Made by a program: the position numbers and the translations under genes. A DNA stretch of 63,983 nt, counting the filler, from Stramenopiles sp. TOSAG23-6 (taxonomy: Eukaryota): assembly GCA_900128565.1 (NCBI GenBank). It is 3 parts of 3 records of this genome, joined end to end, with 100 filler letters (N's around TTAATTAATTAA, not from the genome) between each part and the next. Parts side by side here need not be neighbours in the genome. Positions count along the whole stretch, not along the records: positions 1 to 23,912 come from LT636008.1; 2 more parts are not named here. One strand, written 5' to 3'. The notes below the pieces were generated by a model. The model was given only the letters and a program-made list of their open reading frames with translations, was not told where the DNA came from and did not search any database. Numbering within the stretch: the first letter of the stretch is position 1; the number at the start of each line of letters is the position of its first letter. Positions 1 through 63,983 of the stretch are shown piece by piece.

Positions 1-23
1 TACAAATATACAGCAGGGAAATC

Positions 24-76
24 AAAATACACAAAATACACAAAATACACAAAATACATCACAAAATACACAAAAT
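24..76 (+). repeat. Short tandem repeat of (C)AAAATACA, about 5-6 units
   Basis: Reads aaaatacac aaaatacac aaaatacac aaaatacatc acaaaatacac aaaatat. Confidence 0.8.
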
Positions 77-1828
77 ATGTCAGGCTGTACATTAAAAATT
101 GGTCGTGTCGCTGATTGGGGTCTTCGAGTAATTATAAAATTACAAATGTGCAAATCAAAAGATCAAACTCCATATGTTTTAGTATCTGTGACTGAATTAA
201 TTGCATTGTCAGTTTGGCAATTTCGTTTAAGTGGTCCTTCTTTAACTAGTTTATTTTTTGGTACAAATAACACTAATAAGCAGACTGAAAATATTTTTTC
301 TTTAGATACAGTTTCATCGAACTCAATATTTACTGTGCTTTCGTGTGCAGCACCAATTATGATAAATCAAACTCGAACTTCTTTGCAAGCTTCAGCATTA
401 GCTGGAGAACTATGTCGTTTGAAAAAACAAAATGAAAAAGAGCAAGTAAAAGCAAAACAGAACCATATTGCTATACAAAGTTGGATGAAATCTCAAGAAC
501 AAGATGATGCTACAATGAAAAAAAAACTAAAAGCTTTAATAGAAAGTATAAAACTAGAGTCTGTAAAACTAAAACACCTTAAAATGAAAATAAATCAAAA
601 CGATCTTGAAAACTCGAGGATATTTCCAATGCAAGATAAAACAAAAATACAGATAAAACATCTTCGGAACGAAAATAATAATAATAAAGTTGATGATGAT
701 AGTTCTACACAAAATATAAAAGATCTTGATAGAAAATATAAAATTTTAGAAGAAAAAGTGTCTACCATGGAAGCCAATGCGATGATGCAAATTGATAATG
801 TTATCCACGCAGCGGAGGAAAGGCTCGCAAAAGTAAAAAATGATGAATTGAAAATAAAACCAACAAAATTTGAAGAAACTCCTGAAACTGATGAAACGTT
901 TGTTAAACCTATGACGGAAAATAGAATTTTATGTTTATTTGAAGAGAGAAATGTGTCGCAGGCGAAAGAACAAAAACGAATTTTAGAGATGGAATTAAAA
1001 GCCTTACATTTTGACAAAAGTTATGAAAATATTAAACATCAAAACGAAACTTTGCAAATACAAAATGAAGAAAATGGGCGAAAGAGTCCTCATATATATC
1101 CAATCACGAAACGGGTTTTACTTCACCGACAAAGAGAGACTCCATTACTTCTTGGAGGTGTGTTTAATGGAATGCTAGTCAAGACGAAGTCGGCTGCAAA
1201 TTTATTAAATACAGAATTATCATGCTGGGAAACACTTTTTGGCGAAGATATGGCAGAGCATACTCGAAAAGAATATGCCAAGTGGGGCGATTCGGTTGCA
1301 GAAGTTGACGGTGAAGTCGATCCATCTGATGGATCGATCAAACTAAAAAATTTTCTTGTTCATGATCCAAGTCTACCTCATATAAATGGAGGTGCTTGGT
1401 GGCCAACCGAAATGCTTGAACCTGCCCAATTAGATACATTACGTTTGAAAAAAAAAATGAATAATTATCAAATCAAGCAAATAGTAAATAGTACAAAGGA
1501 TGCTTGTCAAGATGAGAAAGTTGAAATAGACACCTCAAATAATGAAAATGAATCTTCAAAATTTGATCTTGTAAAGACTGAAAGTTCCAATGTGATCAAA
1601 AATCTCCCAATGATGCGATGGAAACAACTTTTTGGTGAAGATGTGGCAGAGCATACTCGAAAAGAATATGCCAAGTGGGGCGATTCGGTTGCAGAAGTTG
1701 ACGGTGAAGTCGATCCATCTGATGGATCGATCAAACTAAAAAATTTTCTTGTTCATGATCCAAGTCTACCTCATATAAATGGAGGTGCTTGGTGGCCAAC
1801 TGAATTATTGACATATCTTAAGATATGA
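77..1828 (+). CDS. Hypothetical coiled-coil protein with two near-identical ~60-aa C-terminal domains; N-terminus uncertain (contig edge)
   Basis: 583-aa ORF; repeat LFGEDxAEHTRKEYAKWGDSVAEVDGEVDPSDGSIKLKNFLVHDPSLPHINGGAWWPTE occurs twice. Confidence 0.7.
   Translation: MSGCTLKIGRVADWGLRVIIKLQMCKSKDQTPYVLVSVTELIALSVWQFRLSGPSLTSLFFGTNNTNKQTENIFSLDTVSSNSIFTVLSCAAPIMINQTRTSLQASALAGELCRLKKQNEKEQVKAKQNHIAIQSWMKSQEQDDATMKKKLKALIESIKLESVKLKHLKMKINQNDLENSRIFPMQDKTKIQIKHLRNENNNNKVDDDSSTQNIKDLDRKYKILEEKVSTMEANAMMQIDNVIHAAEERLAKVKNDELKIKPTKFEETPETDETFVKPMTENRILCLFEERNVSQAKEQKRILEMELKALHFDKSYENIKHQNETLQIQNEENGRKSPHIYPITKRVLLHRQRETPLLLGGVFNGMLVKTKSAANLLNTELSCWETLFGEDMAEHTRKEYAKWGDSVAEVDGEVDPSDGSIKLKNFLVHDPSLPHINGGAWWPTEMLEPAQLDTLRLKKKMNNYQIKQIVNSTKDACQDEKVEIDTSNNENESSKFDLVKTESSNVIKNLPMMRWKQLFGEDVAEHTRKEYAKWGDSVAEVDGEVDPSDGSIKLKNFLVHDPSLPHINGGAWWPTELLTYLKI
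1251..1800 (+). repeat. 157-nt identical direct repeat (1251-1407 and 1644-1800) inside the CDS
   Basis: tggcagagcatactcg...ggtggccaac is identical in both copies. Confidence 0.9.
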
Positions 1829-2161
1829 TTTGTGGTTGCCAACTGAACTATTGACATATCTTAAGATATGATTGGTAAAAGCATGCATGATGATGACATG
1901 ATGTGGAAAAATAGAGAACTTTTGTTCAATTGTCAAATGTTTGTTAAAACAGTTGGTGAAGGTAATCTTATAAATAAAAGAGGTAAATGTTTTAAATGAA
2001 ACTGTAGTACGTACTACTAAGTATACCGTTTTATATAATAAATTAACAAATGAAGTATTGTAGCTGTATGGTCCTGCTGGGTATCACATTTCAGTGCCTA
2101 CACAATCATTTGCTATGCGTACGTGTACATCATGTAGTTTTAGTGTTGCTTGTTATTGTTG

Positions 2162-3049
2162 TTACCTCTTCTTCTTTTTCTTCTTAGAAGAAGAAGATTT
2201 CTTGGCTGTCTTCTTCTTGCCTGCTTTCTTGGCTTTGACTGGGCTGCCGTCCTTCCACTCCCCATCGTGGATTACTTTGCCTTTTTTATCCTTCTTGACG
2301 CCATAACCATGAAACTCGCCATCCTTATGGTCACCCACATACGTATTGCCGGTTTTTATCCAGTAGAACGTACCCTTGCCTTCTTGCTTGTCGTTAAAGT
2401 AGTCACCAACATACGTGTTACCACTTGCATGTATTTTGGAAAAACATTTCAAAAAATATATATTGTTAGGTACAAAGTTTCGTACGAAAAAAATATTAAA
2501 TTTGAAATTAAAAAAAACTAAAACATACATAAAGGTATATGAGCCCTTACCTTGGCGTTTATCATCCTTGTAGTCACCAACGAACTTGGCACCATCGACA
2601 TAGATCATGGTACCTTTACCTTCGCGTTTGGCATCCTTCCACCAGCCATCATATTTTGCTCCGCTCTTGTAGACCATCTCGCCCTTGGCATGGTACTTGC
2701 CATCCAACATGTTGCCAGTGTATTTAGAACCATCGTGCTCCTTGTACACGCCATGGCCGTTTGCAATGCCATCCTTCAATTCGCCTGCATATTCATCGCC
2801 ATTCGCCCAGCTCTTCTCGCCCTTACCATTCTTCACACCACCCTTAAATGTAAAAACGCCCCTGTAATCCTCCGTTCCGAGGTTCAACAGTGCCATCTGA
2901 GATGCTGTGTCTCTATCTTCCTTCGCTCTGATGTTTGCTTCCTCCGCTCTGATCTTGGCTTGGAGTTCGGCGGCCTCTTCATAGTTCTCTTCATCAACTG
3001 CCTTGTTTTTCGCTTCCCTGAGCGCTCTCAATATCGCTGAATCGGTCAT
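2162..3049 (-). CDS. MORN-repeat protein with N-terminal UVR-like motif and Lys-rich tail; one intron
   Basis: Repeats GxGxxxYxxGxxYxGxW/Y; AVDEENYEEAAELQAKI motif; the insert MYVLVFF...SKIH is an intron read in frame. Confidence 0.9.
   Translation of the reverse strand: MTDSAILRALREAKNKAVDEENYEEAAELQAKIRAEEANIRAKEDRDTASQMALLNLGTEDYRGVFTFKGGVKNGKGEKSWANGDEYAGELKDGIANGHGVYKEHDGSKYTGNMLDGKYHAKGEMVYKSGAKYDGWWKDAKREGKGTMIYVDGAKFVGDYKDDKRQGKGSYTFMYVLVFFNFKFNIFFVRNFVPNNIYFLKCFSKIHASGNTYVGDYFNDKQEGKGTFYWIKTGNTYVGDHKDGEFHGYGVKKDKKGKVIHDGEWKDGSPVKAKKAGKKKTAKKSSSSKKKKKKR
2429..2528 (-). other. Family intron in MORN gene (exact boundary ambiguous by 1-5 nt)
   Basis: GTATGT...CGTACGAAACTTTGTACCTAAC...TTTTCCAAAATACAT interrupts a MORN repeat. 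Confidence 0.8.
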
Positions 3050-3417
3050 GTTTTTGCTGTTGTTTGTATCTGGTTTGTATCTAAAAACTTAAAAGATCTT
3101 GTGATTAGATTAGTTACTAACAGTTACTAGTAGTAGTAGTCCTACGTGTAAGTGTCGTGGTCAAAAGATCGCAACCTAAAAGATATCGATCGGCGTATTT
3201 CGATTCGTACCATTTTTTTGTACGTAAAAACCGCTTCACGAATTTTCAATACGGATTTTGAAAAATCGAAAAGAGCAGAAACTATTTTTTTGACAGCCAT
3301 TCCCTTGGCCAGAGCGTCCATAATATTTTTGATTACCTTTGCGAATTGCAATAATATTAAACTGTATTACACATTGTGTCGCACACGATTTCCCCCTAAG
3401 GTTTTGCTGTTGCAAAG

Positions 3418-6400
3418 ATGGTACAATTCGGACACCAGTTAACTGCAAATGCCGTCGTCGAGTGGCAAAATCATTACATGGATTACAAACGTTTGAAGAA
3501 ACTGATTGTAGAAGTATGTCGAGGTCACCGTGAGCTCTTACAACAGCAGCAAGACGCCCCACAACGTTCCGTAGTCATACCATTGGCTGGAGACCATTCA
3601 GCTCCATCATCTTCAACGTCATTGTTGTCACATATACTTTCGCCTGCTCCTATCACCGCGAAGAGTAGTGATGACACTGTGGATGCAAAAATAGCTTCTG
3701 GAAATCAGGCATCGGATCTTGAGGAAACTTTCATAAGTGGTTGTCTTGAAGAAGTCCAAAAAGTCGATGAGTTCTTTATATCGAAGCTCCAAGAGTGTCG
3801 CGAACGATTAGAACTTTTGACAAATGTACAAGGGCATGAATCATTAATTGAAGATGAAATCGATGAAGATACAAATCTTCTCAAGGATAAAAAGGAACTT
3901 TCTAAGTCTGATTCATCGAAGTTGAAACTCATTGATAAAGAACGAAAGGCATATGAAGGTTCTATTCATCGTGCATGTACAGATTTGTATAGATGTATTT
4001 GTTTATTGGAAAATTTTGCTGTTTTAAATTTGACCGGATTCATTAAAATCTTAAAAAAATTTAAGAAAAATATGGTCAAGGTTGAGACAGAATATTTGTT
4101 GAAAAGAGAGAATACAAATTTTCATCGTAGTAAAAGCTACGGTAATCTTTACTCATCTATCCCGACTGCGCTACCACTATTATGTTCTGGTGGGAAAGAA
4201 GTAGCAAAATTAGTAATGGACAATGTGAGATCGCATTCTGTATTCTTTCATTATTCATTTCAAATTTGAAAAATTCAATTTTATTTTTTTTTAATTTTTT
4301 TATCCGAATCTGAAATTGTATATTGTTTTTCATACCTAACAAAAAAAAACAAATTTGACATATTTTTCATCAACACATTTTTCGCATCATGAAGATTCAA
4401 TTAAAGGTCTTTCAAATGATCTTGAAATATTATATGCAAATAAGTTTTGCGGAGGTGAGCGTTCTGTGGCTCGGGCGCTTTTGCTTGTACGTTGTCCNTT
4501 TTATTTTCAAAAAATTTTTTAAAACCCTGACCCTAAATTTTTTTTTAAACCCTAACCCTAAAATTTCATATGCCTAACAAATCTCAAATATGAAAACATA
4601 TTTTTTTACAATACTTGTAAAACAAAAACCAAAAAGTGACTGGTATATGTTTCGATCTGGTCTCCACTCAGGAATGCTTATAATTCTATTGTTTTGGGTC
4701 ATCTGGATTAATGTACGTTTTTTTTTAAATATGAAATTAATTTTTTTTCATACGAAATTCCGTACGTAACAAATTTCGAATTTGAAATATTTTTTCAAAT
4801 GCATGTAACTCCATTTAAAGAGACGGTATACGCTCTCATGGTGCATCCACTACTCCCTGTGTTTCGATTATTATTGTCTTGTGTATTAATTCAGTGGTGT
4901 TGTGGAATATCTGTTTATCTGTGGACCAAGTACTTATTTCTTATGAATTTCATTTTTTTATTTTTCATACGAAATTTTGTACCTAACGATTTTTCAAGTT
5001 TTTTTTTTGAAATATTTTTTCACAATACAATGCTCGTATTAATTATATATACTTATTCGGATTAGATCCAGAAAATTCTCTCACATATGAGCAGATATTT
5101 TATTCTGCAACAAACAACTCAATTTTACTCCTTGTATCGATTCTCTTATTTAGCAAGCTAAAAATAGAAAATATGTTTTTTCTCCATATATTATTGACTG
5201 GTATTGTTCCCTTGATGATCACATTTTGGTTAATTTATTTATGCCTCCATACAAAATGGAGTTGGAGAATAATTAAAGAAATTGGAAAAGTTTTTTTTGC
5301 TCCATTATTTCCTGTGACTTTTCTTTCGTCATTTATTGGTGATATTGCGACATCTCTAGTGAGGCCTTTAACAGATTTGGCATATACAGTATGTTATATG
5401 GGAAGTGGCGGATTCGTTCTTCATCATCAAGAATTATCTAAATCACACAATTTGATGGCTTGTACGTTTTCATCATGGGTTAGGGTTATCTTTTTATGTT
5501 TTCTTAGTTAGTTTTGTAGGTAACAAAACAAAATTTACAAAGAAAAAAAATAATATATATATATTTTCACAATATATGTACGTCATCAGACACATATACC
5601 AGAATCATTCTTCCTATTATTTGTTTTCTACCTTTGTGGCTTCGAATGCAACAAAATCTCCGAGTGTACTATGATACAAGAAAGCGCTGGCCATCAATGT
5701 ACGTGTTCATTTCAATTTTTTGTCTAAATTATTTTTCAAACGAAATTTTGTACGTAACAATTTTTTTTTGAAATATTTTTTCATAATCCATGGGTAATGC
5801 AATGAAGTATGCAGTATCACATGTAGTAGTCTTATTTGGTACGATGCATCCTATGTGGGCTAAGACAGATTATTCTCATGCAAACAGTTTTGAATGGGCA
5901 TGGATTACATCTTACTTGATTGCCACAATATATGCATTTCTTTGGGACATAAAAATGTACGTTTTCAAAATTGAATTTTGAATATTTTTTTCATAGAAAA
6001 TTTTGTACCTAACAATTTTTTATTAAAAAAATATTTTTCCAAAATACATGGATTGGGGTTTGCTTTCACGTCCGGATGGATTGCGAAAGCATTTAATGTT
6101 TGGTGTCAATAATCGACATCTTTATTATACTGCAATAGTATTTGATGCTTTAGGTCGTTTTATTTGGTGCCTTACTCTATTACCTGGCTCAAAATCTGTC
6201 GGTCATTTTCTTGAAACTCCAAATTATGTTTTTTTTCTATCTTGTTTAGGACCTCTTGAAATATTACGTCGCTGTATGTATGTTTTACTTTTTTTTTTGT
6301 ATGATTTTTTTTTCATACGAAATTTCGTACCTAACTTTTTTTTTCCATTAAAAAAAAAAAAAAATTCACATTATATGTGGTCTTGGTTTAGATTAGAACA

Positions 6401-6599
6401 AGAACATTTGCATAATACTATGGGATTCCGTAAAGTAAATTTTATTCCATTACATTTTGAGACGCCAGTCAAAAGAATGAGCAGGAAATCACATGATAGA
6501 GTCGCGGGAAAATCCGTATTTTTTGAGATGATTTTTGTTTTTGTTTTTGTAGTGACAATTTCTATTTATGCCGCATTTACTGGATCAAAAAACAGTTAA
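3418..6599 (+). CDS. XPR1: SPX-EXS phosphate exporter (XPR1/SYG1/PHO1 family), 9 exons: 3418-4239, 4379-4486, 4617-4712, 4805-4929, 5031-5461, 5578-5698, 5792-5956, 6050-6277, 6377-6599
   Basis: SPX start MVQFGHQL..EW...YMDYKRLKK and LNLTGFIKILKKFKK. EXS motifs WDIKMDWGL and EILRRCMWSWFRLEQEHL are restored after splicing, and all exon phases are consistent. Confidence 0.92.
4240..4378 (+). other. Intron 1 of SPX-EXS, GT...AT (139 nt)
   Basis: TCT|GTATTC...CATACCTAAC...CAACACAT|TTT TCG restores the frame. Confidence 0.75.
4487..4616 (+). other. Intron 2 of SPX-EXS, GT...TT (130 nt), containing CCCTAA repeats
   Basis: CTT|GTACGT...TGCCTAAC...ACAATACTT|GTA AAA gives ALLLVKQK. Confidence 0.75.
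4713..4804 (+). other. Intron 3 of SPX-EXS, GT...AT (92 nt)
   Basis: AAT|GTACGT...CATACGAAATTCCGTACGTAAC...TCAAATGCAT|GTA ACT. Confidence 0.8.
4930..5030 (+). other. Intron 4 of SPX-EXS, GT...AA (101 nt)
   Basis: ACC AA|GTACTT...GTACCTAAC...CACAATACAA|T GCT CGT ATT AAT TAT gives WTNARINYIYLFGLDP, which fits the EXS pattern W..xxINY..IF..DP. Confidence 0.8.
5462..5577 (+). other. Intron 5 of SPX-EXS, GT...AT (116 nt), diverged
   Basis: GCT T|GTACGT...GTAGGTAAC...CACAATATAT|GT ACG TCA; 7-nt direct repeat TGTACGT at the junctions. Confidence 0.75.
5699..5791 (+). other. Intron 6 of SPX-EXS, GT...AT (93 nt)
   Basis: TCA AT|GTACGT...GTACGTAAC...ATAATCCAT|G GGT AAT gives RWPSMGNAMKY. Confidence 0.85.
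5957..6049 (+). other. Intron 7 of SPX-EXS, GT...AT (93 nt)
   Basis: AAA AT|GTACGT...GTACCTAAC...CCAAAATACAT|G GAT TGG restores WDIKMDWGL exactly; no AG after the branch motif. Confidence 0.9.
6278..6376 (+). other. Intron 8 of SPX-EXS, GT...AT (99 nt)
   Basis: TGT AT|GTATGT...GTACCTAAC...CACATTATAT|G TGG restores RRCMWSWFRLE. Confidence 0.9.
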
Positions 6600-6687
6600 G
6601 GTTTTTTAAAATAATAAAGTACATTTTTTATATTTTTTTTGAATACTTTTTGTATAAACTCAACTTTCACACTATACTCCTCAAGAA

Positions 6688-8943
6688 CTACTTATGGACG
6701 CTTGGTTTGCACTGCTTTTTGTGTAATTTCCAGTGGATCCTTTGACATGTTTTAGAACAGTAAGCTACAGACTTACAACGCCCGCATTGGAAGAAATTAC
6801 ATTTATCTTCTTTTACTGTAGAACAATTCAAGCAGGCCATAATGGTACTACGCTTTAAGGCAGCAGTTCGCGAGTTATTTACTGGACCCCAGACGCTTAA
6901 ATGTTTCATATCCTCTACAACACTTGTTCTCCGTGCTTTTCGGAACCATTTTTGCGAAGTTTTCAAACATTTATTAACACCATGCCCTTCTCTATAGCAG
7001 ACACCCAACTGGAACTGTGCATCTAAATTATCTTGTTTCGCAGCCTTCTCAAACAGTTTTACTGCTTTTTCAATAGATTTAGTAACAACAGATCCTTCTT
7101 TATAGCAGATCCCTAAATGACATTGTGCTGCTGGATGGCCTTGTTTCGCAGCCTTTTCATAATACGCCACTGCAGTCTTTCGACATTTAGTAACTACTTC
7201 GCCCTTAGCGTAGAAAGCACCTACATTATACTGTGCATCTGAATTATCTTGTTCTGCAGCCTTTTCAAACCACTTAAATGCAGTCTTTGGACATTTACCT
7301 TCGCCAAAATAGTACAAATAGGCTAGAGCACACTGTGCCTCTGGATGACCTTGTTCTGCAGCCTTCTTATACCACTTAAATGCAGTCTTTGGACATTTAC
7401 TAACACTTTCGCCATAAAGGTAACAATAGCCTAGAGAGTACTGTGCCTCTGGTTGATCTTGTTCTGCAGCCTTCTTATACCACTTAAATGCAGTCTCTAG
7501 GCATTTATTAACACCCCAGCCATTGTAGTATGAATCAGCTAGAAACAACTGTGACAAATCATGACCTCGATTCGCAGCCTTTTCATACCAAATTGCAGCA
7601 GTCTTCAGCGATTTAGATACACCCTCGCCAGAATGGTAGCAGTTACCTGTATTATACTCTGACAATAAATGACCTTGTTCCGCAGCCTTTTCATATAACT
7701 CAGCTGCAGTCTTTAGACATTTTTGAACAACTTTACCTTCCTTATAACAGCAAGCTAGATTGTACTGTGCGAAGAAATAACCTTGTTTCGCTGACTTCGC
7801 ATACCACATTACTGCAGTCTCCATATTTTTATTAACACCACTACCATCCTCATATAGCCCAGCAAGACGACACTGTGCCACTCGACAGCCCTGTTCTGCA
7901 GCCTTTTCATACCACTTTGCTGCTGTTTTATAACAAGTGGCGAAATCATCCCCATACGTATCACCGACTGCGTGGCAGAGACCCAGTTGAAACTGTGCTT
8001 CCATACAACCCTGTTCCGCAGCCTTTTCATACCAAATTGCAGCAGTCTTCAGCGATTTAGATACACCCTCGTCACCATTATAGTAGAAATTACCACATTG
8101 AAGCTGGGCCATCTTACAGCCTTGTTCCGCAGCCTTTTCATACCAGTGCAATGCAGTTTTCATACATTTACTAACATTCATACCACCTTGATAGATAGTA
8201 GCTAGGTATAATTGTGCCTCTAACTGACCTTGTTCTGCCGACTTCTTATACCATGCTATCGCAGTCTCCATACATTGATCAATACCTTCCCCATCTGAAT
8301 AACAGCGACCGATATTATATTGGGCCACTGAATTACCTTGATTTGCAGCCTCCTTATACCAACCTGCTGCTTTTTCCAAGGACTTTGTAACACCCTTGCC
8401 TTCCGTGTAGTTTTGAGCAGTAACAACTTGTGCTGTTATATGACCTTGTTTCGCAGCTCTCTCAATCCAGTTTGCTGAGGTTGTTATATTTTTAGTAACA
8501 CCATCGCCTAATAAGTACCACTTTCCTAATTCATACATTGCCCTCGGAAACCCGTTTTCCGCAGCTTTCTTAACCCACTTTACTCCAGTCGTCTCATTTT
8601 TAGTAACACCATCGCCTTGAGAGTAGGCCATTCCTGTCCAGAACTGTGCATCTATGTGACCTTGTTCGGCAGCCTTCTCGAACCATTTGACTGCAGTTTT
8701 TGTACTTCTAGGTACACCTATTGCGCAACAATAGAATATGCCAATACGATACTCTGCTTCTATATGACCTTGATGCGCAGCCTTTTCAAGCCACCCAAAC
8801 GCAGTCTTTTGGCACTTACGAACACCTTGACCATTCTCATAGCAGCAAGCTAAAACAAACTGTGCCTCCATTTTACCTTCTTTCGCAGCGTCCATCAAAA
8901 CCGTCAAATCTTCATCATATATTTCATTAGTTGCACCAGTCAT
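6688..8943 (-). CDS. SEL1-like repeat protein with C-terminal MYND zinc finger
   Basis: About 17-18 repeats of AxxWYEKAAEQGxxxAQxxLG; C-terminal CLNC...CGRCKSVAYCSKTCQRIHWKLHKKQC. First ATG at 8943 (ORF track starts at a GTG at 8964). Confidence 0.92.
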   Translation of the reverse strand: MTGATNEIYDEDLTVLMDAAKEGKMEAQFVLACCYENGQGVRKCQKTAFGWLEKAAHQGHIEAEYRIGIFYCCAIGVPRSTKTAVKWFEKAAEQGHIDAQFWTGMAYSQGDGVTKNETTGVKWVKKAAENGFPRAMYELGKWYLLGDGVTKNITTSANWIERAAKQGHITAQVVTAQNYTEGKGVTKSLEKAAGWYKEAANQGNSVAQYNIGRCYSDGEGIDQCMETAIAWYKKSAEQGQLEAQLYLATIYQGGMNVSKCMKTALHWYEKAAEQGCKMAQLQCGNFYYNGDEGVSKSLKTAAIWYEKAAEQGCMEAQFQLGLCHAVGDTYGDDFATCYKTAAKWYEKAAEQGCRVAQCRLAGLYEDGSGVNKNMETAVMWYAKSAKQGYFFAQYNLACCYKEGKVVQKCLKTAAELYEKAAEQGHLLSEYNTGNCYHSGEGVSKSLKTAAIWYEKAANRGHDLSQLFLADSYYNGWGVNKCLETAFKWYKKAAEQDQPEAQYSLGYCYLYGESVSKCPKTAFKWYKKAAEQGHPEAQCALAYLYYFGEGKCPKTAFKWFEKAAEQDNSDAQYNVGAFYAKGEVVTKCRKTAVAYYEKAAKQGHPAAQCHLGICYKEGSVVTKSIEKAVKLFEKAAKQDNLDAQFQLGVCYREGHGVNKCLKTSQKWFRKARRTSVVEDMKHLSVWGPVNNSRTAALKRSTIMACLNCSTVKEDKCNFFQCGRCKSVAYCSKTCQRIHWKLHKKQCKPSVHK

Positions 8944-9084
8944 GATACCTTTACAAGCATACACGCCTAAGAGTTACTTTCCTTAAATAAATACGTCGTC
9001 GCGCAATAATATCTCTCGAGACTCGTGACTCGACCACCGTTTTGACTGACGTCCAATTCTCAATTCGCGCATTTGTACGTAAAG

Positions 9085-9096
9085 CCCTAACCCTAA
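9085..9096 (+). repeat. Interstitial (CCCTAA)2 telomere-like motif upstream of the SEL1 gene
   Basis: ccctaaccctaa. Confidence 0.6.
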
Positions 9097-9530
9097 TTGA
9101 TGTGTTGTTTGTATATGTATACCACTTTTCATATCATAATATTCTTTTAGATTTCTTCCGTTTTATTGCGTTTCATTGTTCATTGTAACCTTTCTTTCAA
9201 TTTTTTTTAAACTTTTGGTTTTTCTTTATTCTTCTCCATTATTATTATTAATGTTTTTTATTCGTCTTAGGATCAAATTACTAGTAATTTACCATGTGCA
9301 CGAAATCCGAAAAAAATGCAAGAGTAAAAAAAACAATATATTGGACTTTTTTTTTCGCTATGAGATTCGTACCATTTTTTCGTAAGTAAGTAACAACCTA
9401 ATAATAACGGACGAGGCGAATTACCTGACTACACGACTACACGAGTACTACTTTCTTCTAACGGTTGTTTTCATTTTTTTACTAAAACTAAGATTGAAAA
9501 GAACAGCATAAAATTTTACTTACTCCAACA

Positions 9531-10166
9531 ATGAAAACATTTTCTATACTCATTCTTTGCTGTGTTATAACACTTATAACAATGGGTATACACGTGGATG
9601 CTGGGGATGCTGCTGATGGTGGTGATCGTGAAGAACTTGATACTGTCAGTCGTATCCTTCGTGGAATTGACCCTAGTTTGGCAAACTTAGCGGCACAATT
9701 TCACGAATTTGGTGTTACACGCTACGAAGATTTTGGCGGCCTTGAACTGGAAGATCTAAAAGAAATCGGCGTAGATGACGTTTTGCGAGATATATTCATG
9801 ATATGGCAAAAAGAAGCCAGGAAAGCGGATCAGGTTGCACGTTCAACTTCTTCAGAGATACAACGAATATTAGCAATTGCTGATATTCGTCATATCCTTG
9901 AACAAATTGAACGTAATTTAGGCCGCCACGCAGAAGAGTTTTTGCGAGCGTTTTCGGGTGGCCCAAAAGATTTTGACTTAGATTTTGAAGGTTTTCAAGA
10001 TGAAGATGAAGGAAATTTGGCCAGAATTCAACAATTTCTTGAACAACCTAGCCACGATGATCGCGATAATATCACACATTTCGCAAGAGAATTCGCAAAT
10101 CATGTGTGGCTGCGTCGGCCCACACAAAGACGGACCCGGGCTGTGTCCCGTCTTGGGGCGCTTTGA
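9531..10166 (+). CDS. Secreted hypothetical protein with possible SAM-like helical domain
   Basis: Signal peptide MKTFSILILCCVITLITMG; segment FHEFGV..EDFGGLELEDLKEIGV. Confidence 0.65.
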   Translation: MKTFSILILCCVITLITMGIHVDAGDAADGGDREELDTVSRILRGIDPSLANLAAQFHEFGVTRYEDFGGLELEDLKEIGVDDVLRDIFMIWQKEARKADQVARSTSSEIQRILAIADIRHILEQIERNLGRHAEEFLRAFSGGPKDFDLDFEGFQDEDEGNLARIQQFLEQPSHDDRDNITHFAREFANHVWLRRPTQRRTRAVSRLGAL

Positions 10167-10512
10167 AGATGAGGCCACAAAGCTCCGCGATAAAAAGATG
10201 AGGAAAACATCAGACTACCTGGGGATTCAATAGAATCACTGGATTAGGCCTCAAATCCTCAGCCAAAAAAAAAGAAAAACAAACAGAAAAATAAAATTAA
10301 AAAAAAAACAAGGGTGTTAAAAAAAATCGAAAATTTTTATCTTTTACTTACGTGTACTATGTATCTCTTTATTTATCTAGTTACATTCAATGTTGAAGTA
10401 TTATATATATGTAACTTTGTACATTTACCTCGTATATTTTTCAAATAATATATATTATTTGATATTATTCTTGTCCAAATATGGATTGCAGTATTTACCT
10501 CTACACACACTA

Positions 10513-11939
10513 CTACTTTATATTTTTAACTGTATTTGAATCATTTGTTGTCCTCAGGAGTACAAATAATAAGTAGCAACTTAAACACAAAAGTAGTATT
10601 ACTAGAACAAGTACAACAATATTAAATGTCTTGTCTTGATTTCCTCCTGTATTTTGAAAAATAGTTCACATTCAAAATTTGTTAGATAAAAAATTTCGTA
10701 CGAAAAAAAAACAATTGAAATGAAATGAAAACATACTCGACACATTAGCTGATATGGCTTTCATTCTTTCGTTTTGTACACTCACTACTCTTCCTGAAAT
10801 TGTTTTCATTCGCTTTTCTATTGATATTTTTTCTGAATTAGGTTTTTTTATTAATTCTTTCATTTTTTTAATTTCCATTAATTCTTTTATTTCTTTTATT
10901 TCTTCTTTTGATTTTTTTAAGTTTTCTGTGGATTCTAATACATTTTCAGTCTCAACAATCCTAGGTGAAGTTTCACATTTTGCATCTTCTTCTAAAGTAC
11001 AAGGCTGGATTTCTGTTCCAGGTGTACAATAAGTACACGCTTTGCAAAAATAATCTTTATAAGTCTTACCATTTTTTTGCCTTTCGTAATAGTTTCATCT
11101 TGTTTCTATACACTAATCCTTCATTTGGACATTTATTAACACATTTCAATTGAGATGGATCAAAAGCGTATTTGCAATTTAAACAATCATCAATATTTGG
11201 TCCAGAACAACCGTCGTTACCACATAAAGGATGGCACATTGAACATTTTCTGTCTTGATAATTATCTTTTTCTCGACCTGTACAACCACCACAAACTTTA
11301 GTAGTACTATTAGTGCTATTTTCAATACATTTTCTATCCCAATATTTTCCTAGTTGACACGTTGTGCACGGTTTACAAATTACAGGTTCAATCACTAATT
11401 TTGCAGTAAATTTTTCGTTGTTTACGACTACCTGAGTTAGAGCAGGTTTAAATCTATACGTGTCAACAGTTGGGGATCCTGGTATGGATCCTCGAGAGCA
11501 CACTTTAGCCTTCATACACTCAGCATCTCTCTTGGCTGGAACTGCGCTATAGTTAGTTGGACATTCTGATACACACTTACCATTGAAACGAACATTATAG
11601 CAATTATTACAGTGTTCTTTTAAAGTTGTTCCATATGCTCGACAACCTTTATCTCCACATTCTTGATGACATGCTTTGCAAATAACATCCTGGTCCCCTA
11701 TGCAACCTTCTGCGTACATACCAATAGGACATTTACCACAAGGAGTACAAACACCTTCAACTGAAAATGTATTTTGGAAAAATACTTCAAAAAAAATTCG
11801 TTAGGTACGAAAATTCGTATGAAAAATATATTCGAATTTGAAAAAAAATAAAACATACATTCTCCAATGGGACACTCATTCACACATTTATTATTTGACA
11901 TGAATCGCTTACAATGACACGTTTGATGTGTGCATGTAC
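10513..11939 (-). CDS. Mirror copy of the furin-like Cys-rich membrane protein fragment
   Basis: Reverse complement of 11974-13400. Confidence 0.6.
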
Positions 11940-11973
11940 ATGTGCTGTGAAAAAATATTTTTTCACAGCACAT

Positions 11974-13400
11974 GTACATGCACACATCAAACGTGTCATT
12001 GTAAGCGATTCATGTCAAATAATAAATGTGTGAATGAGTGTCCCATTGGAGAATGTATGTTTTATTTTTTTTCAAATTCGAATATATTTTTCATACGAAT
12101 TTTCGTACCTAACGAATTTTTTTTGAAGTATTTTTCCAAAATACATTTTCAGTTGAAGGTGTTTGTACTCCTTGTGGTAAATGTCCTATTGGTATGTACG
12201 CAGAAGGTTGCATAGGGGACCAGGATGTTATTTGCAAAGCATGTCATCAAGAATGTGGAGATAAAGGTTGTCGAGCATATGGAACAACTTTAAAAGAACA
12301 CTGTAATAATTGCTATAATGTTCGTTTCAATGGTAAGTGTGTATCAGAATGTCCAACTAACTATAGCGCAGTTCCAGCCAAGAGAGATGCTGAGTGTATG
12401 AAGGCTAAAGTGTGCTCTCGAGGATCCATACCAGGATCCCCAACTGTTGACACGTATAGATTTAAACCTGCTCTAACTCAGGTAGTCGTAAACAACGAAA
12501 AATTTACTGCAAAATTAGTGATTGAACCTGTAATTTGTAAACCGTGCACAACGTGTCAACTAGGAAAATATTGGGATAGAAAATGTATTGAAAATAGCAC
12601 TAATAGTACTACTAAAGTTTGTGGTGGTTGTACAGGTCGAGAAAAAGATAATTATCAAGACAGAAAATGTTCAATGTGCCATCCTTTATGTGGTAACGAC
12701 GGTTGTTCTGGACCAAATATTGATGATTGTTTAAATTGCAAATACGCTTTTGATCCATCTCAATTGAAATGTGTTAATAAATGTCCAAATGAAGGATTAG
12801 TGTATAGAAACAAGATGAAACTATTACGAAAGGCAAAAAAATGGTAAGACTTATAAAGATTATTTTTGCAAAGCGTGTACTTATTGTACACCTGGAACAG
12901 AAATCCAGCCTTGTACTTTAGAAGAAGATGCAAAATGTGAAACTTCACCTAGGATTGTTGAGACTGAAAATGTATTAGAATCCACAGAAAACTTAAAAAA
13001 ATCAAAAGAAGAAATAAAAGAAATAAAAGAATTAATGGAAATTAAAAAAATGAAAGAATTAATAAAAAAACCTAATTCAGAAAAAATATCAATAGAAAAG
13101 CGAATGAAAACAATTTCAGGAAGAGTAGTGAGTGTACAAAACGAAAGAATGAAAGCCATATCAGCTAATGTGTCGAGTATGTTTTCATTTCATTTCAATT
13201 GTTTTTTTTTCGTACGAAATTTTTTATCTAACAAATTTTGAATGTGAACTATTTTTCAAAATACAGGAGGAAATCAAGACAAGACATTTAATATTGTTGT
13301 ACTTGTTCTAGTAATACTACTTTTGTGTTTAAGTTGCTACTTATTATTTGTACTCCTGAGGACAACAAATGATTCAAATACAGTTAAAAATATAAAGTAG
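11974..13400 (+). CDS. Furin-like/TNFR Cys-rich type-I membrane protein, 5'-truncated at the palindrome centre; 2 introns and a probable homopolymer frameshift near 12835-12841
   Basis: CHxxCxxxGCxG..xxCxxC repeats; C-terminal TM segment FNIVVLVLVILLLCLSCYLLFVLL; stop at 13398-13400. Confidence 0.75.
12055..12146 (+). other. Family intron, GT...AT (92 nt); in-frame alternative CAG at 12152
   Basis: GAA T|GTATGT...CGTACCTAAC...CCAAAATACAT|TT TCA GTT. Confidence 0.75.
13177..13266 (+). other. Family intron with canonical GT...AG ends (90 nt)
   Basis: TCG A|GTATGT...CGTACGAAATTTTTTATCTAAC...TTTTTCAAAATACAG|GA GGA. Confidence 0.8.
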
Positions 13401-13746
13401 TAGTGTGTGTAGAGGTAAATACTGCAATCCATATTTGGACAAGAATAATATCAAATAATATATATTATTTGAAAAATATACGAGGTAAATGTACAAAGTT
13501 ACATATATATAATACTTCAACATTGAATGTAACTAGATAAATAAAGAGATACATAGTACACGTAAGTAAAAGATAAAAATTTTCGATTTTTTTTAACACC
13601 CTTGTTTTTTTTTTAATTTTATTTTTCTGTTTGTTTTTCTTTTTTTTTGGCTGAGGATTTGAGGCCTAATCCAGTGATTCTATTGAATCCCCAGGTAGTC
13701 TGATGTTTTCCTCATCTTTTTATCGCGGAGCTTTGTGGCCTCATCT

Positions 13747-14382
13747 TCAAAGCGCCCCAAGACGGGACACAGCCCGGGTCCGTCTTTGTGTGGGCCGACG
13801 CAGCCACACATGATTTGCGAATTCTCTTGCGAAATGTGTGATATTATCGCGATCATCGTGGCTAGGTTGTTCAAGAAATTGTTGAATTCTGGCCAAATTT
13901 CCTTCATCTTCATCTTGAAAACCTTCAAAATCTAAGTCAAAATCTTTTGGGCCACCCGAAAACGCTCGCAAAAACTCTTCTGCGTGGCGGCCTAAATTAC
14001 GTTCAATTTGTTCAAGGATATGACGAATATCAGCAATTGCTAATATTCGTTGTATCTCTGAAGAAGTTGAACGTGCAACCTGATCCGCTTTCCTGGCTTC
14101 TTTTTGCCATATCATGAATATATCTCGCAAAACGTCATCTACGCCGATTTCTTTTAGATCTTCCAGTTCAAGGCCGCCAAAATCTTCGTAGCGTGTAACA
14201 CCAAATTCGTGAAATTGTGCCGCTAAGTTTGCCAAACTAGGGTCAATTCCACGAAGGATACGACTGACAGTATCAAGTTCTTCACGATCACCACCATCAG
14301 CAGCATCCCCAGCATCCACGTGTATACCCATTGTTATAAGTGTTATAACACAGCAAAGAATGAGTATAGAAAATGTTTTCAT
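13747..14382 (-). CDS. Mirror copy of the secreted hypothetical protein
   Basis: Identical to 9531-10166. Confidence 0.6.
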   Translation of the reverse strand: MKTFSILILCCVITLITMGIHVDAGDAADGGDREELDTVSRILRGIDPSLANLAAQFHEFGVTRYEDFGGLELEDLKEIGVDDVLRDIFMIWQKEARKADQVARSTSSEIQRILAIADIRHILEQIERNLGRHAEEFLRAFSGGPKDFDLDFEGFQDEDEGNLARIQQFLEQPSHDDRDNITHFAREFANHVWLRRPTQRRTRAVSRLGAL

Positions 14383-14969
14383 TGTTGGAGTAAGTAAAAT
14401 TTTATGCTGTTCTTTTCAATCTTAGTTTTAGTAAAAAAATGAAAACAACCGTTAGAAGAAAGTAGTACTCGTGTAGTCGTGTAGTCAGGTAATTCGCCTC
14501 GTCCGTTATTATTAGGTTGTTACTTACTTACGAAAAAATGGTACGAATCTCATAGCGAAAAAAAAAGTCCAATATATTGTTTTTTTTACTCTTGCATTTT
14601 TTTCGGATTTCGTGCACATGGTAAATTACTAGTAATTTGATCCTAAGACGAATAAAAAACATTAATAATAATAATGGAGAAGAATAAAGAAAAACCAAAA
14701 GTTTAAAAAAAATTGAAAGAAAGGTTACAATGAACAATGAAACGCAATAAAACGGAAGAAATCTAAAAGAATATTATGATATGAAAAGTGGTATACATAT
14801 ACAAACAACACATCAATTAGGGTTAGGGCTTTACGTACAAATGCGCGAATTGAGAATTGGACGTCAGTCAAAACGGTGGTCGAGTCACGAGTCTCGAGAG
14901 ATATTATTGCGCGACGACGTATTTATTTAAGGAAAGTAACTCTTAGGCGTGTATGCTTGTAAAGGTATC

Positions 14970-17225
14970 ATGACTGGTGCAACTAATGAAATATATGATG
15001 AAGATTTGACGGTTTTGATGGACGCTGCGAAAGAAGGTAAAATGGAGGCACAGTTTGTTTTAGCTTGCTGCTATGAGAATGGTCAAGGTGTTCGTAAGTG
15101 CCAAAAGACTGCGTTTGGGTGGCTTGAAAAGGCTGCGCATCAAGGTCATATAGAAGCAGAGTATCGTATTGGCATATTCTATTGTTGCGCAATAGGTGTA
15201 CCTAGAAGTACAAAAACTGCAGTCAAATGGTTCGAGAAGGCTGCCGAACAAGGTCACATAGATGCACAGTTCTGGACAGGAATGGCCTACTCTCAAGGCG
15301 ATGGTGTTACTAAAAATGAGACGACTGGAGTAAAGTGGGTTAAGAAAGCTGCGGAAAACGGGTTTCCGAGGGCAATGTATGAATTAGGAAAGTGGTACTT
15401 ATTAGGCGATGGTGTTACTAAAAATATAACAACCTCAGCAAACTGGATTGAGAGAGCTGCGAAACAAGGTCATATAACAGCACAAGTTGTTACTGCTCAA
15501 AACTACACGGAAGGCAAGGGTGTTACAAAGTCCTTGGAAAAAGCAGCAGGTTGGTATAAGGAGGCTGCAAATCAAGGTAATTCAGTGGCCCAATATAATA
15601 TCGGTCGCTGTTATTCAGATGGGGAAGGTATTGATCAATGTATGGAGACTGCGATAGCATGGTATAAGAAGTCGGCAGAACAAGGTCAGTTAGAGGCACA
15701 ATTATACCTAGCTACTATCTATCAAGGTGGTATGAATGTTAGTAAATGTATGAAAACTGCATTGCACTGGTATGAAAAGGCTGCGGAACAAGGCTGTAAG
15801 ATGGCCCAGCTTCAATGTGGTAATTTCTACTATAATGGTGACGAGGGTGTATCTAAATCGCTGAAGACTGCTGCAATTTGGTATGAAAAGGCTGCGGAAC
15901 AGGGTTGTATGGAAGCACAGTTTCAACTGGGTCTCTGCCACGCAGTCGGTGATACGTATGGGGATGATTTCGCCACTTGTTATAAAACAGCAGCAAAGTG
16001 GTATGAAAAGGCTGCAGAACAGGGCTGTCGAGTGGCACAGTGTCGTCTTGCTGGGCTATATGAGGATGGTAGTGGTGTTAATAAAAATATGGAGACTGCA
16101 GTAATGTGGTATGCGAAGTCAGCGAAACAAGGTTATTTCTTCGCACAGTACAATCTAGCTTGCTGTTATAAGGAAGGTAAAGTTGTTCAAAAATGTCTAA
16201 AGACTGCAGCTGAGTTATATGAAAAGGCTGCGGAACAAGGTCATTTATTGTCAGAGTATAATACAGGTAACTGCTACCATTCTGGCGAGGGTGTATCTAA
16301 ATCGCTGAAGACTGCTGCAATTTGGTATGAAAAGGCTGCGAATCGAGGTCATGATTTGTCACAGTTGTTTCTAGCTGATTCATACTACAATGGCTGGGGT
16401 GTTAATAAATGCCTAGAGACTGCATTTAAGTGGTATAAGAAGGCTGCAGAACAAGATCAACCAGAGGCACAGTACTCTCTAGGCTATTGTTACCTTTATG
16501 GCGAAAGTGTTAGTAAATGTCCAAAGACTGCATTTAAGTGGTATAAGAAGGCTGCAGAACAAGGTCATCCAGAGGCACAGTGTGCTCTAGCCTATTTGTA
16601 CTATTTTGGCGAAGGTAAATGTCCAAAGACTGCATTTAAGTGGTTTGAAAAGGCTGCAGAACAAGATAATTCAGATGCACAGTATAATGTAGGTGCTTTC
16701 TACGCTAAGGGCGAAGTAGTTACTAAATGTCGAAAGACTGCAGTGGCGTATTATGAAAAGGCTGCGAAACAAGGCCATCCAGCAGCACAATGTCATTTAG
16801 GGATCTGCTATAAAGAAGGATCTGTTGTTACTAAATCTATTGAAAAAGCAGTAAAACTGTTTGAGAAGGCTGCGAAACAAGATAATTTAGATGCACAGTT
16901 CCAGTTGGGTGTCTGCTATAGAGAAGGGCATGGTGTTAATAAATGTTTGAAAACTTCGCAAAAATGGTTCCGAAAAGCACGGAGAACAAGTGTTGTAGAG
17001 GATATGAAACATTTAAGCGTCTGGGGTCCAGTAAATAACTCGCGAACTGCTGCCTTAAAGCGTAGTACCATTATGGCCTGCTTGAATTGTTCTACAGTAA
17101 AAGAAGATAAATGTAATTTCTTCCAATGCGGGCGTTGTAAGTCTGTAGCTTACTGTTCTAAAACATGTCAAAGGATCCACTGGAAATTACACAAAAAGCA
17201 GTGCAAACCAAGCGTCCATAAGTAG
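14970..17225 (+). CDS. Mirror copy of the SEL1-repeat/MYND protein
   Basis: Identical to 6688-8943. Confidence 0.85.
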   Translation: MTGATNEIYDEDLTVLMDAAKEGKMEAQFVLACCYENGQGVRKCQKTAFGWLEKAAHQGHIEAEYRIGIFYCCAIGVPRSTKTAVKWFEKAAEQGHIDAQFWTGMAYSQGDGVTKNETTGVKWVKKAAENGFPRAMYELGKWYLLGDGVTKNITTSANWIERAAKQGHITAQVVTAQNYTEGKGVTKSLEKAAGWYKEAANQGNSVAQYNIGRCYSDGEGIDQCMETAIAWYKKSAEQGQLEAQLYLATIYQGGMNVSKCMKTALHWYEKAAEQGCKMAQLQCGNFYYNGDEGVSKSLKTAAIWYEKAAEQGCMEAQFQLGLCHAVGDTYGDDFATCYKTAAKWYEKAAEQGCRVAQCRLAGLYEDGSGVNKNMETAVMWYAKSAKQGYFFAQYNLACCYKEGKVVQKCLKTAAELYEKAAEQGHLLSEYNTGNCYHSGEGVSKSLKTAAIWYEKAANRGHDLSQLFLADSYYNGWGVNKCLETAFKWYKKAAEQDQPEAQYSLGYCYLYGESVSKCPKTAFKWYKKAAEQGHPEAQCALAYLYYFGEGKCPKTAFKWFEKAAEQDNSDAQYNVGAFYAKGEVVTKCRKTAVAYYEKAAKQGHPAAQCHLGICYKEGSVVTKSIEKAVKLFEKAAKQDNLDAQFQLGVCYREGHGVNKCLKTSQKWFRKARRTSVVEDMKHLSVWGPVNNSRTAALKRSTIMACLNCSTVKEDKCNFFQCGRCKSVAYCSKTCQRIHWKLHKKQCKPSVHK

Positions 17226-17313
17226 TTCTTGAGGAGTATAGTGTGAAAGTTGAGTTTATACAAAAAGTATTCAAAAAAAATATAAAAAATGTACTTTATT
17301 ATTTTAAAAAACC

Positions 17314-20300
17314 TTAACTGTTTTTTGATCCAGTAAATGCGGCATAAATAGAAATTGTCACTACAAAAACAAAAACAAAAATCATCTCAAAAAATACGGA
17401 TTTTCCCGCGACTCTATCATGTGATTTCCTGCTCATTCTTTTGACTGGCGTCTCAAAATGTAATGGAATAAAATTTACTTTACGGAATCCCATAGTATTA
17501 TGCAAATGTTCTTGTTCTAATCTAAACCAAGACCACATATAATGTGAATTTTTTTTTTTTTTTAATGGAAAAAAAAAGTTAGGTACGAAATTTCGTATGA
17601 AAAAAAAATCATACAAAAAAAAAAGTAAAACATACATACAGCGACGTAATATTTCAAGAGGTCCTAAACAAGATAGAAAAAAAACATAATTTGGAGTTTC
17701 AAGAAAATGACCGACAGATTTTGAGCCAGGTAATAGAGTAAGGCACCAAATAAAACGACCTAAAGCATCAAATACTATTGCAGTATAATAAAGATGTCGA
17801 TTATTGACACCAAACATTAAATGCTTTCGCAATCCATCCGGACGTGAAAGCAAACCCCAATCCATGTATTTTGGAAAAATATTTTTTTAATAAAAAATTG
17901 TTAGGTACAAAATTTTCTATGAAAAAAATATTCAAAATTCAATTTTGAAAACGTACATTTTTATGTCCCAAAGAAATGCATATATTGTGGCAATCAAGTA
18001 AGATGTAATCCATGCCCATTCAAAACTGTTTGCATGAGAATAATCTGTCTTAGCCCACATAGGATGCATCGTACCAAATAAGACTACTACATGTGATACT
18101 GCATACTTCATTGCATTACCCATGGATTATGAAAAAATATTTCAAAAAAAAATTGTTACGTACAAAATTTCGTTTGAAAAATAATTTAGACAAAAAATTG
18201 AAATGAACACGTACATTGATGGCCAGCGCTTTCTTGTATCATAGTACACTCGGAGATTTTGTTGCATTCGAAGCCACAAAGGTAGAAAACAAATAATAGG
18301 AAGAATGATTCTGGTATATGTGTCTGATGACGTACATATATTGTGAAAATATATATATATTATTTTTTTTCTTTGTAAATTTTGTTTTGTTACCTACAAA
18401 ACTAACTAAGAAAACATAAAAAGATAACCCTAACCCATGATGAAAACGTACAAGCCATCAAATTGTGTGATTTAGATAATTCTTGATGATGAAGAACGAA
18501 TCCGCCACTTCCCATATAACATACTGTATATGCCAAATCTGTTAAAGGCCTCACTAGAGATGTCGCAATATCACCAATAAATGACGAAAGAAAAGTCACA
18601 GGAAATAATGGAGCAAAAAAAACTTTTCCAATTTCTTTAATTATTCTCCAACTCCATTTTGTATGGAGGCATAAATAAATTAACCAAAATGTGATCATCA
18701 AGGGAACAATACCAGTCAATAATATATGGAGAAAAAACATATTTTCTATTTTTAGCTTGCTAAATAAGAGAATCGATACAAGGAGTAAAATTGAGTTGTT
18801 TGTTGCAGAATAAAATATCTGCTCATATGTGAGAGAATTTTCTGGATCTAATCCGAATAAGTATATATAATTAATACGAGCATTGTATTGTGAAAAAATA
18901 TTTCAAAAAAAAAACTTGAAAAATCGTTAGGTACAAAATTTCGTATGAAAAATAAAAAAATGAAATTCATAAGAAATAAGTACTTGGTCCACAGATAAAC
19001 AGATATTCCACAACACCACTGAATTAATACACAAGACAATAATAATCGAAACACAGGGAGTAGTGGATGCACCATGAGAGCGTATACCGTCTCTTTAAAT
19101 GGAGTTACATGCATTTGAAAAAATATTTCAAATTCGAAATTTGTTACGTACGGAATTTCGTATGAAAAAAAATTAATTTCATATTTAAAAAAAAACGTAC
19201 ATTAATCCAGATGACCCAAAACAATAGAATTATAAGCATTCCTGAGTGGAGACCAGATCGAAACATATACCAGTCACTTTTTGGTTTTTGTTTTACAAGT
19301 ATTGTAAAAAAATATGTTTTCATATTTGAGATTTGTTAGGCATATGAAATTTTAGGGTTAGGGTTTAAAAAAAAATTTAGGGTCAGGGTTTTAAAAAATT
19401 TTTTGAAAATAAAANGGACAACGTACAAGCAAAAGCGCCCGAGCCACAGAACGCTCACCTCCGCAAAACTTATTTGCATATAATATTTCAAGATCATTTG
19501 AAAGACCTTTAATTGAATCTTCATGATGCGAAAAATGTGTTGATGAAAAATATGTCAAATTTGTTTTTTTTTGTTAGGTATGAAAAACAATATACAATTT
19601 CAGATTCGGATAAAAAAATTAAAAAAAAATAAAATTGAATTTTTCAAATTTGAAATGAATAATGAAAGAATACAGAATGCGATCTCACATTGTCCATTAC
19701 TAATTTTGCTACTTCTTTCCCACCAGAACATAATAGTGGTAGCGCAGTCGGGATAGATGAGTAAAGATTACCGTAGCTTTTACTACGATGAAAATTTGTA
19801 TTCTCTCTTTTCAACAAATATTCTGTCTCAACCTTGACCATATTTTTCTTAAATTTTTTTAAGATTTTAATGAATCCGGTCAAATTTAAAACAGCAAAAT
19901 TTTCCAATAAACAAATACATCTATACAAATCTGTACATGCACGATGAATAGAACCTTCATATGCCTTTCGTTCTTTATCAATGAGTTTCAACTTCGATGA
20001 ATCAGACTTAGAAAGTTCCTTTTTATCCTTGAGAAGATTTGTATCTTCATCGATTTCATCTTCAATTAATGATTCATGCCCTTGTACATTTGTCAAAAGT
20101 TCTAATCGTTCGCGACACTCTTGGAGCTTCGATATAAAGAACTCATCGACTTTTTGGACTTCTTCAAGACAACCACTTATGAAAGTTTCCTCAAGATCCG
20201 ATGCCTGATTTCCAGAAGCTATTTTTGCATCCACAGTGTCATCACTACTCTTCGCGGTGATAGGAGCAGGCGAAAGTATATGTGACAACAATGACGTTGA

Positions 20301-20495
20301 AGATGATGGAGCTGAATGGTCTCCAGCCAATGGTATGACTACGGAACGTTGTGGGGCGTCTTGCTGCTGTTGTAAGAGCTCACGGTGACCTCGACATACT
20401 TCTACAATCAGTTTCTTCAAACGTTTGTAATCCATGTAATGATTTTGCCACTCGACGACGGCATTTGCAGTTAACTGGTGTCCGAATTGTACCAT
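17314..20495 (-). CDS. XPR1: Mirror copy of the SPX-EXS gene (8 introns)
   Basis: Identical to 3418-6599. Confidence 0.85.
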
Positions 20496-20863
20496 CTTTG
20501 CAACAGCAAAACCTTAGGGGGAAATCGTGTGCGACACAATGTGTAATACAGTTTAATATTATTGCAATTCGCAAAGGTAATCAAAAATATTATGGACGCT
20601 CTGGCCAAGGGAATGGCTGTCAAAAAAATAGTTTCTGCTCTTTTCGATTTTTCAAAATCCGTATTGAAAATTCGTGAAGCGGTTTTTACGTACAAAAAAA
20701 TGGTACGAATCGAAATACGCCGATCGATATCTTTTAGGTTGCGATCTTTTGACCACGACACTTACACGTAGGACTACTACTACTAGTAACTGTTAGTAAC
20801 TAATCTAATCACAAGATCTTTTAAGTTTTTAGATACAAACCAGATACAAACAACAGCAAAAAC

Positions 20864-21751
20864 ATGACCGATTCAGCGATATTGAGAGCGCTCAGGGAAG
20901 CGAAAAACAAGGCAGTTGATGAAGAGAACTATGAAGAGGCCGCCGAACTCCAAGCCAAGATCAGAGCGGAGGAAGCAAACATCAGAGCGAAGGAAGATAG
21001 AGACACAGCATCTCAGATGGCACTGTTGAACCTCGGAACGGAGGATTACAGGGGCGTTTTTACATTTAAGGGTGGTGTGAAGAATGGTAAGGGCGAGAAG
21101 AGCTGGGCGAATGGCGATGAATATGCAGGCGAATTGAAGGATGGCATTGCAAACGGCCATGGCGTGTACAAGGAGCACGATGGTTCTAAATACACTGGCA
21201 ACATGTTGGATGGCAAGTACCATGCCAAGGGCGAGATGGTCTACAAGAGCGGAGCAAAATATGATGGCTGGTGGAAGGATGCCAAACGCGAAGGTAAAGG
21301 TACCATGATCTATGTCGATGGTGCCAAGTTCGTTGGTGACTACAAGGATGATAAACGCCAAGGTAAGGGCTCATATACCTTTATGTATGTTTTAGTTTTT
21401 TTTAATTTCAAATTTAATATTTTTTTCGTACGAAACTTTGTACCTAACAATATATATTTTTTGAAATGTTTTTCCAAAATACATGCAAGTGGTAACACGT
21501 ATGTTGGTGACTACTTTAACGACAAGCAAGAAGGCAAGGGTACGTTCTACTGGATAAAAACCGGCAATACGTATGTGGGTGACCATAAGGATGGCGAGTT
21601 TCATGGTTATGGCGTCAAGAAGGATAAAAAAGGCAAAGTAATCCACGATGGGGAGTGGAAGGACGGCAGCCCAGTCAAAGCCAAGAAAGCAGGCAAGAAG
21701 AAGACAGCCAAGAAATCTTCTTCTTCTAAGAAGAAAAAGAAGAAGAGGTAA
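20864..21751 (+). CDS. Mirror copy of the MORN-repeat gene (intron about 21385-21484)
   Basis: Identical to 2162-3049. Confidence 0.85.
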   Translation: MTDSAILRALREAKNKAVDEENYEEAAELQAKIRAEEANIRAKEDRDTASQMALLNLGTEDYRGVFTFKGGVKNGKGEKSWANGDEYAGELKDGIANGHGVYKEHDGSKYTGNMLDGKYHAKGEMVYKSGAKYDGWWKDAKREGKGTMIYVDGAKFVGDYKDDKRQGKGSYTFMYVLVFFNFKFNIFFVRNFVPNNIYFLKCFSKIHASGNTYVGDYFNDKQEGKGTFYWIKTGNTYVGDHKDGEFHGYGVKKDKKGKVIHDGEWKDGSPVKAKKAGKKKTAKKSSSSKKKKKKR

Positions 21752-22084
21752 CAACAATAACAAGCAACACTAAAACTACATGATGTACACGTACGCATAG
21801 CAAATGATTGTGTAGGCACTGAAATGTGATACCCAGCAGGACCATACAGCTACAATACTTCATTTGTTAATTTATTATATAAAACGGTATACTTAGTAGT
21901 ACGTACTACAGTTTCATTTAAAACATTTACCTCTTTTATTTATAAGATTACCTTCACCAACTGTTTTAACAAACATTTGACAATTGAACAAAAGTTCTCT
22001 ATTTTTCCACATCATGTCATCATCATGCATGCTTTTACCAATCATATCTTAAGATATGTCAATAGTTCAGTTGGCAACCACAAA

Positions 22085-23836
22085 TCATATCTTAAGATAT
22101 GTCAATAATTCAGTTGGCCACCAAGCACCTCCATTTATATGAGGTAGACTTGGATCATGAACAAGAAAATTTTTTAGTTTGATCGATCCATCAGATGGAT
22201 CGACTTCACCGTCAACTTCTGCAACCGAATCGCCCCACTTGGCATATTCTTTTCGAGTATGCTCTGCCACATCTTCACCAAAAAGTTGTTTCCATCGCAT
22301 CATTGGGAGATTTTTGATCACATTGGAACTTTCAGTCTTTACAAGATCAAATTTTGAAGATTCATTTTCATTATTTGAGGTGTCTATTTCAACTTTCTCA
22401 TCTTGACAAGCATCCTTTGTACTATTTACTATTTGCTTGATTTGATAATTATTCATTTTTTTTTTCAAACGTAATGTATCTAATTGGGCAGGTTCAAGCA
22501 TTTCGGTTGGCCACCAAGCACCTCCATTTATATGAGGTAGACTTGGATCATGAACAAGAAAATTTTTTAGTTTGATCGATCCATCAGATGGATCGACTTC
22601 ACCGTCAACTTCTGCAACCGAATCGCCCCACTTGGCATATTCTTTTCGAGTATGCTCTGCCATATCTTCGCCAAAAAGTGTTTCCCAGCATGATAATTCT
22701 GTATTTAATAAATTTGCAGCCGACTTCGTCTTGACTAGCATTCCATTAAACACACCTCCAAGAAGTAATGGAGTCTCTCTTTGTCGGTGAAGTAAAACCC
22801 GTTTCGTGATTGGATATATATGAGGACTCTTTCGCCCATTTTCTTCATTTTGTATTTGCAAAGTTTCGTTTTGATGTTTAATATTTTCATAACTTTTGTC
22901 AAAATGTAAGGCTTTTAATTCCATCTCTAAAATTCGTTTTTGTTCTTTCGCCTGCGACACATTTCTCTCTTCAAATAAACATAAAATTCTATTTTCCGTC
23001 ATAGGTTTAACAAACGTTTCATCAGTTTCAGGAGTTTCTTCAAATTTTGTTGGTTTTATTTTCAATTCATCATTTTTTACTTTTGCGAGCCTTTCCTCCG
23101 CTGCGTGGATAACATTATCAATTTGCATCATCGCATTGGCTTCCATGGTAGACACTTTTTCTTCTAAAATTTTATATTTTCTATCAAGATCTTTTATATT
23201 TTGTGTAGAACTATCATCATCAACTTTATTATTATTATTTTCGTTCCGAAGATGTTTTATCTGTATTTTTGTTTTATCTTGCATTGGAAATATCCTCGAG
23301 TTTTCAAGATCGTTTTGATTTATTTTCATTTTAAGGTGTTTTAGTTTTACAGACTCTAGTTTTATACTTTCTATTAAAGCTTTTAGTTTTTTTTTCATTG
23401 TAGCATCATCTTGTTCTTGAGATTTCATCCAACTTTGTATAGCAATATGGTTCTGTTTTGCTTTTACTTGCTCTTTTTCATTTTGTTTTTTCAAACGACA
23501 TAGTTCTCCAGCTAATGCTGAAGCTTGCAAAGAAGTTCGAGTTTGATTTATCATAATTGGTGCTGCACACGAAAGCACAGTAAATATTGAGTTCGATGAA
23601 ACTGTATCTAAAGAAAAAATATTTTCAGTCTGCTTATTAGTGTTATTTGTACCAAAAAATAAACTAGTTAAAGAAGGACCACTTAAACGAAATTGCCAAA
23701 CTGACAATGCAATTAATTCAGTCACAGATACTAAAACATATGGAGTTTGATCTTTTGATTTGCACATTTGTAATTTTATAATTACTCGAAGACCCCAATC
23801 AGCGACACGACCAATTTTTAATGTACAGCCTGACAT
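22085..23836 (-). CDS. Mirror copy of the coiled-coil hypothetical protein
   Basis: Identical to 77-1828. Confidence 0.65.
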   Translation of the reverse strand: MSGCTLKIGRVADWGLRVIIKLQMCKSKDQTPYVLVSVTELIALSVWQFRLSGPSLTSLFFGTNNTNKQTENIFSLDTVSSNSIFTVLSCAAPIMINQTRTSLQASALAGELCRLKKQNEKEQVKAKQNHIAIQSWMKSQEQDDATMKKKLKALIESIKLESVKLKHLKMKINQNDLENSRIFPMQDKTKIQIKHLRNENNNNKVDDDSSTQNIKDLDRKYKILEEKVSTMEANAMMQIDNVIHAAEERLAKVKNDELKIKPTKFEETPETDETFVKPMTENRILCLFEERNVSQAKEQKRILEMELKALHFDKSYENIKHQNETLQIQNEENGRKSPHIYPITKRVLLHRQRETPLLLGGVFNGMLVKTKSAANLLNTELSCWETLFGEDMAEHTRKEYAKWGDSVAEVDGEVDPSDGSIKLKNFLVHDPSLPHINGGAWWPTEMLEPAQLDTLRLKKKMNNYQIKQIVNSTKDACQDEKVEIDTSNNENESSKFDLVKTESSNVIKNLPMMRWKQLFGEDVAEHTRKEYAKWGDSVAEVDGEVDPSDGSIKLKNFLVHDPSLPHINGGAWWPTELLTYLKI

Positions 23837-23912
23837 ATTTTGTGTATTTTGTGATGTATTTTGTGTATTTTGTGTATTTTGTGTATTTTGATTTCCCTGC
23901 TGTATATTTGTA

Positions 23913-24012
23913 NNNNNNNNNNNNNNNNNNNNNNNNNNNNNNNNNNNNNNNNNNNNTTAATTAATTAANNNNNNNNNNNNNNNNNNNNNNNNNNNNNNNN
24001 NNNNNNNNNNNN
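23913..24012. other. Artificial contig-joining spacer (44 N + TTAATTAATTAA + 44 N)
   Basis: Six-frame stop linker; same structure as 47200-47299. Confidence 0.97.
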
Positions 24013-24466
24013 TACCAAGGAAAGAACCTGTACAACAAAACACTACAGCCACAGCTGACATGAATACCTTTGCAGTCCAGGTTAAATTTGCTTTTAAGTA
24101 GTCTTCTATCTCGTCAATATCAATCATTCCGTCTCCATCTTTATCCCAAGTGTTTGCTAAGTTCTTGTGGAATTTGTCATCTGCATTGACGTTTCCACCT
24201 CCAAACTTGCCACGTTTCTTCTTGCGCATTCTACCGTGAAGCTCTTTGTGTTTTCGAACAGCTTCTTCATTCATGACAAGCATTCCATTTTCATCATATT
24301 CAACTTCTTCGCCTTCTTCATCAGAGTCATGCATGAAATCGTGAAGCTCGGCCATTTCAATATTCATACCTGGCATCAATTCTTTAAGACTTCCCAAAAA
24401 TGACTGTTTCCTTTTTTGCGGCGACAATTCGGACCCTGAATCTGGTGAAATTTTTACTTCTGACAT
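24013..24466 (-). CDS. EF-hand-containing membrane protein, 3'-truncated by the contig end
   Basis: DKDGDGMIDIDE EF-hand loop followed by the hydrophobic segment VFMSAVAVVFCCTGSFLG. Confidence 0.65.
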
Positions 24467-24766
24467 CACTGTACTTTATATAGAGAGAGGCTACGTATTT
24501 ATGTTTCAAGTTCAGACGCTTATGTAGTTTTTTTTTTAAAGAGATGTCCTTCTGTGAAACGGTTGTTTTTCATGAAACCGTCGAGTAGGAGACCTCGACC
24601 TCGACCTAACTTGATACCTTTAGAGAATTAGAGAATCTTTTTTTGCACACACGATTGGAGATGCTCAACACCAGCGACATGCAAAATACAGGAAGTAAAA
24701 AAAAATGAGCATCTACTTCTATGGATAGTCATAATAGCTAAAACTATGAAAGTGAAAGTTATTTAT

Positions 24767-27235
24767 TCAGAAATGCTTTGCTTTGAGAATATTTGCACCA
24801 TCCCATTCTTTGGGTGGTGGGGAGTTCATAAAAGTTCTGCATCGTTCTTGCAGAATAGTCGCGGCTCTATCCCCAGGTTTTAGAGAAAGAACATCGTCAA
24901 ATCTTTGCACGGCCTCTTTGAATCTGCGTTCAAAATAAAGCTTCATTGCGTCATCATGTGTCTCGCATATTAAAGTCTTCCTTTTTGGAGCTCGATTACG
25001 TGCTGAAAATACGTCATACACTTTAACACCAACTGATTTGCCTTTTACTGTAACACAATCAATATTTCTCAATAAAAATGTATTTTTTACGGTTGGTTCA
25101 TTAGAAGTTTGTTCACTACAAATTATGGTAGTTTTATAAAGTCCATTTAGCTCTCCAACACGAGAAGCGAGATTAACACCATCCCCTAATACTGAATATT
25201 TCATTCTTGCGTGTGCTCCAGTATTTCCTACAAACACGTTTGCAGTATTAATGCCGGCGTTCATATTGAAATCTGGGAATTGTGTTGTTGACATTTTTCG
25301 ACATAATTCTGAATTCATGAAGCGATACACACGAGAAGCTGCGTCAATACACCACCTCGCATGATTCTCTTTCAATGATGGTGCGTTCCAAATAGCCAAG
25401 ACCATATCCCCAATAAAATCAAGAAGAGTACCGTCACAGGCTCCAACAGACTCTGAAACTGCGTCAAAATAAAAAGAGAGAATGCTTAACAATTGTTGTG
25501 GGCCCTCTGTTTTGCAAAGGTGCTCAAATTCTGTGATGTGTGAAAAAAGGATAGAAACCTCTCTCATTTTGACGTATAAACTCGCGACTTCTCCACTGTT
25601 CAGCATATTCTGAACAATTTTTCGTGGGGCATATTTGACAAAGCCACATAAACCAACTTTCATCTTCAAATATGCTGCCTGACATTGTTTTACTTCATAT
25701 ACGGAAGACGGGGCAAGCTTTCGCTTGGTGAATGTAAGTTTTGATATTTGTGCCATTTCAAGACATAGTTCCTGGATTGGTTTCATAATGTGGTTTCCAA
25801 GGCGTGCCGATTCGGCATTGAAGGATATCATACCAAGAACGAGAAGGGCCACAATAAGCGATGTTTGATAAATTGATTCATAACTTTCTGCATCCCGGAG
25901 CCACTTTCTATCAAGAATCATACAAAATGATAATTTCTCGCATGATTGTTCTTCAAATTGCTCCGAAATAGTAAACTTTTCCACCTCATTGTTCCTCAAC
26001 TTTTTTATTCTATCCCATTTTGGTATCACTTCCAATGAATTCACCGTAGTCACGTATGTCACATTAAAATAGCGAAGGTAAAGAATGTTTCCCTCGCCAA
26101 AAGTTTTATTACAATCGTCTTCGTAGCATGAATAGATTTCCGTGAACTTTCTAAGGGTTTGATCAACCAAGCTCGGAGATGTACAAGAGCGACCAAGGAC
26201 TTGCTTTGCTGTTTTCACATCACTCATTTCGCTCAAGCATTCATAAGCAGACTTCCCACAATTATACTCATCAGCATTACTACACGGCTTAATAAGATTC
26301 TGACAATCAGTATTTTCATGCAATTTCATATAAGAGGAATATTCATTTGGTATTAAAGAGTGACTCTCTTCGAGACCAAATGTGGCATCACAGGATTTAT
26401 ACTTCGAATTCTGCTCAAATAATGTAAGTAAGTTGCCTTTTAATATTTGTAAGCCGTCATAGTATGTCAGATCTTCAGGTGTATTATTTGTGAACGATTG
26501 TGAAAGAAGCATTAGTAGTAACCCTACGATAACCTTTGCCGTGGTATACTCTGAAAGCCGGTCAATTACGTCATTTGCACTGATTTCGCCATTCTTGCAT
26601 TCTTCGTCCTTTTCGCCTCCCCCGGTATTTTTTTTAGTTATTTTAACAAGTCTGGTCAATCTAGTTAGCCTCAATAGACGAATAACCCTTATAATTCTAG
26701 CTGCCCGTGTACCAGCACGCGAAGCTCTACCAGTTCGTGCAGCAGCAAATGAGTTTCCCAGTATTCCCTCAACTACGAATGGGATATCACCAAGTAACGA
26801 CAGGGCAGCGACGATATCAAGCCAAAAATAGTAACCCCAAATGTATTTTGGCTTCCACATGGAGAAAATTGCACACTCTGCGAAGAAAATGAGCATCACT
26901 GAAAAAGTGAACCAGCCAAACACGATGTCTCCTTCCGGTCCTGAGTGAAGTTGGTTTATATCAGAGCCATACAGTGCAAACAGAGTGAGTGCCATCATAA
27001 ATGCCTCGCCTGTATTACTTGTAAGCAATCCAAGAATATTATATCGATTACAATATGGTGATTTTGTTTTACTTTCGTAACAGTCTGGGTATTCTTCTTT
27101 TACAAAAACTACGTGTCCAAAATGATTATGCTTCTGTAAATATTCTGCATCTGCAACTTTTGCTTCTTCAAAGCTAATTAGTTTCTGGGGATAAACTCGG
27201 TTCATATTATTCACACAAGAGAATTCATTTTGCAC
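24767..27235 (-). CDS. Ion-channel (voltage-sensor)-fused class III adenylyl cyclase-like protein with C-terminal TPR-like region; intronless; start uncertain
   Basis: S1-S4 with RAGTRAARIIRVIRLLRLTRL; cyclase motifs FIGD and YSVLGDGVNLASR; C-terminal PPPKEWDG. Confidence 0.88.
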   Translation of the reverse strand: MQNEFSCVNNMNRVYPQKLISFEEAKVADAEYLQKHNHFGHVVFVKEEYPDCYESKTKSPYCNRYNILGLLTSNTGEAFMMALTLFALYGSDINQLHSGPEGDIVFGWFTFSVMLIFFAECAIFSMWKPKYIWGYYFWLDIVAALSLLGDIPFVVEGILGNSFAAARTGRASRAGTRAARIIRVIRLLRLTRLTRLVKITKKNTGGGEKDEECKNGEISANDVIDRLSEYTTAKVIVGLLLMLLSQSFTNNTPEDLTYYDGLQILKGNLLTLFEQNSKYKSCDATFGLEESHSLIPNEYSSYMKLHENTDCQNLIKPCSNADEYNCGKSAYECLSEMSDVKTAKQVLGRSCTSPSLVDQTLRKFTEIYSCYEDDCNKTFGEGNILYLRYFNVTYVTTVNSLEVIPKWDRIKKLRNNEVEKFTISEQFEEQSCEKLSFCMILDRKWLRDAESYESIYQTSLIVALLVLGMISFNAESARLGNHIMKPIQELCLEMAQISKLTFTKRKLAPSSVYEVKQCQAAYLKMKVGLCGFVKYAPRKIVQNMLNSGEVASLYVKMREVSILFSHITEFEHLCKTEGPQQLLSILSFYFDAVSESVGACDGTLLDFIGDMVLAIWNAPSLKENHARWCIDAASRVYRFMNSELCRKMSTTQFPDFNMNAGINTANVFVGNTGAHARMKYSVLGDGVNLASRVGELNGLYKTTIICSEQTSNEPTVKNTFLLRNIDCVTVKGKSVGVKVYDVFSARNRAPKRKTLICETHDDAMKLYFERRFKEAVQRFDDVLSLKPGDRAATILQERCRTFMNSPPPKEWDGANILKAKHF

Positions 27236-27594
27236 ATTCTATATATATTCAATGCATTACTTGCGTCGAGTGAAATTTCTTATTGTATTACAAAGCTACT
27301 TATTATGGTATATATATGCAAACAGTAGAGAGTTGTTCGATATATATATATCATAATTAATGTCCTATCTTTCTCCGATTTTTGATGCCTCGGATTTCGA
27401 TTTGATATTTCGTTCGTTCGGTCGGACTCGGCATTCGATTTTCGACTCTCCTTTTGCTCCTACAACTGACAAACACAATATCAAAATAATCTCATTAGTA
27501 TAGGCATCTGTATAATTTTCTAATTTCTCTTGGGCATTGAACCGAATATTTCCCACCATACCTTTATATCAAGGTGGACATACTACTATAGATA

Positions 27595-28496
27595 ATGAAC
27601 AATAGTTTTGAGGATATTTGCCCTAATATCTTCAGCTTTAGCAACCATGCCTTAGCTCATATGTCACCGTCAAAGACTGAAGCCCTTGCATTCCCGTTTC
27701 TCGAGTCACCGATTCTAAACGACGAAAATGCACAATCATCTTTTCCTTCCGAATACAACATGGAAATTATGATGGATCTTTCAAACAGTAATCCCTTTGG
27801 GGGTTCAGAAATAAGTGGAAATTGTGATAATAGTTTAAGCAGTCGTAATTTTGCACACTATCACCGAAACGTATTCCCTAGTGATACAGATACTAAAAAC
27901 TGTAAAAAGTCCCAAAATAGCTCTGTAAGTAATAGGGAAATAGAATCCATACAAAATAATCAAAATTGCCATAATATATTCCAAAATAACCTCCAGCAAA
28001 GCACACTCCCAAAGTACGACGGATTAAATCCCAAAAAAAACATCAAAAACAGCCTACTACAAAACGAAATTCTAAGAGATCAAATATTTCACTACCACGA
28101 ATAAAACGACACAGTTTAAGTTCACAAAAAATTAAACTTGACGGGTTGGATAGTCCATCGCAGTTCGCGAAACGAATTCGAAGTGTTAATAATATGCTTA
28201 AAACAAAACTAAAACAGAACGTTTCTAATAATTACACACATAATAATAAAGTAAAGGCGCAGCATTTGGTCAATTCGAAAATGAAGCAAATTCAAACTTC
28301 GCCCCTGAACCCTAATCCCAGAGAGATAGTGAGAACCCCCACGTATTTTCCATTCCGTAACAATAATTATAATTTTGTACCTAATAGATCCACCGTGCGA
28401 TCTCTTCAAACAACAATGGCAAACACAGAAACACAACAAAGAAATGAAAAAGAAATTTCGAAACCTAATTATGAAAATTTCGATTTTTCTTTTTAA
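27595..28496 (+). CDS. Low-complexity Asn/Ser-rich hypothetical protein, probably one gene split by an A8 homopolymer frameshift (28033-28040)
   Basis: The frame of ORF 28146-28496 extends back open to the A8 run. Confidence 0.5.
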
Positions 28497-28864
28497 AATG
28501 TAGACAATATCTAAATGATACAATAAATAAATAATCATCATACTTCATACAAGATATGCTTTGTTGTAGTTATATTTGGTTTTAATCTAAAATACTTGAT
28601 ATGATTTTAATAATAATCAATCCATGTTTGATACTAAAAAAACTATTAACATCCATCAACAATGTCAAAAGGTTCAGTTTTTGTATAAAATCAAGTTTGA
28701 TATCAAAAATATTTTTTTTACAAGTTTACATACATTTTTTATAGTATAGTATAGTATAGTATCAGTTCTCTGTGTACACCACCCTAACCTAAATCCGTAC
28801 CAAATTTTGTACCATAAGGTAAAAAACCTTGTTCAATTACTTAACTTAAATAAAAATATAACTT

Positions 28865-29716
28865 TTAGATTTCATTGTAGTCTATTTGAGATATTTGAGA
28901 ACCATAATCTCCTTGCATTGAATCAATTTCATCCTGAGTGAGATCTCCTGGTAAGCCTTCATCTCTAGACACTGTGTATCCATTATTGTTACATTTCCTC
29001 ATTACTAAAGTATACGTGTAAATCACCCCATCTTGCACAAGAGAAGGAAACTCCAACCAAAAATCACGATTTGGTATTGCCTCGGCACTAAAGGGGGATA
29101 TTCCAAAATAATAATAGTTGCCACAGACACCAACAACTAAATAAACACAAATTGTAACTAAAACTGTCAGGAGGAATATTGAAAATATTCCCATTCCTTC
29201 TTTTTCAGTGGCGCAAGCGGCAGAAGTACGAATTTTCATTGTATAGCTTGGGCATGGATCATTGGTCTTGTATGTGTTGCCAGTGTTTGGTACAGCTGCA
29301 GACTCATCACAGATGAAATTTATTGTGAGAGCAGTCGGACTTTCAGCACACGGAGCTCCATTTTGTACCTCTGCTGTTATGCCAGTTTCACCACCAATAT
29401 CACGAACACGCCATTGAAGATCCTTCCATTCTCCGAGTACCTGAACGCACTGACCTGGCGGAGCATCTGCTAGTGCAAATCCACTTGATGGTGATGGTGA
29501 ATCTGCGTCAGGACAAGATACATCTCCACAAACTTTTAACCTGTACGAAAAGTCATCTCCAACGCTACCAGCAAGGTGAATTATATGATCAGATATCGGG
29601 GTTAAGTCATAAAACTTTCCATCAACCTCTGCGGAACATGGAGATAGTGATGATCCCAGGTGACTCGTTTCGCCAGTTACAAAAGTGAAAATGCATAGGG
29701 CGATGAAAAGACGCAT
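28865..29716 (-). CDS. Cation-dependent mannose-6-phosphate receptor / ATG27-like type-I membrane protein
   Basis: Signal peptide, MRH domain (YDLTP...CG...INFICD...IRTSAAC), TM segment, then IPNRDFWLEFPSLVQDG. Confidence 0.85.
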   Translation of the reverse strand: MRLFIALCIFTFVTGETSHLGSSLSPCSAEVDGKFYDLTPISDHIIHLAGSVGDDFSYRLKVCGDVSCPDADSPSPSSGFALADAPPGQCVQVLGEWKDLQWRVRDIGGETGITAEVQNGAPCAESPTALTINFICDESAAVPNTGNTYKTNDPCPSYTMKIRTSAACATEKEGMGIFSIFLLTVLVTICVYLVVGVCGNYYYFGISPFSAEAIPNRDFWLEFPSLVQDGVIYTYTLVMRKCNNNGYTVSRDEGLPGDLTQDEIDSMQGDYGSQISQIDYNEI

Positions 29717-29952
29717 TTGAAATATTCCACACAGAATAATTCGAAGAGGATCTGATAAATATTATAGATCGAATCTTTGTTTTCCTTCGATCAGTCGATG
29801 TCAAATCAAATTGATGGCGATGGCTGTCATATTTTTTATACAATTCATTCAGAATTTCAGATCAGACATGAGAAGAAGAGAAACTATTCAGAATTATTGT
29901 TTTCTCATGTACATTCAAATATAGAAAAGTAATCCTGCAATACATCATAGCT

Positions 29953-31354
29953 ATGAAATCCGACTGTGTTTCAGATAGTGAAACTATGTGGAATAGTTTT
30001 GACGAGTTCGACTGTGTTGGAGCTTGTTTTTCAACTGAAATGTATGAAAATAAGCTTCGCGAAGAAGGAGAACGAGCGGCTGCTATAGACGCACAAAAAG
30101 CCCCAGAATGTTCAATATGCTTTGATGTACCAAAAGAAAAATGGGGATCTCTAGATTCGTGTGCGCATGATTTTTGTTATGACTGTATTATTCTCTGGTC
30201 AGAACGCCAAAACACTTGTCCCATATGTAAACTGAAATTTCATTTCATTAGAAAAACAGATAATCCACCAAGTCAGTCAAAAAAGCAGAACCCAAAGATT
30301 TACAAAAGGAGCATTCAGACTAAAAGTACAGCAATTACAAGGACTCCTTTACGCGATAATAATAATTGTTCCACTCGAGTCAAAAATAAAAATCAGCACA
30401 ATTCACCATCATATAACTTCAGTAGGAGGAGGGAACGTTTTCATCATGAATTTGATTTTTTTATAACAAAATCCTCCTAGAAAGTTTCGTATCTAATAAA
30501 TTTCGAACTTGGCATATTTTTTTATAACACATTCAAGCGATCCACGGCAATTGTCTCCTCTCCTTGCGGACGCTTTACATCGGTCAAGGAATCGCTCTCG
30601 TAATATTGCATCTTATATGTATCAAACACTCCATTCTGAAACTGTAGGTCGTCAGCGCACTACTAGGCGACATACCAGGGGACAAGCATTAGTTTCATCA
30701 GTAGGACTCCAAAATCATTCACAATTTGTATATACTTCAAATACCGTTAGAAATAATAATGAAAGTCATAGGAATAGAAATTCATCCATTTCAAATACCA
30801 TCAGAAATAATAATGAAAGTCATAGGAATAGAAATTCATCCATTTCAAATACAAGTCAAACAAATGAAATAGTAACTAATATAAACGGTGTCGGTATATC
30901 TGAAGAAGTTGCGCTACAGAGAGCTTTGGCAGCTAGTTTAAGTACAGCTTCAAATCAACATTTCACAAATGTAACAAACAAAGAAATTATAGATGTAATG
31001 AGTCCTGATTTAGTGCGTTGCAATAGTAACACTAACCCTAATCAAACAAATCGAAATTGTTTTGGTAGGAATTTTGATACAGATTCAATTTCGAAACAAC
31101 AAAAACATTCTTCAGAATGTGCTAATGATACAAGAGGGAAATGGTTACGTAATCCACGTTCTAACCTTAACCCTAATTCTGTACCAAATCCATTACCTGA
31201 TATTGACAGATCTTGTCAAAAAAATAGGGTAGGGTTGTCAAGTTCTGACTCCGATAGCACCGTCATCTCTTTTAGTAGTAGTAGTGCTTTAAGTAATGAT
31301 GAAAATGATGCAGACTTAATGACAAGATTAGCCCGGAAATCGTTGAAGAAGTAG
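29953..31354 (+). CDS. RING-finger (C3HC4) E3 ligase-like protein with UIM motif; one intron
   Basis: CSIC...CAHDFCYDCI..W...NTCPICK; SEEVALQRALAASL. The two ORFs are joined by a family intron. Confidence 0.8.
30433..30532 (+). other. Diverged family intron with apparent GA...AT ends (100 nt)
   Basis: AGG|GAACGTTTTCATC...TTTCGTATCTAAT...TATTTTTTTATAACACAT|TCA AGC joins the two ORFs in frame. Confidence 0.6.
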
Positions 31355-31478
31355 TACAAATGTAGTACAAATGTCTCTAGCTCTACATGATTAATTTCAA
31401 AAGTTATTCATTTTTTGTACCACAAAAAATAAAGAAATTACACAATTTTCATCATCTATATTTATTTAATGTTAAATT

Positions 31479-32060
31479 TTAATCACCCTTTGGAGGAACC
31501 CATGAGGATAGTGTGTCCTTCATTGAGATCTGTTTTTCTGCTAAATGTTTGTTATAGTCACCACGTGCAACATTCTTACTAGTATTTGTTGCACCGGAGT
31601 CATCGACAGCCATAGGATCATTACCGGAATTTACATCAGATTCTGGTTTCTTATATAGGCTATTAGAAGGTAGATGCTTGACACGCATAGAATGACGAGG
31701 TTTCATTTGCTGTTTCGGGTCAGGTAAAGGTATAAACATCAATTGGTCACCACTATTTTTAGGAATTGCTATGGGTAAAGGTTGGCGATTCAAGTTCCAT
31801 GCAGCTTCTTTCATACGTTGAACACTGGGAAGCCGTTTATATCTATGCAAAGTACCAGTCTTTATGGCTCTTGAAATATCTGTGGAATCAATCTGGTCTT
31901 TTCCGGCATGAACGCAAAATTTGGAGGCTGTCTTAATCACAGAGTGAGACTCGCGGTGCATAAACTCAAGTAATTGATTCATAACACGGGGTTCATAGGC
32001 TGTTACACCCATGGAACTTAAAACCTGCTTTACTTGAGTGCATTCTTTCGGTGCTGGCAT
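31479..32060 (-). CDS. TAF9: Transcription initiation factor TFIID subunit 9
   Basis: PKE...QVLSSMGVTAYEPRVMNQLLEFMHR; LNRQPLP. Confidence 0.9.
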   Translation of the reverse strand: MPAPKECTQVKQVLSSMGVTAYEPRVMNQLLEFMHRESHSVIKTASKFCVHAGKDQIDSTDISRAIKTGTLHRYKRLPSVQRMKEAAWNLNRQPLPIAIPKNSGDQLMFIPLPDPKQQMKPRHSMRVKHLPSNSLYKKPESDVNSGNDPMAVDDSGATNTSKNVARGDYNKHLAEKQISMKDTLSSWVPPKGD

Positions 32061-32424
32061 ACTATTTTGATATTAGATGTACTTTGCGATGGTAACACAA
32101 ATTGGGCAGCTTTTCTGATACAAATGTGCGCAGTACAATAATTCTTTGTTTAGGGACAAAAAATAACAACTCGTTATAAATCGAAATATTTTGTGATGGA
32201 TGTCGTCGTCGAGACTCGAGAGTCGAGACTGAGTCAAGTCGCGATATCAAAACACGAAATCCAAAAGAAACAAACAACCGTTAGCTAATCAAAAAAACGG
32301 ACAAAAAAAACAAAAGAAAAGAAAAGGAAGCCTACAATAGACAATACTACTCGTATATCTTAATAAAAAAAATCAAAAGAAGGTTAATTTGATTATTTTT
32401 TTTTGAGTAACGTGTCTCAATAAC

Positions 32425-35400
32425 ATGGCGGACAATCAGCACTTTTCAAACTCAAAAATATTCCCAGATTTGCACCGCAAAATGAGTAAAAAAATTGCGG
32501 CACTAACAAAAGTTATCTACCACCTCAATACACGAAATGAAGATAACGAGGCCGAACTAGATCAAGTTTCACTACAGCATGAATCAGAAATGGATCAAAT
32601 ATTAAAGGATGCAGCTAAAAAACTTAATCACTTTAAGGATTTGCTCGATCAAAGGAAAGAACAAGCTGCAACAAAGGGCTTGATGGATCAATTAATATCC
32701 CAGCACGATCAAGAGAAAAAAGCAGCGTTAGCAGAGTTCAAAGATTATAAAAAGACTATGAGAAATAGACAGCATCAACTCGAAAAAGATATGATTCGAC
32801 AAGTCAACTCTCTTAAACGTGATGTCAGCGATGCAAAGGAAAAGTTCAAGAAAAAACTGAGTGAATTTTCAAAAGTATCAAATAAATTAGAAAAAAGTTC
32901 GGCTAATGCTCGAAAAGAAATGAACGAAATGAAACAAAAGCATAAAAACGAAACAACTGTCCTAGTACAAGAATGGAACGATAAGTATAATACAATGCTT
33001 ACGAAACAATTAGATAAAAATGACAATTTGCTTTCAAAACATAATAAAGATAGTATTTCCAGATTAGAAGCTCTAGAAAATAAATTAAAATCGACTCACA
33101 GTGCGGAATTATCAAAGCAAACAGCGTCGTGGTCACAACAATTAGGCACACTAAGTGCAACGAAAGATAAGATGGAAGAAGAGATGCAAAAGCGTATTGG
33201 TGAGCTAACAATAAAAGTATCAAATGTTGAGGCAAATCTGCGAGATGCTCAAAAACGCAATGAGGAATATCAAATGAGACAAGATATATTACACAAAAAA
33301 GTTCAAACTTTGGATGTAGAAAAAAATAACTTACAAAAAAATCTAACGAATGCAGAAGAAACTCATAGAAACCACCTCATTGAAACAACCGGTAAACATG
33401 AGCAACTACAAATGTTGATAGAAAAAGAGCGAACATCTAAAAATGAAGTTATTGATAGATCTAACTTACTTCAAAAAAAAATAGATTCTGGAGAAGAACA
33501 TATAGCGAAGCAACGTAGTGACTTAAAATCATTGCAAAATCAAATCAAAGATTTAGGATTAAACCTATCAAAGCATAAACTAGAAATCGAAGAAATTCAT
33601 TCTCGTTTTAAGCAATCTATAGAACGCGAATCAAAATTAAAAATTGATATTGAAAAAAGTGCATCAGAAACAAAATCAGAAAGAGAAAAATGTAATAACG
33701 TACTAAATGATATGAAAACTTTGAAAATCGAGTTCGTAAATACCAAAGATAGTTTGGAAAAGGCACTTAAAAACGCTACAGATGAAATTGCAAAACAACA
33801 AAAGGAATTGGAATCATTACGAGCCAGTGAAAAAGATCTAAAACAAAAAGAACTGCAAACAAATCGTGACTGGAAGGGAGTTCTTGAGTCGCAAAAACAA
33901 TCTGCAGAGTTGACTATGTCCAAAGCATCTGAAGAATTTCGTCTGGAGATGAAGAGTGCAAAGGAAAAATTTGGAATGGCTGAAAAGAATGCTCAAAATA
34001 AATTTACAGAGAAACTTGAGAAATTGAAACTAAAAGCTCAGAAAACAGAGCAAGATTTACAGAACAAGCATAAAGTAGAAATTGAAAAGTTAAAAAAGGA
34101 GCTTGAGGCAACTACTGCTAGAGTAAAAACCAAGGGCGAAGCACACTTGATTACAATAAAAGACGTTAATAAGAAGCTATCTGAAGAGGTAGAAAAGGCA
34201 AATCTAGCAAAGATTGCTTCAGAGGAAGAAAGAGATTCGTTACATATAGCAATCGATGGGCTAAAACAGCAAGTAGAGAAATTACGTCAGCAATTAGTGA
34301 CTGCAAAACGAGAAGCACATGAAAAATTAGAAAAGGAGCGTCAGGCTATAGTTGAAGACTGGAAAAAACGAATAGCTGCAAACGAGGAAATGCTGCGAAA
34401 TTCACATGATGTAAATATAGCAAATTCATTAGAGAAGCAAAGAAAAGATTTAGAACTGAAAGCATCAAAATTGTATAAAATACATCAAGAAAAGTTGGAA
34501 TTAGCTTTGTTGTCTGGTAAAGAAGGTGAAGAGAAAGTCCAATCCCTACAAGAAGTGATACTACAATTAGAATCCAAGATGAAGAGTAACAAAACTGCTA
34601 GTGAAAATAAATCGAAAGAGCTCGGGCAAAAGATATCACAAATGAAAAACCAGATAGAATCTGTCAAAACGGAATCATTGTCTAATGAAACAGAAATGCG
34701 AGCACAACATCTTGAAGCTTTGCGCCAAGTGAAAGATAAACATGCCCAAATGCTTGCTGCTGCACATCAACAAGGCATTGACTCACTCATGCGCGCCAAT
34801 GTTACTGCAAAAGAATCTGAGGAGAAAAACGCAGAGAGAGCAAAACGAGATTTGACTGAATTAAAGTCAAAATTAGTCACTGAAAGAATAAAATTACTTG
34901 CTGAAAGTGCAAAGAAACATTTGGCTGAAAAAAAATTATTACAAGAGCAAGTAGATGCTAAAGTTTCTAGTTTATCAAAAATGGAAAATCAAGAAGCAAA
35001 GTTGCTCCAGAATCTTGCAGATATGGAAAAAGCGCTAACAAATTCAAAGAGAAAAGTCAAACAAACTGAAAATGAATGGAAGGAAGAAACCAAACGTTTG
35101 AAACAGGGACACTCCAATAATACAGAGCAGATGCATCGACAACATACTGAAAAACAGGACAGGCTAATAGATGAACATTTAGCAGAAACAAAAGATTTAA
35201 ACGAGCAATTTCAGAAGGCACATAAAATGCTTTTAGATCAACAAAAACTATTGCAAGATAGATTGCAAGCCATTCAGGAAAAGTATGAGAATCGTGAATC
35301 TAGACCAGAGGATACTAGCAGAATCGCAGAATTGGAATTAGAATGCTCAAACCATTCCAAAATTGTAAAGAAAATGATGCAAGAAATGAAATTTTACAAA

Positions 35401-35790
35401 TTAGAATTGGTCAATCGGGAAAATAATTACAATAAAATGTTCAAAGGAGGTGGTGGGATGGGTGGATTAAACGTGGGTGTTATAGATCCATTGGCCAATA
35501 AAAAAAGTAGCGGGATTCAAAGATCGCGTTCTAGAAATAGTGGATTACAACATGTCCCGGGAATTTCTGGTCCGGGTTCCATGTCTTTAGGTCAGGGTAT
35601 GGCATCAATGGGTATCGGGCAATTTACTATGAATAATCCTCCAACTGCAGCAACTAGAGAGACAGCTGCTTCAGTATCTGAAACGAAAAGAACTGAAGCG
35701 ACTCCTCCAGTGCCCAGAAAAAATAATAGAACTAGGGGAGGCAAAAATACAAATCGTGTTGGGCGCAACACAAACAGTAGAGAAAGATAA
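32425..35790 (+). CDS. FAM184A: FAM184-like long coiled-coil protein; intronless
   Basis: N-terminal DLHRKMSKKIAALTKVIYHLNTRNED; C-terminal RESRPED and FYKLELVNRENNYNKMF. Confidence 0.85.
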   Translation: MADNQHFSNSKIFPDLHRKMSKKIAALTKVIYHLNTRNEDNEAELDQVSLQHESEMDQILKDAAKKLNHFKDLLDQRKEQAATKGLMDQLISQHDQEKKAALAEFKDYKKTMRNRQHQLEKDMIRQVNSLKRDVSDAKEKFKKKLSEFSKVSNKLEKSSANARKEMNEMKQKHKNETTVLVQEWNDKYNTMLTKQLDKNDNLLSKHNKDSISRLEALENKLKSTHSAELSKQTASWSQQLGTLSATKDKMEEEMQKRIGELTIKVSNVEANLRDAQKRNEEYQMRQDILHKKVQTLDVEKNNLQKNLTNAEETHRNHLIETTGKHEQLQMLIEKERTSKNEVIDRSNLLQKKIDSGEEHIAKQRSDLKSLQNQIKDLGLNLSKHKLEIEEIHSRFKQSIERESKLKIDIEKSASETKSEREKCNNVLNDMKTLKIEFVNTKDSLEKALKNATDEIAKQQKELESLRASEKDLKQKELQTNRDWKGVLESQKQSAELTMSKASEEFRLEMKSAKEKFGMAEKNAQNKFTEKLEKLKLKAQKTEQDLQNKHKVEIEKLKKELEATTARVKTKGEAHLITIKDVNKKLSEEVEKANLAKIASEEERDSLHIAIDGLKQQVEKLRQQLVTAKREAHEKLEKERQAIVEDWKKRIAANEEMLRNSHDVNIANSLEKQRKDLELKASKLYKIHQEKLELALLSGKEGEEKVQSLQEVILQLESKMKSNKTASENKSKELGQKISQMKNQIESVKTESLSNETEMRAQHLEALRQVKDKHAQMLAAAHQQGIDSLMRANVTAKESEEKNAERAKRDLTELKSKLVTERIKLLAESAKKHLAEKKLLQEQVDAKVSSLSKMENQEAKLLQNLADMEKALTNSKRKVKQTENEWKEETKRLKQGHSNNTEQMHRQHTEKQDRLIDEHLAETKDLNEQFQKAHKMLLDQQKLLQDRLQAIQEKYENRESRPEDTSRIAELELECSNHSKIVKKMMQEMKFYKLELVNRENNYNKMFKGGGGMGGLNVGVIDPLANKKSSGIQRSRSRNSGLQHVPGISGPGSMSLGQGMASMGIGQFTMNNPPTAATRETAASVSETKRTEATPPVPRKNNRTRGGKNTNRVGRNTNSRER

Positions 35791-35968
35791 CAATAAACAA
35801 AAAATATTTGGAATTAAATAAAATGATAAAATTTTTAAATAAAATTACATTTCTTCAAAAAACTTTTTTTTTGTTAACCGACATATGTAACTGTCGACTC
35901 ACGGACTCTCGCCACTTTTGTTTAACTTTGTTTTTTTTTTACAAAAACAGAGCTAAACATTACTGTCA

Positions 35969-38450
35969 ATGAATTTCTCAGACTCGTCCGAATCGTCGGA
36001 TAGTTTTGAATCTGATGATTTTGAGATTTCAGATAGCTCCGAGGGTTCTGTTCAACGTGGTTTGGCCAAACTTGACAAACATCTTGCTGGAAATAGTTTT
36101 ATGCAAGGTCGTAAAATGTCTGAAGATGACGTTGAACTAAAGAATATTACCGCGAAAAAAGACCAAATGTTGGCGGATCAAAGAGAAATCACTGAGGCGG
36201 CAATATCTTTGGAAGCAACCTTACGTCAGCGCAAAGAAGAAACAACCTTACTTCAGCGCAAAGAAGAAAGTAATGAAAATAGATTAGAATCTAAAGAAAT
36301 AGAAAATGATAGAATCGATGCAGCCATTAGAATACAGTCACTGGGACGTGGTCGACGAGTAAGACGGCAAAGAGCAGAACTTTATCAGCAAAGGGTGAAG
36401 ACAAAAGCTTCGATTAAATTACAGTCGTTTACGCGAGGTTGTCAAGGGAGGAATGCAGCAAATGCTCGAAATTGTAAAGTTCTAGAGGAGAAAAACACAG
36501 CTGCATTACAAATACAGGCTATTCGACGAGGATATGTCGGAAGAATTGAAGTTGCAGAAAAACGTAAATTACAGCACGAAAGGAATAACGCTGCTATAAA
36601 ACTTCAATCTTTGACACGTGGTCACCATGATAGAAATTTAAGTGAACAAATGCTTTTATATCAAAAGAAATCTCAGAACAATGCAGCAACACAAATACAA
36701 GCTGTTCATCGAGGTAACCAGGGAAGAAAAGAAACATTTGACTTAGCCATTTCTCAGAGAGAAAGAGAGAGAGAAAGAGAAGTTGCTGTAATAAAATTGC
36801 AATCTACTACTCGTGGCCATCAAAGAAGAAAAAAAAAGGATATACAAAAATTAAAACATCAATATAAACAAACACAATCTGCGACTAAAATTCAAGCAAT
36901 GAATCGTGGGCGTATAGCAAGAAGCAAAGCAAACGAAAAGCGAAGAGTCCGCGATACCGAAAAAAAACTTGCTAAATATATATCAAAAGTTAAAATGCTT
37001 GAAATCAAATTAAAAACTGAAAAAGAGTCAAAGAAAGTTTTACAGCAACAAGTGAAATCAGCCGAAAATCGTGCTAATATTCACGCAAGTCAAGTGGCAA
37101 TTCTTAGAAAAGAAACAGTTTTCCTAAGAGGGAAACTATTACGTGTTTCTGACAATAATCCAAAGCCGAAGCAAAATAATCAAAAGTCAATAAAGTCATA
37201 CAAACAAAATAAACGATTTGAGATGGAAAATAATGAAAAATCTCGAAAATTGAAGCATTCACATCAAAATAACCAGAGACCTACGACCAAAAGAAAAAAG
37301 GAGAAAAATAAATATTTTCCACAAGTATATAAAAAAAAAACAAATGTAAAACAAAGTGTACGTTTTCAAAATTGAATTTCAATTTTTTTTTCATACGAAA
37401 TTCCGTACCTAAATATTTTTTTGAATAATATTTTTCACAATGCATGTACAATTTCCTCAAATTCAAGAGAATCAACCTAAAACTGGCAAGGGTATCCTTT
37501 CAGAGTCACTTTTATCTGAATCTAATGAGCTGGACGAATCAAAAAAGTATAAACAGACACGAAAGACAAGACTCGACAGTCAAGTTAGCAGATCTGAAGA
37601 AGAAGCTCGTATGAAAATAAAACATAGAAATGAAGAGAAAGAAAAACAAATTTGCCAATTGCAACTTAAACTACTACAAGAAGAAAACAAAGGGAAGAAA
37701 ACAAAGAAAGAATTAGATCAATTACAGCATCAGCTTGATAGGATAAAACAAGATCAAATAGTGGCAATCCAAACTAAAAGAGAAGAAGAAATAAATAGAC
37801 GAAATCTGAGAGATAGTAATATCGCCAATATTGGTGCACTTCGAGATAATATGTTCATGTACTGTCTCTCTGAAAAGATCAGGGAACGCCAGATTAACCA
37901 AAATCGTTTATTAAAGTGCATCAATATGCATAAAAGTGAAATGCAAGAAGTAGAAAAAATAAATAAAACACGGATATTAGAATGTGTAAATACGCATAAA
38001 AAAGAAATACAAGAACTAGAAAAAAAAAATAAAAAGCACTTGTCCAAAGTTGTCAGTTTACACAAAAACGAAATACAGGAATTAGAAAATTCAAATACAA
38101 AACAATTAAAGGATTATATGAGTTCGCATACAAAAGAAGTAGCTGAGCTAAATTGTAGAATATTGGATTTACAAATTCCTAAAGAAAAAGAATCGAATAA
38201 TTCTGAAATTGAAGAATTACAAAGTAAAATTATTCAAATGGAAAATGAAGCACAAGAAAAAACTCGCCTTCTAAACTCCAAAATCGCGGCTGTTGTGGCG
38301 AAAAACCATGAAAATATAAAGCAAATCCGAAAAGAATCAAATATTGCTCTTGCTGCAGCTTCAAAGCAATTACTTTTGTCAAATTCAGAAAGAACTAGGC
38401 TTTTGGGTGATTTAAAACAAAATTCGTGTAGCAAATGTAATGAAGTATAA
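35969..38450 (+). CDS. IQ calmodulin-binding-motif and coiled-coil protein; one intron
   Basis: About 7 AAxxIQxxxRG motifs; the two ORFs are joined in frame by the intron. Confidence 0.8.
37358..37445 (+). other. Family intron, GT...AT (88 nt)
   Basis: AGT|GTACGT...CATACGAAATTCCGTACCTAAAT...CACAATGCAT|GTA CAA. Confidence 0.8.
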
Positions 38451-38520
38451 ATGCCATTAAAATGAGTAAAAACATTACTGTAAATTATGATTATTTCTTT
38501 AATGTTTAATTCTTCTATGA

Positions 38521-41500
38521 TCAATGAATATCATTTTCTCTGCGAGTAATATGAACAATATGACTAACTTCATTGCTGATAGAAGACCTCGTTTTTTCGA
38601 TTCTCGAGCTAGTAGCACGGAATAACCTTTTCAAAAATCCTTTCTTTTTTTGCCTAGGAGAAGAAATGTACTCGTTTTCGGAAGGAATCATATTTGATGT
38701 CTCTTCTGGAACAATAATAGCTGGTGTGTTTTGGAGGACAGCGTTAACTGGTGTCTCTTCATGAACAGTGTTAGCTGGTGTCTCTACAGGGACACTTTTG
38801 ACTGCTTTTGATAAATAGGATGTATTAATATTTTTAACACATCTGTCATGGTTTGAAAATTCACTGGTGAAAGAGGCAGTCGAAACATGCTTGAAAGTAT
38901 TCAAACCAGCGGCTTCAAAAAATATTTCAAGAGTGTTCAGAGCAACAGGGGTTACATATTTATCACTTGTCACATTAAACGCGGCATCTTCTAATGTTTC
39001 TTGCACAAATATTTCGTCTTCCTCTTGATTAGCTGCTATAAAATGTATCTCATCAGAGTTTATTGTACCCATTTGTTTTTCAAGAGCTGCAAATTTTCTC
39101 ATATATTCTTCCAATCCAGTGTCAAATGTCAATATCTCCTCATTATTATTATTTCCCAATTGTTTATTTGGTGTAGTGACTTTATCACCCACCTTTGTAT
39201 TTTTTTCTGAAATAGGCGCGTTTTGTACCTTCACTTTACTATCATCATTATCCTTTGTTGTACTACCAGAATTTCTCGCGTATGTTTCACTATCACTATC
39301 TTCCGACTTATCAATAAATGATTCCTCATTTAGCTGGCTCACTCTACTTTCTTTATCTTCTTGAGACAAACTCGGTGTATCATCATTGTCAGTATCATCA
39401 TTGTCAGTTGTGTTACTATCATTTGATAAATTTGATATGTATTTTTTATCATTACTATTAAATGCAGAAGCAAAGAAAACGGTCAGCATTTCAGCGGCAC
39501 CNTGCTTAAGAGGATTGCCTTCAGCANTTGCNTTTCTTTTTGCTTCGTTGATTTTTGTTTTTACANGTTCNTNGNGTNTTNTTNGANGATCNCNTANTTC
39601 AGGAATTTTCCTCTTTGGTGTGGATATTGTCTTATCCTCATCTTTCAAATTCTTGTTATGNTGTACTCTCATAGCATCCTTTTCATTTTGATNTATANTA
39701 ACTTCTTTTTCATGTTTTAATTNCTCCTCTTTTAGCTTGCNCATTTTGCTTTCTTTATCTGGTTGAGACAAGCTCGGTGTATCATGATTGTCAGTTGTCT
39801 TACTCACATTTGATGAATTTGGTATGTGTTTTTTATCATCACGATTAAATGCAGAAGCAAAGAAAACAGCCAGCATCCGAGAGGCAGCAACACCGTCGTC
39901 AATATGAGTTTTACGCCTATCGCTTAATATAGAGGCTATCTTTGAATTCAATTGATCAGCTGCAATGTTGTCTTTTTGCTTAATTTTTGATGATACTTCT
40001 GAATCACCAAGTTTGTCATTAAAGATTTCGTCTTCTGATAATTTCTTTTTTATTCCCGGTAATTGCAAAGATGGTTTGAGAGGATAATGCTTTTCTATAA
40101 TGCCATCTTTAGCTGAAGGCTTAGCAAGTGCTTTGATTTCATCAATATCCTCGACACAATGAATGTTTCTATCAGGATCTTCTTCGAACTCTTGATGCGT
40201 ATTTGCTTTTTTGTTGTGGTCTATTTTAGTATTATCTTTGCCACTCACTCGTTCTCTAACCCAATTACCATCTTTTTCTTTTACCCATCTTCCATTTTTC
40301 AATTCCCAGTCTTCCAAATTCTCATCGTCCAAATTTTCATTATTGACGTTTTTAACTTCCTTTACTTTAGGTTTGGTTGAAATATTATCTGTACTATTTA
40401 CCCCTTCATATACCCATCTTCCATTTTTCAACTTCCAGTCATCCAAATTTTCATCATCCAAATTTTCATTATTGANGTTTTTAACTTCTTTTACTTTAGG
40501 TTTGGTTGAAATATTATCTNTACTATTTACCCCTTCATTTACCCATCTTCCATTTTTCAACTTCCAGTCATCCAAATTTTCATCNTTGAGATTGTCATTT
40601 TCCTTTACCGTATTCAACTTTTGTAATTTAGTTTTGATTGATTTGACTTTTGCTCGCTGTGCCACAATATCATCAATGCGCTTTTTGAAGCTAGGATCCC
40701 ATTTGATTTGTTGTTCTGTAGTTTTCTTTCTTTCTATAGTTTTTATTTTTTCCACATATTCACTATCTTTTGCTTCTTCAATATTTAGCTCTTTTGATTT
40801 TGTGTCCATCTTTTCTTGAGTAAACTTTGAAATAGCAAAAGGCCTATGGTCTACTATTTGACATAATATATCATAGCTCACTCCGAATGAGTCATTATAA
40901 ATTGCAATGGTCGAGGAAATAGTTTGCCTATCAATGCTAAAAATATCGTTTGTATTTCCCGTTAGATTACTATTTAAATTTTGACTATTAGTCCTATCAG
41001 GCGGGGCTTCTGGGTTGCGCATTTTATATTTACCTAACTTGGATGCAATAGTTAAAGGCATGAATTTGTTCCCAGCCCATCTTAACTCCAATGAATTTGT
41101 TCCAGCAAATCTTTTCAAATATTCATGAGAATTTAATCTTGGTGATACTTTTATGATGTTCTCGCTTATTGTTTCGATTGTTGAGCTTTTATTTTCCTCC
41201 TCATTGATACTATGGTCAGTATCATTAGGGTTAGGGTTAGGGTGGTCAGTATCATTATAATAATCAATACTATTTTCATCTTTAAATATTTTTTGTAAGC
41301 CATCTGTTAGAAAACTCGCACCAAGGGAAGTCATATCGTTACCAGAAATATCTAAAACACGAAGTTGTCTACCCAGAGGAAGTTTATCTTTTGTTTTTAT
41401 TGTATTTGTCTTTTTTACACCATTTTTTGTATGTACCATTTTTTTTGTATTTTTTATAAGTGACATCGTGATAGCTTTTATCCCTTCATCTCCAATATTA

Positions 41501-42186
41501 TTATCTGATAGATCTAAATGTGTGACACTAACATTCTTATTATCTTCTAATGCTCTTGTGATGCGTTGTGGAAAATATTTCATAGAAAAAAAATCATTAG
41601 GTACAAACTTTGGCACGAAAAAAAAAATAAATTTGAAATTCATGATGAAAACGTACATGGCAGCTGCACCAGTATCACCTATATTATTTGACCGAAGGAT
41701 AATTGTTGTTACAGTTTCGTTAGTACGAAGTTTTTCAGCAAGTTTCAAAGCACCATCAGCTCCAATATCTAACCATGTTAAATCTATTTTACGAGCACCT
41801 TTCGCAAGAATGTCAATGATATCATTTACCTTGTTCGTACCAGTAGATGCCTGATAGTCGTGAAGAGTACAATATCGTTTTGACGCAGTGATAGTTTGCA
41901 TTTTTTTACTAACACTAATTGGTAAGGATGTTAGAACTGACCGAAGCTTAGGTGATAGACACATACGATCTTGCTTTATTCTTGGCTTTGGAGACCTCTG
42001 ACTCGACGAGGGCCAATCTTTTATGGCGCCCAGTGTTCTTGTTGAAATTCTAACTTTGATTTCACGTTTTGTCTCTTTGACAAGTAACTCACTTTCAATA
42101 TTTTTTTCATCTTGATTGAATTCGTTTTTTTGCCTATTAGCACGAGCCTTTCGCCGTGCATCTCGTCTCTCTTTCGCCGAAGACAT
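38521..42186 (-). CDS. RNI-like leucine-rich-repeat protein with long repetitive charged C-terminus; one intron
   Basis: LRSNNIGDTGA, LDLSDNNIGDEG and LDISGNDMTSLGA motifs; internal tandem repeats containing N bases. Confidence 0.8.
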   Translation of the reverse strand: MSSAKERRDARRKARANRQKNEFNQDEKNIESELLVKETKREIKVRISTRTLGAIKDWPSSSQRSPKPRIKQDRMCLSPKLRSVLTSLPISVSKKMQTITASKRYCTLHDYQASTGTNKVNDIIDILAKGARKIDLTWLDIGADGALKLAEKLRTNETVTTIILRSNNIGDTGAAAMYVFIMNFKFIFFFVPKFVPNDFFSMKYFPQRITRALEDNKNVSVTHLDLSDNNIGDEGIKAITMSLIKNTKKMVHTKNGVKKTNTIKTKDKLPLGRQLRVLDISGNDMTSLGASFLTDGLQKIFKDENSIDYYNDTDHPNPNPNDTDHSINEEENKSSTIETISENIIKVSPRLNSHEYLKRFAGTNSLELRWAGNKFMPLTIASKLGKYKMRNPEAPPDRTNSQNLNSNLTGNTNDIFSIDRQTISSTIAIYNDSFGVSYDILCQIVDHRPFAISKFTQEKMDTKSKELNIEEAKDSEYVEKIKTIERKKTTEQQIKWDPSFKKRIDDIVAQRAKVKSIKTKLQKLNTVKENDNLXDENLDDWKLKNGRWVNEGVNSXDNISTKPKVKEVKNXNNENLDDENLDDWKLKNGRWVYEGVNSTDNISTKPKVKEVKNVNNENLDDENLEDWELKNGRWVKEKDGNWVRERVSGKDNTKIDHNKKANTHQEFEEDPDRNIHCVEDIDEIKALAKPSAKDGIIEKHYPLKPSLQLPGIKKKLSEDEIFNDKLGDSEVSSKIKQKDNIAADQLNSKIASILSDRRKTHIDDGVAASRMLAVFFASAFNRDDKKHIPNSSNVSKTTDNHDTPSLSQPDKESKMXKLKEEXLKHEKEVXIXQNEKDAMRVXHNKNLKDEDKTISTPKRKIPEXXDXXXXXXEXVKTKINEAKRXAXAEGNPLKXGAAEMLTVFFASAFNSNDKKYISNLSNDSNTTDNDDTDNDDTPSLSQEDKESRVSQLNEESFIDKSEDSDSETYARNSGSTTKDNDDSKVKVQNAPISEKNTKVGDKVTTPNKQLGNNNNEEILTFDTGLEEYMRKFAALEKQMGTINSDEIHFIAANQEEDEIFVQETLEDAAFNVTSDKYVTPVALNTLEIFFEAAGLNTFKHVSTASFTSEFSNHDRCVKNINTSYLSKAVKSVPVETPANTVHEETPVNAVLQNTPAIIVPEETSNMIPSENEYISSPRQKKKGFLKRLFRATSSRIEKTRSSISNEVSHIVHITRRENDIH
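41561..41656 (-). other. Family intron, GT...AT (96 nt)
   Basis: GCC AT|GTACGT...GTACCTAAT...CCACAACGCAT|C ACA restores the LRR helix GAAAITRALEDN. Confidence 0.87.
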
Positions 42187-42473
42187 TTTTAGTGATTCAT
42201 TTTACTTCAAAACTGTGCCGTTTGAAGAAATGAAAAGCAGTAATTGTGATTTTTTCGAAAACGTTTTTTTTTAGGCAGCCAGCGGCCGTTTTTTTAACGT
42301 AAATATTCGAATTGTCTTTGGTTTTCGTGATTTTAAGGAAGGACATGACTGTGATGAAATTTTTCAAATTGTGTGATTGTTTTTCGGTTTCTCGGCGTTC
42401 TTCACCTTAACAACTCTTTCATTGAGTTTAAATCTATAAAATAAAGTCAATCTCACACTTACTTTCAATCACG

Positions 42474-43901
42474 ATGCAAGAAACCTCGAAAGTTCTTTTT
42501 GGTACAAATGTACCTGATGAAGCTGTCGAGAGCGATTTTTCAAAGCTAGCAACAAAGTTCGGGTCTATTACTAAGTGGCTGCATACTGGAAGAAACGAAT
42601 GTTTCCTGGAATTTAAAGAGAAGGCTATTGCCACTGCTTTTCTTGAACATTATACCAAAACAAAATGTATTATGTATGGCTTTCATGTAGAATGGTATTA
42701 TAGCCGGCATCAATTTCTTTTGTCTCATAGGGAACAGCAAAAAATGGAGAGCTCAAACGAAAAAACTAACGAAATTCCTTCAGAAAAAAAGTTTGATGGA
42801 AGTCGTGTTTTACTTGTAACTGTATCAAACTTTCAATATCCAATGGTTGTGAAAGACATCAAAAAAATATTTGGCGCATACACGATTATGCGTATCGTAT
42901 CATTCAAACGCCAGCAAGAACTAAAGATTCTTATTGAATTTGAGGATGCTTTAGAAGCTGCGAATGCTCGTACATCATTCGACGGAAAAAACGTGTTTAC
43001 CAATTCTAATAGACTCAGTATAGTATATTCTAAATTAAAGTCTATCACTGTCAAGCAAAATGATGACTATAATCACGATTTTACCTGTGAAGCTGTGACG
43101 CGATGTCTTCCAGCTTATAGAAAGAGTCCAGAAAAAACAAAAAATGTTCGAACGCTACAAGACGAAAATGAAGAACAGAATTCAGCAGGCACTACTGTTC
43201 TTCACATCTGCGGTCTTCCAACTGTAACTGTAAAAGACGGAAAAACTTTGAGAAAACAACAAGCTTATACATGTGAAGATTTATTCGCATATTTTGGAAT
43301 CTATGGTAATATTTCCAGAATAAAGATTATTCAAAACAAGCTAAGAGGCTCAGCACTTATTCAGTACAACTCAGAGCATGATGCTACACTTGCTAAGCAG
43401 TATACGAATGAAGCTATTTGGGCTGGCTGTCGTATACACACAAATTTTTCACCTCATCACGCGATTACAGGTACATCAACTTCCATTGAAAAATGCAACG
43501 GGTTACACAGAGGTGGTGCTGTAAGTAGTATAAGTAATATGTTTATGACCCAAGATTTTCCTCCTGAAATACAAAGACAAAGTGGATTTTATCAACTAAA
43601 TATGGCAGATAATCGAAATCTTTCATACCCAACTGCAACTTTGGAAGTTTCAAATATTCCACCTGAAATGCAAAAAATTGAAATATTAACATTGGTCTCG
43701 AAATTTCTTGGCTTCAATCCAGTGGCAGTAAAGTTTTTGCCTGACAGAACAATGGCGTTAATTCAATTTCAATGTGCTGACATTGGTTTACAGGCGCTGG
43801 TGGCTTTACACAATTATCCGAAACTTGATGTGCAATTTGAATGTCCCAGTGAAGTATCAAGAGGATTACAAGTAATATTTTCAAGTGTAATGTTAAAATG
43901 A
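42474..43901 (+). CDS. PTB / hnRNP-L-like multi-RRM RNA-binding protein
   Basis: SRVLLVTVSNFQYP; FDGKNVFTNSNRLSIVYS; FGIYGNISRIKI...SALIQY; ALVALHNY. Confidence 0.85.
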   Translation: MQETSKVLFGTNVPDEAVESDFSKLATKFGSITKWLHTGRNECFLEFKEKAIATAFLEHYTKTKCIMYGFHVEWYYSRHQFLLSHREQQKMESSNEKTNEIPSEKKFDGSRVLLVTVSNFQYPMVVKDIKKIFGAYTIMRIVSFKRQQELKILIEFEDALEAANARTSFDGKNVFTNSNRLSIVYSKLKSITVKQNDDYNHDFTCEAVTRCLPAYRKSPEKTKNVRTLQDENEEQNSAGTTVLHICGLPTVTVKDGKTLRKQQAYTCEDLFAYFGIYGNISRIKIIQNKLRGSALIQYNSEHDATLAKQYTNEAIWAGCRIHTNFSPHHAITGTSTSIEKCNGLHRGGAVSSISNMFMTQDFPPEIQRQSGFYQLNMADNRNLSYPTATLEVSNIPPEMQKIEILTLVSKFLGFNPVAVKFLPDRTMALIQFQCADIGLQALVALHNYPKLDVQFECPSEVSRGLQVIFSSVMLK

Positions 43902-43985
43902 AACAAAAACTATTTCAGCAAGCCTACTACATCTACCACTATCATCACATACACTAAGCAAATGCAATAAATTGAAGTTAAAAGA

Positions 43986-44537
43986 TTATTCTAATTCGTC
44001 ACTCACTGTTGGATTTCGTGTAAACATTATTGAAATATCCCCTATTATATTTTGATCTTTTTTAATTCCAGCTCGAGATACCCTTGATTCTAGCGGAATC
44101 CTAACCGATAAAGGCATATCAAAAGCTGGATCACTTTCAGTCTTTCCAGGTTGATGTTTACCCATAACAATTCGTGCTTCTCCTAGAAAATCGTCCGGTG
44201 CTTCTGAATTTTGACCCCAAACTTGCAGGACTAGTTGACTATTGTTTGTTTCTAAATGATCAATCATCTCCATATGATACCATACTGGATTGCCCTCTGA
44301 AGGAATTGAATAACTTTTGAAATTATGTTGTTCAAGCCTAATGGCAGCTCCTTGTCGAAGATCTACAAAAAAACCTAAAACATAGTAACCGTTGTACTGA
44401 ACCGCATTAGAACCTCGAAGTCCTTTTGCTTCCATACAAACAAGTTTAAATGGTTGAACCTGCACACGAGGCTTGCCTTTATTAAATAGTCCTAAGGGCA
44501 TTTTTACAGGGCATCGCATTAAATTTTTAAGTTTCAT
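43986..44537 (-). CDS. C2-domain protein
   Basis: EAKGL...NPVW...LQVW...DDFLGEARI. Confidence 0.75.
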   Translation of the reverse strand: MKLKNLMRCPVKMPLGLFNKGKPRVQVQPFKLVCMEAKGLRGSNAVQYNGYYVLGFFVDLRQGAAIRLEQHNFKSYSIPSEGNPVWYHMEMIDHLETNNSQLVLQVWGQNSEAPDDFLGEARIVMGKHQPGKTESDPAFDMPLSVRIPLESRVSRAGIKKDQNIIGDISIMFTRNPTVSDELE

Positions 44538-44786
44538 TGTGCGTGTATTTGTTGATTCGTAACGTCGTCCCGTATCCCTACGTAGGGCTATAATATATGT
44601 CCTCTATACTTACCTATTATATTGGATACCAAAAATGACACGAAATTCTTAAATTATTTGATTTTTCGATTTGCTACCTTTTTTTAATTTTTTTTTTGTC
44701 TTTACCACATACGTCATTGAAGAGAGTATACGTAACAATACGTTTCTTTTACAGTTTTTACATGCTATAGTATCTATACATAAAAA

Positions 44787-45869
44787 ATGATGATGAAATT
44801 ACTTGTACTATTGATGGTATTTATTACTTATTGCGCTAAAGGTGAAGTACCTGATGGAGAAAAGGCTGCTCTAAAAAAGTTGTATTCCGCAACTAATGGA
44901 GAGAATTGGCAGTGGGGAGGTTTTGCACCCTGGGAGATAAATGGAACTGGATCTGTTTGCGGTTGGAAGGGCGTAAAGTGCAATTTCGAAAAAACCGCTG
45001 TAATTGAGTTAAACCTAACTCACAAAAACCTATCTGGTTCATTTCCAAACGAAATTGGTCGACTAACAAATCTCGAAATTTTGTGGTTGGACCACAACAA
45101 ACTATCTGGCTCAATACCAAAAGAAATTGGTCAACTAAGAAAGCTCAGAGAAATGTACTTGTCAAGGAACAAACTATCTGGTGCAATTCCAACGGAAATT
45201 GGTCAACTAACAAAGCTCGGATGGTTGGACTTGTCATATAACCAACTAACTGTTCCGATTCCAACAGAAATTGGTCAATTAAAAAATCTCTTTTATTTGT
45301 TATTGGGAAACAACAATCTTAGTGGTCCAATTCCAAAAGAAATTGATCAACTAAAAAAGCTCAGAGTTTTGGAATTGGAAGGCAACAAACTATCTGGTTC
45401 AATACCTTCTGAAATTGGTAAACTAATAAAGCTCCAACATTTGGACTTTTCAGACAACAACTTATTTGGTGAAATACCTTCTAAAATTGATCAATTATCG
45501 AATCTCACACGTTTGAATTTGTCAAACAACTTACAGTTATGCACAAAACTTTCGAGAATTCATTTTTGTAGAAATGTGCCTGAATGTTGGGTATCGTATA
45601 CTCCTAAAAGTAAAGGTATTTATGACAAGTGTCCAGAGATTATGAAAAAAAGAAAAAAAAGCAAAGGAAACAATACGACAAAAGTCTCAAATCAACGATG
45701 GGCACCATTTGTTATTATTGGACAACGATGGGTACCATTTGTTATTATTGCAAGTACTTTAAGTGTTTTACTAATTGTATTTATTTTCTGTTGGTGTCAC
45801 CGACAATGTTCCAAGGGTAAGAAAGTAGATAAGCCAACAATTGTCTCTGATAGTTATGCACATGTGTAG
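44787..45869 (+). CDS. Plant-type LRR receptor-like type-I membrane protein
   Basis: Signal peptide; ALKKLYSATNGENW...CGWKGVKC cap; 24-aa NxLSGxIPxEIGxL repeats; TM segment. Confidence 0.9.
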   Translation: MMMKLLVLLMVFITYCAKGEVPDGEKAALKKLYSATNGENWQWGGFAPWEINGTGSVCGWKGVKCNFEKTAVIELNLTHKNLSGSFPNEIGRLTNLEILWLDHNKLSGSIPKEIGQLRKLREMYLSRNKLSGAIPTEIGQLTKLGWLDLSYNQLTVPIPTEIGQLKNLFYLLLGNNNLSGPIPKEIDQLKKLRVLELEGNKLSGSIPSEIGKLIKLQHLDFSDNNLFGEIPSKIDQLSNLTRLNLSNNLQLCTKLSRIHFCRNVPECWVSYTPKSKGIYDKCPEIMKKRKKSKGNNTTKVSNQRWAPFVIIGQRWVPFVIIASTLSVLLIVFIFCWCHRQCSKGKKVDKPTIVSDSYAHV

Positions 45870-46232
45870 TGTATATACTTGTTTTTTTGTACGAAATTTT
45901 GTACCTAACGATTTTTTGACTCAAAAAAAAAATTAAGAATTACGATAAAGTTTAAAAGTTTACGACTCTTGAAAAAAATAAGAAAACAATACAAAAATAA
46001 TTTAAATTATTGGGAAAGATAAAAAACAATTTGTTTTAATTTCATTTCAATTCAATCATTTCAAAAGAGAAAAACAAATTAAAATGATATTTAATTTTTC
46101 GATTTTTTTGATTTNCTATTTTTTATTTTACTTCTGACGCGAAAATCGCGTACTAGCAAGCTTTTCCCAGTTATAGTGTCTTCCTTTTTTTCAAACGTGT
46201 ACAATATAAATTTCAATCACAGTGCAGAAAAC

Positions 46233-47142
46233 ATGTTACGTTCATTCACACATGGTACTAGACTAACTGTTACAAACATATCCAGTGTTTTTCGTGGAGT
46301 TTCTACTTCTTCCAACTCTCCTGTTTTGCAACTCAACAGGGAGGTCAGGGAGGCACTTGACGCAAGCAAGCCTGTTGTAGCTTTAGAGTCTACGATTATT
46401 TCACATGGTATGCCATATCCACAAAATGCTGAGACGGCTATTGCCGTTGAACAAATTGTCCGTGATGGTGGAGCAACTCCTGCTACTATTGCAATTTTGG
46501 ATGGAAAAATTCACGTAGGTCTCACAAACGATCTTCTTGATGAACTCGCGCGATCCGGAAAGTCAGTGCAAAAATGTTCAAGGCGCGATTTACCTGTCGT
46601 TATGGCACAAAAACGTCATGGCGCAACTACTGTCGCTGCAACAATGTACATCGCTCATTTAGCTGGAATTGATGTATTTGTGACGGGGGGAATTGGTGGT
46701 GTACACCGAGGAGTGGAAGAAACTTTAGATATTTCTGCTGATCTCACAGAACTTGGGAAAACACCCGTAGCAGTTGTTTGTGCAGGAGTTAAATCAATTT
46801 TAGATATTCCTCGCACGTTAGAAGTGTTGGAAACACAAGGTGTTCCAGTGATGACTCTTGGTGCAAATAACTTTCCGGCTTTTTTTTCTCCTGACTCTGG
46901 TATACAATGTAAGAAACCTACATTCATTTCAGATTTCAATTTTCAATTTTCAATTTGTTTTCGTACGAAATTTTGTACCTAACAAAAAACAAAAAAACAA
47001 AAAAACAAAAAAGATTTGTTTTTTGACATTTACGTTTTCATCATTCATTGTCAAATCTAATGAATTTCAAATTTGAGTTTGTTTTTACTCCACATCACCA
47101 TATACAATTGACTCAGAAATAGAAGCTGCTGCTGCTATATAT
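46233..47142 (+). CDS. psuG: Pseudouridine-5'-phosphate glycosidase, partial (3' end lost at the contig end); likely mitochondrial presequence
   Basis: [47 protein letters not shown]. The spliced exon continues [16 protein letters not shown]. Confidence 0.92.
46909..47095 (+). other. Intron GT...AT (187 nt), apparently a compound of two family units
   Basis: CAA T|GTAAGA...GTACCTAAC...GACATT-TACGTTTTCATC...TCTAAT...ACTCCACAT|CA CCA. Confidence 0.75.
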
Positions 47143-47199
47143 GCATGTTTTATTTTTTTTCAAATTCGATTTTTTTTTCGTACGAAATTTCGTACCTAA
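47143..47199 (+). other. Partial family intron with GC donor, truncated by the gap
   Basis: TAT|GCATGTTTT...CGTACGAAATTTCGTACCTAA. Confidence 0.7.
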
Positions 47200-47299
47200 N
47201 NNNNNNNNNNNNNNNNNNNNNNNNNNNNNNNNNNNNNNNNNNNTTAATTAATTAANNNNNNNNNNNNNNNNNNNNNNNNNNNNNNNNNNNNNNNNNNNN
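47200..47299. other. Artificial contig-joining spacer
   Basis: 44 N + TTAATTAATTAA + 44 N. Confidence 0.97.
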
Positions 47300-47353
47300 G
47301 TACGAAATTTTGTACCTAACGATTTTTTTTTGAAATATTTTTCCAAAATACAT
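47300..47353 (+). other. Partial family intron (3' half) ending CCAAAATACAT
   Basis: GTACGAAATTTTGTACCTAAC...GAAATATTTTTCCAAAATACAT precedes the QTRT exon. Confidence 0.75.
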
Positions 47354-47944
47354 TAGAGCAGCTACAGATAATCTACCTAAAGATAAGATTCGTGTACTCC
47401 GCGGTATGTTCCGACCATCTGAAGCAATTACAGCTGTTGTTGAGTGTGGTATAGATGTAGTAGAATCTGGATATCCAGTCATTCTTACTGAACGTGGAAG
47501 AGCGTTAGTGACACCATTATTCGAAGATAATGATGATGGCACTCAGGAAATTCGAAATCCATTCGATATGAAATTTGAACAAGTAAAAAATCACTCTATT
47601 AATTTATGGGATAGACGTTATAGAACAGATATGAGGCCTTTGGTCGATGGGTGTAAATGCTATGCTTGTGAGCGACACACTCGTGCATACATTCATCATT
47701 TACTTCGGACAAATGAAATGCTCGGACAAATATTGCTATATGTATGTTTTATTTTTTTTTTTACAAAAAAATCGAATTTATTTTCGTACGAAATTTTGTA
47801 CCTAACGTTTTTTTTTTGAAATATTTTTCCAAAATACATACACATAATTTACATCGCTATATTAGTATGTTTTCTGATTTACGTCTTGCTATTCAAAGTG
47901 GTAAAACAGAAAATATTCAAGAAATACAAAACCGATTTGAGTAA
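47354..47944 (+). CDS. QTRT2: Queuine tRNA-ribosyltransferase family protein (likely accessory subunit), C-terminal part; one complete intron
   Basis: GIDVVESGYP; PLVDGCKCYACERHTRAYIHHLLRTNEMLGQILLY|THNLHRY. Confidence 0.85.
47742..47839 (+). other. Family intron, GT...AT (98 nt)
   Basis: TAT|GTATGT...GTACCTAAC...CCAAAATACAT|ACA CAT AAT restores LLxxHNL; no AG within the intron. Confidence 0.9.
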
Positions 47945-48082
47945 GTCTTATATTTTTGTGTAAATATGTTGCTTTGTGTAAAATTTATGATATTAACTAA
48001 ATTAGTATAGTATATATTTTCGACTCTCTTGCTTGTTGAAACGCTTTATTTTTTGTATTCTTCATACTAATTTCTCATTTAC

Positions 48083-50347
48083 TCATCGACGAGTTCCACT
48101 GCGACGTGGTGCTCTAACTCTAAGACGTTGTCCTGGTTTTATTGAGACTCCAGCTGTCTTACTAGAATACCGGCTACTATGCTTTGGACTAATTCTTATT
48201 CTATTGGAAGGATTTTGTCTGATTTTTTTATTATTTACAGCTGCAAGAGAAGCAATTTTTATAGCTTTATCTGTTTTTGCACTCTTTTCCTCTGCAATTC
48301 GTTTTTGCATTTCATTCAGCCTTGCTGTGTATTCTTTTTTTGCCTCCGTTTCCACGCAAGACACATTGTTTTCACTCTTACAGTTGAGATTCTCAGAATT
48401 CGAATTTGTTTCTTCGCCAGAAAATATAGAGTTATTCATCGAAGGAATAAGCTTTGGATTTTCCTCAAGATCCTCAGCAGTTATAATAGGATCAACTAAA
48501 CGCCTCATTTTATCTTCAATGACTAATTTCCTATAAAAATTCAATTCTTCTTTGCTTTGAGAAGGGCTTGTGTCTTGGTCTAATTCCTTTTGTTTCTTCT
48601 GCAACCACTTTCTTAATTTTAATGACATTTTCAATAGACGGCGTTGGTGTGTAGTGTTTTGCATACCCATTTCACGCAAATCTGAGCTTGTAAGAATTGA
48701 AATTGTTTCAAGACTATCTATACCGTTTTTCTTTAATAATTTGATATACTCGGTCATTTTTATAGCTTGTAGAAAACCATCAAAGCCATGAGTGTTACAG
48801 GCAGATTTCCAAGAATCAACTGATAATGTTGGAGCCTTCTCTTTTGACTTACTATACATATTTTTCGTACCAAATTCCATACCTAAGGATTGATTCGTAT
48901 CGAATGTATTCGATCCATTTCCTTCATTTATTCGCAAAGTATTTAATGTATTTTGAAATTCATCATTGGATGATTCGCTAGATTCGTCTACAAAATCAAC
49001 TTCATCAGTATTTAAAAGTGTCTGGAATCTTCTCTTCCTCTCTGCTTCCTGAGCTTTTCTAGATCTTGCTCGTCTCTTCCAAGAGTACTCTTTCTCTTGA
49101 GCTTTAATATGTCTTCTATAAAAGTCTAGTTCATCTTGTTTCTGCTTTTCTGTTTTCGTTTTTTCTCTTGCTTGTCTCCTTTCTAATGCTTCTTTCTGAA
49201 AAATGTGTAGTTCTTGAGAATTCATGGTTCTAATATCAGTGACACGTGTGTTATATTGTTGACCTTTATTGCTAATCATTGATGCTTGTCCAGCTCTCCT
49301 AGATCTCATGTTACTCAGTAATTCCTTAGCACTCATGGTGTCGTCAATTCGCACAAACTTAGATGAAGAAAATTTTGTTTCACTAGTAGTATCGAGGTTT
49401 ATATCAGATTCCAAAGCAGGAATCTTGGAATTGTTATAATGTTGTTCTAGTGACTCATCTTCACTTTCATCTTCACTATTTAAATCTCGTATACTTAAAT
49501 TATTTGTATATTGCTCTATTGACCCATCTTCACTTTCATCTTCACTATTTAAATTTCCGATATTTAAATTATTTGTATATTGGTCTATTGACCCATCTTC
49601 ACTTTCATCTTCACTTTCATCTTCACTTTCATCTTCACGTAAAAATTCAGACGAATTCCAATGTTTCATATTTTCAATCTTTGGAGAGTGAAGTGATTCA
49701 ATATAAGTGAATACATCTTCTGTAGGCTTTGTAGGCGGACGTAACGCAGATAGTTTTGGATAAAATGAATCAGGTTCTGCTGTAGCTTCATATTTTACTG
49801 CAAGAAGTTGAACCTGAATAACGTAAAATCTTGTGTATATCAGAATAACATCTTGGAAGTTATCCCATAAAGCCGACTCTGAATTCTTTATATCTGGTGG
49901 GAAGAAATCAATTGTGTATGAATAAGTACTCTCGGGTGTAAGCAACACTTTAAATATTGATGAATCTTTTGAGGAAGCAGAAATTGCAAATCTAGGCGTT
50001 AAACATCGTGTAACAACAACTGGCTGGTGAGTTTTCCCCACATTGCGTAATAATAAGTGCCTTTTAAGAGCTCTTTTTGTAGTGGCATATGATTTGAAAA
50101 CTACGTTTCCCTCTGGGACTGTGTAAATGCTACGACTACCGGTTGAGTATGCTGTGTTTACAGCATCACCATCTTTTAGAAATCGTCGAGGAGTAACAAC
50201 ATTATCTGGTAGCATAGCTACTGAAGAAGTAGAAAGTTTTGCTTCGCTTTTATTCACGTGGAATTCGAGCTCATCTTCCTCAAAAATAAGCTGATCGTCA
50301 AGGTCTGTATGGCGAGGCTTTTGAAGTTTTCGGAAGTCTAGATTCAT
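48083..50347 (-). CDS. Hypothetical protein with N-terminal ASH/PapD-like region, acidic repeats and a SAM-like domain
   Basis: LLLRNVGK...YTIDFFP...FQDVILI; (S)EDESEDG repeats; FLQAIKMTEYIKLLKKNGIDSLETISILTSSDLREMGM. Confidence 0.65.
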   Translation of the reverse strand: MNLDFRKLQKPRHTDLDDQLIFEEDELEFHVNKSEAKLSTSSVAMLPDNVVTPRRFLKDGDAVNTAYSTGSRSIYTVPEGNVVFKSYATTKRALKRHLLLRNVGKTHQPVVVTRCLTPRFAISASSKDSSIFKVLLTPESTYSYTIDFFPPDIKNSESALWDNFQDVILIYTRFYVIQVQLLAVKYEATAEPDSFYPKLSALRPPTKPTEDVFTYIESLHSPKIENMKHWNSSEFLREDESEDESEDESEDGSIDQYTNNLNIGNLNSEDESEDGSIEQYTNNLSIRDLNSEDESEDESLEQHYNNSKIPALESDINLDTTSETKFSSSKFVRIDDTMSAKELLSNMRSRRAGQASMISNKGQQYNTRVTDIRTMNSQELHIFQKEALERRQAREKTKTEKQKQDELDFYRRHIKAQEKEYSWKRRARSRKAQEAERKRRFQTLLNTDEVDFVDESSESSNDEFQNTLNTLRINEGNGSNTFDTNQSLGMEFGTKNMYSKSKEKAPTLSVDSWKSACNTHGFDGFLQAIKMTEYIKLLKKNGIDSLETISILTSSDLREMGMQNTTHQRRLLKMSLKLRKWLQKKQKELDQDTSPSQSKEELNFYRKLVIEDKMRRLVDPIITAEDLEENPKLIPSMNNSIFSGEETNSNSENLNCKSENNVSCVETEAKKEYTARLNEMQKRIAEEKSAKTDKAIKIASLAAVNNKKIRQNPSNRIRISPKHSSRYSSKTAGVSIKPGQRLRVRAPRRSGTRR

Positions 50348-50655
50348 GATCTACAATATATCGACTTGATATTGACGTAACCAGCTCTTACAGACAGCTC
50401 TACAGGGCTAGCAAGTTTCTAAATGTTATCACTCACTGTATAGTTTGTTACTAAAAGTTTACGTAACCTTGGGTGAAAAAAGAACAAGAAGTTTTTAACG
50501 GTTTCAAAATCAAAAAACGAATTTTGCTATTTTTTCAAACGGCTTTTGGCCTACTCAAGAAAGAGTGTCATATTATTATATGCCATCCTTCTCAAAGTTA
50601 TTCATACCAATTTCAAATTGTGATCGTGAGAGCAACATATAATATTTTTAATACT

Positions 50656-51720
50656 ATGTTTCTATGTAAGGCTACTTTTTGTATCCTGTTACTACTTGTA
50701 AACAACACTGTAAATGCAAAAAACTTTCCGAAAATACCAGCAGCTCGAAGTCTGAGGAAGAAAAAACATAAAATTGTGAGACGTTTTCCAAAAGCTCAAA
50801 GCCAGGGGAAGAAAGAACACGAATTTCGACTAACTGCACACCATTATATACCAAAATCAGCCCTGGAAAAGATTTATCGACTTCTTGCTGTCACGGATTC
50901 TGAGCGATTTGTCAAAATTTTGAACCAATTTATTCCACAAAGTCAATTTAGTATATTACCTTCAGAGAAAACTTTTTCACGCCTTTCAGTCAATCTTTTT
51001 TATGGACCTATCGCTGAAAGTCGAATTAATGACCCTGGTAATGATATAGATCCTATACGGTCTATTTTCGAAGTTGACTCTTGGCCTAGCTCAATTGTTC
51101 ATTTGCACGGTCCAGCCTTAGTGGCCATGAAGAGACTTTGGAATGCAACACAAAATGCGATGACAGTCTATTTTGCCTGTTTCGAAAGGACAGACACTGA
51201 TATTGTAAATGAAAAACTATTTCCTGAAATTGAAGAATTATTTAATGCATTCGAAGCTGCGCTTTACGCGTGGAGTCTAGAAAAAAATGTCAAAATATCT
51301 TTTTCTAAAAAAGACGCTCTGTTATACAACCCAATTGATTGGCATCAAGTCTTTATCAGGGAAAATGGAACTAGAAAGGTATATTGGTCACTCATTGAAG
51401 ATCCCAAGACATCATTCTCAAAAACTAATTTAATCAGATATGATAAAGATAGAGAAATTGAGAAAACAATGCGTATAAAAGTAATAGAGTTGAGCACTGC
51501 AGTGAGACACTGGAGACTTCTACATCGATATGTTAATTTTGTCAGCATTCCTTATATAGCACGAAAACGTTCTCAACTCCAACCGCTATTGGATGAGCAT
51601 ATTATAGAGCACCCTATTCATACTGAATCTATTACAGAAGCCTTAAAGAACGTGAGTGAAAGGTTTGCGGATGTAATAAAAGACATAAAAGAAACACCCT
51701 TGGAATATTGCTACGGTTGA
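50656..51720 (+). CDS. Secreted hypothetical protein
   Basis: Signal-like MFLCKATFCILLLLVNNTVNA; long open frame. Confidence 0.65.
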   Translation: MFLCKATFCILLLLVNNTVNAKNFPKIPAARSLRKKKHKIVRRFPKAQSQGKKEHEFRLTAHHYIPKSALEKIYRLLAVTDSERFVKILNQFIPQSQFSILPSEKTFSRLSVNLFYGPIAESRINDPGNDIDPIRSIFEVDSWPSSIVHLHGPALVAMKRLWNATQNAMTVYFACFERTDTDIVNEKLFPEIEELFNAFEAALYAWSLEKNVKISFSKKDALLYNPIDWHQVFIRENGTRKVYWSLIEDPKTSFSKTNLIRYDKDREIEKTMRIKVIELSTAVRHWRLLHRYVNFVSIPYIARKRSQLQPLLDEHIIEHPIHTESITEALKNVSERFADVIKDIKETPLEYCYG

Positions 51721-52013
51721 CTGTAGCAAGGGAATAGTTTACTGTAGAACTTTGGAACATAAATATTTTTTTTTGTAATTTTTTTTGTTAGGTACGAAAT
51801 TTCGTACGAAAAAAAAATTAAATTAAATTAAGAAGATTTTCTCCTTTGTAAAGATTGAGTCTACTAGATATATTCTACAGATAGAATTATGTGATTACAA
51901 ATAGTGTAAAATATTTAATGAAAATTGATTTATAAAGTTACTTGAACCTGTACCAACTTTATACTCATCCGAAATGAAACTATTGTGTTACTTTATACTC
52001 AACCAAAATGAAA

Positions 52014-52349
52014 CTATTGTGTTAAATACCCTACTTGTGGCTGAGGCTGATATGCGACAACCGGAGCTTGATATAAAGGCGCTGCTGGAACTGCAGTAGC
52101 AACAGTATATTGTGGTACTGGCTCGAAATAGGCTGCTACAGGTTGATTTTGATGTCCTTGGAAATACTGTTGCTGTTGATATTGCTGACGATTCATAGTC
52201 ATACAACCTCTACCCATGTATTGCTGTTGCTGCATATATTGCTGTTGTTGCATATATTGCTGTTGACGTCGATTTTCAGCAGCTTCGTTTGNTGCACAAC
52301 AACAAAACAAACAAGCAAGACACTCGAGTTGGCACAGAAGATCTTCCAT
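52014..52349 (-). CDS. Small Cys-rich/Gln-Tyr-Pro-rich protein
   Basis: MEDLLCQLECLACLFCCC followed by QQQQYM repeats and P/Y/Q-rich tail. Confidence 0.55.
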   Translation of the reverse strand: MEDLLCQLECLACLFCCCAXNEAAENRRQQQYMQQQQYMQQQQYMGRGCMTMNRQQYQQQQYFQGHQNQPVAAYFEPVPQYTVATAVPAAPLYQAPVVAYQPQPQVGYLTQ

Positions 52350-52655
52350 GTGATTGAATCCTCTTCTTTTTAATGATCTCCACACAAGTGTCAAGTAAAA
52401 GCTTCTTATCTTGTCGCGGTCTCGCTTTTTCGATTTATTTTTCGAGACACAATTTTTTTATGACAGCTTCAGCTGCGAATAATGGCTATATATTGTAGAG
52501 CGATCGTACAAGCTAGCCTAGGGTTAGGGTTTCTCTTTTTTTTTTTAACGTTTCTGTAACTGAAGAAAGAAAGAACGTACCTAGAAAAGAATTTTATATG
52601 CAATAACTCTTTACTTATTTTTGATAAAAAGGCAAACACGCCCGATTGAAAAATA

Positions 52656-54881
52656 ATGCCAACCCAAAAGGAATATAAAGCATTAAAAAAGGCCGCAGGG
52701 ATTAGGGAATCATCCGGTGAATGCGTAAAAGTAATCGTCCGAGTCAGACCAATCTTTGGAAGGGAGGTGACTGACGGCCGTAAACGAATTGTAGATTGTG
52801 ATGAAGAAGACGCAGCTGTCTCCATACATAACCCTCAAAATCCTAGTGCACCACCAAAGGTTTTTACATTCGATCATGTGTATGGACCAAACTCGAAACA
52901 AATTGACATTTATAATAGAACTGCGTCTCCTTTAGTGGACTGTGTGTTGGAAGGTTTTAACGGTACTATATTTGCATATGGACAAACAGGTTCAGGGAAA
53001 ACGCATACTATGGTCGGTTATGGCGATGATGCTGGTATTATCCCTAATGCATTCCGACATATATTCGATTCTGTAGGTTTAAACAAGACAAAAGATAAGA
53101 AATTTCTGGTAAGAGCGTCATTTCTTGAAATATATAACGAAGATGTTAGAGACCTTTTGTCCAATAATCCGACGAACAAACTACAGGTCAAGGAAAACGT
53201 TGATTCCGGTGTCTTTGTGAAGGGGCTTACTCAAATTGTTGTGCGAAATGAGCATGAATGTCTTGATGTTTTAAAGAAAGGTGATAAATTGCGCACAACT
53301 GGGGCAACTGCGATGAACCTTTCCTCTTCGCGCTCTCATTCGATATTTACTGTTACTGTAGAAACCTCGGAGATGATTGACGGAGAGGTTAAATTTCGAG
53401 TAGGCAAGCTTAATTTAGTTGACCTTGCAGGTTCTGAAAGGCAATCAAAGACACATGCAACGGGGAAACGACTCAAAGAAGCAACGAAAATTAATCTGTC
53501 ACTTTCTGCATTGGGTAATGTAATATCAGCTCTTGTAGATGGAAAAAGCTCTCATATTCCATATAGAGATTCAAAACTAACACGTCTCTTACAAGACTCG
53601 CTTGGTGGGAATACAAAAACTGTAATGTGTGCTAATTGTGGTCCCGCTGATTATAATTTTGAGGAAACTGTATCAACACTTAGATATGCAAATAGAGCTA
53701 AAAATATCAAAAATAAACCGAAAATTAACGAAGATCCGAAAGATGCAATGTTACGAGAATTTCAAGATGAAATTATCAAACTAAGAAAAGAAATAGAAAT
53801 GGCAGGTGGTGGATCTTCCGAAGAAAGTTCGGAAGGAGAGCTTATTGAAAGTTCTGATGGAACCCTTGTTAAAGTGAAGAAAAAGGTTGTAGAGAGAGTG
53901 GTTGAAAAAGTTGTAACTGTGAGGAAAGGAATTGAAAAGGAGAAGATGGATGCGTTAAAGGCGCAAATGAAACAACAAGAATTAGAAATGAAATCCGCAG
54001 CAAAAGAGGATAAAAAACGATTACGGGCGGCACAAAAGGCCACAGAAAAGGATTTGTTCAGATTACAACAAAAGTTAAGAGAGAAAGAAGCTATTCGGAT
54101 GAAACGTGTCAAAGAGAGGGAACTTTTGGCGAAAAAGCTTGCTGCTGTGGAAGAAAAAGTTTTGCTTGGTGGTGATATGATGGATAAGGCAGCTGCGCAA
54201 GCGCGTGAGCTCAAGAGAACTAAAGCTGAGTTAAGAGAAAGACGAGAAGCAGAGCACAGAATGATTAAAAACCTTGCCGAACAAGAAGAGGCGGAGATTC
54301 TAATGCAACAAGATTATGCAAATCTTCATGAAGAAGCACGAGGAAAGACTGCAAAACTGAAAAAACTCTACGCAAAATATCAACAACAACGATCTGAGAT
54401 TAAAGATGTTCAAGAAGAATTTAAGAGGGAAAGAGAAAATATTCTTGAAAGTATTCGTGAACTAAATAAGGAGTTGAAACTAAATCAGTTTATACTCAAT
54501 TATTTCATCCCTACAGAACAATTAGACAAAATAGAAGCTTGGGCATTATTTAATGAAGAAGACGATGAGTGGAGAATTCGCCATATTGAATATTCAGGTA
54601 ACAATCAGAAACGTTACAAACGATCAGCAAAAGCAAAAAAACTGCTAAACAAACAGTCATCGAGACCACAGACATCGCGACGGTCAAAAAGTAACGGAGG
54701 GAAAAGTAATCAAAAAAATGACCAAACACAAACTGTATTTGGACCCCCGTTGAGCAATCCTTATGTAGTATACAACAAAAACGAAGTTTGTGGATATTCA
54801 TTGGCTTCAGATTCTAAATGGTCAAAGTTGAAAGGCGCGACCAGAAAAAAAAATAAAAAGTCTAAAAAAACGAGACGGTAG
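52656..54881 (+). CDS. KIF3: Kinesin-2 motor subunit (KIF3-like); intronless
   Basis: FAYGQTGSGKTHTM, SSRSHSIF, LVDLAGSER, HIPYRDSKLTRLLQDSLGGN, KPKINEDPKDAMLREFQ. Confidence 0.93.
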   Translation: MPTQKEYKALKKAAGIRESSGECVKVIVRVRPIFGREVTDGRKRIVDCDEEDAAVSIHNPQNPSAPPKVFTFDHVYGPNSKQIDIYNRTASPLVDCVLEGFNGTIFAYGQTGSGKTHTMVGYGDDAGIIPNAFRHIFDSVGLNKTKDKKFLVRASFLEIYNEDVRDLLSNNPTNKLQVKENVDSGVFVKGLTQIVVRNEHECLDVLKKGDKLRTTGATAMNLSSSRSHSIFTVTVETSEMIDGEVKFRVGKLNLVDLAGSERQSKTHATGKRLKEATKINLSLSALGNVISALVDGKSSHIPYRDSKLTRLLQDSLGGNTKTVMCANCGPADYNFEETVSTLRYANRAKNIKNKPKINEDPKDAMLREFQDEIIKLRKEIEMAGGGSSEESSEGELIESSDGTLVKVKKKVVERVVEKVVTVRKGIEKEKMDALKAQMKQQELEMKSAAKEDKKRLRAAQKATEKDLFRLQQKLREKEAIRMKRVKERELLAKKLAAVEEKVLLGGDMMDKAAAQARELKRTKAELRERREAEHRMIKNLAEQEEAEILMQQDYANLHEEARGKTAKLKKLYAKYQQQRSEIKDVQEEFKRERENILESIRELNKELKLNQFILNYFIPTEQLDKIEAWALFNEEDDEWRIRHIEYSGNNQKRYKRSAKAKKLLNKQSSRPQTSRRSKSNGGKSNQKNDQTQTVFGPPLSNPYVVYNKNEVCGYSLASDSKWSKLKGATRKKNKKSKKTRR

Positions 54882-54936
54882 AGAAAATCAATTTAAATTG
54901 TAAAAAAGAAAAGACTATAAACTGAAGTTCTCAATT

Positions 54937-55551
54937 TTATTTTTTTCGCTTTTTTCTTTTCTTCCCCTCATGAAAGCTTCTTGATTCGTCTTCTGGTGTC
55001 TCGTGTGAAGCATAAAAATTGGTGAGCTCTTGAACTATCGCTGAAGGTGTTACAGTTGGGGTGTCAAATGTTGCATGTACTTTCTTAATCGTTTGATTGA
55101 TATTGTTCTTCGTTTTAGGATTCAAAACATCAATAAAGCAGTCAAACATATTAGTAGATCCAGTTGCATTGACTATATCTTCTTTGCTCATTATGTTACT
55201 GTCTCTGTCTTCACTGTGCAACCATGCACGTGTTGTCAAATCAGTTATTAGAAGTTCACAAGCTTTTGCCAAAAGCACACGACTTTCTACTTTTGTGGGA
55301 TTTGCATCTTCGTCCATTTTCATGATATTCCGAATACGTAGTAACGGCAACGTATGCTTCTTGAACTCTTCTGGAACTCCTTGATACATTTGAAACTCGC
55401 GATTTTTCTTGGCCCAGAAAAGGTCTTGCTGCAACATTTGCTGCTGGAAACACTCATGTTGAATCGTTAATAAACGAAGTGCGCCATCCTCCGTAACGTG
55501 CTTTATAAAAGCGCTACTTGAATCTTTCTCTTCACAACCATCTCCAGACAT
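54937..55551 (-). CDS. NFYC: NF-YC/HAP5-like histone-fold protein
   Basis: LPLLRIRNIMKMDED...LAKACELLITDLTTRAW...DI...MFDCFID. Confidence 0.8.
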   Translation of the reverse strand: MSGDGCEEKDSSSAFIKHVTEDGALRLLTIQHECFQQQMLQQDLFWAKKNREFQMYQGVPEEFKKHTLPLLRIRNIMKMDEDANPTKVESRVLLAKACELLITDLTTRAWLHSEDRDSNIMSKEDIVNATGSTNMFDCFIDVLNPKTKNNINQTIKKVHATFDTPTVTPSAIVQELTNFYASHETPEDESRSFHEGKKRKKRKK

Positions 55552-55777
55552 TCTTAATTTCTAATACTATACTTACTTACTAGCAAAGTTTACGTTGTTT
55601 CATTTATATCTCTTGAACAATGGCTTATTTAGGTTCTAGGTAAAAGTAAGATCGAAGTCACTGTGTGCATTGTCCACATGAAGATGGAATAATTTGATCG
55701 AGGCATATATAGATATAGAGGAGCACACATGAACTCAAATCGAATCGCGAAAGGTCAGGCGAAGGTAGGACAATCCA

Positions 55778-55793
55778 TTAGGGTTAGGGTTAG
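55778..55793 (+). repeat. Interstitial (TTAGGG)2-3 in a divergent intergenic region
   Basis: ttagggttagggttag. Confidence 0.65.
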
Positions 55794-55966
55794 TTAGGAC
55801 TGAAATGTGACTTCAGTCGATCGACACGTGGACACGTGCAAAAGAGAAATGCGGATCAGTCCCCGTTGTCGGTCGCACTGACTGGAGAAACAAAATCACT
55901 GGTCCGCAAAAGTAGATTTTTTCAGTAGTTGTTGCTCTACGCATTGTTTGTCATAATCGTATTCCA

Positions 55967-57106
55967 ATGAGTAATAGAAATAGACGTCGTAATAACCGTA
56001 ACAATAATTATTCGAATCGTTCGGGTGGAAGGTATAACAACAATAATGGGGGCTCAAGGGGCGCAATGCCTCCAGGATTGAAAAAACTAAGTTCGTTAAG
56101 TCACGGTAAAAATATTGTGGCTTGTGCATACTGGAGTGAGAAAGGCAAAATATTCTCTGCTGGGGGAAATAGTATCAAAATGTGGGATGGCAATACATCT
56201 AAGTGTGAACACACTATAACTATCGACGGTGAAATTGGTTCTATTTTATGCATGCAGGGGTGGTTGTTTTGTGGATATCAAGCGGCCTCCCCGCCTATTT
56301 TTCCTGAGACTCAAGTCGGCCATCTTAAAGCTTGGAACCTTGCGGTTCAACCACCAGCAGAATATGTATTTAAAATGGACGCGCAAACACCTTTCTGTCA
56401 TCCCAATAAGGTTACTGCGCTCACTGCGTTGATGGATAAAGGTTTGGTCATATCTGCGGGTAGAGAAGGACTCATTAAAGTTTGGCGGTTTGATACTACT
56501 CAAGGTGGATTTGTACATCATTGTACATTATCTGGTCATGTTCGCAATGTCACATCTTTATTAATGACTCCGGAAGGTATTCTGTATTCTGCAGGAGAAG
56601 ACTATACAATTAGAAAATGGGTCTTCTCGCCAGACATGACCGCAAAATGTGCGGATTATGTCAGTTCAGCGAAACAAGGACATACAAACACAATCACGGG
56701 TCTAGTCCTTGTCAAGACAAATACACCACAAGGACCACTTGTAGCATTAATATCCGCGAGTCGTGACAAAACAGTGAAGGTTTGGAATACAAAAGATTTG
56801 TCGCAAATGTTTAATAAAGATTTAGGTAGCGAAGTGTTGTCAGTTCTTACAGTAGCAAAAGATGGATACGCTGCAGCAGATTGTCCAGGGACACTTTTTA
56901 TAGGCATGGTTGGTGGTGAGATAAAAGCTCTAGGATTGCCAGCGTTTCAGGAATTGGGTCAAGTTAATAGAGGTGGTATAGGACATCAAAAGTCAATTAA
57001 TGACTTACAGATGGGACCGCCGCCGGGTCATTTTTTTTCTGGAAGTGTCGATGGAAATATGTTTGTTTGGTCATATCAACAACCCGGAGCCCCAACAGAG
57101 GGGTAA
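55967..57106 (+). CDS. WD40-repeat protein
   Basis: GH...LYSAGEDYTIRKW; GHTNTIT...SASRDKTVKVW; GHQ...FSGSVDGNMFVW. Confidence 0.9.
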   Translation: MSNRNRRRNNRNNNYSNRSGGRYNNNNGGSRGAMPPGLKKLSSLSHGKNIVACAYWSEKGKIFSAGGNSIKMWDGNTSKCEHTITIDGEIGSILCMQGWLFCGYQAASPPIFPETQVGHLKAWNLAVQPPAEYVFKMDAQTPFCHPNKVTALTALMDKGLVISAGREGLIKVWRFDTTQGGFVHHCTLSGHVRNVTSLLMTPEGILYSAGEDYTIRKWVFSPDMTAKCADYVSSAKQGHTNTITGLVLVKTNTPQGPLVALISASRDKTVKVWNTKDLSQMFNKDLGSEVLSVLTVAKDGYAAADCPGTLFIGMVGGEIKALGLPAFQELGQVNRGGIGHQKSINDLQMGPPPGHFFSGSVDGNMFVWSYQQPGAPTEG

Positions 57107-57244
57107 GTATTTGCTTGCTTATATTGCACAACAAATCAAATAATTATTGAAATACTAGAAAAAATACTATTTTTTGTGCCTGAATAAAACACTTAAAAAA
57201 AATAAAGAAACATAAATTTTCATTATTTGTACTATTAAATTAAA

Positions 57245-58540
57245 TTAAGATTGTGTGGTAGCCCTGCCTCCCGCCCTACGACGTCTACTATTTTTCTTTT
57301 TTCCATTTTTAGAAGGCTTCTTTGCCGATTTCTTCTTCTTCTTTGGAGATTCATCGTCTTCATATAAATCATCTATTTCATCAATAGCATCTTCATCATC
57401 CCAATCGAATTCGTCTTCATCAACAGTTCCAGATACATCTTTTTTCTTCTGTGTCCTTTTGTAACGAGATTCAAGTTCAGCAACAGCAATATTTCGAAGT
57501 CTTTCGGATTCTTTTTTAGCTTCTACACCTGCAATAGTTCCATCAGGGAAATTTCCATTTGCGTCAATCGCTTTTTCGTCAGCTCCAATTTGAATTAGAG
57601 AAGCAACTATATCGTCCTGGTCAAATTCATACGCCCAAAACAATGGCCCACGACCATCTTCAGATCGAACTAAAGCAGCATATTGACTCTCTTGGAGAAT
57701 TTCAAAAAATTCATCAATGTTGCCATCTGATATTATTTGCCACATCTTTGTTGTCAATTCATTGTTTGTCCACTGGGCACCACGAGCAATGAGCAAGTTA
57801 TCTTCTTTTCTCATTGGAGATGAAGGTGCGTTTGGTGTGATGTCATATTCTTCTAATAAGCGTTTTGCTCTTTCGGAAGCAGCTTCGGCTTCTGCTTTAG
57901 CTTTATTTTCCGCCTCTGCTTTAGCTTTTGCTTCAGCTTCTGCTTTAGCTTTTGCTTCAGCTTCTGCTTTAGCTTTTGCTTCAGCTTTTGCTTTAGCTTC
58001 TGCTTTAGCTTTTGCTTCAGCTTCTGCTTTTGCTTTAGCTTCAGCTTCAGCTTTCGCTTTTGCCTCAGCCAAACGTCTCCGTTCTAATTCTTCAGCTTCT
58101 GCTTTCGCCTTTGCCTCCGCTTCAGCGGCAATACGGGCAACTTCTGCCCTTCGTGACGCTTCTAGTGCAGCCAATTCATCACGTTTAGTTTTTGCCCTAA
58201 TTTCTGCTTCGCGTTTGCGCTTTGCTGCTGTGGCAGAGGCCAGTTCCTTTGAAAGCTTCTTTTCTTCCTCTGCTCGCTTCCTTGCTGCCGCAGCTTCCCG
58301 TTTCTTTTTCAGAAGTTGCTTGCGTTTTTCATCATCTTTTCGAGATTTATCATTATTTTTTTCATTGGATTTATCAATATTGTCTTGATCGGAGATGCTA
58401 CCGTCCGCTTCGACTGCAACTGAACGGCGTTTGCGCTTAGGACGTTCCGAGCGACTGCGACCTGCACTAATTTCTGAAATTGGGGAAAGAACCAACACAG
58501 CAAATATAACCAAAAGTACACGTGAGTAAAAAATCTTCAT
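57245..58540 (-). CDS. Secreted/ER protein with AEAKAK helical repeats and an ankyrin-like domain
   Basis: Signal MKIFYSRVLLVIFAVLVLS at 58540; (AEAEAKAK)n; SEDGRGPLFWAYEF...LIQIGAD. Confidence 0.75.
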   Translation of the reverse strand: MKIFYSRVLLVIFAVLVLSPISEISAGRSRSERPKRKRRSVAVEADGSISDQDNIDKSNEKNNDKSRKDDEKRKQLLKKKREAAAARKRAEEEKKLSKELASATAAKRKREAEIRAKTKRDELAALEASRRAEVARIAAEAEAKAKAEAEELERRRLAEAKAKAEAEAKAKAEAEAKAKAEAKAKAEAKAKAEAEAKAKAEAEAKAKAEAENKAKAEAEAASERAKRLLEEYDITPNAPSSPMRKEDNLLIARGAQWTNNELTTKMWQIISDGNIDEFFEILQESQYAALVRSEDGRGPLFWAYEFDQDDIVASLIQIGADEKAIDANGNFPDGTIAGVEAKKESERLRNIAVAELESRYKRTQKKKDVSGTVDEDEFDWDDEDAIDEIDDLYEDDESPKKKKKSAKKPSKNGKKKNSRRRRAGGRATTQS

Positions 58541-58850
58541 TGGAAGGAAACAATGAATACAAATATCTGGTTTAACCAATCTATATAATGAAACACTACT
58601 CAATGAAGAAGATTCGCCAATTAGAAGTCTCTCCAGGAGGAGTAGAAGTACTTTTTGAGTCTTTGACAAACTTGTTCGAACACAATTTTTCTTTGCGGTT
58701 TGTGGCCAATCAGATTTGATTGGCCAATCCAATGGAACAAACATGAATTTTGAATTCATCTATGAAAATAATAAAACATATATTTTTGATAAAATAAATA
58801 TTACGACAATATTTACTGAAAAACCTTTTTGAAGTTGACAGATTTATTTT

Positions 58851-59435
58851 TTATCCATCCTCACTGTCCCAATTAGCGAGTCTCCTCCACGTATCTGGAT
58901 CACAACTCGGTGCTATTCTCTTACATCTATTCCCAAGTACTTCATATGCTAAGGAACTATTATGTTCCAACGCAGTATACCATTTTATCAAATTTGTCAC
59001 AATACGCAGAGTGTCATCTCGTGCTTGTTCCGACGCAGCTGGAAATGATTCTACATTTTCGTATGGAGAAATAATGCTTATATCTCCATCATTATTTTTA
59101 GCAAACATAAACGCATCGGTTCCAGCAACTTGGAAATGATACGTGCCATAGTCATTATCACCTAGACCATAATTCCAAACCCTAATTACGTCGTGTGTCT
59201 TTCTGTTTTCATGTGTGTACACTGTTAAGTCCTGGAATGGACATTCATAGCTATTTGGCCAATCTCTTAGCCCTGTAAGAGTGCTATTGTATCCATGTGC
59301 GTCATTGAACGATGAACATAGCTCCTGTGCGAGCTCAGCTGGGATATCTGATCCAGACCTAAAACAGCGCTCTGTTGAAGCCCAGTCCCACTCAACTTCA
59401 ACAGAATCCTCAACAGGATCACTTTCATTTGACAT
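58851..59435 (-). CDS. Hypothetical protein
   Basis: 194-aa ATG ORF with globular composition. Confidence 0.6.
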   Translation of the reverse strand: MSNESDPVEDSVEVEWDWASTERCFRSGSDIPAELAQELCSSFNDAHGYNSTLTGLRDWPNSYECPFQDLTVYTHENRKTHDVIRVWNYGLGDNDYGTYHFQVAGTDAFMFAKNNDGDISIISPYENVESFPAASEQARDDTLRIVTNLIKWYTALEHNSSLAYEVLGNRCKRIAPSCDPDTWRRLANWDSEDG

Positions 59436-59494
59436 TTTTTACTTTTTTTGAAAATGAAATGCCTCCCAGGTGTAGCAATAAAATAGCCTTAATT

Positions 59495-59543
59495 GACACG
59501 TCTTGAAACACGGACCAAGGAGTCTAACATAATATGTGCGAGT
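59495..59543 (+). pseudogene. Isolated ~49-nt fragment of eukaryotic LSU (28S) rRNA
   Basis: GTCTTGAAACACGGACCAAGGAGTCTAAC is the conserved LSU segment (LR3 primer region); the flanks are not rRNA-like. Confidence 0.85.
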
Positions 59544-59762
59544 AGCCTATTTTTGGGTAACAGTAATAATAATACAAATCAAATGTCAAAAATGTCAAAT
59601 TTTTGTATCGGCGCCATGTTGCCATCAACATTTTTTTTTTGACCAAACAGTTTGAAACAACACGGCCAAACGCAAACGAAGTCAGAAGGTAAACTAAATA
59701 TAGATTAAATTTTGCTTTGAATCATTTCCCAATTTTGAAATTTTCTATTCATTATTTTAACG

Positions 59763-61991
59763 ATGCTTCCGTCAGCACTCATAGCACGCATCATTTGCTA
59801 CAATGTTGCAACAACTGAGGATGCTGCAAAACTACGGCAAGTAAGTAGTAACTTCAAAGATAGGATCATACCAATGGCGTTAAATGACGCGGTGCTCTCG
59901 TTAAAACCTTGTGGTGAAGACAGTTTTGTGTCGGACCTTATGGACAAGGACGGAGAGTTACAGCTCAATTGTGGTGATTCAGTCTCGATGGCACGAAGAG
60001 ATATATATCTCGACCTGATTTTTCCTGGTTGCACGTGCAAATCCATTCACATTGTAGGTCCTTGTTTTAAAAAATATAACTTGGATTGTGAACTTCTTGA
60101 GGGATCTAGACCACCTTTGATTCATGAATTATGCAATGCAACGACATGTGAGGAGTTCTTAGAAGCCGCTGGAAAAGTTCTCGATAAAGACGCTTACAAT
60201 CCAGATCCATCCTCGGAACCATTGAATCCAGATTTTCCGTTGACCGATCCAGCCGAATATATGAGTAATCACATACCTGTTCTAGCTAAATATTGGGTCC
60301 CCTTTGATTCACCAGCGCTTGTCGAAGGTCCTCCTCCTGACTTATCAGATTTAAATCATGAGATACGCCTCAAGTCAGGAAATAAAGACATGTATGAATA
60401 CATTGATCAAGATCAAGAAGATTCTTTTGATGATCATGGTTTGTATTTACCTTATAGACATCGTGGTTGTACCTACAGTTGTGCTATTTTAAAACAGTCA
60501 GAACAAGTTAAACAAACAGAACATTTGAATAGTGAAGGAATGCTAGTGGGTGTCTTGCTAATTTTAGAAGCTAATTCTGAATACGTCGAGTATGAATTGG
60601 ATATAAGTAATTCACCTTATTTCTCTGATGTAGTTAACAAACACCAACGTAAATATGTATGTTTTATTTTTTTTTAAATTTCAATTTTTTTTTCATACGA
60701 AATTTTATACCTAACAATTTTTTTAGATTTTTTTTGAAATATTTTTCCAAAAATACATGCACGAGAAGGAGTAGGTATTTTGGATAGCGCAGTGCCAGTA
60801 GAACTAGCTTCAAAACTTCGCCAGCAGCTAAATGAGTTGGCATGCAAGCAACATCCTTGGGGTATTGATTATCATCCCCATTCCAATAACATTGTTGTTG
60901 ACATTGTGCACCCAGCGCTTTACTGTTACGTTAAAAATGAAACACAAACAAATGCCAAAAGTCAATCGCTTCCTCAGAGCAAAACAGATGAAAGACAATA
61001 TGATTCTTGGGGGCGTCCATATGAAACCTCTCGATACCAATGGTTACCAACAGAATTTTTTATCATTGATGATGGTCGAGTTTCCATTGATGGATATATA
61101 AATAATCTTGTACCTCGAGAGACATATGAACAGCTTTATAAAAATTTACAAAATTTGTTTTCACATTGCATTCCACTTATTGAAGCAGTGTATTCTTATG
61201 GTTGTGCTGTACGAGAGCAATTGCGTTCTGAAGAAGATGAGATGGATTTTAATGATTCTAAACCAGAGCCTATTCACCCTTCTCATTGTTCACTTCATGG
61301 TAGACAACTGCAAGTGATAACCAAAATAGTTGATTATGAGTTGTCACCAGGGCAGTCTTACGAAGGTGTATGGCACGTGGAAGGAATGAGTCATGAAGAA
61401 ATTGTTGCTACTGTCATTTGGGTAGCTGAACGTGATGATGATCTGGAGGGTGGAGATTTGCTTTTTAAACGTGCATTTTTAAAGAATGAAGCCGAATTTA
61501 TCTTTTCTACTGTGGCGTCAGATCGTCATTCTGTATTAAATGATATCATTGATGAAGGATTAGTTCCATTAGGTCGCATTACAACTCCACGTGGACGCCT
61601 CCTGTGTTTTCCCAACAGTATGTTTTATTTTTTTTTTGTATGAATTTTTTTTTCATAGGAAATTTTGTACCTAACAATTTTTTTTCAAACTTTTTTTTAA
61701 ATATTTTTCGAAAATACATGCCATGTTCATAAAGTAACGCGACTTTTGAATAAAAATAAAGAAAATGATGATGCAACGAGTGAAAAGGCAAGGCGACGTA
61801 TCGTGGTGTTTTTCATTATAAATCCTGATAAGCGGATAGTATCAACAGCAGATATTTCACCGCAGCAAAAGGTTGCCGGTGGACATATGTCACGAAATGA
61901 AGCATTGGACAATCGGCTCAAATTGATGCAGGAACGAAAATACGCCAAGCAAGATTGGAATGTCCGGGAGATTGAGTTATGTGAGCATTAA
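59763..61991 (+). CDS. DUF4246-like (2OG-Fe(II) oxygenase-like) protein; exons 59763-60656, 60759-61617, 61720-61991
   Basis: DYHPHS...DIVHPALY; YQWLPTEF; YINNL; LQVITKI; YEGVWHVEG..HEEIVAT; GRLLCFPNSHVHKV; RRIVVFFIINP. Confidence 0.85.
60657..60758 (+). other. Family intron, GT...AT (102 nt)
   Basis: TAT|GTATGT...ATACCTAAC...CCAAAAATACAT|GCA; contains an in-frame stop. Confidence 0.82.
61618..61719 (+). other. Family intron, GT...AT (102 nt)
   Basis: AAC A|GTATGT...GTACCTAAC...CGAAAATACAT|GC CAT gives FPNSHVHKV. Confidence 0.85.
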
Positions 61992-62217
61992 TGAAATATT
62001 CTCGTTGAAGCAGTATATGGATTTTGCTCACTAAGTAGACATAAATTATAGTTTCTTTTAATGAATAAAAGTTACAAAGTAACACAAAGATATTTCAAAC
62101 ATAACTATTTCATTCAATGATACATAAATTTTCGTTTTTTATTATAAGAATGAAACGCAAGATTTGGGGTAATTCATTAAAATACTGATGATACCACCAC
62201 TGTATATAAAAAACAAG

Positions 62218-63983
62218 TTAGTGTCGTTTCTTTTCCTGCCTTGAACTTCGATTAGATGATTTCCTGGATGATTTTTTTGGTGTTCGAGTTGATCTAGATT
62301 TAGATTTTGATTTAGGTCTAGATCTTGCTTTTGATTTATTTGAATCTTTGACATTTGTTTCGGTGCTACCCCTACTCAATAATTTTGCATTTGCCTTTAA
62401 TTTTGACCTACACTGTGCGATACCAACTATTTCTGCTTCTTCATCACTGTAATCATCTGATATACTTCCACTTGCGCTTGTAGATGAATTAGTTTGTATT
62501 GTTGTAGTGTCATTCTTGCTAGATTTCGTGTTTCCTCTTGTATTTTGTCCACGATTTGCATGTGTACTATTTTGTACTGCAAAAGTGTCATTCTTGATTA
62601 TGTTTCCTCCTCTACCTTGTTCGCGATTTGCTGCCTTTATTCTTAATTTTGTAATTTTTTCAGCAATTTCTGCCATCAAATGACAAAAACCTTGAGGGTC
62701 AGTTTCGTTGGACATCATTTTCGTAGATACAGTAATTTTTAACATTTTACACAAATGAAAAATGCCATCCCTTGCATTTTCAAATATTTTTTTTGACTCT
62801 TTATATTTAGCTTTTTTCATGTTTAGAACACTTTCGGCTTTAAAGTTTTCATCATCTATTTGCCTTATGTGACGCGAGCTAACCACAGTTGATCCATATT
62901 TCACTTCTTCTATTTCCTTCTGTAAACGAGTTTTCTCTTTATGCAGATGTCGTTTCATTTCTTCATATTCTTCCATTTGTTCTAGTAGAGCAGACTCTTC
63001 TTGTTCTCTATTTACAAATTTCATAAATATTTCCTCTGGATTTGTAATTCCAGTTGCGTTCTTTATTTTCTCAAATGCATCTTCATATTCACTCTTTTTT
63101 TTCTGTAACTTGCCTTTGGAACGACCCAAAGTTGCACTTATTACAGCATGTTGAGACGCTTTGTCAAGTAATTCCTTTTCTTCTTTTTGAGTCAGATCTC
63201 CGGCTACAGATAAAACTATATCTTTTCGTCGTTTCATTCGCATTTCCTTTTCTTCATGTGTCTGATCCATTCGAAGTTTCATTCGTTCCAGTTTTATTAA
63301 TACATCATCTCTCATTTCTTTATTATACTTCATTTCCTTGAGTAATTCTGGTTTTGCATTCTTCAATATACTTTGTCTTTCATGTTCTGCTTCCTGTTGT
63401 TCTCGTAGTAAAGTGTGAAAAATATTTCGAGTTTCAAAAGCCTTTTTTTCTATATCGCGAAGCTGGTGGCGTTCTCTAAATGGTACAGTTTCACAAAATG
63501 CTATAACTTTTTTATAAAATTTCTTTGTCTCATTAGCATCTGCGAGAGCTTCTTGCATTCTATCAAGTCTTGAATTAAGTTCATTCATCATCAATTCACC
63601 ATCTCGAATGCATTCAGCAGTAAAACTATCTTGTCGTTCTCTTTCAGCGACATGTTGAAGCAACTCATCTAATACGTTCTGCTTTGTATCATCTTCGAAT
63701 ACAAGCTTATCAAACTGCACCCTTAATGAATTCATGTGTTTCAAAGCTTCGGCTTTCTTCTGCTCTGCTTCATTCAAAGCATACCCGCTCATATGCACAG
63801 GTACATTTGCTAAATGAGCTGTCGTTGCTGGTGTAGCAGTACTCATAGACCGAGCATCCTTTTCATTAATTATGCCTCCTGTAAATATCTTATGTATACG
63901 TTTTCCGGTAGCTTTTGCATGCTTTTCAACCGTTGGAAACCTTGTGCCACGTGTACGAGATCTTGTAGTAGGCCTGGAAAATG
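62218..63983 (-). CDS. Outer-dynein-arm docking-complex-like coiled-coil protein (CCDC151/CCDC114 family); frame open to the window edge
   Basis: YEDAFEKIKNATGITNPEEIFMKFVNRE motif in a long coiled coil; no stop upstream of the ATG at 63846. Confidence 0.7.
   Translation of the reverse strand, partial: FSRPTTRSRTRGTRFPTVEKHAKATGKRIHKIFTGGIINEKDARSMSTATPATTAHLANVPVHMSGYALNEAEQKKAEALKHMNSLRVQFDKLVFEDDTKQNVLDELLQHVAERERQDSFTAECIRDGELMMNELNSRLDRMQEALADANETKKFYKKVIAFCETVPFRERHQLRDIEKKAFETRNIFHTLLREQQEAEHERQSILKNAKPELLKEMKYNKEMRDDVLIKLERMKLRMDQTHEEKEMRMKRRKDIVLSVAGDLTQKEEKELLDKASQHAVISATLGRSKGKLQKKKSEYEDAFEKIKNATGITNPEEIFMKFVNREQEESALLEQMEEYEEMKRHLHKEKTRLQKEIEEVKYGSTVVSSRHIRQIDDENFKAESVLNMKKAKYKESKKIFENARDGIFHLCKMLKITVSTKMMSNETDPQGFCHLMAEIAEKITKLRIKAANREQGRGGNIIKNDTFAVQNSTHANRGQNTRGNTKSSKNDTTTIQTNSSTSASGSISDDYSDEEAEIVGIAQCRSKLKANAKLLSRGSTETNVKDSNKSKARSRPKSKSKSRSTRTPKKSSRKSSNRSSRQEKKRH

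Follow-up and report, generated by a model that had tools for sequence, protein, structure and literature searches.

Introns without a terminal AG in an SPX-EXS gene of a MAST-3 stramenopile are copies of a high-copy element

The AG that closes an intron is among the most constant signals of eukaryotic genes. A few lineages break this rule (Fritillaria, Amoebophrya, euglenids and diplonemids), and they are the source of most knowledge on the flexibility of the spliceosome and the conversion of transposons into introns. Stramenopiles sp. TOSAG23-6 is an uncultured marine protist of the MAST-3 stramenopiles, a group of abundant marine grazers, and in a 63,983-nt stretch of its assembly GCA_900128565.1 (the window, joined from three parts) a sequence-only reading had placed a gene whose eight introns all lack a terminal AG. 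Here, we ask whether this is an intact gene, where its introns begin and end, and how they might be removed.

A complete SPX-EXS gene in nine exons

From the ATG at 3418 to the TAA at 6597-6599, the plus strand encodes, once spliced, a complete and stop-free protein of 772 aa in nine exons (Table 1). By its sequence we assign the gene to the SPX-EXS (XPR1/PHO1/SYG1, SLC53) class, whose members export phosphate under the regulation of inositol pyrophosphate. The encoded protein shares the N-terminal SPX and C-terminal EXS domains of these exporters and shows nothing unusual. Pfam places SPX (PF03105, E 4.3e-28) in exon 1 and EXS (PF03124; E 1.3e-18 for exon 5) across exons 5-8, which cover profile positions 28-320 in order, and exon 8 matches solved human XPR1/SLC53A1 chains from its first residue.

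The spliced product is collinear end to end with the 755-aa orthologue P0002 (48% identity, 733 bits, BLASTP). From residue 268 on, gaps fall only inside exons 5 and 8, and none lies within 10 residues of any junction. In a 41-sequence alignment, six of the eight junctions are free of indel columns within 5 aa. The two closest orthologues align without a gap across junction 3, and junction 1 becomes gap-free once its donor is corrected. Individual junctions also rebuild conserved residues: that of intron 4 restores the ARINY block of the orthologues, that of intron 5 is gap-free and keeps a Cys shared by the majority of 15 orthologue rows listed, and that of intron 8 restores the RR..W..R.E.EH block without a gap.

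These results uphold the earlier proposal of a complete XPR1/SYG1-type gene with eight introns in consistent phase, except at one border. With the originally given donor of intron 1 (GTGAGA at 4225), the alignment to orthologues P0002 and P0003 has a 5-aa gap. Moving the donor 15 nt downstream to GTATTC at 4240 removes this gap (733 vs 724 bits, 86 vs 91 gap columns, BLASTP), and with this correction no junction carries an indel relative to P0002.

Table 1. Exons and introns of the SPX-EXS gene, and further copies of the element in other genes of the window
Feature	Position	Strand	Description
Exon 1	3418..4239	+	start codon, SPX; collinear with P0002 from residue 1; end 4239 set by homology
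Intron 1	4240..4378	+	GTATTC...ACACAT, 139 nt; degenerate element copy, branch motif ATACCTAAC; border from homology
Exon 2	4379..4486	+	gap-free vs P0002
Intron 2	4487..4616	+	GTACGT...ATACTT (GT..TT), 130 nt; telomere-like CCCTAA(A) insert and one N
Exon 3	4617..4712	+	0 differences vs X9 record 25; gap-free vs P0002
Intron 3	4713..4804	+	GTACGT...ATGCAT (GT..AT), 92 nt; element HMM E 1.4e-13; gap-free vs P0002/P0003
Exon 4	4805..4929	+	P0002 alignment
Intron 4	4930..5030	+	GTACTT...ATACAA (GT..AA), 101 nt; AG after branch motif bypassed
Exon 5	5031..5461	+	EXS begins; Pfam EXS E 1.3e-18, profile positions 28-153
Intron 5	5462..5577	+	GTACGT...ATATAT (GT..AT), 116 nt; degenerate copy, internal AG bypassed
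Exon 6	5578..5698	+	Pfam EXS profile positions 163-195
Intron 6	5699..5791	+	GTACGT...ATCCAT (GT..AT), 93 nt; element HMM E 2.9e-16; junction gap-free
Exon 7	5792..5956	+	Pfam EXS profile positions 197-247
Intron 7	5957..6049	+	GTACGT...ATACAT (GT..AT), 93 nt; no AG 3' of branch motif
Exon 8	6050..6277	+	MDWGL block of EXS; profile positions 247-320
Intron 8	6278..6376	+	GTATGT...TATAT (GT..AT), 99 nt; element HMM E 9.6e-12
Exon 9 and stop codon	6377..6599	+	open frame, P0002 alignment
Element in MORN-repeat gene	2429..2528	-	GT..AT would break frame
Sole GT..AG copy	10647..10736	-	ends ...ATACAG; in frame
Element in leucine-rich-repeat (LRR) gene	41561..41656	-	GT..AT; 28-aa repeat register kept
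Element, first intron of DUF4246 gene	60657..60758	+	GT..AT; in frame, no indel vs most orthologues
Element in DUF4246 gene	61618..61719	+	CA before GT, AT at end; fixes register GT...AT

Intron borders and their joining in RNA

All eight introns begin with GT, and they end, in order, AT, TT, AT, AA, AT, AT, AT and AT, exactly as first listed. Each junction can slide over flanking repeats, so that every intron has between 2 and 8 equivalent pairs of borders; no slide yields an AG end. Intron 7 indeed has no AG between its branch motif and its 3' end, the next one lying 40 nt into the exon. We rejected a GT-AG solution: in six of the eight introns, ending at the first AG further downstream would break the frame, and at introns 5 and 8 it would remove conserved residues from the protein.

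Two of these junctions are joined in RNA. Among polyA RNA contigs, X9 record 25 joins 4483 to 4614, which equals removal of intron 2 via a CTTGTA repeat, and X9 record 28 joins 5954 to 6048, which equals removal of intron 7 via an ATG repeat; the adjoining exon pieces show 0 differences to the window. Exact removal at the borders of Table 1 is thus established by homology for all eight introns and by RNA for two. The number of RNA-joined junctions is at least two of eight among the matches listed, from polyA metatranscriptome contigs in which X8 and X9 represent one sample, and assembled contigs of this kind cannot show splicing efficiency or lariats. X8 record 21 starts exactly at 6048, and the X7 and X8 RNA runs hold no junction-spanning piece among the matches listed. 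X9 record 25 has 23 unplaced letters at its end; the contig does not continue into intron 3, and we did not count it as a third junction.

Contigs cannot separate spliced RNA from intron-less DNA carried into an RNA library, and the joined molecules could in principle reflect removal at the DNA level, or RNA from intron-less alleles, with no unusual splicing at all. We consider this highly improbable, as polyA-selected libraries are the source of the joined contigs, whose exons show no difference to those of the window, the elements carry splicing signals, and in DNA contigs from the same population the introns are retained at exon depth. In these seawater metagenome contigs (X2 records 1 and 2), exon runs into intron at ordinary depth; the exon-intron joints stand at the depth of unique sequence, which is not the pattern of germline-limited (IES-like) DNA. 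Metagenome contigs scanned with exon 5 and two orthologues as protein guides gave 168 pattern matches, 0 of them confirmed, and protein databases returned no short transcript-derived protein fragments of the gene (query P0001).

A high-copy element that splits unrelated genes

Each of the eight introns is a copy of one high-copy element, which splits other genes too; the introns are therefore a feature of the genome and not of this gene alone. The element is AT-rich and ~90-140 nt long. It opens with GTAYGT, carries a TTTCRTACGAAA palindrome in its centre as well as a GTACCTAAC branch motif, and closes with AATACAT. With an element HMM we found 13 unique full copies across about 52 kb of the window. 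As is typical of introners, there are many similar copies, each an intron of its own, and the genes that hold them are unrelated, here SPX-EXS, MORN, DUF4246, LRR and others. Two short motifs are far more frequent in the window than by chance, GTACSTAAC (20 observed vs 0.47 expected) and TTTCATACGAAATTT with up to two mismatches (28 vs 1.15), about half of both counts being duplicates from the assembly palindrome. The assembly is imperfect, with a perfect palindrome of 11,956 bp, Ns, and scaffold gaps inside element copies.

The element is also present in environmental DNA at high copy number. From one seawater metagenome, 5,996 contig pieces match the window, and summed depth reaches 1,300-13,000 in element bins versus about 4-14 in most element-free bins (one reaches 40.5). 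One extra copy (L001), with a short downstream exon, was recovered from metagenome contigs by the element pattern.

A high-copy repeat in an assembly with a perfect palindrome and with scaffold gaps inside repeat copies could suggest a dead gene hit by transposons, or an artefact. However, the nine exons are open and collinear with the orthologue, without junction indels, the frame survives all eight excisions, the same exon-intron joints recur in independent metagenome contigs, and the element behaves in the same way in the DUF4246 and LRR genes. Together with the Pfam matches and the two junctions joined in RNA, this makes decay or artefact extremely unlikely, and the view that the locus is no decayed pseudogene stands.

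Across 17 copies, G1, T2 and A3 are invariant (17/17 each), followed by G5 in 15 and T6 in 16. A TAAC branch motif occurs in 15 of the 17, located 34-54 nt from the 3' end and followed by T-rich sequence. The 3' end is nearly as constant (C at -3 in 15/17, A at -2 in 16/17, T at -1 in 15/17), with terminal dinucleotides AT in 14 copies and TT, AA and AG in one each. Introns 4 and 5, like the copies at 60657 and 11858, contain an AG between the branch motif and the 3' end that goes unused.

The same dinucleotide stands before the GT and at the intron end in 12 of the 17 copies (AT in ten, TT and AA in one each), raising the question of the exact register. Borders shifted by 2 nt would define a unit NN+GTAYGT...AATAC, AT-AC in the consensus copy, with the terminal AT as a target-site duplicate. 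This reading gives the same mRNA as GT...AT in 12 of 17 copies, including both RNA-verified junctions, and the two registers predict different mRNAs at introns 1 and 5 and at copies 61618, 37358 and 10736. The most informative of these is the 61618 copy, where the intron ends in AT but has CA before its GT, leaving no room for a target-site duplicate. Here GT...AT yields the orthologue consensus N (50/50) and S (49/50), whereas the shifted borders yield K-C. At intron 1, the shift would place Tyr where orthologues have Ser or Ala, and the invariant GTA together with GT at +5/+6 fits the U1/U6 pairing of textbook 5' splice-site recognition in the GT register. As judged from encoded residues, the DUF4246 copy thus fixes the register as GT...AT and speaks against the AT-AC reading, which we rejected there; a 2-nt shift is very unlikely. 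The AT flanks, which make up ten of the 12 matching pairs, may belong to the element rather than to a target-site duplication. Under the same register, the junction in the LRR gene reproduces the A-I-T of the next repeat.

Removal of the element, its relatives and its reach

We propose, with good though not full confidence, that this introner-type element is removed by a spliceosome for which ...CAU can stand in for YAG at the end of the intron. On this reading the SPX-EXS gene is functional, and its eight element copies bring their own splice signals: GTAYGT as a yeast-like 5' splice site, a U-rich body that holds the palindrome, the GTACCTAAC motif, a second U-rich tract and the AATACAT terminus. 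The major (U2-type) spliceosome would cut before the G of GTAYGT and right after ...CAT, which mutated copies have changed to CTT or CAA. This 3' cut would fall 34-54 nt past the branch A, with intervening AGs bypassed. The 3' site would be set by the terminal motif of the element, Y-A-U for Y-A-G. Pairing of intron bases 1-3 (GUA) with UAC at -5 to -3, three base pairs seen in 14 of 17 copies, may help. Excision would presumably pass through a lariat, and the element may spread by DNA transposition or by reverse splicing.

The introns share with the U2 type a GT start with an extended 5' consensus, a branch motif (CTRAY) and a pyrimidine-rich tract, and depart from it in the YAG end, seen in none of the eight introns and in one of 17 copies overall. 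Some copies point against the proposed ...CAU end: one ends in AG, one has an in-frame AG 6 nt downstream, and the MORN copy is out of frame under GT..AT, its in-frame options being 99 nt (GT..CA), 102 nt (AT..AT) and 105 nt (GT..AG at +5). In U12-type introns, the 5' consensus is [AG]TATCCTT, and about 10-26 nt separate the TCCTTAAC branch site from the 3' end. We rejected this class because the window introns have GTAYGT as their 5' site and a distance of 34-54 nt between branch motif and 3' end. Rfam returned 0 matches on the whole window, with no snRNA or other known RNA.

Excision could instead be non-spliceosomal, by euglenid-like pairing of the ends with release of circles or by another endonuclease-ligase route. 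Such introns are described for euglenids (PMC11282704), and points in favour are the 3' end that is not AG, the short direct repeats beside the junctions and the weakly inverted-repeat-like ends. In young copies, AAAATAC in reverse complement matches GTATGTTTT apart from one bulge, and only GTA/TAC is left in 14 of 17 copies. On the other hand, the best conserved positions are those of a spliceosomal 5' splice site and of a branch motif followed by a U-rich tract, the 5' border is invariant rather than variable, and RNAalifold on 13 copies gave 0 pairs and no consensus structure. We regard a non-spliceosomal route as unlikely, and retain spliceosomal removal as the preferred reading.

Among the closest described systems are introners, transposon-like, intron-creating repeats of Micromonas, Aureococcus, dinoflagellates and others (PMC11282704; Gozashti et al.). 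Like them, the element occurs as many near-identical short copies, each forming one intron with its own splice signals, in a marine protist with a compact genome. Introners as described are GT/GC-AG, with one site often derived from a target-site duplication, whereas the window copies end in AT. The introner survey PMC12130899 screened annotated introns and queried unfamiliar splice sites, and a search of its text gave no occurrence of MAST or stramenopile.

The MITE-derived introns of the tunicate Fritillaria borealis are likewise transposon-derived with non-AG ends. According to the accounts in PMC11282704, they were recently gained, end in AC or AT and are removed by the major spliceosome, and divergent U2AF paralogues recognize the non-canonical 3' ends (PMC11282704, PMC13326754). 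In Fritillaria, an animal, the 5' end is non-canonical as well (AG-AC, AG-AT), whereas in the stramenopile introns the 5' site and branch are canonical and only the 3' end departs, which isolates 3' splice-site choice as the variable.

Amoebophrya (Syndiniales) is, like the host, a marine protist, with repeated non-canonical introns carrying 3-5-nt direct repeats over their borders, and standard annotation fails on these introns (PMC7789003). As described there, its introns have no preferred border dinucleotides and 8-20-nt inverted repeats forming hairpins, and U1 snRNA was not found, whereas the window introns have a fixed GT...AT border, no predicted hairpin and a 5' site of the kind that U1 pairs with. 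The nonconventional and intermediate introns of euglenids and the non-canonical introns of diplonemids, for which a MITE origin is suspected, share with the element non-AG borders and junction repeats resembling target-site duplications (PMC11282704). In its account, neither a polypyrimidine tract nor conserved 5' or branch signals are present in euglenid introns, which need pairing of their ends; the window introns are unlike them in all of these respects, with an invariant 5' GT and 0 RNAalifold pairs.

How far the altered 3' end extends is a broader question. We lean, by a small measure, towards a lineage-wide change of the 3' splice rule, in which most introns would be copies of one introner, in the order of thousands, with a standard GU 5' site and branch site but cut after ...CAU with AGs ignored. 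Such a rule would imply a re-tuned second-step or U2AF-type recognition, and the element might insert by reverse splicing at AT^G sites and leave no target duplication. It would also mean that MAST-3 proteomes, gene counts, completeness estimates and reported pseudogenes are systematically distorted. Low gene numbers or pseudogenized genes are reported in MAST-3 assemblies (PMC5778133), and full-text literature searches that included PMC5778133, PMC8163842 and PMC12614181, supplements aside, found no statement on non-canonical introns in MAST-3.

MAST-3 gene catalogues, and the functional inferences drawn from them, probably need re-annotation that allows non-canonical junctions. The public gene model for this locus, P0001, is mis-spliced; it reads into introns, skips conserved blocks and is wrong at most junctions. 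We attribute this to the introns having no AG, as expected if the annotation pipeline allowed only canonical sites. A search with exon 5 for longer proteins returned only this mis-spliced model.

Borders of the SPX-EXS introns

The SPX-EXS gene (3418–6599, + strand) runs from an ATG to a TAA as nine open pieces between which the reading frame changes, and the intervening stretches are AT-rich (92–139 nt, GC 0.16–0.24) and similar to one another by eye. Setting the 5' border at the GT of each stretch, with the 3' border dictated by frame and orthologue alignment, gave eight introns whose removal yields a 772-aa product with zero stops. The ends proposed in the sequence-only reading (AT, TT, AT, AA and four times AT) were reproduced exactly, and its gene model stood in all else except the intron 1 donor. 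Placed at 4225, as that reading had it, this donor leaves a 5–7-residue gap at junction 1; moved 15 nt downstream to GTATTC, the gap is gone and the score against the closest full-length orthologue is 733 rather than 724 bits.

Introns of the SPX-EXS gene, with positions along the whole stretch
Feature	Position	Strand	Borders
Intron 1	4240–4378	+	GT..AT
Intron 2	4487–4616	+	GT..TT
Intron 3	4713–4804	+	GT..AT
Intron 4	4930–5030	+	GT..AA
Intron 5	5462–5577	+	GT..AT
Intron 6	5699–5791	+	GT..AT
Intron 7	5957–6049	+	GT..AT
Intron 8	6278–6376	+	GT..AT

Pfam models recovered both expected domains in order, with SPX in piece 1 (E 4.3e-28) and EXS across pieces 5, 6, 7 and 8 (profile positions 28–153, 163–195, 197–247 and 247–320). 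A profile-free search with exon 5 among 1.84 billion representatives returned 264 EXS relatives. The top full-length one, P0002, has 755 aa, and its gene lies on a contig of 3,910 nt; by BLASTP its residues 1–751 aligned to residues 1–769 of the spliced product with 48% identity (733 bits). From residue 268 onward, gaps against P0002 are confined to exons 5 and 8, each at a distance of over 10 residues from the nearest junction. In a 41-sequence alignment, junctions 2, 4, 5, 6, 7 and 8 had zero indel columns within 5 residues, and junction 3 was without gaps against the two closest orthologues.

Each junction is bordered by short direct repeats, which leave 2 to 8 equivalent border pairs per junction, and none of the equivalent pairs across the eight introns ends in AG. 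Extension to the next downstream AG as a GT-AG intron falls out of frame in six introns, and in introns 5 and 8, where a downstream AG is in frame, residues conserved in orthologues would be lost. In introns 4 and 5, an AG downstream of the branch motif but still within the intron goes unused.

The SPX-EXS stretch was traced to public runs from seawater samples, and three RNA runs and one DNA metagenome were compared with window positions 2000–11900. Contigs from the polyA metatranscriptome X9 join 4437–4483 straight to 4614–4710 (record 25) and 5887–5954 to 6048–6125 (record 28, both pieces with 0 differences); because the repeats CTTGTA and ATG lie at the borders, excision of introns 2 and 7 yields identical molecules. 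A contig from X8, an RNA run of the same sample, begins exactly at 6048, preceded by 13 unplaced letters. In the DNA metagenome X2, contigs cross from exon into intron at unique-sequence depth (record 2, 4968–5488; record 1, 2416–3812). At two of the eight junctions, introns present in DNA are missing from polyA RNA, as seen among the top rows of a longer table of assembled contigs, all from one sample, which report the presence of the spliced form and do not measure its efficiency. The observation that none of the eight introns ends in AG was thus confirmed and the interpretation built on it supported, apart from the intron 1 donor, and we regard real, precise RNA-level excision at these borders as very probable.

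Composition and abundance of the repeated element

The introns are copies of an introner-type repeat. In the window, GTACSTAAC occurs 20 times versus 0.47 expected and TTTCATACGAAATTT (up to 2 mismatches) 28 times versus 1.15 expected, and an HMM from nine copies recovered 13 full-length unique copies plus several partial ones. Copies sit in the SPX-EXS, MORN-repeat, cysteine-rich repeat, IQ-motif, leucine-rich-repeat and DUF4246 genes. The consensus consists of GTAYGTTTT, a T-rich tract, the 12-nt palindrome TTTCRTACGAAA at the centre, then TTTYGTACCTAAC, another T-rich tract and GAAATATTTTTCCAAAATACAT. In a set of 17 copies, made up of 16 window copies plus the one on metagenome contig L001, G1, T2 and A3 are invariant, G5 is found in 15 and T6 in 16, and the TAAC branch motif is present in 15. 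Toward the 3' end, A−7 is found in 17, A−6 in 16, T−5 in 15, A−4 in 13, C−3 in 15, A−2 in 16 and T−1 in 15. The terminal dinucleotide is AT in 14 copies and TT, AA and AG in one each, and the first exon base past the intron is G in 12/17.

From X2, 5,996 contig pieces were matched, and summed depth reached about 1,300–13,000 in element bins versus about 4–14 in most others (one 40.5), so the element is very high-copy in that seawater community. Extrapolating the window density, 13 full copies per about 52 kb of unique sequence, to the size of about 20 Mb given for MAST-3 single-cell assemblies in the text of PMC5778133 would predict several thousand copies per genome.

A perfect 12-nt palindrome, TTTCGTACGAAA, lies exactly at the centre of the element (for example at 47785–47796), and GTAC occurs three times, at the 5' site, at the centre and immediately 5' of the branch motif. 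Partial or degenerate copies at 30473–30531, 45878–45920, 46944–46984, 48849–48894 and 51785–51825 keep the palindrome and branch motif and differ at their ends. Some degenerate copies are apparently AG-ended, such as TTCTACAG near 51740 (− strand), and may be older ones that have evolved canonical ends. Telomere-like CCCTAA/CCCTAAA repeats lie within intron 2 (4520–4565) and also on the unrelated metagenome contig L001, in its 3' region (about 2270–2330). In the non-polyA RNA run X7, element-bearing bins are very deep (up to about 2,000 versus about 1–2.6), and short element pieces with dissimilar flanks also occur among polyA contigs; both could represent unspliced precursor RNA, excised introns that are stable, or DNA carry-over.

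Register of excision and choice of the 3' site

The dinucleotide preceding GT equals the last two intron bases in 12/17 copies, so that the excised unit could equally be NN + GTAYGT...AATAC, AT-AC-shaped for the consensus. This 2-nt-shifted register is contradicted by the copy at 61618–61719 in the DUF4246 gene, which has CA upstream of GT and AT at its end: GT...AT borders give N-S at the junction and shifted borders K-C, and in the first 50 of 120 listed orthologues (164 found) N is present in 50/50 and S in 49/50. The same copy has no space for a duplicated target dinucleotide, so the terminal AT looks like the element's own and target-site duplication is only a candidate. Spread by reverse splicing fits this missing duplicate and a recurring AT^G insertion context, while spread as a small DNA transposon fits a weak terminal inverted repeat and the common AT...AT flanks.

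Junction frame checks covered the copies other than 47742 and L001. Excision of 41561–41656 (leucine-rich-repeat gene) as GT..AT leaves the 28-residue repeat register intact and reproduces A-I-T of the next repeat, and the first DUF4246 intron (60657–60758) keeps the frame without indels relative to most orthologues. The copy at 10647–10736 is an in-frame GT-AG intron ending in ...ATACAG, and that at 11767–11858 is in frame both at ...ACAT and at TTTTCAG 6 nt downstream. In the MORN-repeat gene (2429–2528, − strand), GT...AT breaks the frame; in-frame choices are 99 nt (GT..CA), 102 nt (AT..AT) and 105 nt (GT..AG at +5), of which the 102-nt choice matches the 23-residue period of the three MORN repeats that precede it. 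Counted with the flanking AT as 102 nt, this copy itself stays open in the frame of the exons. Given the AG-ended copy and the AG options, the organism's spliceosome is probably still able to use AG, and at least one exception to a rule of cutting after ...CAT goes unexplained.

Since the most conserved positions are a yeast-like GUAYGU, a CUAAC-core branch motif and U-rich tracts, we argue from sequence that the copies are major-spliceosome introns whose 3' cleavage site would be set in another way. The first AG past the branch point does not define it, as AGs are bypassed in four copies, nor does a constant distance from the branch A, which varies from 34 to 54 nt; this leaves a changed trans-acting reader or a cis-acting aid. 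The cut would in every case be placed just after the conserved terminus A-A-U-A-C-A-U. An altered trans-acting 3'-end reader might recognize it, comparable to Fritillaria, where PMC13326754 shows 3'-end reading by duplicated U2AF subunits. Alternatively, GUA (1–3) might pair with UAC (−5 to −3), which is feasible in 14/17 copies; RNAalifold on the element copies did not predict this pairing, which is too weak, and an Rfam scan of the window gave zero matches.

Diplonemids reportedly also carry transposon-derived introns with non-canonical borders. Such introns are described in passages of PMC11282704 and PMC7789003 for Fritillaria borealis (AG-AC, AG-AT), Amoebophrya, Polarella, euglenids and Physarum. 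Canonical introners have GT/GC-AG borders. The present element resembles known transposon-derived introns in origin and marine-protist setting; unlike the known non-canonical introns, its 5' site and its branch site are canonical, with the 3' AG alone replaced. The MAST genome papers PMC5778133, PMC8163842 and PMC12614181 leave intron borders unmentioned in their main text, and MAST or stramenopile is absent from the text of the introner survey PMC12130899, which worked from annotated introns, querying unfamiliar splice sites. Literature searches over article full text returned nothing closer. The element is best described as an introner family in a new lineage, spliced GT...AT, for which we found no prior report, and we lean slightly toward a 3' splice-site rule that has changed across the whole genome.

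Host, public gene model and assembly

The host is a MAST-3 (Nanomonadea) stramenopile. Consistent with this assignment, diatom proteins make up most of the DUF4246 orthologues listed, and the remaining window genes are ordinary eukaryotic ones, for the most part intronless. The sole protein from a word-indexed exon 5 search, P0001 (EukProt name 'GSMAST32.ASY1.ANO1.891.1 assembled CDS'; 446 aa, covering 4590–6599), is composed of SPX-EXS exon sequence. It runs into introns 4, 6, 7 and 8 and omits conserved blocks, for example the MDWGL stretch and the exon 5 start, and is therefore a mis-spliced model of the locus; models of other element-bearing genes in the assembly may be similarly damaged.

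Positions 1–11956 are mirrored as the reverse complement at 11957–23912 with 0 mismatches, and N runs from 23913. The second SPX-EXS copy (about 17314–20495, − strand) is thus almost certainly a chimera from assembly or amplification and no true duplication. At 47144–47352, two 44-N gaps lie within an element copy. Upstream of it are an exon of pseudouridine-5'-phosphate glycosidase type (Indigoidine_A, E 1.5e-97) and another, short exon, and downstream is one of queuine tRNA-ribosyltransferase type (TGT, E 4.7e-28); the scaffold may have been wrongly joined through the repeat here. An intronless gene at 42474–43901 (+ strand) encodes a PTB/hnRNP-L-like RNA-binding protein with RRM_1, RRM_5 and RRM_8 domains; polypyrimidine-tract binders bear on splicing, which applies to this gene by type only.

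Follow-up and report, generated by a model that had tools for sequence, protein, structure and literature searches.

Junction repeats at a family of GT-AT introns in a marine stramenopile and their possible origin by insertion into AT/G sites

A family of ~100-base introns in the marine protist Stramenopiles sp. TOSAG23-6 carries short direct repeats across its exon-intron junctions, and these repeats are genuine and greatly exceed what chance would give. The reading we favor, to which we give slightly less than an even chance, is that the repeats record the settling of a jumping intron in AT/G sites (a slash marks the splice junction throughout), perhaps with two target bases copied, and that the intron is cut as GT...AT. 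In this reading the introns are copies of one introner-like element that was probably mobile in the past, and the family is a variant of already known introner biology. The results bear on the origin of new introns and on the rigidity of the AG rule.

The intron family

Eighteen distinct members of the family were collected in the window (the whole stretch of 63,983 nucleotides that was analysed, filler included) from a profile search, boundary listings and one composite intron, with family profile E-values ranging from 2e-23 to 1e-2. Positions 1-23912 form a perfect palindrome, 100% self-reverse-complementary, and each palindrome-arm intron was therefore counted once. The sample (n = 18) comes from a single 52-kb unique stretch, with 8 of the 18 introns in one gene. 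The 18 introns are spread over 10 genes, and partial family cores are also present outside coding sequence. The host genes are unrelated and include SPX-EXS, MORN, RING, IQ, LRR, Indigoidine_A, QTRT2-like and DUF4246 genes. Coordinates and junctions are presented in Table 1.

Table 1 Introns and half copies of the family, with their mirror positions in the palindrome and their junctions.
Feature	Gene	Position	Strand	Mirror	Intron ends	Exon end	Junction repeat	Remarks
Intron J	SPX-EXS	4240..4378	+	19535-19673 (-)	Donor GTATTC, end AT	CT	T only	Diverged copy; register-informative but region unconserved
Intron I		4487..4616	+	19297-19426	End TT	TT	CTTGTA	Flanking L/V identical in P0122
Intron H		4713..4804	+	19109-19200	GT...AT		ATGTA	
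Intron G		4930..5030	+	18883-18983	End AA	AA	CAA	
Intron F		5462..5577	+	18336-18451	GT...AT	TT	TGTACGT (1 left + 6 right)	
Intron E		5699..5791	+	18122-18214	GT...AT		ATG	Met codon AT/G split, conserved in P0122
Intron D		5957..6049	+	17864-17956	GT...AT		ATG	Split Met codon conserved in P0122 and P0123
Intron C		6278..6376	+	17537-17635	GT...AT		TATGT	99 bases, open in exon frame
Intron A	Cys-rich repeat	12055..12146	+	11767-11858 (-)	GT...AT	AT		
Intron B		13177..13266	+	10647-10736 (-)		GA	None on the left	
Intron K	MORN-repeat	21385..21484	+	2429-2528 (-)	GT...AT	AT		Next exon begins G
Intron L	RING-finger	30433..30532	+		Donor GA, end AT	GG	None	Diverged
Intron M	IQ-motif	37358..37445	+		GT...AT	GT	TGTAC (1 left + 4 right)	
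Intron N	LRR_6	41561..41656	-		GT...AT		CAT	
Composite intron P	Pseudouridine-5'-phosphate glycosidase-like (Indigoidine_A)	46909..47095	+		End AT	AT		
Half copy Q, contig end		47143..47199	+		Donor GCATGT	AT		Descriptive only; kept out of paired statistics
Half copy R, start of next contig	QTRT2-like	47300..47353	+		End ...ATACAT			Next exon begins T
Intron S	QTRT2-like (queuine tRNA-ribosyltransferase subunit)	47742..47839	+		GT...AT	AT	AT	
Intron V	DUF4246	60657..60758	+		GT...AT	AT	ATG	Next exon begins G
Intron W	DUF4246	61618..61719	+		End AT	CA		Near-consensus copy; register-deciding junction

Common to the members are a donor of yeast-like form (GTAYGT), a palindrome inside the intron with a branch-like CTAAC box after it, and ...A(C/T)AT as the conserved 3' end. 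The donor is GT in 17/18 introns and GA in one, and the intron end is AT in 15, with AG, AA and TT found once each. By pattern, the branch-like box, (G)TACCTAAC-like, was found in 14/18 introns; it lies 35-46 bases from the intron end in 13 of these 14 and 65 bases from it at intron H, and an AG between box and intron end is passed over in 4 of the 14. A T-rich CAAAA stretch closer to the end is a second candidate for the branch point. A canonical U2-type GT-AG assignment agrees with the GT donors and the box but was rejected, as AG ends only 1/18. That single canonical AG, in intron B (13266), is placed at the very position that AT occupies in the other copies; at intron A a canonical AG, likewise in frame, lies 6 bases downstream. 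Candidate terminal inverted repeats are limited to GTAT...ATAC, 4 bases long, or 6 when the adjoining AT is included. Some RNA folds show terminal stems, and the folds of six copies gave z from -2.14 to +0.80 against shuffles, none of them clearly better. No match to Rfam was found in the window at gathering thresholds.

All eight SPX-EXS junctions are gapless against the homologue P0122. Intron P is composed of two directly abutting family copies, the first of 121 bases (GTAAGA...GACAT) and the second of 66 bases (TTACGT...CCACAT), and no exon separates them. In intron I, CCCTAA telomere-like repeats replace the family core. Intron K measures 100 bases as assembled, and taking it out breaks the reading frame; in contigs from two RNA runs 2 letters are missing at 21380, which restores the frame. 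When the gene of intron S was compared with solved structures, the upstream exon aligned to its end and the 33-residue downstream exon alone matched nothing.

Where the introns are cut

The first-pass annotation of this DNA had described the cut register as ambiguous at many introns, and the junctions bear this out: the same mRNA results from a -1 shift in 15/18 introns, from a -2 shift in 12/18 and from a +1 shift in 11/18, with one intron of the 18 free of any ambiguity. The register test that it had proposed at 61618-61719 was answered by homology with 120 homologues. A GT...AT cut at this junction gives N-S, and N is present in 119/119 aligned homologues and S in 105. The -1 shift gives N-C, with C in 14 of the 119, and the -2 shift, a cut at ...AC, places K at the invariant N. 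A uniform ...AC end, which the annotation had named as evidence against its own reading, is thereby excluded at this junction, the only one at which homology is decisive; the registers are synonymous at 5462, and the sequence is unconserved at 4240, 30433, 37358 and 13177. The termini are also better kept in the GT...AT register (GT 17/18, AT 15/18) than after a -2 shift, which gives AC in 12/18 and eight different start dinucleotides. Removal as GT...AT is thus shown by homology at one junction and would extend to the rest.

These data weigh against the reading in which splicing actually takes place two bases off this register, giving NN...AC introns (mostly AT-AC), possibly with minor-spliceosome-like splicing, and the repeats merely reflect a misplaced register. 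An intron start A paired with an end C is a known workable combination, the mRNA is the same in both registers for 12/18 introns, and ...AC stands immediately before the final two bases of 12/18. Moreover, U12-type introns tolerate GT-AT, AT-AA and AT-AT ends, according to excerpts of a Physarum preprint (10.1101/2020.10.12.336362). Against it stand the Lys that would replace the invariant Asn at 61618-61719, the eight forms of the start dinucleotide and the position of the single AG acceptor in the GT register, and a shifted cut is very improbable. The U12-type donor (G/A)TATCCTT occurs in 0/18 copies, the nearest being GTATTCTTT at 4240. Of the further U12-type features considered, AT-AC termini are excluded at 61618-61719 and AG is found in 1/18, and the branch motif TTCCTTRAC near the 3' end does not correspond to the observed box, which mostly lies 35-46 bases from the end.

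Three seawater metatranscriptome runs matched the window with small shares. On 12001-23912, RNA-run contigs accumulate at the repeated intron sequences, and among the matches listed there is no clean spliced joint, the joints listed connecting different copies; the register is therefore not readable from RNA. Unspliced contigs span the donors at 13177 and 21385. Loose contig ends begin at 12053/12054, which puts the start of the similarity between copies at AT/GT.

Junction repeats and their possible origin

The counts of the first-pass annotation were reproduced exactly, with AT ending the upstream exon in 10/18 introns and G starting the downstream exon in 11/18. The six longer repeats it had listed (introns I, H, G, F, C and M) are all present, and the AA and TT acceptors of introns G and I do copy the last two bases of the upstream exon. 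Against a background of the 39,146 coding bases of the window, exon-end AT is expected at 8.9% (p = 7e-7), exon-start G at 20.4% (p = 2e-4) and exon-start GTA, observed in 4/18, at 1.3% (p = 8e-5; given G, 4/11, p = 0.004). The annotation had also stated that junction repeats which, genome-wide, are no longer than base composition predicts would speak against it. Checked within the window, the summed junction repeat is 55 bases compared to 12.0 ± 4.1 at random coding sites, and 0/20,000 random draws reached 55. Short AT-containing matches are common in a window of 29-41% G+C, but the draws and the AT and G enrichments refute an origin by chance from AT-rich composition within the window, and we regard it as next to impossible.

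The bulk of the excess is shared context, AT/GTAYGT...CAT/G. When donors and acceptors were re-paired among introns, the mean repeat was still 2.42 bases per intron, against 3.06 in the actual pairs. The remainder is copy-specific: re-pairing gave p = 0.0009 for total repeat length, p = 0.0036 for the left side and p = 0.16 for the right. The exon-end dinucleotide equals the intron-end dinucleotide in 12/18 introns compared to 8.5 on re-pairing (p = 0.0024), and two of the three non-AT acceptors (AA and TT) equal their own exon end (p = 0.0068), a copy-specific signal carried by two introns of one gene.

The exonic junction bases derive from ancestral coding sequence, as comparison with P0122 shows for Met codons AT/G at three junctions, for L/V and for C-T; the last is the exonic TGT ACG beside intron F, also present in P0122. 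The AT/G context therefore belongs to the target. The junctions show that the element occupies a preferred exon context, AT/G, often AT/GTA. This context resembles the joined ends of the element (...CAT + GTAYGT), so that most introns are flanked by a direct repeat of 2-5 bases. The head-to-tail copies of intron P are expected if AT/GTA, found also at the 5' junction of a copy already in place, is a favored target.

Beyond this preference, there is moderate support for a 2-base target duplication (AT, rarely AA or TT) in which the downstream copy would become the last two bases of the intron; splicing out the element together with one duplicate copy would then restore the original coding sequence. 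The annotation had interpreted the junction repeats in general as target-site duplications that donate a splice site. That reading is partly supported: the dinucleotide shared by both sides in 12/18 introns (p = 0.0024) and the AA and TT pairs speak for it, and several exceptions speak against it as a general rule. No left repeat is present in 3/18 introns (61618, 30433 and 13177), and in 5 introns the end is AT while the exon end is not, the reverse occurring in none. The retention of AT in these five makes it look element-borne or selected. At 61618 the exon bases encode the conserved N-S, and the AT acceptor there is therefore no target copy. The AT end is thus also element-carried or kept by selection, and duplication does not fit every copy. 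Repeat lengths range from 0 to 7, the longer ones extending from the right side (G, GTA, GTACGT), which a fixed-length duplication does not produce. Because AT is its own reverse complement, only AA and TT separate a direct from an inverted repeat, and each of these acceptors is one substitution from AT.

Some of the same observations argue for no duplication at all, with an element that carries GT...AT and inserts, or is tolerated, at AT/G(TA) through a target or splicing preference for a proto-splice site, the AA and TT pairs being coincidental single substitutions. The AT end kept without an exon-end AT, never the reverse, the ancestral CA before the donor at 61618 and the share of the repeats retained on re-pairing all point in this direction. 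So does the exon context, which is one-sided (C at -3 in 4/18, no enrichment), a pattern that selection or a cause at the RNA level would be expected to give. The dinucleotide matches beyond re-pairing and the two non-AT acceptors that equal their exon ends count against it, and we consider this account possible but rather unlikely.

Homology-guided integration would have an excised or circular copy, its ends joined as ...CAT + GTAYGT, enter sites that share a few bases with it, via reverse splicing or microhomology-mediated repair, leaving repeats of variable length. Each repeat can be found within the sequence of the joined ends, the right side reaches GTA, GTAC or GTACGT in 4/18 introns (p = 0.004 given G) with exon bases that are ancestral coding sequence, two copies abut with zero spacing, and the context is strand-specific. 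However, the change of the acceptor to AA or TT along with the exon is left unexplained, the right-side excess has p = 0.16 under re-pairing and comes from four introns, and no circular or reverse-transcribed form was seen among the sequences analysed. We judge this mode of integration improbable.

Returning to settlement in AT/G sites, other target and duplication models were rejected. Palindromic targets are usual for DDE transposases, but a palindromic target TAC-AT-GTA has C at -3 in just 4/18 introns. On inspection of the junction listing by eye, neither a 3-base duplication of ATG nor one located outside ATGTA...TACAT fits more copies than the 2-base reading. The short inverted termini and the folds that do not clearly beat shuffles also count against the favored reading, and neither a transposase nor an empty insertion site was seen in this analysis. 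An unlikely extension of the 2-base duplication, which we put forward with due reserve, is that the 3' cut is measured as two bases past the ...TAC end of the element and not read from the dinucleotide, so that whatever was duplicated (AT, AA, TT or AG) would become the acceptor. If so, the major-type spliceosome of this stramenopile would not depend on AG for an entire class of introns that spread themselves, and transposition itself would write the acceptor.

Known introners and gene annotation

The comparisons below draw on excerpts of the cited papers. In the introners (IE1) of Micromonas pusilla the element brings the 5' splice site, the duplicated target can supply the 3' splice site, and the original sequence is recovered on splicing; there the duplication spans 3 bases, and a canonical AG, next to clear terminal inverted repeats, is co-opted as the intron end (PMC11282704). 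The GT-AT family is similar in its many look-alike short introns in unrelated genes and in a short junction repeat that may supply the 3' end, but differs in a repeat of at most 2 bases, mostly AT, a non-canonical end, inverted termini of 4-6 bases and the lack of a duplication in 3/18 introns. In the tunicate Fritillaria borealis, an exonic TAC before the intron is repeated at its 3' end to give a non-AG acceptor, and a MITE origin was proposed (Henriet et al. 2019, via PMC11282704). Exonic bases that recur at the 3' end as a non-AG acceptor and a proposed transposon origin are common to both; the Fritillaria introns have AG-AC or AG-AT ends with a non-GT donor, in contrast to the strong GTAYGT donor and AT end found here. 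If the copy of two target bases does serve as acceptor, the route proposed for Micromonas and Fritillaria, in which a transposon contributes one splice site and the duplicated target the other, would be extended to introns with a non-AG end whose remaining signals are of the textbook major type.

Amoebophrya introners have direct repeats of 3-5 bases that overlap the exon/intron boundaries and leave the exact cut ambiguous (Farhat et al. 2021, PMC7789003). Boundary repeats, an ambiguous cut, non-canonical acceptors and repeated intron families are shared with the GT-AT family, whereas the Amoebophrya introns have inverted repeats of 8-20 bases, an end-joining hairpin and no dominant terminal dinucleotide; here GT (17/18) and AT (15/18) dominate. 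Assignment to the Amoebophrya-type introners or to the nonconventional introns of euglenids, with end-pairing repeats of 8-20 bases, was rejected, as terminal pairing extends to at most ~7 bases and no fold clearly beats shuffles. For the U12-type introns of Physarum polycephalum, a transposon origin was proposed on short inverted termini and a flanking palindromic 2-base repeat, TA (10.1101/2020.10.12.336362). The family resembles them in a palindromic 2-base direct repeat (AT in place of TA) and in GT-AT, which is among the ends tolerated there, and differs in its GTAYGT donor and a CTAAC-like box at 35-46 bases from the end, where the Physarum introns carry the minor-spliceosome donor (G/A)TATC(C/T)TT and have their branch motif at 9-12 bases.

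No paper describing this intron family was found in literature searches. The stramenopile single-cell genome paper (PMC5778133) never uses the word 'splice' and has 'intron' twice, each time in its methods. A public CDS with identical exons, P0121, reads into or skips around the GT-AT introns. Standard gene finders fail on the genes analysed here, and gene counts and pseudogene calls in assemblies of this kind may therefore be wrong.

A scan of viral contigs with the core pattern returned 0 loci, and a scan of genome contigs returned 5 by pattern alone, all in prokaryotic MAG records and taken as chance matches. The metagenome scan returned 22 loci, of which only one matches the family profile beyond the core; this further copy, L018, lies in another record and has the same AT/GT...ACAT/G layout.

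Assembly and intron catalogue

The window has a G+C content of 29–41%, that of AT-rich eukaryotic DNA, and carries linkers at 23913–24012 and 47200–47299, each made of 44 N, 12 bases (TTAATTAATTAA) and a further 44 N, so the window is a concatenation of several contigs. Both contigs that flank the second linker break within copies of the intron family, leaving two half copies at contig ends. Positions 1–23912 form a perfect 23.9-kb palindrome, 100% identical to its reverse complement, with no spacer between the arms, its centre at 11956/11957 and an N linker at its end; it is probably a chimera of amplification or assembly rather than biology. All genes and introns of that stretch are doubled and, because 1–11956 repeats 11957–23912, introns were counted once each.

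Intron boundaries were placed from the family alignment together with the reading frame, giving 18 distinct introns across ten genes (named via Pfam or from open frames), with eight in the SPX-EXS gene alone and one, at 46909–47095, a composite of two copies. The expected number of occurrences of the family core motif is 0.47, and 20 were counted; a profile built from family copies matched members at E-values down to 2e-23. The layout runs from a GTAYGT donor through a T-rich stretch and a palindrome (CRTACGAAATTTYGTAC) into a CTAAC-like box, followed by a second T-rich stretch and the end ...CAAAATACAT. The donor dinucleotide is GT in 17/18 introns and GA in one, and the intron-final dinucleotide is AT in 15/18, with AG, AA and TT found once each. 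All eight SPX-EXS junctions align without gaps to the homologue P0122. Compared with 17300–20500, the public CDS P0121 is identical over the exons, and at several of these junctions it continues into the intron or leaves out the end of an exon; the family is wrongly annotated in the organism's public gene models.

Composite and partial family copies in the window
Feature	Position	Strand	Description
Composite intron	46909–47095		187 bases; two family copies abutting head to tail; second copy with GT changed to TT and core deleted
Partial core	45853–45946	+	Both termini absent; outside coding exons
Partial core	51750–51864	-	Both termini absent; outside coding exons
Partial core	28796–28812	+	Both termini absent; outside coding exons
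Partial core	48858–48892	+	Both termini absent; outside coding exons

Three of the partial cores directly follow a gene on the same strand; the fourth runs antisense to a long open frame that contains it. The 99-base intron at 6278–6376 is stop-free in the exon frame, so that open frame 6027–6599 passes straight through it, and annotation relying on ORFs would include it in the protein. Six bases past the AT end of intron 12055–12146 stands a canonical AG in frame (TTTCAG, 12147–12152), and the frame of the Cys-rich repeat is kept by either acceptor. Telomere-like repeats (CCCTAA/TTAGGG) replace the family core inside two SPX-EXS introns (4530–4566 and 5474–5489) and are also present at one intergenic spot (14815–14838) and near the end (1–150) of L018, a metagenome contig holding another family copy. 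All of these repeats might mark repaired breaks.

Junction repeats and cut register

The first-pass annotation had described an AT|G context and direct repeats across the intron edges. Its counts were reproduced, with AT ending 10/18 upstream exons and G starting 11/18 downstream exons, and every longer repeat that it named was present in the boundary listing. Against a chance background of the 39,146 coding bases of the window, the expected share of exon-end AT is 8.9% (p = 7e-7) and that of exon-start G 20.4% (p = 2e-4), and exon-start GTA, found in 4/18, has an expected share of 1.3% (p = 8e-5; conditional on G, p = 0.004). The annotation had named repeats as short as composition alone would give as grounds for refutation, and this does not hold within the window, where their summed length is 55 bases compared to 12.0 ± 4.1 at random coding sites, and none of 20,000 draws reached 55. 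The junction-repeat observation is confirmed, well beyond chance.

Repeats of this kind make the cut register ambiguous in most introns, as had been pointed out: a -2 shift leaves the mRNA unchanged in 12/18. The register was tested at 61618–61719, where that shift does alter the mRNA, by aligning 120 homologues of the DUF4246 gene, whose best homologues are diatom proteins at 50–56% identity. The GT...AT cut yields F-P-N-S-H, with N in 119/119 aligned sequences and S in 105; a -1 shift yields N-C, with C in 14 homologues, and a -2 shift (...AC end) places K at the invariant N. GT...AT is also favoured by the family's sole AG acceptor, which occupies the exact position of AT in other copies, by the GA and GC donor variants, which map onto the GT position, and by better-conserved termini (GT 17/18 and AT 15/18 versus, after a -2 shift, AC 12/18 with eight start dinucleotides). 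GT...AT is the working register.

Target-site duplication as a proposed source of the acceptor

A shared consensus was separated from copy-specific signal by matching donor junctions with acceptor junctions taken from different introns, which keeps the consensus and breaks the link within each copy. Repeat bases per intron were 3.06 as observed and 2.42 after re-pairing (p = 0.0009), with p = 0.0036 for the left side (exon end and intron end) and p = 0.16 for the right (intron start and exon start). The exon-final dinucleotide equals the intron-final one in 12/18 introns versus 8.5 after re-pairing (p = 0.0024). Since AT reads identically on both strands, AT...AT leaves a direct repeat (a duplication) indistinguishable from extended inverted termini (ATGTA...TACAT). 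The AA (5030) and TT (4616) acceptors equal their own exon ends, as first noted, and account for 2/3 non-AT acceptors (p = 0.0068); both point to a direct repeat, but they belong to two introns of a single gene, and each acceptor lies one substitution away from AT.

This covariation supports the earlier proposal that the acceptor is a duplicated target, and three exon ends one base off AT are also compatible with later change, that at 5462 being a synonymous site and those at 4240 and 37358 lying in unconserved regions. As a general rule, the proposal does not hold. The AT end is kept in five introns with another exon end, the reverse case being found in none, and the left repeat is absent in three introns. 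The exon bases at 61618 are ancestral, so the AT end of that intron was never copied from the target. Junction repeats are 0 to 7 bases long; GTA, GTAC and GTACGT, the long ones, arise on the right side, and the residues that the exon encodes there are also found in P0122. The context is one-sided, with C at -3 in 4/18 and no enrichment, and thus unlike a palindromic transposase target. The abutting copies of the composite intron are consistent with insertion favouring AT|GTA, which is what the 5' junction of a resident copy reads. No other single explanation accounts for the copy-specific signal as well as duplication, which is partly supported, neither proven nor universal.

Known systems and RNA libraries

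A review (PMC11282704) sets out the idea that a transposon-like intron supplies one splice site and the duplicated target the other; its examples include a 3-base duplication with canonical AG in Micromonas and an exonic TAC repeated at the intron 3' end in Fritillaria, giving an ...AC end. Further sources describe variable 3–5 base direct repeats across the boundaries of Amoebophrya introners (PMC7789003) and, for Physarum U12-type introns, a proposed TA duplication with short inverted ends and GT-AT at 17% of non-canonical pairs (preprint 10.1101/2020.10.12.336362). Three traits set the family apart from these systems: an AT end alongside strong major-type signals, very short inverted ends and inconsistent duplication. 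Tested as U12-type introns, the copies do not qualify (donor motif in 0/18), nor do they qualify as hairpin-type introners. The literature search found no paper describing the family.

No spliced junction was confirmed in contigs of three seawater metatranscriptomes, the listed joints connecting different copies; contigs stack on intron repeats and run unspliced across donors. As it stands in the assembly, intron 21385–21484 disrupts the reading frame of the MORN gene, which is frame-shifted. At 21380–21384, just 5' of its donor, the assembly is two letters longer than contigs of two RNA runs, and dropping two letters at 21380 makes the intron GT...AT and in frame. Across 12001–23912, summed contig depth was ~300–2,000 on intron repeats versus ~1–5 on exons. 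The RNA libraries are thus rich in family sequence; numerous loci, transcripts left unspliced, excised introns that persist or DNA carry-over could be the cause.
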